NCBI GenBank assembly: GCA_965649765.1
Contig: OZ287748.1
Location: 36,952,001-37,016,000, forward strand
Direction: 5' to 3'
Source: Bispira polyomma
Taxonomy: Eukaryota
Length of the DNA stretch: 64,000 nucleotides
In this document: in pieces, positions 1-64,000 of the stretch
Position numbering within the stretch: position 1 is the first letter of the stretch
Layout of the letters: each line of letters starts with the position of its first letter
Made by a program: the position numbers and the translations under genes
Notes under the pieces: model-generated
Told to the model about the DNA's origin: nothing
Database searches by the model: none
The model's input: only the letters and a program-made list of their open reading frames with translations

Positions 1-1470
1 AACCTCAAAACTCGAAAATACCCGGCCATAAACAGGCATCATCTGGTTTGCAGCAATACATGTTCAATAAATAATTTATAGTGTTCTGCATACTGGCTTT
101 GGGCTGTTGTGTACAAAAAACCGTGGATATGTGTTTAAACACTTTAACTATGCTATGTTAAGCAGGTTGACTTGTATGAAAGGGTATACTACAAGCGTTC
201 CATCGTAGTAGGTCAAAAATTGGCTCAAAATCACTCGAGATCTCTTACCGTTTCCAAGATATTCGCCATTCTATGAAATGTTGTGAATGATTGACAAAAC
301 ATAAGTGTTTGACCGTATTATATCCTTGCTACCATAGTGGATTTAATATTGGCTTTAAATAGCTCTATCTTTTACCATTTCCAAGATTTTAAATTATTAT
401 ATATTTCATACATATACAGAAATTTGGGTCGTGTGATCACAACATTCATTTGTTTCACCTAAATTAGAAAAGGTTTTTCTCAAAACTAAACAAAAACCAC
501 ATCAGATTGGGATGCAGATTGGAGAATGCAAACAAAATTATATTATTAAACAACTTGAAATTTTGATTAAATGATCCTTTTAGTCTGCAGAAGATATCCT
601 GAAAAAAATAATATTCTGCAAAATTTTGCCTTTTTAAATACTTTTAGCAATTTTCTCGTTAGGAAATCTTACAACTGACATAATAATACTTCGTACATTA
701 AAAATACTCGTGTTGTCGTCAGACTTAAACAAGAACAACAAATTTCCCATTATGTGGTTTAGACCAAGCAGAATAAGCAGTGACAAAAATAGTGCATGAG
801 GACATAAACAACCGGTTGTTGAAGTGATAAGGTTACATTTACAGGCTATCTGAAAGTCTAGACATTTGGCTTTTTACCCTCTTGGATATTTTAGACTCAG
901 ATGGCTAATGTTGTTTCTACCAAATATAGCCAAAAAAAAGATAGGCTTCTTTTGGAACAGTAAACACACCTTCTAATGAATTACAACTATCAGATACACA
1001 GCTTGATATCAGTGAATAATACTCCATTAGCTAGATTACATCTAATTTCTCATGTGTTGATTAAAATCACTACAGGAGAGATGTGGGGTTTTAGGGTGTT
1101 ATAATCAAATGTGAAAGTCTGGCTTCCCTAAATGTGATTTAGCTATAGGGAAATATTGAAACAGCAATCTATTAGATATGGGTGTTTTTTTTTGTTTTTT
1201 TTGTGAATTATAGAGCTAACAGTGTTGGATACTTTTGATGAAAACAACTAACAATTACAATTTTGACTTGAAAGAAGGATAATTATAATGATGATTAAAA
1301 TCATTAGGGTTCAATTAAATAAAAAGGAGCAGTTTGTTTAAAACATAAACTTGTGTAAATTTCACCCTCATACATACAAGGACATACCAACAGGGACATA
1401 CACACAATCAGCATGGAGAAGAAGTGCCACAATGTTGTATGACGCAGACATATAGGGACACACATACACA

Positions 1471-1526
1471 CACTTACTAAGGTTGACTCTGCTCATACTC
1501 TGTAAGGACATCCACTGCATTCTAGG
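1471..1526 (-). repeat. Third, more degenerate copy of the exon-4 3' end and donor
   Basis: cacttactaaggttgactctgctcatactctgtaaggacatccactgcattctagg aligns to the copy at 6097-6152; cut by the TIR element at 1527. Confidence 0.7.
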
Positions 1527-4500
1527 CCGGTGAAACGCAAAATAGTGCACCCTAATAAATAGTGAATCCCTTACTTTGAATTTTTGCGGGATACATTATT
1601 ACTCTGTCATATTTTGCACCCCTAACAATAGAAGGATTAAGGGGTACATAATTTGGCAGTGAAATATTGTATCCCCATCCAAAAAATGCACCATTTGTCA
1701 ATGGAGTAAACTGGCCTGAGAGCAATGCACTCTGGATCAGTACGGTCTGTTCCCTGTATCAATAATGTCAATATATGCACTAATGTGTTAGGGAGATTTC
1801 AGATTTTTTTAGTGATGTATTACTAGTATTAGTGTCTGCACTCTGATGTGTCAGAGTAGTATTAGTGTATCTATGTTATTGGCAAGTGCCTGGTGTGTGT
1901 GTTCGAGTGAACACGGTATTGTTTTTTGGTCTCTTTGACCTAGTATATGTGTTGCAATGTCAGGGACATTGGTGTGTTTCTATTTTAAGTGTTTCAGCTG
2001 CTCCTATTTCTGGGAGGTATTTGTTCATGACCATGCTGTGTGGGGAATTACTCTGAGGGGAGCTTGGGCCCAGTTGAAATCATTTCCCCCAGTTGGGGGT
2101 TCATTCTTGATTATGTGGCTGGAAAGGAGCTAGTGTTTCAGCACCTGCCCACCTGCTCCTTAGTTATAATTACTTTTTATGGCATGATTATGCCATTGCT
2201 TATTGGCATAATCGTGCTTTCCTATGGAAAGAGGGGGGAGTGGGGGGTTATAGTGGGGAGAACGTATGTAACCATGGTGATTTTCTGTCGACAGGGTAAT
2301 GTCTGAACTTACAAGGATTTCAGCTTTTATATTTGGCATACATATGTAGTCTGTTTCAGTGACGGTCCATTTTTAATTTGGTGTCAATATAGCCAGAAAT
2401 AAGTCAGAAATAGCCATTTTCTGTTTAGGGATCGTGAGCTTTGACTGAAGGGTCTATTACCGCCCATTTCCGGTGTCTCGGTTTCTAGAATGATCTCGTC
2501 AGCTGGTTCATTCATGGATAGTTTTCGTTGTTGTTGTGAATGAAACATATAGAACATAGTAAGGTCACGTGATCTTCTGGGCATGAGCAGTGAAACGATC
2601 GATATTCCTTGCTAATTTATTCCCACGAAAACGTTACTGGGACCTTCTACTGATCGAGATCGCTTCTTTGATGTTTCCGGAAATAGCTTCGTCACTTGTC
2701 TGAGTTTGCAGTAAAAGTTCTGCGAAAACCATATAAAAATAGAAATAAGATACGTTATTTAAACAAATTGCTATTTCTTAACATTGAAGTTTAATCACAG
2801 TTTTTAACAGATCTCGGCTCATTTATATGTCTAGACAGGGGCCTGTTTTGACAGTATAATCAGTTCCAGGTGAAAGTTGGCAAGAGTAGATATATACACG
2901 TTTTCTGTGCCAATAAATTATATTAAACATAAAAAAGGGTACTTGCTTCCATTCGGTGGTTCTGCCTTCTTTATTTATTGAATATTCACAGATTTCTAGG
3001 GAAAACGATATACAAATTATTTGTAATTAAAGTAGGTCACACTTAACAAAAACAGGCCCGAAACTGACGTAACACTTCAAAACGAGGTTGAGATGTACCT
3101 ATCATTCATAATGCTGTACATAATCTCAACCTCGATAAATTGGTGTCGCGAAAATATCCTGCAAAAAACAAAATTTTACTTAATATTTACTGCATTTAAT
3201 AGTTATACCTTCATCCATATTTAACCCTAAATTTTCGGTTTTGTATCAGCGGAAAGCTATTTTTTGTGCTTTTTGACAGTCTGGACAGTTACCAGATCCA
3301 ATGAATATTAGTTGAGCTTTGTAAAGAACTTGTTGTAAAAATCTTAAAAGTTTTGAGATAAATAGGCATTGATCAAATTATGATTTCTCTGTAATTACTT
3401 AAGCTAAAATACACTTTCTGACCCTTTTTACAAAATTAAATTATGATTTCTCTGTAATTACTTAAGCTAAAATACACTTTCTGACCCTTTTTACAAAATT
3501 AAATTATGAATTCTCTGTAATTACTTAAGCTAAAATACACTTTTTGACCCTTTTTACAAAATTAAATTCCATTAAATATTAATTGAGATATTACAGTCTT
3601 TATTTTATACATATTTCGTCCATTGTGAATTTGGTACATGCAGACACACATGTTGTTATTTATGGTATAAGCGGCTGGTTTTCTTAATCTAATCTAATCT
3701 AGTCGTACTTTTATAGCACTTAATCTTTGTACAACAAATTCTAAGGCGCAACAAACCCAAAAATTAATTCAAACTGCAAATGGTGAAAAAACTTCTTATT
3801 AGTAAAGCATTTTCCTTAAATTTAATATAAATGGTGATTATGCGATGAAATAGTTCTTCATTTTCGGAAGACAGTGCAAATATCTAAATTTAAAACTTGT
3901 AAATAGAAAGTAATTTGCCATACATTCATTTTGAAGAGTGATTATGTGATGAAATAGTCACTTAATAGTTGTAATACAAGTGTAGGGTAAGTTTTGTTGG
4001 AGATTCTTTATGTTAAAATCGAAAAATTTTCAATTTTCGCAAATGCGCTTTGATCCGATTTCTAAAAAGCCCTAATACTAGGACATTAGTTATGTAGTTT
4101 GACTCTGCCTGTGCTGCTGATCACAAAGCTGAAAGAATTTTTAAAATCAGACAGTTATTAATGGAGATATGAGTGTTTAAAGTTTTTATACATTGTTAGT
4201 CCATATACAAAATTCCGTCCACTATTTTGGGTAGTTACGGAGGTAAAATCCCCTAAATCGGCCTAGATCTTGGGAGGTAGCTCTGTATGGAGGTAAAATC
4301 GCCTAAAATCGCCTAGATCTTGGAGGTAGCTCTACAATCGCCCTTGAAAATCGCCTAAATCTTGAACGATGAACATAATTTTTTAAAGTACGCCGAAAAC
4401 CCCAACGAGCATCATTCATTATTTTCGGCTTTGTTGTGGCATTATCATGATATGGCTGCCAGGCCATTCTCCTCTTGTTACAATTTATCATATAACTTAT

Positions 4501-6075
4501 ATTCAACGTGTGGGATCTATTCCTACCTCTATTTAGTAGTCTTCGATGTAAAGAAAATGTTACTTCTATCATTTATATGTATTATCCTTATCTCAAGGTC
4601 ATTTGGCTCAAGGTCATAACAGTTTGGACTCTAAATAAACTACAAATAGCAAAACATATCATTTATTTGTCCAACATTATAAAAAAAAACTTGATTAATA
4701 TGTACATATTGACTTGAATGTCATTGTTATCCTCACAAATTCTATGCAAATTTGTAACACACATGTAATAAACTAGGTTGTTTTAATTAGTATAAATATC
4801 ACTGCGAATAGTTACTGTATACATATATATGATATTCAATTTTTCATATCAAATATCAAAAATTGTAATACTGAGGACATGGGAACTGTTGAAAATTTCG
4901 CTGGTTGTTGGCAAACTGAGTGTAATTTTTACAAAATGGCATCACATTGTGCATGTCACTATAATAAATAAAATAAATAAATATAGCACCCTCAAACAAA
5001 CCTATCACACTTAAATTAATCTTTTACTGATCAAAGTCCATGTTTTAATCCAATTATAGCAGTCAGGAAACCCTCCCTCTCTATAGATAAATTGCTTAGA
5101 AAAAACACTACAGTTTATTTTCTAATCAATAAAATTGGCTTCCACTTGTGTTGAAATTGGAGCAAATAAAAGCGCAAAGAACAGAGAAATCTATTGATTT
5201 ATTTGATCAGAAATGGTGTCCAGTTTTAAATAAGCTGATATCAGCATAGATTTTTGCATAATTGTGCCAATGCAGTATTTATATCTTATCACTGATGGTG
5301 TGAAAAAAAGTTCATTTCCTCTGATGAGACATTATCGTAATATTTACATTGGAGTAAGGAAAATTTTTGTCATAGCTTAATTCTTAATTTAAATTTTTTA
5401 TTGGAGTATTAAAACGCATCCCGCAAGATGCAATATTTTGTGAATGCCACAGAAAGAGGTTCTGATGGTGTTGAGAATCTTTAAATGGAGGAATTAACTG
5501 AAATATAAAAAAGGTGAACAAGTCATCAGTGCTGAATTTAAATTATACTTAAATTAATCCCTTACTAATCAAAGTCCAAGTTCTAATCCAATTAAAGAAT
5601 AGTTGGGAAACCACACATACGACCCTCCCTATAGACAATACAAGGTATATGTCACTTTTAGTTTAAAGAATTGAAGATGTGGAAAGTTCGATAATCTGTG
5701 AATTTTACCATTTCTGCAAAAAGAGTATACTTTTATATGTATCTTTATACACACATCAAATTAGTATATCATGTTTAAACTGACATAACTTATTTAAAAA
5801 TTTGTGTATGTGTATAACACAATGTCAGTATAATAATAATTATCTGTCTATCTACTTAATAAATGTAATATATAAATAGATATTTATAGATGCAATACAT
5901 ATGCAATATATAAATACTGTGGGGATACATTATTTTTCCAGGAGATACATTATTTAACAAGGATGTAGAATTTTCTACAATATTTAACAAAGGATACAAA
6001 ATTTGGTAAGCCCCCTTTCCATATTTTGTATCCACACACACTTTTCAGGGGATGGACTATTTTGCGCTACACCGG
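1527..6075. mobile_element. Non-autonomous TIR DNA transposon (CMC/EnSpm-like architecture)
   Basis: Left end CCGGTGAAACGCAAAATAGTGCACCC; right end reverse complement CCGGTGTAGCGCAAAATAGTCCATCCC; clustered GGATACA-type subterminal motifs at ~1588-1675 and ~5920-6035. No convincing transposase ORF, TSD unclear, superfamily tentative. Confidence 0.75.
3375..3567. repeat. 63-bp tandem repeat, ~3 copies
   Basis: Unit aaattatgatttctctgtaattacttaagctaaaatacactttctgaccc... starts at 3375, 3438 and 3501. Confidence 0.95.
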
Positions 6076-6096
6076 TGTTGTGCTAGGGATATACAG

Positions 6097-6152
6097 ACAC
6101 TTACTAAGGATGACTGTTCATCCTCTATAAGAACAGCAACTGTATTCCAGCC
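6097..6152 (-). repeat. Diverged duplicate of the 3' end and splice donor of GABA-B-R3 exon 4
   Basis: Minus strand reads GGC TGG AAT ACA GTT GCT GTT CTT ATA GAG GAT GAA CAG TCA TCC TTA|GTAAGT (GWNTVAVLIEDEQSSL) versus the real exon GWDTVATLIEDEQTESFSL|GTAAGT. Confidence 0.85.
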
Positions 6153-6201
6153 ATGATACACACATACATACACACACCCACACACATACATACACACTTA
6201 C

Positions 6202-6378
6202 CAAGGAGAAAGACTCTGTCTGTTCATCCTCTATAAGGGTAGCCACTGTATCCCAGCCCCAGTGTTGTATAAAGGCCTTACGGGCGGGGTTGTGGGAGGA
6301 GTCAGCAGCTGCCAATCTAAAGAATCCAGGGTACTTCTCCCTGTCACTCAAAGCAGGGGAGGTGGCGCCATGAGAAAC
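6202..6378 (-). CDS. GABA-B-R3: GABA-B receptor R3-like subunit, exon 4
   Basis: Acceptor tttgtcAG, donor TTG|GTAAGT, 177 nt, phase 0/0; VSHGATSPALSDREKYPGFFRLAAADSSHNPARKAFIQHWGWDTVATL (SPALSDR and DSSHNPAR motifs). Confidence 0.95.
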
Positions 6379-6427
6379 CTGACAAACAGATAAAACAATT
6401 CTTTGTCCAATTATTTCATTTTACTGT

Positions 6428-6675
6428 GGTGTCCTGTGGCCTTTTGGTTAGGGTGTTAGTTTGGTGATCAGAAGGTCATGATTCTACTCCTGATAACACC
6501 ATGATGGTTATTGGGGCGATAATAGCCTTGTGCAAGTTGTGGACACTCCATTACCTACTGATAATAGCTAAATGGCTATGTATTAGGATCTTGATTACTG
6601 CTGTATCGATTCTGATGTTGCCCTTTAGAAGATGCCTATTAGCAATAAGGTGTATTAAAAAGCCTCAATTCAATT
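6428..6675 (+). mobile_element. Degenerate tRNA-derived SINE
   Basis: A-box-like tggccttttggttag and decayed B box; 3' tail gattctgatgttgccctttagaagatgcc...aataa shared with 32187-32240 and 50451-50505. Confidence 0.6.
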
Positions 6676-9555
6676 TATTGGGGGTTTACATAACTTTCAA
6701 TATTATTAGTTATATTGGCCAGATTTATTTGTGGATAAAACCAGCACTGCTTGTATTGATGATCACTGCCAGTACCTGTTAAACTTTTCTACCTCCAGGA
6801 AGCACTGTGATTCCACCCCACTGTCCTCTGAGGTAACAGGCTCTGAATGTTAAAGGAGATGCTTAAAAACCAATAGGTCACCATGGCCTATTATTCTAAT
6901 ATAGTATTGGTGTATTTATGCAATTCCAATTTTAATGAAAACTCTATTTGGAACACAATGAAAATAATAGACATCTATAAAGTATGGACAATCCAAAATC
7001 AAATAAGAACGTTGCACAACATTCTTTGTAATGTCAACAAAACATTTTATTTATTTTAAGAGCTAAAACTTGAAACAAACTGTAATCTTAAGTTCAAATC
7101 AGATATAAATCACTTGACAAAATCCTTAACCAACACAATATATGTAAATTTAGGAATCCATACAGAGTCCAATAAATCGACAAGCCCAGCTTACATCTAA
7201 ATCTCTGGTCAGTGGTGTGTAAAATCCACAGGCAAGCTTTGACCAACACAAACAGCAGTTTCTTTTACCCAAGGACTATTTTTCCCCGAGGAGTAAGTGA
7301 AGGGTTCTTAAGGGAAAAAACCAAAGACTTAAGATCTTCATCCTACCAGTTCAAACCACTAATACCAGTAGTTGAGATCTGGATGGAAAAATTAACTGAT
7401 CTTTTATACTCAAACCCTAAAAATTCAACAGATAAATTTTATTCATATATCTATTGACTGTTTCAATTTTTGCTTACTTGCATTCATTTTACATTAAAAA
7501 TTCCTTACTGGGAACGAAAGAACAGCAGAGATTTATAAGAAGTCATAAAGATAATTAAATGAAAGGATGGCTTTATCTCAAGTCACTTTCAAAGACTTCA
7601 GCTTCACAAGCTAAAACCATTAAAAGGAAAAGTCCAAGCCTTACAAGTTTGTAGAAAAACGACACTCTGGCTAACCTCGCTTGAGGTGCAACTTTGTTAG
7701 AAACTTTCACTTGATCTCATTTCCAAATGTTTACATACTGCATTTAGTTAGGGGAGCGACAGATATTGGTGTGGGTTAACAGCACTTAACACACTTATTT
7801 TTGGTTGATGTGCATCACTTCCGGTAGCATAATAGACGAGTGTTGTGTACAAACCTGAAGACTCTATTTATAATATAAAGACCATTAATTAAGGCATTTC
7901 CTTAAAATGTATAGGCTTATCAAAAGACACAAAGCTATTGTGGCTATTTTCCAATGTTCTGCAACCTGGGGTTTAGTTCTAAACATGTGCACTGTCATAT
8001 TTTTTGTTGACTTCGCACTTCCGGTCTTTATAATAGGAGACAAAAGGTAGATAAATGCAATGAGAATAAATTTAAATACACATAGGATTCAAGAAACTAG
8101 TGCCTTATGTTGTAAATTTGGTACAAGAGTTATAATTTGGCCCAACTAAAGGAACATGCTATATGTGGTTTTATTGAGAAGGAAATTTCACTTGTATTTC
8201 ACGCCATGTCAGAAATGTTTCAAACTTATTTTTAGGTGAGAAATATGACTTCTTAATTTAGTGTAAGCTTTTATACATTTGTGCCACATTACAACACTTC
8301 ATACCACTATTCTTTGAGTTGATTTGATTAAGTTGTAATACATAGATGTACATAATGAATATATACTAAAGCGTATCAAAGAATTAATTACAAATTATGA
8401 AATAACATGAAATATGACATTTGTTATAGCACACTTACACAACATAGGGTCATTTCAAATGCAATTTCCCTCATGGGCAGCCACTATGAACGCCGAGGTT
8501 TGCTTGAGGATGACCATTTATTAACATCCCCTAGAATGTTTAATCTGCCACGGGAGATAGTACAGAAGACCACATTTTTAACTGGTCATCAGAGCTACTG
8601 GGGCAAACGTGTGGTCACATCTTGCTCAAATCATGTTATCCCACTAAATGAAACCAATTGTTCGGTATTGGGAACACAACCGAGACCTTCTTATCATCAG
8701 ACCAAAAACTCTTACTACTAGAATTACAGATAAATGACAAATTTACAAAAGAAAACTGGCGCCTTAAACAAGGCTACACACATAGAGAGTGGAGAGAAGA
8801 GAAAAAAAGAGAGTTTTCTCTAGCTAGGAAATCCTTCTCTAGTCCCAATCCTGCTGTTCCGCCAGAGTCCAGGGGCACTAGAGGGATCTATAAATGATGT
8901 CATGCTCCATTGCTGCCAGTGATTTCAGATCTCCATCACGTCATGTTTAATCATAACTAATGGCTGGGCCACGGCCGACTGATAGGCTTTGTATGGGGCG
9001 ACTACTTGAAGCTGCTGGGGGCGAATTGAAGAAAGTGGAAAAAAAAATCCCCTAGTTCAAATACATTTTTTTAAGGACAGCTTATTTGGTACCTATATAT
9101 ATATATTTTTAATAAAACACTGAAACGATATATATGATATATATTTGAGTTACACCCTTGCAATACGTTCTATCCATGAACCATATAATTACTCCCGTAT
9201 GTTTTATTATATATCTAAGTTACTGCCTATCAAATCAAATTGCCCCCCCCCCCCCTCTGTGTAAGAAAATTGTAAGATTACAGAACCTTTGAAGCCTAGT
9301 CTACGTCCAATATGTCAGTACCACCTCGCCCTCCCCCTCTTCCCCCACTCCCCCACTCAATTTTGTTTGAGCTCTCCCTTTTCTCTCTTCGAGTATGTTA
9401 TCTTTAGGGTTCAAAGGGAGCGGCAAAACGGGCCAGTGAAGGTTAATTTACTTTCTCCTAACTGTGTACTACATGTTTTAAAGGGGGTATGAAGTATTAT
9501 TTATGGTACAATTGTGACAAATAATGCTGCCTCTGGTGATTTTTTTCTTTCTCTC

Positions 9556-9588
<33 letters not shown>

Positions 9589-10800
9589 TTACAACAGATC
9601 TACCACCAAGCAGCTCATTTCTTAATCAAATACTAGAGTTTTTCTCTCTGGCTTCTATTTCTTTTTTTTAAAACTCTTTGCTTAGTTTTACCAATATTTT
9701 TGTTTCTTTCTCCTGAAGTTAGCCATGTGGTTGAACTCACCCTGACAAGTTTAAGGATTATAAATAATAGATAACTGTATCTAAATATCATAAGTCGTGG
9801 TTTTTCTTCTCTCAACAATGTTATTTTTTTTTGTTTAAAACAAAAATGTACCAGCAACCAAAGCTACTCATAAATGGACCTAATGACCTCGAGCCATATC
9901 TTCAGGTCTATGAAATAGGTCTATTAAAATCAATGGTCTCAAGTATGGGTTATTTATATATGTCTGCACATATAGCCTTCACTTGAGTAAAATGAGTTTG
10001 AGGTTGAGTTTCTTAGGAAAATATGGGGGTCAGGCTTCAATTTTTTAAGAAAAAACTAAAGTGCACCTCTGAGTGCAACGTCTGGGTTTTTTTTTTACTT
10101 GAGTAAGTTGCTTATTGAAATAATGTTCATAAAACCTGAAGTGTTATTGCTTACAACCAGACACTTTGACAAAAAGGTACAGTTTTATCTATACACAGTT
10201 ACTTGGGTGTCTACAAGTGACTGGACGTTTTAGCACTTTCTTATCAAAAGCCCCACTTCTTGTAATATCGCTCACAGAGAGGTCACTTCAAGATTGACTA
10301 CTTAGCTGTAGAGGGGAACTTCAAGAATAGCCAACCTGAACTTAGGACTTAAACTAAGGGATAAATTTAAAATATTCAATAAAAAAGAAGTTAACTATGG
10401 TCCATTTGATGATAATGGATAAAAAACATATCAACAGTATAAGCAGGCATGTCATTTTCTTTATTGTGCATCATTTTAAACTATAATACCTTTGACTATA
10501 TAAAAGTAAATGTAAAATACAAAGTTGGAGTTTAAAATGTATAGTGTTTATTAAACAAAAATATATTTATTTATTTAAGGTATTACTAAAGACACTTTGC
10601 TTAATTATGATCATGACGTCATTTAATATATAAAGAAAAGAGTATTAATACTGAATATTGAAAAGTTGTAGAAAATAAACCTTGAGGTGTGTTGTTTTTT
10701 GTTTAAAGCCAATCTAAAGTTACAGTTTTAAAGTTAAGTCTTCCACTATCGGTTTTATGACATGAGAGGTATGGTATCTATAAATGTCAGCAGCCCATAC

Positions 10801-10938
10801 CATCAGTAAGTTCCAGTAGGGCACTATTTCCCCAAGAGTGGTGGCTACTTCTGAACAGGAAGTGGCAATGAGCAACAAAAGTTGCTGCTTCCGGTACATG
10901 AGGTCATAAAAGGTGTCTGCCCCAACGCCTGGATCACA
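10801..10938 (-). CDS. GABA-B-R3: GABA-B receptor R3-like subunit, exon 3
   Basis: Acceptor tttcAG, donor ATG|GTATGG, 138 nt, phase 0/0; CDPGVGADTFYDLMY...SCSEVATTLGEIVPYWNLLM (CDPGVG and VPYWN motifs typical of R3). Confidence 0.95.
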
Positions 10939-12804
10939 CTGAAAGTACAGGAAAAATAAATACAAATTATGTTTATTTCTATTTAATAGCTGAATTCCTA
11001 GAATTTCAGTGTACTGGGTGTAGCCATGTTGAAGGTAATTCTGAAAACAATATTCTTACACAATAAATATCATGGAATCACAGTTGGGGCTCCACATGTA
11101 CTAAAGCAGTATTATGGTTTATAGTGCTGTCCTTAAGGTTTGGTGCTAAGAAGGTATTCTAAACAATATATCCAGTCAATTTTACCATATTTTTGCTTTT
11201 CATTTTTCATGCATTGATATAGATCCAAACTGGTGACAATGTATGTTCTTGGGGTTGTTTTCAACAAGAATGTATAGCCTTATAATACAGCATTGGTCGC
11301 CATCAGAAAACAGTTGTTTGTTGACATTTAGCCTAATATGATGTTGTGACGTGCCGAGCTACAAATCAAATAAATGCTGAAAATGATGGAATACTTTATT
11401 CAAAAAGATAACAGGATCTGTAAAATGACAAAATGACCAATGTGGCTATACCAGTAGTTGAAACAGGGTCCCACTGTTTACGAGACCAAAAACAATTTTT
11501 AACCCACCTAACTACTAAGCTAAACTAGTTATCTTTATCAGGTACATCAGAAAGTTATAACAATATATTGGTTATTTGTATCGGATACATTACTCAACTG
11601 CAGTTATTCTGCGTAGGTTATTGTTTAGCTTTGTAATGTAATGCAACTGATAAATAATTTGTGTTTAATCTGTTATATCTGATACTATAGCTGGTATTTC
11701 ACACTTCATCTCAAACTCACCCTTTTCAAGGTATTTAATCCTATTTCCACATTGGGAGACACTTAAAGATTAAATCACTATAAAATGAAAAAAAATGGGA
11801 TTGAAGAAAATGAAAGCTATAAGGGAGACATATTTGCTTTCAGAAACACATAACAAATGGGAAATTCTACTGAACTACAAGTATTAATCTAAAAAATAAA
11901 TATCAAAATCTAGTTATATATGCAACCTTACATTATCATTATCGTGCTAGATATCCAATTACATTTTCCAAAAAAAAAAAAAAGAGTGAGATGAATAAAC
12001 CATAAAATGGATATAAACTAGGTGAGAGTCTAGTCATAACAAAGCAGATGCTTCTAATCACAAGGCCATTGTGTGGACCCCCTTGAAGGGGTATGGCATT
12101 TTGCAGTATGTGATTACATAACTAAATATACATCAATACATGTCTGGCGATACAGCCACATATCTTCATGGGAAGACAACAGTTGTAGGTGTGTTTTGAA
12201 CAAACACCCAACATTTACTGTCAACACGAGAGACTTTTCTAAGTTCTTGAACCTTTAACTCCTTTTGAGATTTGTTGACAGCAAATATACAGGCTACTGC
12301 CTTGAATAAATCTCTTTTGTGTTAAAAAATAATGTTAAACTACCTGGCGAGTTGTAGCATGAATGGCCCCTTTTCTCTAGTTACTGATTCCCACTAAGAT
12401 GAACCTTATACCACAATTAATTTTAATCAAATAATACTACAAAAGTAATTAGAAAACTAAACATTTAGTTTGTAAGTTTTCTGATTATATATAATTTAGA
12501 TTTTTTATTTGTCAAGACAATTAATTGATCACCATTATCTGATTGACAAAACAGATTAATAGAAAATATATCCTCAATTCAGAACAAACCTCCTCAGCAG
12601 AGGAAAGAATATTTATTAAATTCAGATATGCAGCAGTAGTTGTTTTAATTTTAAGCTTAACGAGAGGACACGATTTTTAATTAAGGTAAAATACATCAGA
12701 TAATCTTCACTACGTTACAATATATTTGCCCAATTATCATCTATTGTGAAAGAAATTTATGAAAAAATCATGAAAATTTGAGAGTAGCAGCTGTTACAAA
12801 TGCC

Positions 12805-15800
12805 ACGGGCACAGTTTTGGGGTGTGGAAGTTGATGTCCTAAACACATACAAACAGTGGCAGAAATCGAAGGTGGCCATATTGTGTCAAGAAAATGCTTA
12901 TATTTGAAAATACGAGAATTCTAAGTTGGTAAAATAAGACCATATTAGTTATTGCCAGCGTCCAAGGGGTTCCTTCAATAACAAAAATATAGTGGCAAAA
13001 ATACATTTATACACTTTTGAATTAATAATTAGATAAGCCGAATTTAACAAACCCATTCTAATTGTTACCACATGGTGCAGGTTTGCACTATATAGAATAC
13101 TGTTATTTTAAAGTGAAACCCCCTGAATATACACCAACAAAAATGTAAATAACTGATACTCTATCTTAAGGCCTAGTCTTATTCAGATGTGCATTCATGA
13201 CCGTAGCGGGTGGCTTCGCCATGGATCTAGTGTTACACGACAGGCACATCTATCCATCGTCCCTCCTCCCATACCTCTCAAAAAACCCCCTAAGCCGAAG
13301 GTGAGGCGAGTTCCAAATGAAACTGTGACAGCCGTGCTTGTGGAATGAAACGTATCTTCACTGACCCCAACTAATGAGAAACTAAGACATAATAGACAAT
13401 AAAGAACCCCTACTAATACATCACTAAGTGTAACGAGCGTTCCCAAACTGCTACTAATGCGAAACAAGCAAAAACGAGCCACAATGAGCCAACACAACCT
13501 GTTAGTGATGAGAACCGCAACGAAAACTAATAAACACGTATATAACCCCCCCCCCCCCGCCCCCGCCCCTCCCCCCGACCAAACCCCTCACGAACGAGCA
13601 TTCAGCCCTCAATCTTTTGAAGAGTTCAAGACTTTCGTGCCTGCCAGACTAATACTCACAGAAGATTTCAAAAGTGCTCCTAATGTAGACAAACTGAAAA
13701 CCTGAAAATAAAGTTGAAACCTAATGTGACTGATCGTGTGAAAGACGTCCGTGGTGCGTTCGTGACGGGCATTCGTCCAAATGAGAACTGGGTCTTACTT
13801 ACATCAATATACACTTTAAACTAGTTTTGGAAAGATTTGTTGTGACCAAATACACTACTGTTTACTGGAATAAAAAGATTCAAAATGCCTGGTAGGACTT
13901 GGTGAACCCTAGATCCATGTGTTTGGGTTTCATTACGTCAGTTATATGGTCTGTGTACTTGACCCAATATTTGTCAGTTCCAAACTTTTTGGAGCTTAGC
14001 TATAGACAGAGAAGACTGCTGGTGAGACAAATACATAAGTTCTCTTGGGAAATACCAGAACTTGTACCCTACTTGATAAAAATGCCAGAGGTTTTGCAAA
14101 CTCAGAGTGTGTTAGAACAAGAGCTATTTGGACAGTGGTTTCAAAGGAAACCCCCAGACGTCTCCAATGAATAAACTCATCAATGACAGCAATCTTCAGT
14201 GATGTGTATGTGTTAAGGGGATTACAAAATACAACCTTTCCAAACTGAGCTAGGTGAAAAAGTTTTTGTAGGGGTAAAAAATCACCAGGGACTACACAAA
14301 CACCAGACAACTACACGGAAGTCCGTCACTTCTAAAGTCTTTAATTAAAATACAGCACACTCACACTCAAAAAACAATCAATATCCATACTGTGTTTTTT
14401 CTCTCTCTCTCATTTACTAACACTGAACTTAATTTTTGAAAACTGTGCTGTTAAATACTGTGTTATCATTACCTGCTAACTTGATACACACATGTGTATG
14501 TTGGCTTTGAAAACACTAATAACACATAAATGTCTGAAATTTGTTTGAAAGAAGTTTCATTATTGCCATCAGCAATGATTTTTACACAATTTACTTTACT
14601 ATTGGATACTTATAAACATGAAAACTCAAAAAAAGTTTAGTTAACTGTTTTATTTTCATAAAAGAGAATAATGTTTAATACAGCAACAAGTATTGTGTAA
14701 ATCTTTGGTGCTCAATTTACGAGTTATATACAAAGGGTGTTTATCAGAATTTATCAGAAAGCCAATTTTAAAATAACAGTATATTATTATTAGTAGGGGT
14801 ATGTTTTTAGGTGTACTTGAATTATTTCTCTTGTGCAAATCAAATGGATGAAATAAGTAGCACCGATTTTATCACTTAAGCAAAGTGATCATGTCAAGTA
14901 AGATGAAATTTACAAGAAGGCTTTGGACAGGGCCTTTTTCTCCAGAACACCAGATCTGAGTTGATCACATCAATTGGTCTACATAAGGGAAAGACACATC
15001 AAATGTTTGCACATTATCCCTGGGAAGTTTGAGGGAGGAAATGACTCCTTCAGTTTAATGAAACGTAGCTTTTCTATCAAAATAAAAGCACTTTGATCTT
15101 TCCATTTTTACCTGTCTTTTTATGGCAAGCCTTAATCATTTATGTGCAGTGTTATAAGAATATTTTATAAATATTCCTCAGACAATCTGTTTAAGTTCTA
15201 GGAAATTCTTGGAAAACCTGTTGAACTGATACTAAATAAAATGGCACTAAACCCCACACATATTATTTCCAAAAGCTGTGTATGTATACGGCAATATAAA
15301 TGGATGCATTGTATCATAAATGGTTTCCTCCTTGCTGCTAAATGATGTTGTGTCATATCTTCATAATTCTTTGTGAGTCCTTAGTTTTGGTTTAAGTCTT
15401 AGAACTTGGCAATGAGTGCTTGACATAGACAAGCTGGCAGACTTTGGTTCTTGCCTATTACATTAATCAGAGAGGATGTATAAAACAACTTTATGTAAAA
15501 TAAGCAGCAGTGATACTGTCAATAGTGTCAGTAATCTACTTGACTACGTCCTCTCTTGATGATGTAATATTAAGATTTATTGATAGCCATAGACCATGAT
15601 CTGTCAGTCCTTCCACGCTTGAAAATTGTGTTTTTTGTTTCAGAATATAGTCTTTATAAAAACTTATTTATGGATGCATAACTTAGAATTAAAAAAAATC
15701 AAATCAATCATGGAGTATTATGATACGACTATAAATTGTCAACTGTGACCTTAAACAGCTATTGCTGTAAATGAAGCTCTCTGTATTTTATTAGCTATGT

Positions 15801-17260
15801 AATAAAGAGATATCTTTATTAACAAATTAAATATACTGTTTATATCTATGCTATGATGACTCTATTATGAACTGGCTATAAAGATACAAATTTTCTATTT
15901 TAAGGCAAAGTAAGATAACCTTGAACAAAATGCAAATACACCATTGTAATAAACTTTAACCTGTCCATCAAATAATCCCCACAACCAAAACATCCTAATG
16001 TTTTCCAATATTATCGCTGGTACATCAAGAAGTATAATTAGAGTTTTTTTAAAAGAATCAGTGGCCAGGAGAAAAACCTGACACAACATCACAGAAAAGG
16101 TTTTTATATGCTATATTCTGTATGCTGACATCATTCCTTTGTGGGAGACCCCTCTTTAAACGCTGCGGTAGAAGTCAATTAACCACAAGGAAACCGCATT
16201 AGTTGATGTCCCCTTATTTGATCATGAAATGCTTTGAATTCAAGGGAACAGGAAATTTCATTATAGCAAATTTTGACAGTTGCAGCAAAATTTTGTATCT
16301 TGCTTGTTTTTTGTCAGTCTTTTTTATCTTCATCAGGACAATTCCACCCCCCACCCTGAGGCTTTTTCACTTTCCCTATTGAATAATATAGACTAAGTAA
16401 TATTGGTAAAATCATAGAAAGTTCTGGCTGCAAAAAGACCTTGACTCTTTATTCTTGTAATATTTGGTTGTAAATTTTTAGCTCTGCATGCTTTACCACG
16501 AATTAGTAGCGTCAATATATTTGGCACGGTTAATACAGGTTTCTTTACTTAAAATTAATCACAATTACCATAGCTTCTTGCAACACTTTTTGCATGAAAA
16601 ATATTGAATGTTCCCAATTGCTTTCAGAATGACATTTCAACACAAAAGATGAAATATCCAGTATCTGCTTGAATGAAAGTTTTTTGTGTCATGTTGAAGT
16701 TTGTCGTATCCATTCTGTAATGATACCTTTGACGCTAAAGAAACCCACACAAGTGACTGCAGTGAAAAGGTCAATTACAGGTTCATTATTGTTTCTGTTG
16801 AAAGTGCCTTTGTACATCAATCAACAAATTAGGGTGTCACATAAACATATCTCAAAGAAGACAGTCATATTCACGAGGGGTATGATGCGATTACATTAAG
16901 ACATATTGATATGGTCTTTGTCTAAACCCTCTATTTTCTTCGAGTACCTTTGACAAGAAACTTGGGCACCTATTGTGTTGCAATAAATGAACAGGTGGTT
17001 TTGTTCCAATTAAGTCAGAGTTCCCCCCCCCCCCCCCCCAACCTTTTCACTCGGCTGAATAGGTAATATGGATGTGACCTTCAAGGAGTTTAGAAAACCC
17101 ACACTGCCATTTAGTAGTAGTAATCCAAATGTGTCAATATGGGATGGTTTCCTCCTATAAGTGGCCATTAATGCTGATTACCAGAAGATATACAACACAT
17201 TCTATCACACTTTGTAAACATAACAATCTAAAGCTGGTTTTTGTCAAGAATTTAAATATT
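12805..17260 (+). repeat. Intronic tandem segmental duplication, copy 1
   Basis: Colinear matches to 17824-22510 (e.g. 12868~17918, 14045~18803, 14155~19388, 15386~20587, 17041~22274); outer boundaries approximate. Confidence 0.9.
13170..13794. mobile_element. PIF/Harbinger-type MITE (in duplication copy 1 only)
   Basis: Imperfect TIRs ggcctagtcttattcagatg and (rc) gacccagttctcatttggacg, flanked by TAA/TTA (TWA target); GC-richer interior; no counterpart in copy 2. Confidence 0.55.
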
Positions 17261-17535
17261 GTCACAGTTTGCCACAGTAAATATGTATATCCTAGATATA
17301 TTTACACATTCTGTTGTCTGTTACAATAAATATGGGTAACATATGAGACTTGCAATATTTGGGAAATTACAAAATAGCAAACCCCTTTTAGCAATGCAGT
17401 TAAATAGGCCACCCTGTTGTGATGAGTATAATATAATCTAAGTATTGATGTGGGGTTTTAGTTTGATATCACTCTCAATATGGTCACTGTAGACCATTGT
17501 CTCGAGTGCCTTGTGTAAGAGTTCAATCTCTGGAC

Positions 17536-17648
17536 CTGGGCCTGTATTCATAAAAGGACTTAGCCAGGTCTTAGGCTTAAATCTAGCACAAAAGTATACT
17601 GATTTAAGCCTAAGACCTGGCCAAGTCCCTTTGTGAATACGGCCCCAG
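17536..17648. mobile_element. Palindromic MITE (~113 bp)
   Basis: ctgggcctgtattcataaaaggacttagccaggtcttaggcttaaatc ... gatttaagcctaagacctggccaagtccctttgtgaatacggccccag is a near-perfect fold-back; related termini at 30356-30506 and 63684. Confidence 0.8.
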
Positions 17649-17823
17649 CATTTAGGATCAATGGTTAGACTCACTGGTGCCTAGAGTCAAACATTCTAAC
17701 CACTATGCCACAGAATTAATTTTTTTAGGGTTTACATAATTTTTAACTTTGGTAATGTTGTAAGATCAAATTTATTGGTGGAGGAAACCAGTACTTCTGA
17801 TTCATTTATAGTATTTATTATAA

Positions 17824-20800
17824 TGGGCACAATTTGGGGAGGGAATGGGCGAAAAGCCGACATTGCCCTAAACATGTATGTTAGGATGTTGTTGCGACTT
17901 ATCATAGTAGCAGAAGTGGAAGGTGGCCATAGTATGCCAAGAAAAGTGCTTAGATTTGTAAATATGAAGTATAAATCAAGAAAAGTCAAATTAATCATTT
18001 CTGGAGCACTAGTGTTCCACCAATACCAAAAATAGCGACCTGAGATGCCTGCTACCCTTTAAACACATGGGCGTATTAATATTATAGATAAGAATAATTT
18101 TTTTCATATTAGGTGTAAAAATGTATGTAGCAAAGTAAGAGTGTGCTATTTAAATTACCATTTATTTAATGTAGGCAGAAGGATGAAGTGCGGGTATTGC
18201 ATTACCTTGTCATAGAGTTAATCAGATTGCCCTCTAATTCTGTCCAGCACATTTCATTTTTTCTGTTGTTTTTATTTTCACATAAACTATACTGCCAAGT
18301 GAGTGCGTGATGAAGATAAGACATTTTTTCCCATTTAAGCCAAAGTGGGAGGGAATGTGTTATAGTTACCAGGCTTAAAGGGTTATGGTAGCATTTTACT
18401 TGACAAAATTGTTATCAAGGCAAAGGTAATGTGTTCTGACACTCCCTGTCTAGTTGTTGATTTTTTGTCAGCAGGATTATGCCCAAAATAAACTATTGAT
18501 TTTGTCCAAACTTTGTGGGGGCTAGGGCATAGGGAAAAGGAAGACACCATTATATGTTGGTGCAGGTCCAGATAAATGTAAGTAAGTAATGAGTACCTAA
18601 TGTGTCCTTTAGTGAGTATCTACCTTATATCTCAAAACACACTAGGAACTAGAGTGTTTTGGTCAAATAACTTAATCATCTACTCTTTATATGCTATCAG
18701 ATGGACGACTGTGATGGGTGTAAGTCTGTAGCTAAAGCACAGACCTTTTTAGGATTTGTGCAATAAACACAAAGTAAACTGCTGATGTAAGTCTAGTTAT
18801 TATGGGAAATACCAGAACATATACCTAACTTGACAGTGAAGCCAGAGGCAGGCTAAGCATTGTGCCTTAAGTGTTATGTGCATATAAATATTTTTACTAT
18901 GTGTCATAAACAAGCTCTACTCTATTCAAAAACATATTGATATTTTTAAAATAGCTTTATGTAATCGCAGTAATTAGTTAGAAGTTACAAATACAATAAA
19001 TGTACTTTTACAAAAATTATTTTGGAGTTTCATTATGAAAAATGGTTTTGCAATTTCAGAGTGTATTGGCACAAGATTTTTTTGGTGTAGTGTATGTATT
19101 TGGGATTACAAAACACAGCATAAATACACTGCACTAGGTCAATAAATCTGAAAATTTGTGGGGAAAAAGTATTAAAGTGATAAAACAAACACTACTCATC
19201 AAGTAAACTGTGTTGTACTTATTCAAAAACATATTGATATTTATAAAATAGCTTCATGTAAAAGAATCATTAGTTGGAAGGTATAACATTATAAATGTAC
19301 TTTTAAAACAAAGACAGAGTTCCATTGTGGTGACAATGGTGTTGCTAATATAGAGCTTTTTTGGTAGCATTTTTTGAATAAAAAAACCCAGACGTCTCCA
19401 TTAAAAAAGTAACACTGACAGCAATTTGAAGTAGTGTATGCATTAATAATTACAAAACACAACCTAAATCAACAAATTTTTGTTGGTCAAAAAGTAACCA
19501 GAGACAAGTCAAACACAAGACAACTGCTTAGACCACTGTCACGTCTAAAGTCTGTAATTAAAATACACCACCCTCACACTAAAACAATCAATACCCATAC
19601 TCGTTTTTCTCTCTCATTTGCTTACCAACATTATAGATAAATTCCTTAACACTATAGATAAATTCCTTAAACCTGTGCTGATGAACACTGTGTTATCACA
19701 ACCTGCTAACTTTATACACACAGGTGTATGATGATTTTCAAAATATTAATAACACCCATATTTTATGTTTGTTTGAAATAAGTTTCATAATTGTTACAAA
19801 ACACTAATTTTTTTTCCCACTATTTACTTGGCTATTATATATTTATGAACATAAAAAGTCACCAAAGTTTAATCACAGTTTTATCTTGACAGAACAAAAT
19901 AATGTTTAATACAGCAATACGTATTTGTAGAAAGTTTTAAACTAACTGCATATTACCGGTATTATTAGTTGTGGTATGTTTTTGTGTACTTTAGTGTATT
20001 TCCCTTGTGCAAATCAAATGGATAAAATAAGTAGCAGCGATTCCATCACTTAAGAAAAATGATCATGTCAAGTTAGATAAATTTACAAGAAGGCTTTAGA
20101 CAGGGCTTTTTTCTCCGAAACCCCAGAGCTGAGTTGATCACATCAATTGGTCTACATAAGGGAAAGACACGTCAATTGTTTGCGTGTTATCCCTGCAAAG
20201 TTGGAGGGAGGAAAGGACTCCTTCAGTTTAATGAAACGTAGCTTTTCTGTCAAAATAAAAGCACTTTGATCTTTCCATTTTTACCTGTCTTTTTATGGCA
20301 AGCCTTAATCATTTATGTGCAGTGTTATAAGAATCTTTTATAATTAGTTCTCAGACAATCTGTTTAAGTTCTAGGAAATTCTTAGAAAATTCTTAGAAAA
20401 ACTGTTGAACTGGTACTGAATAAACTGACACTGAAACTTCCCACATATTATCCCCAAAAGCTGTGTATGGATATGGCAATATAAATAGATCCATTGTGTT
20501 ATATATGTCTTCCTTGCTACAGAAAGATCTTATGTCATATCTTTGTGATCTTGTCCTTTGTGATCTTGTCCTTTGTGATCCTTAACTTTGGTTTAAGTCT
20601 TAGAACTTGGCAATGAGTGCTTGACATAGACAAGCTGGCAGACTTTGGTTCTTGCCTATTACATTAATCAGAGAGGATGTATAAAACAACTTTATGTAAA
20701 ATAAGCAGCAGTGATACTGTCAATAGTGTCAGTAATCTACTTGACTACGTCCTCTCTTGATGATGTAATGTTCAGATTTATTGATAGCCATAGAACATGA

Positions 20801-22510
20801 TCTTGCACTCCTTCCATGCTTGAAAATGGTGTTTATTTGTTTTGGATTATTGTCTTGGTCTTTGTAAAAACTTACTTATGGATGCATAACTTAGAATATA
20901 AAAAATTTAAGTCATGGTGTATGATACGACTATAAATGGTCAACTATGAACTTAAACAGCTATTACTGTATAAATGACAGTATCTGTATTTTACTAAATA
21001 TGTAACAAAGAGATATCTTTATTAACAAATAAAATTAGCCTTTTATATCTATTCAAACTGTCTATTTTAAGGGAAGGTAACATAGTGTTGAACATTATAC
21101 CACTACATCCTTGTAATTTACTTTATAATGTCTTCGCAAAATAAAATGCCAAAAACTAAAATGTTTTCCTGTATTATGGTTGGCATAAAAAAAGTTATAT
21201 GCAGAGATGTTTTGAAGAATCTGCGACAAAGAGTAACACCTGACAACATTACAGAAAAGGTTTCCATATGCTATATTCTTCTGTATGCTGACATTACTTT
21301 GTGGGAGGCTCCTTTAAACACCAAAGTAGAAGACAATAGCCTGCTGGGAAACCACATTAACTGATGTCGCCTTATTCAATCATGAAATGCTTTGAATTCA
21401 AGGCAACAGGAAGTTACATTATAGGAAATTTTAACAGTTCCAGCTAAATTTTGTATCATTATGTCAGTCTTCTCTAGTTTCATCTGTACAGATTCCCCCA
21501 CAGTGTTCTTCACAGTCTCTCTCTATTAGATTACTACATAGACTAAGTAATAATGGTTAAAACATAGAAAGTTATAGCTGATAAACTAGCTTGTCTCTAA
21601 TTTTTGTAATATCTTGTTGCAAACTTCTAGCTCAGCATGTTTTAACAACAGAATCCATCAAGTGATGGATAACGCCATTGTAGTGTCAATATATCTGCTA
21701 TGGTTAATACATTATATTAGTTTAAATATCTCATAATTACCATAGCACAACATCATAGCACTACCATATAGCACTGCTATAGCACCAACCATATGTTGGA
21801 GATAACAAGTGTTAACGAGTGTTTTGCAATTGCTTTTAGAATGGCATTTCCTTGCCATAGAATAAATATCCTTTTTGTGCTTGAATGAAAATTCATCAGC
21901 CTAAAAAAGTAAAAATGCATTTTTACTATGATATTGAGGTTAATTGTATCCATTCTTTAATGATACGTTTGACGCCCACTCCAGTGACTACTGTGAAAAG
22001 GTCAATTACAGGTCCATTATGGTTTTCCGCTGAAAGTGCCTTTGAACATCAATCAACAAATTAGGAAGTCACATAAACATATCTCAAGGAAGACAGTTCT
22101 ATTTACGGGGGAAATAATGCCATTACATCAAGACATAAGGCATATTGAAATGGTCTTTGTCTAACCTCTCTATTTTCTTCCAGTATATTCCACAATAAGC
22201 CTGTGGCCTATCTCCACTATTGTTGCAATAAATGAATAGGTTGTTTGTTCCAATTAGGTCAGAGTTTTTCCCCCACCTTTTCACTCGGCTGAATAGATAA
22301 TATGGATGTGACCTTCAGGGAGTCCAGAAAAAGACAGCCAATTAGTAGTGGTAATCCCATACGGGTAATTAGACCATACAAGATGATTTCCTTGCGTAAG
22401 TGGCCATTAATGGTGATTATTAGAAGCTACACCACACATTGCAGCCCACATTTAAAAAAACAAAACAATCGGAAGCTGTTTTTCCTAGATAAATTTAAGA
22501 TTTACATTCA
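17824..22510 (+). repeat. Intronic tandem segmental duplication, copy 2
   Basis: As for copy 1; background identity roughly 75-80% by eye, with near-identical blocks. Confidence 0.9.
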
Positions 22511-24799
22511 TATCACATAATTCGTATAATTTAGCACAAAAAATTAGCACAACCAGTTTTAACTATGCACTTAAGTATCTCATTATGTAGTGATGCAAGC
22601 TTGGAATTGATATACGTGGATGGAAATGGATAGCTGTTGTAAAAGGATTCAAACTCCAGACCTACATCAATGATCAGAGCTGAGCCTCTCTAATTTAAGG
22701 TTTTAAGTTTTCTCCTAAACCCAGAAAGTGTTTCTAGTGATCTAAGGGAACCATTCCATAGCATAGGGTAAGCGATCGAGAAAGCTCTCGATCCAGCCCA
22801 CTTGGTGGGTTTAACAGAGGCAAGTTTCATCACATGGCAAACTGGGCTTTTATTTGTTAAAGAGCACATAAATCACCTATCTATGGGTGTCATGGCATAG
22901 CTAGTGACACCAATGAAAAGATAAATTGATGACAGTTGTAATAACATGTCAGCAATTACTCTAGCACTGACAAATATATTGTGTTAAATATTGATGTTTG
23001 TACTACACTGGTTTTCATCTAGATGGATTACATACATACATTATGGTGATGGTCATACTTTTAAAAATAACATAAATCTCGAGTTTCAACATAAAAAACC
23101 GTGTAATCAATACCAGTAAAATAAATGTTTTATGTGACTAAACACCTGCAATACCTTGTGAATGTATTCAGAAAGAAAACATTTTAATTATTGTTATACT
23201 AAGATCTTGATCCAGAGCAACCTATGAATATTGGGTTGTTTAGTGTTTATACCAAACCTTGTTTCTATATCTTTTTTCAGACTACAGAAAAAAATGAAAA
23301 CATAGTCTCAGGTTATAGAGGAATATTGATAACACCTTTCATTGAGAAAGAAAAAAAGAACATCCTAGCGGTTTTGGGAAGTGATGTAACACAGTTACTG
23401 GTCGAAAAGTAAGGTAATATTGTGTATTATAGACACATTATGACCCATTGTGTTTAACAGTAGACATTTGATATGGCATGTAAAGGTCTAGAGCTAACAA
23501 AATGCAAAATGAAGATTAAAAATTATACTAGTCTTATGTTCTAGGGGGGAAAGCGTCACCATCTGTTTAAAAGGAAACCCATTAGTTTACGTTATGTTGT
23601 CTTGCCAAGGCAGAAGTATGATTTATCAACCAAGCTATTTGTTTTCGCATGAGGAATCAACATCTCCCCCATAAGCTAAATGGTCAGTTACCACCCTTTT
23701 ACTTGTAGTTTTTCCGTGCAATGGTGCCATTTTCTGTCTTAATCCACGTGAATGAGATTAATGAGTTTGTGTATGAAGATATTTATCACTGGCACTCTTG
23801 ATATGGTCAGCCCCTTTAACCAAACATGACACTAGCATCTAGGAAATATTTCCCAGTGGGATAGCTATAAATCAATGTACATACACACATAGCAAACCTG
23901 CTGTGGTATTTTTTTTACTGCTGTGGTGGTCTTAAATTCAAAACTAGATCTTGTACGTTACTTCTTTATTGGTACTGTAACAGAACTTAGAAATAAAACA
24001 TATAAATATATTTAAACATTGAAATGACCTGTTATGTTTCCATTTCAAATTTGTTTTTCAATTACACTGTTCACATGGCTTATTTTTTACTAATTCAGAA
24101 AACCTGTGTGGATTTATTTTAGGCTCATGTTAATCATTTTCATTAGTTCCCTGTTTGTTTAGTTTTAGTTTAGAATGTTTGTTTGGAACAGCCTCTTGCC
24201 AGGGTTTTGAACTACGACAAATGAAGGCTTCCAATGACTAAGTTGTTTTGACGGCTTCAGAGTAAGGTTACACAATAACTAATACCAATGAACTTTATCA
24301 GCAGACACCAGCCAACTTTGATAGATTAATGTAGATGATAGATAGCAGAGGAAAGTTGAGAAATATCTTACCTTTGTTCTTTATGTTAAATCCCCATGTA
24401 GTTAATCAGCATATTTGGTTATGTTAAATATGTGACGTATACGAAAATTAAGACAGACATGTCATGACTTTAAAAGACATTGAAGAAATTAGTTATTTCT
24501 GCCAGAAAACTTAAGATATCCCAAAGAAATTCTACTGAAAAAAACCATATGCTTGCTTCAATGGATCCATTTTTGAAAGCGATATCAACAAATTGTTGTA
24601 AGATACTATCTGTAAAGTAAATATTTTGATGAAGGTGGTCTTGCGATGCCATCTATGAGGGAACTAACTGTAAGGCTTGATGATATTCAAAAACAAGCAA
24701 CGGTGATAGGATTGTATTGGACTCGTGCAACCATTTCTTGTATTTTTGGAAAACAAATAATCACACATAATAGTCAAGCAGATGGACACTGCTGGATTT

Positions 24800-24998
24800 T
24801 TTAATTTAGTTGGGTTTTACGGCGCTTTCAACAGCTTAGGTCATATCATGATGGGAAAATTTAATGGTAGAAGAAACCAGTGCTAAACCACCAGTTTTAA
24901 CCACGTACCTGACAAACCTTTCTACATGAAGGAACAAAGTTGATTCAAATGGAGGTGAGAGACCAGTGATTGTGAAGTAAGCACTATGCCACCATAGT
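24800..24998 (-). mobile_element. tRNA-derived SINE, same family as 31636-31890 (degenerate)
   Basis: gaggtgagagaccagtgattgtgaag is the exact reverse complement of cttcacaatcactggtctctcacctc in the 31.6-kb SINE; further remnants near 17670-17795 and 50135-50260. Confidence 0.75.
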
Positions 24999-25117
24999 CA
25001 TCGCTGGAACATATACTTGTAATGAAAGAGTTCTAGTTTGTCCAATACTACTGTATATACTCCTATCTTAGAAATATTAAAACAAGCAATAAGATGTTTT
25101 ACAATAGAAACAGGTCT

Positions 25118-25288
25118 CTTAGATATTTAAGGTTGACATAGGAGTGTCAGACTGACTTAGATATTTAAGGTTGACATAGGAGTGTCAGACTGACTTAGGT
25201 ATTTAAGGTTGACATAGGAGTGTCAGACTAACTTAGGTATTTAAGGTTGACATAGGAGTGTCAGACTGACTTAGGTATTTAAGGTTGA
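25118..25288. repeat. 38-bp minisatellite, ~4.5 copies
   Basis: Unit cttagRtatttaaggttgacataggagtgtcagactga at 25118, 25156, 25194, 25232, 25270. Confidence 0.95.
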
Positions 25289-39382: not shown

Positions 39383-40468
39383 TTTATTTTTCTTTTCGAG
39401 AAATAAAACACAAGGAACACACACTCACTGGAGAGCTAGACAAAAAAGGGGGTTTAAGGCTATATCAAATTAGATGGACTTCTCACTGACAAATTGAAAT
39501 CAATTAAAATCAATAGATACAAGGGAAAAAAAGAAACTATTAGCAAAAATGAATATAAGGTGAAACATTCAATAGACCACATACCTCTGCCAAGACACCA
39601 CAATGCCAAAAAACAAAATAAAAAGTCCCTTGAGATGCCCTTCTTGCAAGATCCTCTGCAAATTCTTTATGTATACTGCCTTGACCCATGTCTCATCCAC
39701 CCCTTACCAAATTTTCTGTGAATCAGTTCATTATTTTTTGTGTAATCCATGTGACCAACAAACCAACGGACACAGTTGAAAACATATCGTCTTTGGAGGA
39801 GTTAGACAGAATTGGACTGTGTTGTATACTGTATACAAAGTAGCATTTTGTTATTGTAAATAGCATATTTAAAATAGTGTTTTGTAATGTTTTATATTGA
39901 AATAATTGTAAATTATGCAATTTATCAAATATACCTTCCTTAAACTCCAGTACTGTTTTTGCATTTAGTTTTTTTTTAAATTTTAAATTGATCAGGGTGA
40001 CATATTGATATATTCTAAAAACTGAGTAATTATCAAGGCTGGCCTGTAATTACTTCAAGTGATACCCCTATCATCAAGTAAAAACTTCAATCTACAAAAA
40101 TTGCAACTGAAAATTAAACATCCTAGCACAATTTTCTACAGAGGGAAAAATTGAGAAAATATCATATGGTACAGTATTACTGACTGGAAAAAAATCTCAC
40201 AGAAATAATTGTTTTGGGATTGACTGATTTCAAAGTTTTACATCTGTGCAGATGCATGGATTTACTCTTCCTATACCTCACAAAACTTGCTGTCTGTTTT
40301 ATGTTGTAGTTGGAGATCATCCACTTTGATAATCTCTTACCAGGGGGCATTTTTTTGTTTCTACATGAAATGACTGTTTGTTTAGGTCATATTTACGAAT
40401 TCTACATTTTCTGAACACGATCTTGCTCTCCCATTAAATACGGATATTAAAGCTCCTACTATATTAAT

Positions 40469-40471
<3 letters not shown>

Positions 40472-40513
<42 letters not shown>
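40472..40513. repeat. (AT)n microsatellite
   Basis: About 21 consecutive AT units. Confidence 0.97.
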
Positions 40514-40515
<2 letters not shown>

Positions 40516-41599
40516 CTCTGATGTATTTGAATACCTTTATTGGTATGCAAAATTAAACAACCTGCTTTAAGCAAGAACTGCTTACACCAGCCAACCAGAG
40601 AATTTTTATATAGTTTACTTGAGGTTTACTATGGCTTTAAATACGCCTTGTGTCATATCACGACTGGCAGTTCAGTGGTGACAGAAATTAGACTGAGGTA
40701 GTTCGTCAAGGTTTGCTTATCTGCATGCAGCAGGTCCACTGCCAACTTTCCCATATACATGCTAGTGCCGAGATTCAACTCCTGCAAAGACTGCAAAGGT
40801 GGGTGGCAAGTGTATGCCCAGCACATCACAAATGGCCCCTGATTATTATCAAAGCAGCACAAATGGTCACAGTGAGACATACAGTATTCAGTGGTAAACA
40901 AGATATGGGTAATATACTGTAATGAGTTGCATAGTTTTCGTAGAAATCCTCCCAAGGGAGTTAGCGGGACTGTCATGTGATAACTCACCTTGTATTGAAG
41001 TTTTATATTTATATGTACACTCGTTATATTTAATAAATCTTAACATACCAGGTAAAGGTAGATAAATGCCACAATTGGTATTTTAGGATTTCGCTAACCT
41101 TTACTTGACTTCCCAAGTAACTGTTATTCTCCTAACTGTAGATAGCAGCTTGATGATGACCATTTATCAATGTCCCCAAGGTATTTTAGCCTTCCATTAG
41201 GGATAAAACCCAATAACAGTGGACCACCATTTTATGTGGTCATCTGAACCACTATGCTTCTGATTGTATCTGTTTGCTTTGTGTTCAAGTTACCCACGAG
41301 GCCACAGTTACCGATCTTCCTATTGTTATGACTGTGGCAGCATGAATGGACCCACATCTCCAAATTGATTACCATCAGTTCATAGTCACCAATAGATAAA
41401 TTGGACATATACCAAGCATCGACGGACTGAAGTGACTTTGTCATTAGCATACAGAGCAATGTAGCAGACATATAAAAAAAAATTTTTCTTTTATTTCTTA
41501 CAAACCTATATTGAGTGAACAAAGTGGACTATTTACAGATACAGCTATCTAACAAGGGTAAATATTCTTTATATGGGTTTATCATATATGTAAATGTCT

Positions 41600-41834
41600 A
41601 AATGTGTGTAGGTTTGTAGTCTCATATCACCTCTATTGAGCTCTCAGCTAACTTTACAGTTTACATCACCAGCCTGGGTTCTCCCACTTGGAATCAATTG
41701 TTCTGTCTCAACTCACTCAGGAAGCATACTAGCCATGCTCCCACATGCGGCACACAAGACCATAACACCCATTAGTGGCCAGGTACCCATTTATACACCT
41801 GGGTAGAGTAGGACAACTTTGTGTAAAACACCTT
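41600..41834 (-). mobile_element. SINE body, split by the Ngaro insertion (head at 48619-48700)
   Basis: ccaggtacccatttatacacctgggtagag...gtaaaacacctt resembles a conserved SINE central domain in reverse; it resumes as gtccaa...ggatcgaacc (reverse B box GGTTCGATCC) directly after B2. Confidence 0.65.
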
Positions 41835-42043
41835 TGCTATACACGTCTACTTCAGGAGACTGCTATCTCAGTCCACGTTAAATATAACACACCACCTTAA
41901 TTAAAAATTAGGTATAGCTATCTTCAGGGCATTTTACCATAGCTATTCTAGGGCCAATCACATTGCAGAAGTAATTAACAGTTCCCGGCTTTTCTTGGCA
42001 TTATACTGCCATATTGAAGCAACAAGTGAAAATTATTTTAACT
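41835..42043 (+). repeat. Split direct repeat A1
   Basis: Near-identical to 47292-47515 (a few substitutions and one ~15-bp indel). Confidence 0.95.
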
Positions 42044-42153
42044 TACATGGAGATTTATACAACATTTGTTTTTAGTGAATTGTTTTAAACGTTATATTTT
42101 ATCTTTTACTACATTATTAGCAAGGTGTTATTGGTTTTGTGTGTTTTACAATT

Positions 42154-43356
42154 ATGGGGAGGACGAGTAAAACTCCTCTGCAAGCAAAGAAGGCAGCCAA
42201 CCGGAAAACCAAGGTGTTAAGAGCTACAAGTGGGACAGAAAGTTCACAGGTAACTGATAATATTGTTCGGGCTCTTCGTAGCCACCTCGTCGAGGTTGAC
42301 GAACCATTAACTTCTACATCGAATGCTGCTCTGTTCCAGGCAGATCCCCAAATGCTTCAACCACCTATTAATTCACAGCCACCAGTAAATCCACCTAACG
42401 AGATGTTAGAAATTCTGAAAAGGTTAGAATCAAGGCTTGAAAAAGTTGAGGTGAGAACGGCTACAGTCACCAACTCGGCCAGTAATTCCAATCAGTTCAC
42501 GAGCAGTGCTGCAACTCTCGGACGGGGCAGCTCCACGGCTAACAGTCTACCTCTGCCATGTTATACTCCACCTACGGGAGCCGGAATTTCCCAGCAACCA
42601 CCACTGGGGCCCACACACCACAAATACAGACGAGATGGTATTGTGCCCAATTTAGAGACCTTTCGCTCCATGCCTGACGTGCAGTCAGCAGTCACACGTC
42701 AGTTAGCCAGTTATGAGTCGTTGGCGCAGAGGGAACTATCCCAAGGTAAGCAGAACCAGAGGGTCAAGTCTGGCAGGTTTAATTTGACTGATGTTGCCAC
42801 AGTTGATCCAAGATACCGTTGGCCCAACGAGGGCTGCTTAGCAACGAACGTCACCCCTTCTTCTCGTAAACGGCCCGCCTATGATGACCTGTCGCTACCA
42901 CAATGGGCGGCAGGACAAATCTCGAATGCGCTCCTTGTCGCAGACAACACAGCCATGAGGGACATGATGACCCAGGTAGTATTGGCGCTTCGAGACGCTT
43001 CGTCGTTACCCTGGCCCGTAGTGAGGACAGCATGGGCGTCTAACATGCACGAAGTTGAGGAGGGACGCTTGACGTGGCAAGATCACACGCAGTGGGCGCT
43101 GAATCGAATGAGAGCGTCCCAGTTAGCTATGGTTAATAACAATCACCAGGGTACATCCAATGCCACAGAACAGAAAACAATATGTAAGCTATTTAACAAT
43201 GGTAAATGCAGTCACAAAAATGACCATGGGAATTACAAGCATCAATGCTGGTATTGTGCCAAAGTCTTAGGAAAAGAATCTGGCCACCCTGAATTTAAGT
43301 GTTTTAAGGCAAACTCAAGTAAGCAATCTGACAGTCAAAATATAAAAAGCAGCTAG
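42154..43356 (+). CDS. Ngaro element 1 gag-like ORF1 (open, ~400 aa)
   Basis: Likely start ATG 42154 (MGRTSK); KSGRFN..DP..RWPNEGCL..YDDLS..QW.AGQ core shared with the 52641 ORF; C-terminal Cys/His finger CKLFNNGKC...H...HQCWYC...HPEFKC. Confidence 0.9.
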   Translation: MGRTSKTPLQAKKAANRKTKVLRATSGTESSQVTDNIVRALRSHLVEVDEPLTSTSNAALFQADPQMLQPPINSQPPVNPPNEMLEILKRLESRLEKVEVRTATVTNSASNSNQFTSSAATLGRGSSTANSLPLPCYTPPTGAGISQQPPLGPTHHKYRRDGIVPNLETFRSMPDVQSAVTRQLASYESLAQRELSQGKQNQRVKSGRFNLTDVATVDPRYRWPNEGCLATNVTPSSRKRPAYDDLSLPQWAAGQISNALLVADNTAMRDMMTQVVLALRDASSLPWPVVRTAWASNMHEVEEGRLTWQDHTQWALNRMRASQLAMVNNNHQGTSNATEQKTICKLFNNGKCSHKNDHGNYKHQCWYCAKVLGKESGHPEFKCFKANSSKQSDSQNIKSS

Positions 43357-46091
43357 GGAGATATTCGACAACCAGTTAAGCAACGAGGAACATTAGTCAA
43401 TACTGTAGATTTAAGAGTCAATGAGGACAACTTTTCTAGTAAAAATAATGTTAGTCATGTAGTAAAACAAAGTTGTAAAAAGAACTTATTTGGAAGGGGT
43501 AATGAAAATCAGTTAAATTGTAATAATAATATGTTACCAAATGTAATATTTGAGAACATTTGAGAAACTTATGGTGATGTTGAGTATATCCAGAGTCAGC
43601 AGTAAATGTTTCCACCTACCAGAGTGCAAGAGAAGGTCGACTTGGACTCTGGGGAGTGTAGCCTCAACTGGTGTGGGGTACTTAAAAATCTTAATGACAA
43701 AATTTATATAGGCCACATACAGAATGACCACACTGATAGGAAGGCCATCAGAGCAAAAATTAGTGTAACCAATTGGTCCTTATCTGATCTGGCCACTGGC
43801 AAGAATTTTAAAATCATTTACATGGAAGGACTTCATTGTTTGGTAAGAGGTTTTTACTATACCTATGTTGATAATGTCACTGGTTTGCAATGCTACACTC
43901 CCCTGGACTTCAAACCGAATGGTATGTTATATATTATTAATGTTTTTGAGCCATTGATTAATAGAGACCATGAGATAACAATGGTAAATTTAGATGGCAT
44001 TGAATATGTTTCGGTTAAGCAACAAGAGCAAGCCAGTAATGATTTCTATTTTTACCAAAGAGGTATGCAATGTCTAAATTCAAATGGTAAGACATATACT
44101 CAATTTGTAGAAAATATAATTGATAAGTTAATTGAACATTGTGAAAATGTAGAATTAGTCAACACTGATGTAAATGTAGAGCCAACAGACAAGGCTGTAC
44201 AGAATGGACATAGTAGCTCTGACACTACTAAAAGCATGGTAAGTTATTGTGATGAAAAATATACTCACCCTGCGTCGTCCGAGTTCTTCTCCCAAATGAC
44301 TTACATGACTAAGGCTAGTGAACCAACCAATAGGGTGGTCACGGACATTAACGACAAAGATAAGACTGTAGGGTTCATTGCTCTTTCAGATACTGATTTT
44401 GAATTTCAAGGACCAGTTAAGCAGCCAATACAGATAAAATCAGTGGAAGACATGATTACAACTGCTCAAATTATAAAACAAACAGGAGTTCCAAGTTATA
44501 GATCAGCTAAAATTCCACTAAGTTCTGGACTTAACACACAGGCTTGGCAGCACATGCTGCAGGATTATCCTGACAAGCTGTTACTCCAATATATTACATT
44601 TGGTTTCCCTTTATGTTTAAGGACTCCTACTAAATTAGAAAATGTTAAGGTAAAGAATCATTACTCTACAGTATCCCTATGAGGTTGGGGCATATCTTAA
44701 AAAAGAAACTGCTTTAGGGGCCATGTTAGGTCCAGTTAAGGAAGTAAACACTTCAGACTACCATTGTTCGCCACTTCTCATTAGACCCAAAGATATTAAT
44801 AAATGCAGAGTAATTTTGAATTTGTCACATCCTTATGGCAACTCCCTTATTGACAATGTCGACAGGGACAAATTCGATGGCGTGTCATTTGTATTAAAAT
44901 TTCCGACAATTGATGACATCACACAAGCCATACGGGATACTGAAAACGCAACCTTATTTAAAATTGACGTGGCCAGAGCGTTTAGAAACTTAAGGGTTGA
45001 CCCTGTGGACGCAATAAAGCTAGGAATTTCTTGGGAAAATGAATACTCTGTGGACCCTGCAATTGCGTTCGGGTGGGTTCATGGAAGTGCGGCTTTTCAG
45101 GGATGTACGGAAGCAATTACAGCACATATGTAGAAACAAAGCTTTAAGGTATTCGGATAAATAGATGATTATGTTTGCGTTACTCATAAGGATAAAGCCA
45201 TGGAAGGTTTTAACAAGCTTCATACATTGCTACTGGAGCTTGGTCTACCGATGAACCAGGATAAACTAACTCCACCAACTGATAAGCTTACTTGTCTAGG
45301 AATCGACTTTGATATCACTAAAGGAATTATAAGTATACAAACAGACAAGTTAAAAGAAGTATATGACGTTTGTATTGAGGTTCTCCACAAACAGTACATA
45401 TCTAAGAACAAATTCCAGTCATTATTAGGCAAGCTCCTATATATTCATAAATGTGTTACTCCGGCCCGAACCTTTGTGAACAGACTATTGGCTGAATTTC
45501 GAGCTGGCCATGCGAATAAGCGTTTTAAAGTAACTAATGAAATAAAAAAACGACTTGCTATGGTTCAAGAAATTCTAAGAACACTACAATGGTATTAATT
45601 TCATTAACCATAACGTTATACCATATGCAGACGAGCTGCACTTAGACGCTTGCCTCACAGATTTTGGGGGCGTTTGGAATGACGAGGTTTATGCCACTCC
45701 GTTTCATGACATTTTTGATGGAAAATTGACAATTGTACACCTCGAGATGCTGAACAATATAATCGCTTTACGTGTATGGGCTGAGAAGTGGAGACATGGT
45801 AGTCTTATGATCAACTGTGACAACATGGCTGTGGTTCTGGCTGTCGAATCACAAAAAACCAGAGATAGTTTCCTGGCCTTATGCTTAAGAAACATCTGGT
45901 TACTAACAGCCACTTATGACATTACTCTTAAAATTAGACATATACCTGGTAAGAAAAATGTAGTTGCAGATGCACTGTCTAGACTGTATTCAGACATGGT
46001 ATCGGATCAAGAGCTTATAAATAAAATTGACAGTAATTTTAAATGGCACCAAGTGCCAATTGAATATTTCAATTTCGACTTATCTATATAA
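43357..46091 (+). pseudogene. Ngaro element 1 pol (N-terminal extension, RT, RNase H), disrupted
   Basis: HCSPLLIRPK, FKIDVARAFRNL, AFGWVHGS, catalytic YIDD read as *IDD (~45158), HLDACL, NCDNMAVV, HIPGKKNVVADALSR; several stops and frameshifts. Confidence 0.92.
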
Positions 46092-46097
46092 TTTCAG

Positions 46098-47072
46098 GTT
46101 CTACATACATCAGCCAAGCTCTGATGGTGTCAGCCAATGCCAGAATTGACCTAGCTTTAAAACCAAAGACAACTACAGCATACAATGCACAGTTTAAGAC
46201 CTTTTTAGCCTTTCTTAAGTTCACAGGAATTGCTACCGTTAATGTACATTCAGTTATTGCCTTTTTGGAGTACCTTGTGCAGAATCAGTTATCACCAGGG
46301 GCTATTAACAACTACTTAGCAGCTTTAAAATTTGTAGCATCCAAGTTGAAATGGAATCTGACTCCATTTACACATAATGCAGTCTCACTATTCACTAGGA
46401 GTTTCACACATAATTCAGCTTTCAGACCAAAACCTAGAGGCATTTTTACCATAGAACAGCTTATTCGCATATCTAGAGCTTGTGAAATCCTGGATGACCC
46501 CTTACTCTTTAGGACTATCTTCTTAGTAGCATTTTTTGGATTTTTGAGGTTATCAAATATAGCACCTCATTAAAAATCAGCCTTTGACAACACCAGGCAC
46601 TTCCTAAGACAGGATGTCGTTTTTGGTCACCCAGGAGCTCACTTGATCTTAAAATGGGCCAAATTTACAAAATCGAACTGACACTCACATAATTCAGATT
46701 CCAGTACTGGACAATTCACACATTTGCCCAGTGTTAGCCCTACAAAGATTGCTTTCGTCCAGACAAATTTCGGACAAGGCCCCACTGTTTGCATCAAAAA
46801 TTCCACCATATCACACAATTATCGATTCACATGTCAGATATGCTTTACAAAAGATTTTACAACACATTGGTATTCAACATAGTTCACATGGATTCCATGC
46901 CTTCAGAAGGTCGGGAGCCACTTTTGTATTCAATCAAATCGTCTCACTCCAGGACATTATGGCCCACGGATTATGGAGGTCATCTGCTGTGTGGACATAC
47001 TTACAAAATACTTCACAGGCTGCCTCAATGGTACCTTTAACCTTTGCCTCTGCCATCTCTCATTCCTCCTAG
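46098..47072 (+). pseudogene. Ngaro element 1 tyrosine recombinase, disrupted
   Basis: FFGFLRLSNI, LILKW, LCPV, HGFHAFRRSGA, HGLWRSSAVWTY (R-H-R-W-Y catalytic set); stop at 46571 and frameshift near 46665. Confidence 0.93.
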
Positions 47073-47079
47073 GTTTGGC

Positions 47080-47515
47080 TTGGGGCTGTAAAAATTTGTG
47101 ATGTTTAAATAAATTTTTAAGCATTTTACTTTTTTATATATTATCATGTACATATACTACTAACATGTAAAAAATAAACCCTCAAAGTGAAATCTTTTAC
47201 TATCTGTGTTCATAAACTTGACTATAACTTACAAATTTGAGCTCTCTGATATAATTCTGACCTTCTATATCAACCTTAATAACGGGGACTGTGCTATGCA
47301 TGTCTACTTCAGGAGACTGCTATCTCAGTCCACGTTAAATATAACACACCACCTTAATTAAAAATTAGGTATAGCTATCTTCAGGGCATTTTACCATAGC
47401 TATTCTAGGGCCAATCACATTGCAGAAGTAATTAACAGTTCCCGGCTTTTCTTGGCATTATATAGCCATATTGAATTTGACTTCGAACAAGCAACAAGTG
47501 AAAATTATTTTAACT
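47080..47515 (+). repeat. Internal B1-A2 junction repeats
   Basis: B1 (ttggggctgtaaaaat...aacggggactg) abuts A2 (tgctatgcatgtctacttcagg...), reproducing the end-to-end circle junction. Confidence 0.95.
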
Positions 47516-48404
47516 CCCACCACCTCCCCTGAATACCACAGCTAGGACTAAGTCAGTATGAGGACCAGTTGGGACTCTAAGTAAACAAAAATTAGTAACA
47601 ATGAATGTAGATGCTAAACCGGACGTAACATGGTAAATGTTGAATTTTGTAGATCGAAATTACTTGTAGTCACTTTGACTTATTACAAAAAGGGTTACTG
47701 TAATGCTCCTCTGGCTGTGTGGAATGAGGGTTCTGCCTTCTTATACTTTCCTCTGAGTTCATGTCTAGGGTTCCAGAGTAGAATAGAAGCTCTAAGAGGT
47801 TTAACTCTCGTCCGCTAGGCGATTCGGTGTCCAAAGCCAGGGGTAGCCGAAAAGCAGTCAAGTTGAATAAAATAAGGAAAATACATTTAAAGGGGGGCAT
47901 TTGTCATATCAGTGTTAATGTAATGGTAGAATGATCACTTTATATATGTGTGTCAGTATGAAAACGCGTCACGTGTGTTTAAATGGTGACAAAAATAATA
48001 AAGTGTGGTTAAATATGTGAAATGGCTCATTTAAAGGGCACTTGACTATACGTTTATGGCCTGTTTACAAGCAATGAATGCTGGAACATGAAGGAATTAG
48101 TTACAACCAAAAAACACCGTTTATGGGTGGGTTATGGCTGTTTGGGGTTGTCAAAACCTTATGATACTTGCAAATATTTAGAACACCAGTAACCATCAAT
48201 AACAGAACTATAGATTATTTTTAGTTATTTTAGTTTGATGATTAAAAACTTACTGCTATTATTAATCATGTTATACGTACTGCAAAGTGTATTTTGCTAA
48301 TTGTTTACTGTTTCGTATAATGAATATTATAAAATATGATTTTTGTTTTGGCTAGTCCTGTAAATTTGGCTAGTCCTGGTTTTATCATTGTTAGTTTTGC
48401 CTAG

Positions 48405-48618
48405 TTGGGGCTGTAAAAATTTGTGATGTTTAAATAAATTTTTAAGCATTTTACTTTTTTATATATTATTATGTACATATACTACTAACATGTAAAAAAT
48501 AAACCCTCAAAGTGAAATCTTTTACTATCTCTGTGTTCATAAACTTGACTATAGCTTACAAATTTGAGCTCTCTGATATAATTCTGACCTTCTATATCAA
48601 CCTTAATAACGGGGACTG
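48405..48618 (+). repeat. Split direct repeat B2
   Basis: Near-identical to 47080-47291. Confidence 0.95.
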
Positions 48619-49045
48619 GTCCAACAGTACAATTTCCAGGCCTCCAGCGCGGATCGAACCAGGGCTCTGAGATCACTCAAATCAAAGTCAGTAACGTCAC
48701 TGTTAAGTGTAACAGTAACTGCAAAGTATCCTTAGCATGGCCATTTAGTCGCACAAATCCACCTGCTTACGGTAATGATTGCCAACACACTTGTATATCA
48801 ACAAATATCCAATCACATAAATAGTACAAAACGAATAACTTAATTTAATGCAGGGAATTGTTTTCCCGCCTTTTCATTATGTAGCCACAAATTAATTAGA
48901 TGACAAAGTGTTAACATGTATAATTTCGTCCTAACCTGCTACCTATTTTCTTGGAAAATCTGTAGTTATATGGGTTGTTTTGAGGTTAAATAAGCTCCAA
49001 TACTATGTACAAGGTCAGTTGACCTTTTCTCATTGTCATAAATAT

Positions 49046-49260
49046 TTGAATGGCAATGTTTTAAAAATTTCTAAACTTTTTGGAATTTTCTGTAAAGTTA
49101 TAAATACAGGCAAATGTGTGTAAATAAATTATCCCAAACTAGCATCATCCTTTTTTACTTTCACAAGATCAGCAGTTTCATACCTTACTCACAAGGTCAA
49201 TATCACCTTGAACCCTTGAGGTCAAACTACAGTAACCTGACATTAATCTTGACTTAGCTA
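49046..49260 (+). mobile_element. Old remnant resembling the post-YR (B-like) region of Ngaro element 2
   Basis: tggca...tttctaaa...ttatcccaaact.gcatca...caaggtca.....cac....ccttga.ggtca aligns loosely to 59980-60150. Confidence 0.5.
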
Positions 49261-52200
49261 CATAGATACCTCATATATTCACACATTGAGTATGCGGTTG
49301 AAATACACAGAAATATGGAATTATAAATAAGGATAGTTATTCTATATGTCATATAATAAATATATATATAAGCAAGCTGACAAATAAAGAGACACAAATA
49401 TATAACAGAAACCTTCAGATTAACCAAGTCTTTTTCCCTCTATAAATACATTAATGGCTTCATTTAAGGTAATGGTACTTATTAATGGAGTGATTTCGTC
49501 AAAAGGTTTGTGTACAGAGTGTGGACAAGCACCCTAATTATTGTAATCTCCACTTTATCCAAATGTATATTGCATTAATCCTGGCCTTGCTGGGAACTGG
49601 GAACAATGGCAAAAATTAAATATTGAAATACACAACAAAAACAATGACACACTACTCAGACAAAAAGCATTTTGTCATAAGAAACTACAGTTAGATGTGG
49701 GTCACATTGTCAATGAAAGTACTTTTAAAGATAAAAAAAAAAAATACATTTTTTTTTTCATCAATAATAAAAAGGCCAAAGTACAAACACAAAAAGAAAA
49801 AATCTAACTTTCTGAAAGGAACCAGATAAAATCCACCTCATATATCAAATTCCTTTGTTAGAGATTGTTTTCATTGCAGCAATTCTGCTACAAAACAGTG
49901 GCATTATTTAATATACCAATACATCCCTTTATCTAACACAGCTCGCTAATAAAATTTTGTCAGCTCTGACGTATTCGTTGGTTATTAATAGTTGTATGGC
50001 TATAATCTGCCGGGGCGAGACACCACTGTGATACATGGGATTGTTTTTTTTTTGTAGATAAGGTATACACAGCTCATCTTGTTTAGCAGTTTGTACATAT
50101 TGACTGCTAAACAAGATAATTATTCTTAATCGGAACTTAGTTCGGCTTTTATGTCGCTTTAACTGCTTAGGTCATATCACAAGATATCATTTAGACCAAC
50201 TTACGGTAAGTACCTGACAAACTTCACCACATCAAGGAATGAACAGGATTTGTACCCACATTGTTGCTGTCCCCTATGTTATGAAATAGTCTCCCTGTTG
50301 GGCTTAGCCCACTTAAAACAATTTCTGGTTTTGAGGAAAAAGCTTAAACTATCTTTTAAAACTAGCCTACCCCTTTAATTTCCGCCATCTACACCCCTAC
50401 ATCCGTCCTTACGACCTTAGCTATGTTTATGGACTTCCTTATTGGTTATCTGATTCTGTTGTTGCGCTTTAGAAAATTCCTCGCATCAGTAAGACATGTT
50501 AAAAACCACTTTGACTAAGGGACCATAATCTTAAGATCAAAGCAAGATTTCTATACTTAATTATTAGATCTATGGGGGTAGTGAACACCAAGGTAAACGT
50601 GAAAGCTATCCGAACGTTTAATGACCGTTTAATGACCAATGTTATTGCATTAATGTTTTGTATATAGGTCAAGCTTGTTAGGAGTAAAAATTAGAAATGT
50701 ATTGAAAAATATAGGTTTATCACTTGGCAAAATTGAATGAACATCTGAGTTGGTATTCTAGAAATAAACTCATGCTTAAACTCACATTTAACTCACATAT
50801 AGGCTGTGTGGCAATCATTGCACATGAAAATAACTTGTGACCATTCATTTTAATAGAGCTTTCAGCACTGAATTTAAATATGCAGTCAGAAATATGGTTA
50901 CTGTATCCAGAGTTACAGAGAATGCAGATTTGAGTTGAGTATGTGCTGACTATACGTTCGAGAATACAAGCCCTTAACCAATAAAATGGAGAAAAATCTA
51001 CAACTTAGGAGTCAAACTTAAACCCCAACAAAATAGTTTATGACAAAATGAATAACAGGGTGAATTACATTTAGACCAAACATTGTTGATTTGCTATGGG
51101 CGACATATACATTAACAGGAAGGCAATTCAGGGCAAGACCCAATATATGAGACGTGATGTGATACTGTGAAATCAACTTCAAAAGGATCAGGCTTTGGGT
51201 GTATATGGTGGCCCTTTGTAAACACTTGTGTTACATTTGCAAATATATTGGAAAACATATTGTGTTAATTATGTGATACATTTAAGCTCTGTTAAAAATT
51301 GTGCATTAGAGATGGGGCCAAAATTTGTATTTTTATTTTTGAAGTTCCTTGTTAATGCTAGGCATCTTCTAAAGCACAACATCAGAATGAGTAAACCAAT
51401 AGAGAAGTCATATTACTTTGGTATGGAGGGCTCTAGGATCAATATTCACTGTTGGTCTTCAGATTGTATCATTAGGCAATCTTATTAGTAGAAGATATCT
51501 AAATTGGTGACTAGCCACTAATGGGCGTTAGTTTGTACCTTTGTATGGTGGTATATATAGCTGTAATTGGGACCTCAGAAAGAAAAATTCGTGGACAAAG
51601 TAACAGGGCCAGTATTTCTGAAATGTCTGCAACTTAAACTCACAAGAATCTCAAATGCCTTACTGTGTATTTATGGACAATCTAATCGAATCTAATCAAT
51701 TCCATAATTGCGCTTATGTCAGGAGGGATAAGCCAGTGCAAATCTTTTAGAACAGGAGATATGTGGGAATACTCTGAGGTATTTGTGACGATACTAGCTA
51801 GAGTATTCTATATTGCCTGAAGGCAAGAAATGTCCTTGGCAGACAAACTGAGTTATGGGAATGAGTTACAATGGTCAATGTGACTGCTCACAAGTGCATT
51901 AGAAATAGCAGGCAATAGGCACAACATCGATACCTAACATATGACTGTATATTAGAGTTTATCAATGAAAGCTAAACATGGATGGTAACCTGACTATCAA
52001 CAAAAAATATATATAGTTGTGGGTTTTTGAGTTTAAGCTCAATCTTAAGACTTTTAATAAGGTACAGAATGAGTAGCTTTGTTGAGAAATGTAGACTAGA
52101 TGGATAAACTAGCAATATTAATGACATATCGCCTGGGTATGTGAATTGTATAGTAGGATGGAAACCCATATAAAAGGTGACATCAGACTATATAAACCAA

Positions 52201-52640
52201 TATTTACATTTCCACTTTGGCCCCCACAGGTTCCCGTAGACAGCTCAAATCTCATTTTCAAGTTTACCGTGCTGATAGACCTGTGAACGTCACTGCAGAC
52301 CTTAAGTCCGCATGGCATTTCAGGCGCTAAAAAGTAGAAGTTTACTGTAAGATTATTTGTATACCAACCTAAAGCCAATCAGATGGCAGATTAAGACCAA
52401 TTAAATACTTGGATTCCTGGGCGTTTTCCTGCCTTTCCTATTATGTTAGCATTATAAAATTTGAAAGCAACGAGACAACCAGTAAAACATTTGAAGAAAA
52501 GGAAGCCATATTGGATTTTATGAAATATTTTACAAACACAAGTGATTTTAGTGTGTTTACATAAGGTTTTTAATTTTTCTGTTATAGAATAAGATTTTAT
52601 GATATATATTTTACATTATACGTACCATTAACTGTGAGTT

Positions 52641-53972
52641 ATGGGTTGTGGAAAGAAAAGAAACACAACAGATACGGCTTTGTGCTCAAGGTGTGCTATT
52701 GTACACAAACGCCCCGTCGGAATCAGATGTAAGCTGAATACTGGAGAAATCGTCTTACACAGTACTGTGAGTATGGTTGATGAAGATACTTCCCCCGTAG
52801 TAGACTCTCGAGAGAGGGCAGATACACAAAGTGACATAGATTTCTATCGAGAAGGCTATGAAAGGCAGCAATCCATGATGGAAATGCTAGTAAAAACAGT
52901 TTCAAAATTGCAAGAGGAAGTCTCTAGCCTTAAAAACGACACATCTAATGTACACAAACAACCAGTCGCAGTCGAACCGAACCCCAGGAGTGAACTTCGG
53001 ACAGCTCCAGACATCTGTCACCAACACCCCATACCAGCACCGAGACCTGGAGCGAACGCCACAACTACAGTACCTCGCCATAATAACCCATTTTTACCTA
53101 CATCTAACACGTCAGAAGGACTAGGTCAGGGACGCGTTTGCGACATGTACGTTGCTCCTACACAGTCAGTTCAAGGTAATCATCAGTGCTCGTGTAGTGC
53201 AAACATACCAGTACAACAACCAATAGGAGACACCTTTCCACAATGTGCTCTACAAGACAGCATCATCCCCAGCACAGAAGTTTTAAAACAATCGTCGATT
53301 ATACAAAACGAAGTCAGCCAAAGGTTAGCACAGTATGGAACTTGGGCGAACGACGAAACTTTCCAAGTTAAGCTGCTTTCTGCAAAACGTAAATCAGGCC
53401 GGTTTAACGTCTCTGAAATTTGCACCACTGATCCGTCGCTAAGGTGGCCAAATGAGGGATGTCTCGCTGGAGTCAGTAAGAAACGTGTGTCTTATGACGA
53501 ATTAACAGTGGCACAATTCGCAGCCGGACAACTTCAGAATGCTTTAGAAGTGAAAAACCCAGTAACTTTCAGAGCTATGCTAAAGCACCTCGCTGATACC
53601 TTAAAAGATGCTGCTAATATTTCTTGGCAAGTAGCACGCGGTGCATACGCTTCAAATATGCACGATATTGAAGAGGGTCGCCTAACTTGGACTGAAGATA
53701 CCAGATGGACAATGAATCGTCTATCCTACTCTCAAGCGCTACTATCGAACGTCTCCACGTCTGACGTCACTTCGTCTACAAAGAAACTAGAACTCCCCTG
53801 TAAGCATTTCCAGAAAGGCCAATGCCAACACAAAGGAGACCATGAAGGGGTGACAGCAACCTTCAAACACGCTTGTGCGAATTGTTTTAAGGTCAACAAG
53901 AGGTTCAATCCTCACCCTGAAAGTAAATGTTATAAGCTACATGGAAAGCCAGGAACAACGACTGCTCAATAG
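52641..53972 (+). CDS. Ngaro element 2 gag-like ORF1 (open, 443 aa)
   Basis: N-terminal CSRCAIVHKRPVGIRC, core KSGRFN..DPSLRWPNEGCL..YDELT..QF.AGQ, C-terminal CKHFQKGQC.H..DH...HACANC...HPESKC. Confidence 0.92.
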   Translation: MGCGKKRNTTDTALCSRCAIVHKRPVGIRCKLNTGEIVLHSTVSMVDEDTSPVVDSRERADTQSDIDFYREGYERQQSMMEMLVKTVSKLQEEVSSLKNDTSNVHKQPVAVEPNPRSELRTAPDICHQHPIPAPRPGANATTTVPRHNNPFLPTSNTSEGLGQGRVCDMYVAPTQSVQGNHQCSCSANIPVQQPIGDTFPQCALQDSIIPSTEVLKQSSIIQNEVSQRLAQYGTWANDETFQVKLLSAKRKSGRFNVSEICTTDPSLRWPNEGCLAGVSKKRVSYDELTVAQFAAGQLQNALEVKNPVTFRAMLKHLADTLKDAANISWQVARGAYASNMHDIEEGRLTWTEDTRWTMNRLSYSQALLSNVSTSDVTSSTKKLELPCKHFQKGQCQHKGDHEGVTATFKHACANCFKVNKRFNPHPESKCYKLHGKPGTTTAQ

Positions 53973-56579
53973 GACATCCAGCTAACATCAGCCAGCACCA
54001 CCAGGGTCGATACGTCAGTGTATAATAGTGAAAGGTAGAGTTCAAAAATTAACACAGCATATGACAATGAAATTCACAAAAAGTTAAGGACGAACAATGA
54101 GAACCATTTTTATTCATGTGATAATGTAATAACAGTGAAATATAATGACAATGAAAGTAGCAGTGTTAATGAAGCTACTTTTAACTCAGATAATTCTGAG
54201 ATAATGACTGAGATTGACAATGAACTTAAAGATAGTAAACAGTTTTCTAACATTGATATCTACATGACCAGTGGACAGCCACACAGTATCATGGAACCAT
54301 TGTATTATATTGTATGTCAAAGTGATGCATGTTTTTCAGGAGTTTATAACTTAACATATAAGGACGACCAACAGAATTTTAACATGACAAATAAGAAACT
54401 TCAAGACATATGGCCAGTCACATATGTTACCACCATTAGAACTGAGATTATTACAAAGACCACTGTTATAAAGAATAACAGTTTCAAAAGACAACAGTTT
54501 ACAAACACAAATAGAAACACACACACAAGAACAAAAATGAGTAATACTGATTATAACAAAAATGAGTCATACTGATTATTACTTAAATATCATTGATAAA
54601 ATATGTCAACAGCAGACAAATAAACACACACACAAACATACACAAAAGAAAGAAATAATACATAAAAAACTTCTATCACAACATTATGATTTAGAACAAA
54701 AATCACACAAAAACGAGGACTTTATAACAAAACAGGACAACATCGCCATACAGGACTCCAATAAGGAACCAGACTTCAAAGGACTGACATACTTGGAAAC
54801 AGTGTTAGAAAATGAAGACTATTATAAAAAGGACAATAAGGAAAGGGCTTATGGTTTTGTTCCTTGTAGCTTTAAAGACTTCCAATTCATAGGACCAACC
54901 AGACAGGGTGTGAACATAAATTCTTATGAAAAATTGGTCGACATAGCTGAAACTATTAAGAGAACAAAACAACCAAACTACAAGGTATCACGAATCCCAA
55001 TTGAATGTAATCTAAATATAGACAATTGGAAGAAACATTTAAGAGATTACCCAAATCAAATCTTACTACAATATTTGGAATTTGGTTTCCCTATTTCAAT
55101 ATACGAGAGAGACAGAATAAAACAAAAATATCTCAAAAATCATTATTCAGCAAAAATCTTTCCTAAAGAAATTGATAAATATTTTTTGACAGAAATTACA
55201 AAAGGTACTATTATAGAAGCAAATAATGAACATTTACATGAAGACCTACATTGTTCACCTCTACTGACCAGACCTAAGGACACTGACCAAAGGAGACTAA
55301 TTTTAGACCTGTCATACCCAAAGAGGCATTCAGTGAATGATTGTACAGTAAAGACTGAATATGACGGTGTCAGATTTGACTTAAGATTACCCACCATCGA
55401 CATGATCACTACTCACATTAAAAATTTAGGTGATACAGCTACCATAGCAAAGGTGGACGTTGAGCATGCGTTTAGAAATTTAAGAATGGATCCATTTGAT
55501 TGTTTAAAATTAGATTATTTTTCGAAAGACAGACACTACATAGATTGAAGCCTAACTTTTGGATTAACTCATGGCACTACCATTTTTATGATGGCATCAG
55601 ACGCAATAAGATTCATTATGAAACAAAAAGATTTTACAGTCTTTAACTACATAGACGATTTTGTTATTATAGAAAATGAAAACACAGCAGATTTAGCATA
55701 CATTATGTTACAACAACTTCTAAATGACCTAGGTTTACCCATCAACAAAAAGAAACTTGTGCTACCCAGCAAACGGGTTACCTGCATGGGTATAACCATT
55801 GATATCAATGAAGAAACATTGAGTATAGATCAAGATAAATTGGTTTCAATAAAAAAGAATGTATCACCTTTGAAAATCTAACCAAAGTACCCAAATACAA
55901 GTATCAGTCCCTCTTGGGTAAACTCCTCTATGTACACAGATGTGTGAAACCAGCTAGGATATTCATGAATCGCATGCTATCTTTGTTAAGGAATTCAAAA
56001 AGTAGTGCAAAAATTCATTTGGATAGTAATTTTAAGAAGGACTTACAGTGGTTCATTAAATTCCTGCTAAAATTTAATGGAACGACTAAATACAGCTTCA
56101 AAAACAAAACCCATGAAGTACTCTTTCAGGTAGACGCTTGCTTAACAGGTATTGGTGGAGTATCTGGAAACAAAGCATTTAAGACAGCACTACCAATATT
56201 TTTGACTCAAACCCTAACTATAGTACATTTTGAAATGGTAAGTGTACTAATAGCACTAAAACTGTGATCACCCGAATGGAAAAACGAAAAGATAAAAGTT
56301 TTATCAGACAATATGGCAGTGGTGGCTGTTGTTAGCTCATCCAGGACACGAGACGAATTGTTAGGACTATGTTTAAGGAATATATGGCTGTTGTGTGCTC
56401 ACCAAAATATTGACTTAATGATAGAGCATATCCCTGGAAAGGATAACACAATAGCCGACACACTATCTGGGTGGTACGAACCAGGACATTATGGATAGTA
56501 TAAGGAAAACTTACTATTAGGTAACTTGGACATTAAAGACATACCAGTTGACATGTTTATAATGGACACAGAAATATAA
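53973..56579 (+). pseudogene. Ngaro element 2 pol (N-terminal extension, RT, RNase H), disrupted
   Basis: HCSPLLTRPK, RLILDLS, KVDVEHAFRNL, FNYIDDF, QVDACLTGIGG, SDNMAVV, HIPGKDNTIADTLS; multiple stops and frameshifts. Confidence 0.92.
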
Positions 56580-56590
56580 TATATTTTCAG

Positions 56591-57168
56591 ATACACCAGC
56601 TATAGCTAGACGTCTAGTACAGACAGCAGGAGAAAGGATACGACAAAGCCTTAGACCACGTACGACAAGATTATATGACAATCAATTTAGATTATTCTTG
56701 AGTTTCACCATATATTATGATTTTAAGGACACTTTTGGCTATACCAGCATAATAGCCTTCCTTGAATTCCTGACACAAACTGGAATTTGTTATCAAGTGA
56801 TAAATAACTACCTTTCAGCCCTCAGACACAACTGTAAAGTTTTCAACATACACCAAACTGGCCTATATGACCAAAGGTTATCATTATATTTGAGGTCACT
56901 ACAACTCACCTCAAACTTTACACCAAAGGTCAAAGGTGTCTTTGATTTACATCAATTACAACAGATTTCAAAAAATTGTAACTCGTTACACTTTCCTGAG
57001 CTGTTCAGGACAGCATTTCTTTTTGCATTCTTTGGTTTCTCAAGAATTTCAAACCTAACAACTACCTCTGGTGTAGATTTTGACCAAACTCGACACATAA
57101 CAAGGTCAGATATAATTATAATACACCTGATATTGAAATGGTCGAAAACCAACCAAAGTAGAAATACA
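56591..57168 (+). pseudogene. Ngaro element 2 tyrosine recombinase, 5' part
   Basis: LRPRTT..YDNQF, NNYLSAL, FAFFGFSRISNL, LILKWSKTNQSRNT, then interrupted. Confidence 0.92.
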
Positions 57169-57215
57169 ACAGAGTTAATACTTGGTGTGAGAGAAATTTG
57201 TTTAATAGTCAAATT

Positions 57216-57284
57216 GCCTGATATATAGCTATTATGTTGTATATATTTCGACCTGAGGTATTGGTCAAAGGTCTCTTCAGAGGC
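57216..57284 (-). ncRNA. Type I hammerhead ribozyme
   Basis: Minus strand: GCCU-CUGAAGA-GACCU(14-nt loop)AGGUC-GAAA-UAUAUA(12-nt loop)UAUAUA-UC^AGGC. Full catalytic core, stems I-III, AUC cleavage triplet; predicted cut between 57220 and 57219. Confidence 0.9.
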
Positions 57285-58765
57285 TGATGTGATATTTAGG
57301 ATTTTTGTCCATTAGGTACAAAAACCTGCACCGTTGGGCACCGCCCATATAGGTGCAGAGGTGCAGAAGGTGCTAGGCGGTGCAGTAGGTGCCAGGCGGT
57401 GCAGGGTTTATTTGATTGGAAAAAACAGAAAAAAGTTCTTTCCTGTTTAAGGGGTGACCTTTTTGAGTGTCATGATGATTAATGGTTATGTACAAAATAG
57501 GTCTGTTTCCATGGCAACACTCATATTGCATTCAAACCTATAGCCCTCATAATGACTTATGTGGGTTGGGTGTGTTGAAATGGTAAACAGATGCTGGTGA
57601 GCACATTCCAGGTAAATCAATTAAGTCAGAAATAATGCCATACTCTTTCTAGTGGGTAAAGCTATGTGGGTGCAAGTGACAGGGGGTGGTGGCCAGGTCA
57701 GAAAATCCATGTTGGGCATAATATGGTATCCCCATTGGTTGCTGTTATAGCCTGGTTTTATGTTAGATTTTACCATGAGATCACACCTTCTTATACTTGA
57801 ATAAGGAGGCAAAAAAATCCATAATTAGGTAACTGTGATTACACTTATTTTGGTGGATAAGTGGGTCAGGCTAGAAGGTATAATTCCAGATATATCAAAA
57901 AATGTACTCAAAATTCGTATATGTACTGTGTGTACTTTTACGAATTATGAGTTGTATAGTTTGAATAATGATAAACTGAATCATATCTTAAAAAGACCTA
58001 TTGAGAATTAGGACAATAGGTGAGTACTGTGTGGGTTGATACACATCAGGGGGCCAGAAAAACACATAAAAATACTCAATGCATTTTTTAATTAGTATAT
58101 AATTAATGATTATAAACTGAAATGTACAAGAAATTGGAAATTTCTCTATCCCGGATAATTATCTAGTTCTGATAATTAAAACGAATAATAATATTAAAGC
58201 AAATATGTTGTAGAGTAATGTCACTTTGTTGATATTACAAGAATATATTTAAATCATATATATATACACATATGTATATATATATATATAAATAAAACAA
58301 ACTTACACCACTGGGTGAAGAAAATAATTGAATATTCAGGTGAGTTATTTATTTTAATAACTGGTATCCAGGAGGCTGTCAAAGTTGATGTTGCTAATGC
58401 TGGCCATAATATCATCTGGTGGGGATAAGTTCATCAGAATTTCATGAAATGATTCTGAGAGATAATCATACTGGGAGGACTGTAGTGGGTCCTCAGACTG
58501 TAGTGAACCTTAGTGGTGTTGGAGGTAACAGACGGTGGAGATGTCACTGACTCAGAGTACGGAGTAAGTGGTGGTGAGGAGCTGATCAATATGTTGCAAG
58601 CCTCAATGAATGATCCATCAGATCCTGATGAGGAAGTGAAATAGCTGTCAATAGTGGGAGTCCTGGGTGTTGAGGTGGGGGTGGTGTCCCAGCTGTTGTT
58701 CAATGCTATTCTGTTATCTTCCAGAATCATCATGTCAGTGTTAGTGGTACTGTCACTAACACTGC

Positions 58766-59524
58766 TACTCCAAACAGAACCTCACCAAACATTATAAAAG
58801 GGCATCTCAATTCACCCAAGATGAACTCCTACAAAAAACCACCAAACCAGTGACGGACAACCCTGTCATGGTAACTCAGTACAACCCAAATAACCCCAAC
58901 ATCAGGGAAATAATCAACAAAAACTGGAACATCATCCAGAATACTGATGGCCTTGCCAATATCTTCACTGAACCTCCCATAATAGGTCACAGGAGATTAC
59001 CAAACCTCAGGGACCAATTATCAAGTTCTAAGATTTGCTACCCTCCAGTAAACAGTACAACTATTAAAACTATACCCACAGTTTGTACAAGACTTGGAAA
59101 ATGTACTTATTGTCCACTCATAAAAAAAGTGGATCATATCATCAGCCATCACACCACTAAGCAGTTCGAATGCATATCTATTCCACCTAATCCCAAACTT
59201 ACTTGTGAACTCAAGAATGTCATTTATGTAATCACATGCCAAAAATGTGGATTACAGTACATAGGGGAGACTAAAAGACCCCTTAGAAACAGAATGTATG
59301 AACATAGAGCAAGTGTCACTAAACCTGGTCAGAATAAACTGACCCCAGTGTCCAGACATTACAGTACTAACCAACATACTGTTAGAGACATGGAGTTTAG
59401 TGTACTGCAATGGCTAGGCCACACAGAAGACCCAAATAGTACACAGAAACGCAAACGACAGGAAATGTACTATATTTGGGCCTTCCCTACTATTGCACCA
59501 ACAGGCATTAACCTACATGTTTAG
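58766..59524 (+). CDS. Penelope-like RT thumb/linker plus GIY-YIG endonuclease (C-terminal fragment)
   Basis: YSKQNL..YKRA, PVMVTQYNP, NKNWNII, PPIIGHRRLPNLRDQL, Cys linker CTRLGKCTYC, NVIYVITCQKCGLQYIGETKRPLRNRMYEHR, RKRQE..YI, PTGIN. Confidence 0.93.
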   Translation, partial: YSKQNLTKHYKRASQFTQDELLQKTTKPVTDNPVMVTQYNPNNPNIREIINKNWNIIQNTDGLANIFTEPPIIGHRRLPNLRDQLSSSKICYPPVNSTTIKTIPTVCTRLGKCTYCPLIKKVDHIISHHTTKQFECISIPPNPKLTCELKNVIYVITCQKCGLQYIGETKRPLRNRMYEHRASVTKPGQNKLTPVSRHYSTNQHTVRDMEFSVLQWLGHTEDPNSTQKRKRQEMYYIWAFPTIAPTGINLHV

Positions 59525-59593
59525 ATTTCAGCCCTCTACTGTATTAGTTGATACCCCTAATACCCCTTACATATTTATCAAAGTAGAAATACA

Positions 59594-59971
59594 CCTGATA
59601 TTATACAACTCCCAGAATTAAGCAACCCAGTTAAGACAGTTACACAGTTGTTTCAAAAATACCCACTGAAAGATACAGCCCCACTGTTGGCTGACCCAAC
59701 ACAACAATGCAAATGCCTCACAGATTCAAAACTAAGGCTTGCCCTTAAACACACACTTACATAGAGTCAAATACCACATGAAGATCACTCATTCCATTGT
59801 TTTAGAAGATCAGGTGCTTCACTAGCTTTTAATTCTAACATTAAGTTACAACACATACAAAAACATGGTTGTTGGAAATCTGATGCAGTTTGGTCATACC
59901 TTCAAGCTACCTCTCAGGCAGCTTCAATTATCCCTACCACCTTTGCTGCTATCATCCCCTCTAACTTTTAA
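59594..59971 (+). pseudogene. Ngaro element 2 tyrosine recombinase, 3' part
   Basis: Continues in frame after the TSD: PDIIQLPEL...HSFHCFRRSGASLAF...HGCWKSDAVWSYL...IIPSNF*; one internal TAG. Confidence 0.92.
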
Positions 59972-61218
59972 TTTGGCTTTGGCATTTTCTAAAACTTTTA
60001 ACCTTAAAAATTTTTGTATAGAGCTCTATATAGAAATTTTATTGATGACAATAAAATTTATCCCAAACTGCATCAAATTTATCAACTCAAGGTCACAATC
60101 ATAATTCCTAACCTGCAAGGTCATCACTTCTGACCTTGAAGGTCATATACCCACTTTTGAAAGCGACTGACACATAATCCTTGGGTAAAGGGATATTAGA
60201 CTATATAGCCCAACATTTACATTTATATATTGGCCCCCACGGGTTTCCGTAGTAAAGGCTAAACATCATTTTTAAGGTTGCAGTGCTGATAGACCCAACA
60301 TAATGATAAAAGGTGATATCAGACTATATAAACCAAGATTTACATTTATATATTGCCCCCACGGGTTTCCATAGTAAGGGCTAAACCTCATTTTCAAGGT
60401 TACAGTGCTGATAAACCTCACATAATCAAAGCTGATCACAGCCACACTGATGTAGTCAATCACCACTGATTGCTACTCCCACTATTATGAAACAAAATAC
60501 GACCAACTAACTCAGGGACTTGCAGAGAGAAAACCAACAGATAAAAAAAAATGACTTGAGCTGAAGATGTACATGGGACCTTGCTTTATGGAGTTTTATG
60601 ATGTTTTTGTTACTTTCCCAACCCAGTAATTATGGTATGTGGTCGGTATCTCCACATGTATATGAATAGTGTAATAATACTGGGCCAAACATTTGTTGTT
60701 TATCTTCAATTGAATTACAGGACAGAGATTGATAATTTTTTAAGTTGACATTATAAAAAAATAATAATACTGGAATATGCAAATGCTTAAAGTTCTGATA
60801 AATAAGCTGATGATAACTATGGAAACCCAACACTAAGGTTTAAAAAATACAGAAATGTAAGCCAATGTTAATTACAACCTATTACAGAATTTTAGACATG
60901 GAAGCTATAAACAACTGTCTTCAAATTTTGACTTGGTTTAGGTTTACATTATTATTGTCAGACTAAATAAACTGTCCATTTTGCTCAGATTCCTTACTGT
61001 CATGTTGACGACAGAAATCGAGAAAAAAGGACAGAATGGAATACAAAAGGAAAACATTGTCATTTACACACATTAATAATCATCCTGAAAATCTATTGTA
61101 AAAGAAAGGAATGGCTGCATTAACATCTTTATGTAATAGGATTCTTCCATGTATATTATATGACATCAACATATACACAAAGTTTAGATGGCTTTGTGGC
61201 CTTTGTTGCCCATTGTTG

Positions 61219-61847
61219 GCGCATGCACATATACCATCTCTTAGTAGAGGATATCTATAATTGTTTGCAATAATAAAGCATTTAAAGTTTATTTAATGCA
61301 AAACATCCTACATCATATGTTTAAAATTATTGCAACAAATTGTTTGGAGTAAACAAAATAATTTACGGTACGAAGGTACAAAAATTACCTCTGTTAGTAT
61401 CCTTGACATTTTATGATGGTCACATGATTACACACAAACATCTAAAATAGTGGACAAAATACCGAAAAATCAAAATAATTGTCACAAAAAATTAAAAGAA
61501 TGACAATCGACTCATCTATATCAATCTTTAATGCGCATGCACATATACCATCTCTTAGTAGAGGATATCTAAAATTGTTTGCAATAATAAAGCATTTAAA
61601 GTTTATTTAATACAAAACATCCTACATCATATATTTAAAATTATTGCAAAAAATTGTTTGGAGTAAACAAAATAATTTACGGTACGAATGTACAAAAATT
61701 ACCTCTGTTAGTATCCTTGACATTTTATGATGGTCACATGATTACACACAAACATCTAAAATAGTGGACAAAATACTGAAAAATCAAGAAAATTGTCACA
61801 AAAAATTAAAAGAATGACAATCGACTCATCTATATCAATCTTTAATG
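61219..61847. repeat. Recent 314-bp tandem duplication
   Basis: gcgcatgcacatataccatctc... starts at 61219 and 61533; the copies differ by only a few substitutions. Confidence 0.95.
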
Positions 61848-64000
61848 TATTTCTTAGCCTAGACTTCCTTTGAGCATATTTTTCTCAGCTGACGTTGGCT
61901 GATTTTATAGGTCCTTATTAAATATTAGGAAGTGCTTCCTTTTAATATATTTCCCTCACATAAGATCAGACATCGGCCGACGTCTGTTCCCCCATCATAA
62001 TTTATCGTCCAGGGAGCGAAACAATCGAGAGGTCAACCCGATTTTTCAACGAAAATTAAGAATTTTTTTTATACTAAAATATTTAGTACATATTAGATTA
62101 AAAGTAAGCACTGCATCAACTAATGTCGCCTTGGCTCGGATTTAAATAAATCAGCCGACGTCGGGAACAGCTAAAAGGAAGCCTAGCTGTATATGTCAAT
62201 TTACAACTTTTGTTAATGAAAGCTGCTCTGTTGCCAAATAGCTATCAAAAAAATGCAAATGCCTTTGGCAGCAGAATACTTGTTTTTGTGCATACTTGAG
62301 CACAGAAATTCAAGAGTAACAGTATATTTCGTTAAAATTATATGTATCCCTCAATATAGTATACAAAGCAGTTTGAACACTGTCGATAGCCACTCTGATA
62401 CTGCACTACTGTATTACCATGTGCAAAAATATGTGTAGCAAAGATAAGTTTTAACCTGCAAACTGGCATAGACATTAATAACAGAGTGGCATATCGTTGC
62501 CTATCCAATGAGTGATATGAGATGAGCTATGATTAAGTCAGATGATGCTGGTACAATTTCATCCAGTTCAAGTGGCCTCAGGCAGGTTATTATGTAGTCT
62601 GCCTTCAAAGCATCTGCAGGAAACATTATACTGTGGTATCAGTTCCAATTCAGCATTAATTCCACGTTGAGGAATAATTCTGGTAACACTTTTGCCTTTA
62701 GATGTACTTTATCATATTATCTTCATACAAAAAGGAAAAAAAACTGCAAAAAAGCTGACGTATATAGTTTTGCGATTGCACAAAAAATAAATGAAATATT
62801 TTCTACACAGGATTCTTCAGACAAATTCTTTTAAATGTCTTATCTGATATTTTTGTTGCTGAAACAAATTAACTAGCAATGATGAACAGGTAAAACAATA
62901 TACTAGTAATCTGGAATTGGTCAACCTTTGAATAATATTGACCAATGTGATTTCAAAATGTTCGAACAAAATTTGAGTGGCGGACAGACATTGTGTTTCA
63001 GGCAGTACGTTTGAATGCAACTTGCAAAAAGTCTCATTCCTTGCCCAATAAACCATATATTGCACAAGAAAAGCATTCTTCCAGCTAGAATTTCCAATTG
63101 TACAGTATTTTAAGTGCCCCACCAAAGAACTTTATTAAATTTGAAAAAATAGAGACGACATCCAGAATTTCCATGTTTTTGTTCCATATTCAACCACAAA
63201 GTGAAATGAAATAGGGAATACGATGGACATTTTCCTGAGTAGGTTTAAGACAGGATATCTGTTATAAACATTTAGAGATATTGCTGGTGTTTTTTGCTCC
63301 TTTTTTCCATTTACTTAATCTGTAATCTTGAAAAAGTATGCAGTAAAAGCGCAGAAATGTTTAGAAGGAACAGCTAAGAAAAGAAAATGTGAAGAAAGCT
63401 AGGATAAATCACACTTTTCCGCTGTTATGATCCGTCTATTATTTTTGCCCCTCTCCTCTACCGAGAAAACACACATGGCATAAATGATTGGATCATCCTT
63501 TGGAGGCCAAAGAAACATTCATCAAAACATGCCCATTCATTATCCCTGAAGTGCTGTCGTTTTCCAGGGATCTGCCCTAAATATAGCCTCTCCTGGGCTT
63601 TGCTAAATATTTTATTACCACACTCAACCTACTTATTTAACCTGGCCCCATGACTACTTTTGCAATGGTGGCTAGTCTCTGCCAGGGGCTGTATTCACAA
63701 TCTAATCAAATCTAATCTAACTTTTTATAGAGCTTAATCTCTGTACTAGCATATTCTAGGGCACAAAAAAAGCTAAGCAGATCGGTTTTGAGCATTTTTC
63801 TGAAACAGGTAAGTGAGGCGGCAGTGCAAATATCACTTGGCAGATCCTTCCACAGCTTAGAAGCATCATATGAGATAAGACAAAGATATTAGTATTAAGT
63901 TAGTCTTTGATTTCGACCAAAAAGGTAAAAATTTACGTCTTAGTCCCAGTGATAGTAAGAAAAGATGTTTGGTTAGTGCTAACTTTGCTCCCAACACTAA

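Follow-up and report, generated by a model that had tools for sequence, protein, structure and literature searches.

The splicing factor gene SF3B3 has a poison exon whose branch site is hidden by a conserved stem-loop in the last 120 bases of the preceding intron (Li et al. 2024, PMC11162794; this and the following comparisons refer to excerpts of the papers cited). Here we analyse a 183-bp block that occurs twice in one intron of a GABA-B-type class C GPCR gene of Bispira polyomma, within a window of 64,000 nucleotides (the whole stretch of DNA analysed, to which all positions refer). At best, the block works like the SF3B3 type of structure-gated poison exon, with exon use being a prediction. 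In both, a stable stem-loop lies within 120 nt ahead of the 3' splice site (a candidate site in our case), and the downstream exon (again a candidate) carries a stop; the branch-type A next to a paired base is likewise only a candidate here. In contrast to the SF3B3 type, the host is a GPCR gene and not that of a splicing factor, and the element is deep-intronic, present in two tandem copies and linked to a predicted exon.

Other described systems resemble the locus in part. Conserved unannotated intronic blocks have been read as rare stop-carrying exons, the cryptic poison exons of Margasyuk et al. 2024 (PMC11632617); these were shown by RNA-seq with a block of nonsense-mediated decay in human cells, whereas the conservation here is between paralogous copies only. 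Long perfect non-coding identity, explicable by overlapping functions, is also found in the intronic ultraconserved elements of Drosophila, which are mostly tied to transcription-factor binding (Warnefors et al. 2016, PMC4989106). Those elements were defined across 12 species and are immune to conversion, unlike our two copies, which lie 5.2 kb apart. Interlocus gene conversion has tract means of 50 to several hundred bp, acts mainly above 80% identity and is commoner between close copies (Mansai et al. 2011, PMC3924818). The identical patches in our close tandem duplicate (~80% identity) have the size of such tracts and fit this description; unlike plain conversion tracts, the patches coincide with a stem and with the best splice-type sites. 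Finally, some miRNAs of invertebrates are described in which the inter-arm region is long and a stretch next to the dicing site is unpaired (Javad-zada et al. 2025, PMC12553114). Extended-loop hairpins such as mir-989 share with the locus an imperfect duplex of 22-25 bp, central bulges and an inter-arm region of >42 nt; unlike them, the locus has no family match, a basal stem at chance level and an unstructured, invariant loop.

In the excerpts of the literature compared, which took in PMC11632617 and bioRxiv 10.1101/2025.10.29.685298, we found no description of this element and none of truncated or alternatively spliced GABA-B isoforms with such an element. A 14-nt motif from the stem arm did not occur in the literature searched.

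The host intron and its duplicated segment

Three coding exons define the host gene, and the first two of them enclose the intron:

30567..30745, minus strand: coding exon before the host intron, where the flytrap domain starts, ending in phase 0 (weak Pfam Peripla_BP_6 match, tblastn, splice sites)
10939..30566, minus strand: host intron of the GABA-B-type class C GPCR gene, 19.6 kb, with protein homologues continuous across it
10801..10938, minus strand: host coding exon downstream of the intron (Pfam ANF_receptor, tblastn)
6202..6378, minus strand: next host coding exon (Pfam ANF_receptor, E 7e-14; homologues named GABA-B receptor)

GABA-B receptor subunit homologues from Lingula, Gigantopelta, insects and Branchiostoma align continuously over all three exons (the identity of these named full-length homologues being only 59-63% over one exon). 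Thus no coding exon is missing in the intron. The two copies of the module described below are separated from the nearest coding exon by 4.5 and 9.7 kb and belong to a duplicated segment of the intron:

14145..17262, no strand: duplicated unit copy 1, ~3.1 kb, a mosaic of ~24%, 12% and 0.3% mismatch without coding signature
19380..22505, no strand: duplicated unit copy 2, from its alignment to copy 1; the copies are 5.2 kb apart
15386..15568, no strand: 183-bp block copy 1 (core 2), exact match to 20587-20769, supported by contig breakpoints
20587..20769, no strand: 183-bp block copy 2, exact match to 15386-15568, supported by contig breakpoints
15031..15161, no strand: core 1 copy 1, near-identical (129/131) and unstructured, containing the candidate donor 15112|15111
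20204..20334, no strand: core 1 copy 2, with the candidate donor 20285|20284

An earlier sequence-only reading had described 15386-15568 as equal to 20587-20769 base for base, and this is correct: exactly 183 bases match, and the match cannot be extended either way. Outside the two best blocks the duplicate has 452 mismatches in 2,324 aligned sites (19.4%) and 67 indels. If differences were independent at this background rate, a run of 183 bases would be expected ~3e-15 times, which excludes chance as the source of the identity. A three-state alignment model with mismatch rates of 24.4%, 12.1% and 0.3% assigned two segments to the lowest state, ~15056-15156 and ~15391-15563. The former belongs to core 1, which the first reading had overlooked; it lies 225 bases from the 183-bp block and is statistically alike, with 2/131 versus 0/183 differences (Fisher p 0.17).

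Two statements on the borders of the block hold in part. The flanks had been given as only ~75-80% identical, which does not apply to 15569-15598 (27/30), 15031-15161 (129/131) and 14830-15030 (89.5%); otherwise they are indeed ~19% diverged. Identity was said to end exactly where the long stem closes. This is so on the right side, whereas on the left it starts 70 bases ahead of the stem, so that the agreement between boundary and stem is one-sided. The block is real and unusual, yet it is less structured and less unique than first described.

A protein-coding exon in the duplicate was rejected, as in 14 gap-free segments there was no synonymous excess in any of the three longest listed frames; the block itself, having no changes between the copies, allows no such test. 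No Pfam match was found inside the duplicate (281 of 427 ORFs of at least 45 aa scanned). The surroundings of the duplicate hold further repeats. Left of each copy there is a diverged similarity between 12790-12920 and 17840-17970 (84% over 62 bp), raised depth at 17652-18229 suggests a low-copy repeat that is not part of the duplicated unit, and a second high-copy repeat lies at 22698-22800, just beyond copy 2.

Assembly, copy number and occurrence

Contigs derived from reads covering 14184-22853 break at 15415, 15539, 20616 and 20740 in runs X1 and X2. An exact repeat present in two copies leaves such breakpoints when words of 31 letters are used, and an artefact of assembly or polishing is thereby excluded. 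In run X3 only the two left breaks, 15415 and 20616, were present; the right side was not symmetrical. The three runs represent at most 2 samples of 1 study and are possibly the source of the window. Contig depth, counted at an 85% threshold and thus a rough guide only, was 7-29 in the bins of the block (X1/X2) and like that of the flanks, which means that no large repeat family is involved. In the bin 17536-17648 it exceeded 190,000 in sum, against ~15 for single-copy sequence; this bin holds a MITE-like element with 48-bp arms. For the block itself, an origin as MITE, interspersed repeat or MITE relic was rejected, since there was no multi-copy signal at the 85% threshold and the window holds two copies.

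The listed carriers of the block are the 3 runs of 1 study, all from one organism, and relatives are possibly unsequenced. There was no RNA data set among the listed carriers, from which nothing follows for expression. A scan of metagenome contigs with a two-motif pattern gave 0 matches. An exon-based scan gave one locus (3,156 nt, 45% identity), which is too distant and too short. The contig pieces listed from both samples do not differ within the block; contigs drop alleles, and hence their uniformity says nothing on polymorphism.

One significant stem in the block

Folding predictions were made for both strands and gave the following features:

15456..15569, minus strand (putative working strand; folds on both, more strongly on plus): stem-loop copy 1, arms 15545-15569 and 15456-15480 with a 64-nt inter-arm region (z and duplex energy)
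20657..20770, minus strand (putative): stem-loop copy 2, z -3.70 on minus and -5.07 on plus

The block had been described as foldable into a multi-stem RNA. Its long stem was borne out, with a duplex energy of -28.3 kcal/mol on plus and -22.1 on minus, and compared with shuffled sequences the region 15456-15569 reached z values of -5.11 (plus) and -4.14 (minus), none of 200 shuffles being as good. As had been stated, the best register contains non-canonical pairs, two G-U on plus (A-C on minus), and also two bulges; the first difference between the copies (A/G at 15569/20770) opposes T15456, so that the pair is kept on plus and broken on minus. The other proposed stems were not recovered. A second domain at 15408-15455 is absent from the predicted fold on both strands (15386-15455: z +0.28, -1.31), and in place of an inner hairpin between the arms we found 64 nt that fold no better than shuffles (z -0.22, +0.19). 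The z values for the fold of the block as a whole (185 nt) were -2.97 on plus and -3.16 on minus. Since the left 70 nt and the inter-arm region are at shuffle level, this signal comes entirely from one stem, 15456-15569, the only significant one.

The stem window was chosen to fit, and for that reason the background of the intron and of the 64 kb was checked. In the host intron, 3 of 340 tiled windows reach a z below -4. The 64 kb contain five other stems of -27.8 kcal/mol or better, and a stem of -28.3 kcal/mol or better was present in 2 of 10 shuffled 64-kb windows. Another equally strong stem lies wholly inside only 0.8% of the 183-nt windows of the 64 kb. A coincidence of stem and block by chance is therefore unlikely; a scan of many windows will still collect some such cases. 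The loop and the 70 bases left of the stem are as identical between the copies as the stem itself, and core 1 folds at shuffle level (z -0.91, +1.12). Thus structure alone does not explain the identity. Neither core showed long-range pairing with the three coding exons and their 150-nt flanks that was better than that of 8 random intron controls.

The Rfam check gave 0 covariance-model matches at gathering score in the 64 kb, the best E values of 1.3-8.4 being far below the cut-offs; the best miRNA match was mir-890, which scored 14.3 bits (E 3.7) where the cut-off is 56. On this basis known Rfam ncRNAs (snoRNA, snRNA, ribozyme) were rejected. For snoRNAs, the Rfam matches were at chance level and by eye no rightly ordered H/ACA or C/D box pair is kept in both copies. 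The block does not vary between the copies, so that no covariation is measurable. The picture of a multi-stem ncRNA thus fails, as only one stem is significant, no Rfam family matches and covariation is impossible. What stands of the initial proposal, an unannotated structured ncRNA or intronic RNA element, is the preference for an RNA-level element over pure chance, as given by the 0.8% of windows. Most likely, the block belongs to a regulatory module with two cores, situated in a segment of the intron that was duplicated.

Candidate splice sites in both cores

All GT and AG sites of the host intron were scored with generic frequency tables; the sites discussed were picked after looking. The candidates are as follows:

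15455..15481, minus strand: candidate weak 3' splice region in the 3' arm of the stem, with putative branch-type A 15481 (-27), pyrimidine tract 15476-15470, AG 15456-15455 and a 32-nt AG-free zone
15112..15454, minus strand: candidate poison exon copy 1, 343 nt, with a putative in-phase stop at 15394-15392 after 20 codons and stops in three frames
20285..20655, minus strand: second copy of the candidate poison exon (371 nt), with the 20 initial codons and the stop as in copy 1
15020..15111, minus strand: candidate 92-nt GT-AG mini-intron copy 1, ending at acceptor 15019
20193..20284, minus strand: candidate mini-intron copy 2, 92 nt without indel, acceptor 20192 being first in three of four models

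The best-scoring sites are the paralogous acceptors 20192 and 15019, which rank 1 and 2 of 1,080 AGs under both 20-nt models and 1-4 and 7-22 under the 12-nt models. The candidate donor 15112|15111 ranks 19 of 1,155 GT sites, lies inside an 85-bp identical run and is 92 nt from the acceptor in both copies. Depending on the model, 0.013, 0.039 or 0.17 donor-acceptor pairs this good are expected on one strand of a 770-nt zone; the mini-intron is unremarkable under the 12-nt T-rich model, with 0.34 for either strand. Joined in phase 0, the acceptors 15019/20192 each give Gly-stop. A second acceptor (14978/20151) is found within a 42-bp identical run, and an ATTAAA common to both copies (14679/19910) could end a terminal exon.

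The candidate acceptor at 15454 ranks only 64-307 of 1,080 AGs depending on the model. The chance of an equally scoring AG in the 7-nt slot at the foot of the 3' arm is 0.023-0.074, and the plus-strand mirror of this AG scores worse and is poor in copy 1. By an estimate from site counts, one of the ~12 AGs of a 213-nt core is expected in the top 6% about half the time. On the minus strand, the pyrimidine tract and the A of the AG lie in helices of 8 and 11 bp, with pairing probabilities of mostly 0.8-0.9; both helices exceed the 7 continuous pairs that define the SF3B3 type in the 120 nt ahead of its 3' splice site. The yUnAy branch candidate at -27, one of 8 such candidates in 120 nt, is paired or beside a pair in the minimum-energy fold. 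The predicted in-phase stop is ~280 nt before the candidate donor, i. e. beyond the 50-nt criterion, with all frames closed, and six bases before the identity of the block ends. In this model, core 2 corresponds to the last ~115 candidate intron bases and the exon to 6 bases past the stop, and core 1 to the donor and the mini-intron; the middle of the candidate exon is 82% identical between the copies, with indels. Clear enrichment of a splicing-factor motif was not seen.

A possible interpretation, which we favour tentatively and at somewhat less than even chances, is that the block makes up the 5' half of a module in the receptor pre-mRNA, namely a structure-gated poison exon of the SF3B3 type that was duplicated and probably polished by conversion, with the exon itself being predicted. 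According to the prediction, the branch site, the pyrimidine tract and the AG of the stop-carrying exon are all masked by the 25-bp stem. With the stem closed, the candidate exon would be skipped and full-length receptor made. With the stem open, the upstream phase-0 exon would be joined to 15454 and read for 20 codons up to the stop, and the resulting message would undergo nonsense-mediated decay or end early. From donor 15111, the candidate exon would be spliced either to the next coding exon or, over the mini-intron of 92 nt, to 15019. The two cores would be kept similar by selection acting on signals that overlap; the few differences left, those in the loops included, would then be erased by occasional conversion between the copies, which are 5.2 kb apart.

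Weighing the explanations

The odds given here for all readings are a judgement from likelihoods and rough priors, with no computed posterior. We favour the poison-exon model because it places both cores at once, because stem and block coincide beyond chance (0.8% of windows), because an AG sits at the foot of the 3' arm (chance 0.023-0.074), because in both 20-nt models the first and second place among 1,080 AGs go to acceptors 20192 and 15019, and because conserved stem-loops hiding branch sites have a precedent, e. g. in SF3B3 (PMC11162794). The minus strand is transcribed anyway as pre-mRNA, thus a splicing module needs no extra promoter, and the position of both cores on candidate splice sites points to an intronic splicing element and not to a stand-alone ncRNA. 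The model is weakened by the mediocre acceptor at 15454 and the post hoc choice of sites, which remain candidates. It is also weakened by the strand preference of the predicted fold, since the stem is 6 kcal/mol stronger on plus, where the mismatches are G-U, and since the first difference between the copies keeps the pair on plus and breaks it on minus. Counter to the splicing reading, the plus-strand purine-rich tracts behind the pyrimidine tracts could be transcription-factor sites. A further weakness is that neutral conversion alone reaches runs of at least 183 bases in 3-41% of simulations.

Conversion and an enhancer had been named as alternatives from the start, and both are still live, each being unlikely to the same degree. 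Neutral interlocus gene conversion would mean recent tracts of 100-200 bp between tandem duplicates, with the stem as a chance or fossil inverted repeat without function. The simulation figure comes from the 16 of 54 parameter sets that had enough runs near the observed divergence to be scored; the parameters are free, which weakens the support for conversion, and the figure shows that identity alone proves nothing. Conversion is suited by loops and unpaired flanks as identical as the stem, by a three-level mismatch mosaic that could reflect tracts of different ages, and by the published tract lengths and preference for close, >80% identical copies (PMC3924818). Yet it gives no reason why the longest tract should hold one of the strongest stems of the 64 kb (0.8%), nor why the two best acceptors of the intron should lie within the conserved zone. 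Probably, conversion contributes under every reading. The other alternative is a duplicated DNA-level regulatory module, an enhancer or internal promoter under strong selection, in which the stem would be inverted factor sites or chance. Such a module would agree with a core 1 that is conserved like core 2 and yet unfolded. Core 2 contains three TGACA/TGTCA sites, one of the only 4 TGATTAAT sites of the intron and TAATC sites, and core 1 has TTTATG and a TCF-type site; we take the motifs of both cores to be of homeodomain and TALE type, with a TCF type in core 1. Also within the block, a TATA box (TATAAAA) at 15479 is followed after 30 bases by an initiator-like CAGT; the two (15479-15512, plus) could be a core promoter, or chance in AT-rich DNA. 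The Drosophila intronic ultraconserved elements provide a precedent (PMC4989106). However, the motif counts are small raw counts, an enhancer with a redundant duplicate would have to evolve at <7% of the neutral substitution rate across all 183 bases, and the 25-bp stem is left unexplained.

Somewhat less probable still than these two is a plus-strand antisense hairpin RNA gene, co-duplicated with core 1 as its promoter, in the simplest case a lineage-specific miRNA with a 66-nt loop and the arms 15459-15480 and 15547-15568. The stem is stronger on plus, with G-U pairs; it has at least 16 paired bases between two ~22-nt arms, the threshold used for miRNAs, and 22-nt arms with 2-nt overhangs, a UG at -14 and an identity that ends exactly at the predicted 3p end would all fit. 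Long-loop miRNAs of invertebrates are a precedent (PMC12553114), but that work, in the excerpt compared, reports divergent loops, and here the loop and 73 upstream bases are identical. A basal stem of ~11 bp is predicted on plus, but shuffled or random flanks do equally well (0.11-0.49 of them being as good); no CNNC is present at +16 to +18 on plus, and the inter-arm region lacks significant structure (see above). There was no mature or star match among 14,689 of 19,725 MirGeneDB rows, so that a known family could be missed; in the part of the table compared, loops of at least 63 nt make up about the first 80 rows, the longest listed loop being one of 36 nt for molluscs and one of 91 nt for annelids. 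Furthermore, no plus-strand ORF scanned below 42 kb has a Pfam match.

A possible link to A-to-I editing

The poison-exon model can be extended by A-to-I editing, though we regard this as improbable, far more so than the model itself. The A-C mismatches would make the twin poison-exon switches leaky, and editing would close the stem, shut the acceptor and let receptor output rise. On minus, the A-C adenosines are at 15477 and 15464 in the contexts CAU and UAA, and the duplex geometry fits ADAR; ADARs prefer a UAG context, which neither of the two provides. When both adenosines were read as G, the predicted fold went from -30.0 to -39.8 kcal/mol, a gain in which the G stand-in overstates inosine and which any mismatch repair would bring in some measure by strengthening the fold.

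Other features of the window

A near-perfect inverted repeat of 30 bp with a 39-nt spacer (29881-29979, -46 kcal/mol) lies 600 bases from the upstream coding exon and is probably a MITE. Tandem repeats are present at 25118-25307 (38 bp) and 3372-3568 (63 bp). On the plus strand, a very strong donor-acceptor pair ~110 nt apart (35671-35783) has no Pfam match nearby; it may mark an intron in a plus-strand gene that has gone unrecognised ahead of the receptor exons. Further along on plus, 42121-47069 contains broken ORFs with RVT_3 and tyrosine-recombinase domains between the repeats 41832-42043 and 47289-47515, a layout which we take to be that of a DIRS-like retrotransposon. The region 52638-59521 (plus), with long ORFs, a reverse-transcriptase piece (55549-55878) and a GIY-YIG ORF (58760-59521), is presumably Penelope-like.

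Implications

If conversion alone made the block, the patch is nothing out of the ordinary and warns against taking identity between neighbouring copies for conservation. If the splicing reading is true, structure-gated poison exons would extend from splicing factors to an invertebrate neurotransmitter GPCR, the switch would have survived duplication as two working copies in one intron, and the exact junctions are predicted. Should the switch in addition be tuned by editing, neuronal editing would be linked to GPCR dosage via a deep-intronic RNA switch that is kept identical in two copies by selection and conversion.

Follow-up and report, generated by a model that had tools for sequence, protein, structure and literature searches.

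An in-frame stop retained between gag and pol in Ngaro-type retrotransposons: a candidate for stop readthrough

Two decayed Ngaro-type tyrosine recombinase (YR) retrotransposons (order DIRS) lie in the analysed window, a 64,000-nucleotide stretch of the Bispira polyomma genome (assembly GCA_965649765.1, contig OZ287748.1, positions 36,952,001 to 37,016,000 of the forward strand). In both, gag and the sequence that follows it share one reading frame across a TAG stop, and this in-frame gag-pol layout exceeds chance. The sequence is coding-like from the stop onward, and intact relatives keep a single stop at the same junction. The best reading of the layout, and a probable one, is stop readthrough that makes Gag-Pol. 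An unspliced RNA would carry gag and pol in one frame with one retained stop between them; the majority of ribosomes would terminate there to give Gag, and in a minority a near-cognate tRNA would read the stop, giving a Gag-Pol fusion, of ~1,300 aa for the window's clade, by which RT/RNase H would enter the particle. The stop so used would be UAG, often followed by G, in the window's clade and UGA-C in a distant clade. The YR, together with an SGNH hydrolase where present, would come from spliced RNA in which a phase-1 gag donor is joined to acceptors past the pol stop.

Table 1. Features of the two elements, in window coordinates
Element	Feature	Positions	Strand	Remarks
1	Repeat A1 (split direct repeat)	41832..42043	+	91% match to 47289-47515
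1	gag	42154..43356	+	400 codons, Cys/His knuckle-like C-terminus, TAG end
1	Predicted phase-1 splice donor in gag	42743..42751	+	AAG/GTAAG, intron from 42746
1	Candidate bypass site	43354..43357	+	gag stop TAG, then G
1	pol linker in gag frame	43357..43737	+	hypervariable, N/D/S-rich
1	Conserved unnamed pol domain, upstream of RT	43738..44154	+	five-strand sheet and two helices
1	RT and RNase H region of pol	44330..46091	+	TAA-T end
1	Predicted phase-1 acceptor	46085..46098	+	TTTCAG/, just past pol stop
1	YR	46098..47072	+	broken after 46571
1	Adjoining repeats B1 and A2	47080..47515	+	B1 47080-47291, A2 47289-47515
1	Repeat B2	48405..48618	+	98% identity to B1
2	gag	52641..53972	+	443 codons, TAG end
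2	Candidate bypass site	53970..53973	+	gag stop TAG, then G
2	pol linker in gag frame	53973..54579	+	extra TAG at 54036
2	Remaining pol (RT, RNase H)	54580..56579	+	broken near 55850, TAA-T end
2	Predicted phase-1 acceptor ahead of YR	56578..56591	+	
2	YR	56591..59971	+	split by insertion

Like members of the Ngaro superfamily (A1-[gag, RT/RH, YR]-B1A2..B2), element 1 has gag, RT/RNase H and YR in this order on one strand between split direct repeats, A1-[ORFs]-B1A2B2, and no methyltransferase after RNase H. Intact pol homologs also end after RNase H without a methylase match, and the window pols end at the same place. A PAT-like (Pat1) identity was rejected: the gag Cys/His motif and the split direct repeats are present, but pol lacks the methyltransferase domain. 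A DIRS1-like identity was rejected as element 1 is bounded by direct, not inverted, repeats. Two of the intact relatives (L001 and L003) resemble amphibian Ngaro in having an SGNH hydrolase ORF past the YR (PMC9210276, PMC8547959, PMC4157794); element 1 has no hydrolase ORF. Unlike Ngaro elsewhere, pol in the window's clade begins with a long N-terminal linker, followed by an unnamed domain. In the available portions of the published descriptions, Ngaro ORFs are overlapping, frameshifted or separate, with no mention of a gag stop in frame with pol, of readthrough or of YR splicing. The initial annotation's premise that YR elements usually have overlapping ORFs holds for pol/YR of DIRS1-like elements; for Ngaro, overlaps are described as unusual in one source (PMC3266345) and are reported from Xenopus Ngaro in another (PMC9210276).

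Both gag genes end as first annotated. In element 1 the end reads AGC TAG GGA (TAG at 43354-43356), and TGA 43561 and TAA 43603 are the only extra stops before the ORF at 43606, with one frame throughout; in element 2 it reads CAA TAG GAC (53970-53972), followed by a single extra TAG (54036) and an in-frame ORF at 54135. The shared frame of this second ORF stands, but the ORF (54039-54575) covers pol linker only, and RT sits in the +1 frame (54541-55548), the switch falling at a 25-nt tandem duplication (54530-54579). The proposed C>T origin of the two copy-specific stops in the element 1 linker is not established, small indels being an equally possible cause: TGA 43561 falls inside a 10-nt tandem repeat (43548-43566), and at the lowest of five penalties a codon-phase model departs from the gag frame over precisely 43560-43609, spanning both stops. 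At the other four penalties the linker remains in the gag frame, and both flanks of this segment favour that frame under either outcome. The alignment of a pol profile to the element 1 gag frame begins at linker codon 43; alignment of the window linkers to homologs yielded nothing. Past the TAG, the gag frame holds 2 stops in element 1 (43357-44370) against 26.7 in dinucleotide shuffles, and 1 in element 2 (53973-54530) against 13.9, with none of 2000 shuffles as low in either case. The depletion is visible in the first ~80 codons (2 against 7.7, P 0.012; 1 against 5.7, P 0.018), and codon phase and stop depletion point to the gag frame as soon as the TAG is passed. A -1 frameshift was ruled out because gag and pol do not overlap and, as had been stated, no X-XXY-YYZ heptamer occurs within -200 to +250 nt of either window stop.

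The layout recurs in three of four relative loci, the remaining one (L004) starting within pol. In L001, L002 and L003, a single TGA closes gag, and the same frame then stays open for 624, 622 and 647 codons. Homology of this gag to that of the window is supported by hhalign (95.7%, E 9e-9). In an RT/RH tree the three loci group in a long-branch clade of their own, this tree being a quick version with long branches and unnamed rows only; DNA evidence from the window's own clade consists of two decayed copies, all intact DNA loci coming from the distant clade. All five elements end gag with UAG or UGA and pol with UAA-U. Stop contexts in the relatives are UGA-CGU, UGA-CCU and UGA-CGG, with C at +4 in all three. 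Between the stop and the first Met, the 12 codons of L001 and L002 comprise 4 that are identical, 4 with synonymous and 4 with non-synonymous differences, and L003 has an indel of 9 nt.

Protein homologs point the same way. The terminal motif is present in 57 gag homologs, of which 35 stop 8-19 residues past the last Cys and 20 have longer tails. Five of these 20 share at least 7 tail residues with a terminating relative, and at its stop position they read Q, W, Y, Y and Q; the next-best case, P0115, reads T, and the other 15 long tails could not be put in register with a terminating relative. Because TAG alone is one substitution from Q, W and Y, the stop in these homologs, known only as proteins, was probably TAG. 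The gag extension of P0091 aligns to the N-terminus of the pol P0161 (E 8e-19, 40% over 122 aa), the one clear pol match among six extensions tested, and P0202 fuses the gag C-terminus and pol in a single ORF. The proposed one-frame gag-pol, parted by one stop that has to be bypassed, is supported by the intact relatives and the stop-lost homologs; the readthrough itself we infer. A counterpoint to a Gag-Pol fusion is that no protease was found to free RT: for the pol N-terminus, Pfam, Atlas, Foldseek (PDB, BFVD) and VIA-align turned up nothing usable, and the best fold match of the N-terminal domain reaches Z 4.8, which does not imply a new fold.

It is unlikely that pol is instead made on its own, whether ribosomes on unspliced RNA reinitiate after termination or initiate internally, or a small internal promoter is used, with the shared frame left over from a single ancestral ORF. 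Separate pol translation has a precedent in LINE-1 ORF2 reinitiation, and an in-frame AUG lies close past the stop in L001, L002 and L003 (+39, +39 and +18 nt). In elements 1 and 2, however, the first in-frame AUG is distant (+177 and +234 nt) and stands behind 4 and 8 out-of-frame AUGs. Nor do pol ORFs share a start Met: the first Met of 44 ORFs is scattered from 73 to 487 residues ahead of the PNY motif, and the best-conserved Met upstream, present in 19 of 33 rows, falls within the conserved domain, where element 1 has Val in its place. The window's clade has no conserved pol start codon, and the codons ahead of the first Met are stop-depleted and evolve as coding sequence. In the Candida albicans LTR retrotransposon Tca2, a single RNA likewise carries gag, stop and pol in one frame (PMC2194720), though Tca2 differs from the window elements in its LTRs, protease and integrase. 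The Tca2 junction was reported to have promoter activity and a non-canonical bypass and, taken alone, directed no readthrough despite an identical-looking layout (PMC2194720), a caution for the present case.

The predicted acceptor past the pol stop occurs at an identical place and in identical phase in all five elements, and phase-1 AG/GTA sites are also present in gag of the three relatives; the matching donor position in element 2 (53368) reads AG/TTAAG in this copy. These phase-matched predicted sites back the annotated idea of a spliced GagN-YR, in which the gag donor would be joined to YR. Since the same elements seem to splice for YR and SGNH, pol too could be spliced to the Gag N-terminus, from a gag donor to an acceptor shortly past the gag stop. 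The relatives share a phase-1 acceptor-like TTTTTRCCAG at +70 to +79 nt past the stop, and element 2 has a phase-1 site at +220. We nevertheless hold this route quite unlikely: acceptor-like sites in phase 1 number 5-8 per pol ORF and are built from common codons, element 1 has none inside 1 kb of the stop, and the stretch from stop to acceptor, which such splicing would not need to keep open in frame, is open in five of five elements.

Readthrough of the gammaretroviral type would be accompanied by a fold downstream of the stop, and this signal is unsupported: neither a pseudoknot nor a 3' stem-loop was found behind either window TAG. As a counterpoint to readthrough, a stimulatory structure 3' of the stop was found in none of the five elements: 3' folding z-scores are 0.7 to 2.2 in elements 1 and 2 and -0.7 to 0.6 in L001-L003, pseudoknot scores past the window stops are no higher than in shuffles, duplex scans around these stops found nothing, and Rfam has no match in window positions 41500-60500 or in L001-L003. 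Decay of the window copies could have erased a pseudoknot. A stem in element 2 (54030-54209) is weak (z -2.3) and begins 60 nt too far downstream. The enrichment of G after the stop is not convincing: ~4 of 6 lineages that are roughly independent have it, and the first-position background is 26%; in the two decayed copies, purines fill 6/8 and 4/8 positions of the 8-nt spacer past the TAG in elements 1 and 2.

L001 and L002 contain a hairpin of ~150 nt (-132 to +22) that includes the UGA, with z -6.5 and -6.0 (0/200 shuffles); by strength it ranks first of 13 structures for L001 and third of 16 for L002. Since a ribosome halted at the stop would sit on its 3' arm, this hairpin would not work as a 3' stimulator. 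A-to-I editing in such a hairpin, which would convert UGA or UAG to a codon for Trp in some transcripts, is conceivable, and the hepatitis delta amber/W site is a precedent for stop recoding of this kind. The two hairpins differ by one compensatory pair, and in L003 the UGA lies in the arm of a short local hairpin, a fold without shuffle control. We consider editing very unlikely all the same: covariation over the three sequences is not significant (62/500 shuffles), the long hairpin is missing in elements 1 and 2 and in L003 (z 0.6), and the stop A is paired to U with a 5' G, a poor context for ADAR. A second strong hairpin lies ~240-430 nt upstream in L001 and L002, and these RNAs may be structured for other purposes.

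The weakest alternative, a chance frame among decayed copies or a single gag-pol ORF with a copy-specific TAG lesion, has in its favour the several breaks in both window copies and the possible small linker indels of element 1, but is highly improbable and largely refuted by the common end point in 35 of 57 gag homologs, the single stop kept in intact relatives, a frame agreement across six roughly independent lineages that we estimate at ~0.004 by chance if they are independent and, as weak evidence, the failure to find any long gag-containing protein (701-2000 aa; 754-2150 aa searched). In GTDB contigs, a gag pattern matched at 16 places, of which none was confirmed.

Among known systems, stop readthrough in the window elements would most resemble that of the gammaretrovirus MoMLV (Type III) in having gag and pol in one frame and a UAG soon after the Cys/His knuckle, followed by G (PMC3159437, PMC13517186). 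MoMLV differs in its H-type pseudoknot, which is predicted for neither window element, its protease past the stop and its DDE integrase, where the window elements have a YR, and its UAG-G differs from the UGA-C of L001-L003. The gammaretroviral analogy, as drawn initially, does not carry over in detail: pseudoknot and stem-loop were not found, any enrichment of +4 G is unconvincing, and UGA-C stands in the relatives. The latter recall the Type II motif, UGA-CGG or UGA-CUA, of alphaviruses, tobraviruses and furoviruses (PMC3159437), which is exact in L003 (one of three) and shares its +4 C with L001 and L002. The extended 3' stem-loop of Type II was not found in these relatives, and in L001 and L002 the stop is paired with upstream gag sequence instead.

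The YR retrotransposon literature, in the portions available, covers ORFs but not the route by which RT and recombinase are expressed. We found no report of stop bypass in YR elements, though reviews or Repbase reports may already note the layout. If true, gag-pol readthrough, so far a matter of gamma- and epsilonretroviruses and some LTR elements, would reach a separate retroelement order, with two stop contexts (UAG-G and UGA-C) across deeply separated lineages and apparently without a protease. It would also give a testable full scheme, with Gag-Pol via stop bypass and YR via phase-matched splicing. There is a slim chance that one promoter serves all proteins across a broad animal Ngaro-type clade (Gag, Gag-Pol by bypass, and spliced GagN-YR or GagN-SGNH) and that the bypass of one or more subfamilies relies on a signal outside the known classes, a 150-nt hairpin with the stop paired to upstream gag, acting in A-to-I editing or termination control. 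For annotation, a junction stop lets intact elements pass as broken, and pol ORF starts become arbitrary.

The gag proteins of the two elements share 41% identity over 250 aa. Element 1 gag has 807 homologs at E<=0.001 and no match in Pfam; the YR of this element matches Phage_int_SAM_1 (E 4e-7) and retains a HAFRRSG motif in translation, and its pol is broken near 44676 and 45580 and carries internal stops. The A1/A2 repeats share a core of 187 nt with 5 mismatches, and A2 and B2 are spaced by ~890 nt. No split direct repeats of element 2 were found in the two stretches queried. Its pol matches RVT_1 (E 8e-8), and the insertion in its YR, at ~57185-59570 with approximate edges, carries a GIY-YIG ORF.

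In both decayed tyrosine-recombinase (YR) retrotransposons of the window, elements 1 and 2, gag ends in a TAG followed by G, as the initial annotation had noted; the stops and offsets it reported were correct, and no slippery heptamer is present, again as it stated. Counted from the TAG, stops in the gag frame number two in element 1 and one in element 2, against 26.7 and 13.9 expected, and they are depleted over the first ~80 codons (P = 0.012 and 0.018, respectively). The two extra stops of element 1 had been put down to point changes; they are present, but small indels may be the cause instead, and one of them falls within a 10-nt repeat. Of five codon-phase runs, the most permissive departs from the gag frame of element 1, and only at 43560-43609, with the gag frame favoured on both sides. 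The downstream ORF of element 2 is in the gag frame as claimed, but this holds for the linker only: the RT frame starts at a 25-nt tandem duplication. The second in-frame TAG of element 2 (54036) is paired, in a weak stem (54030-54182, z -2.3), to a complementary stretch ~140 nt downstream.

Features of the two elements in the window, their homologs and distant relatives
Feature	Position	Strand	Remark
Element 1 A1 repeat	41832-42043	+	
Element 1 gag	42154-43356	+	pol then YR downstream
Conserved domain between pol linker and RT	43738-44154 (element 1)		also in pol proteins P0151-P0203
Element 1 B1A2 repeats	47080-47515	+	
Element 1 B2 repeat	48405-48618	+	
Element 2 gag	52641-53972	+	pol downstream to 56579, then interrupted YR
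Hairpin pairing gag stop with upstream gag sequence	L001:1576-1730, L002:2773-2926		

The window DNA is AT-rich and eukaryote-like, and Pfam detects RT, RNase H-like and integrase SAM domains in it. Split direct repeats, gene order and the absence of a methyltransferase from the elements' pol fit Ngaro as defined in the accessible parts of PMC8547959, PMC4157794 and PMC9210276, on structural grounds. The published B1A2B2 arrangement is compact, whereas in element 1 ~890 nt (47516-48404) lie between A2 and B2; split repeats of element 2 itself were not found in the two stretches queried. The two gags share just 41% identity over 250 aa, so the elements represent different families.

A pol-pattern scan of GTDB returned four loci out of 26 matches. 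Three of these distant relatives (L001, L002 and L003) have gag, a single TGA and then pol, open for 624, 622 and 647 codons in the gag frame; the fourth, L004, begins within pol. Pol is followed by YR in all three (that of L002 ends at the contig edge), and YR by an SGNH hydrolase in L001 and L003. Their gags are homologous to the window gag; a quick tree places them apart, as a clade of their own on a long branch, and both window elements among ENA proteins. The in-frame, single-stop gag-pol architecture is very likely real and extends over two distant lineages that use different stops. The contigs of all four loci bear bacterial MAG titles (Sedimenticola, Desulfobulbaceae), yet the YR retrotransposons on them are of animal type and show spliceosomal-type signals; their presence in GTDB genomes is probably due to contamination by host DNA.

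Among cluster representatives, 807 gag homologs were detected, and the best 150 of them were analyzed together with P0202. A terminal Cys/His motif is present in 57 of these 151, and gag ends 8-19 residues after it in 35, sooner in 2 and later in 20. For five of the 20 long-tailed homologs, at least 7 tail residues are shared with a relative that terminates; where that relative has its stop, the five carry Q, W, Y, Y and Q; TAG is the sole stop one substitution away from all of Q, W and Y. The next-best homolog, P0115 (6/13 tail residues shared), has T at the stop position, and the remaining 14 could not be registered against a terminating relative. Six gag extensions compared with 53 pol proteins yielded one clear match, that between the P0091 extension and the P0161 N-terminus (E = 8e-19). 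Among the 53, P0202 combines the gag C-terminus with pol in a single ORF; no other long gag-pol fusions were found in the protein searches. The end positions, P0091 and P0202 point to a conserved gag terminus and, upon stop loss, a frame that can continue into pol.

Translational readthrough is the best mechanism, ahead of all rivals, and we consider it fairly probable. The initial annotation's claim of stop suppression is supported as to the shared frame and, in the intact relatives, the single stop, but not as to a gammaretroviral-type signal: folding and a pseudoknot search 3' of the gag stops of all five elements revealed no stable fold or pseudoknot, and enrichment of G at +4 is not clear. 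The stop contexts of L001, L002 and L003 are UGA-CGU, UGA-CCU and UGA-CGG, the last matching the Type II readthrough motif (PMC3159437, available text). Gag ends in UAA in none of the five elements and pol in UAA-U in all five, although the UAA-U is also part of a splice-acceptor tract. The accessible portion of PMC2194720 indicates from Tca2 that a gag-stop-pol layout is no guarantee of simple readthrough.

Production of pol by reinitiation or an internal start is unlikely. An AUG does lie at +18 to +39 in L001-L003, but the 12 codons ahead of it are coding-like between L001 and L002 (4 identical, 4 synonymous, 4 not), and the L003 indel ahead of its AUG is 9 nt. Within the window's clade, the first Met is spread 73-487 residues upstream of the PNY motif (44 of 53 pol ORFs carrying it), and the upstream Met of highest conservation (19/33 rows), replaced by Val in element 1, falls within the conserved domain. 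The first in-frame AUG comes at +177 nt in element 1 and +234 nt in element 2, after 4 and 8 out-of-frame AUGs; such scattered and distant starts argue against reinitiation. Splicing into pol is somewhat more doubtful still: L001-L003 have in common an acceptor-like site at +70 to +79, but comparable sites number 5-8 per pol ORF.

Recoding of the stop by editing is improbable. A hairpin from -132 to +22 in L001 and L002 (z -6.5 and -6.0) has the UGA in its 3' arm and ranks by strength first of 13 and third of 16 local structures, respectively, with one compensatory pair between the two and covariation that is not significant in three sequences. A ribosome positioned on the stop would occupy the 3' arm, so the hairpin would not serve as a standard stimulator; a role in A-to-I editing is possible. 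Neither L003, where a short local hairpin covers the UGA, nor elements 1 and 2 have it. A second strong hairpin occurs at L001:1300-1466 and L002:2473-2709. That the layout is an artefact is hardly credible.

The conserved domain at the pol N-terminus is predicted with high confidence over residues 45-120 and has no match in Pfam, Atlas or fold searches; it is apparently eroded in element 2 and was not seen in L001-L003. No protease was found in the pol N-terminus, in agreement with the available part of PMC3783388, which describes YR elements as lacking one; Gag-Pol would therefore persist as a fusion or depend on cleavage by host enzymes.

The GagN-YR splicing proposed earlier is supported by phase-matched sites in the sequence: all five elements have a predicted phase-1 acceptor just after the stop of pol, and gag contains a predicted phase-1 AG/GTA donor in four, the matching position of element 2 reading AG/TTAAG. 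Phase-1 acceptors also precede the SGNH hydrolase ORF (L001:4734, L003:4490), which suggests a GagN-SGNH product via the gag donor predicted for YR.

We found no report of stop bypass in YR elements in the literature searched, which lay outside the main YR reviews and Repbase, and its novelty is provisional. The term 'DIRS' is absent from the first 300,000 characters of the recoding review PMC5009743 and from the accessible text of another, PMC13517186; coverage also took in parts of PMC6681497, PMC3266345, PMC7192593, PMC12440569 and PMC9341512.

The recombinase gene of element 2 is interrupted by an insertion (~57185-59570) with a GIY-YIG ORF at 58760-59524 (PF01541, E = 5e-6), presumably Penelope-like. 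A 122-nt repeat family flanks this element on both sides (52170-52290 and 60183-60426), in tandem on the 3' side. Elsewhere in the window, a 247-codon stop-to-stop frame without Pfam match occupies 34363-35106 on the reverse strand, and tandem arrays of 63-nt and 38-nt units lie at 3372-3568 and 25118-25307. A diverged duplication (14276-17218 and 19489-22457) has a spacing of ~5.2 kb and blocks 73-96% identical.
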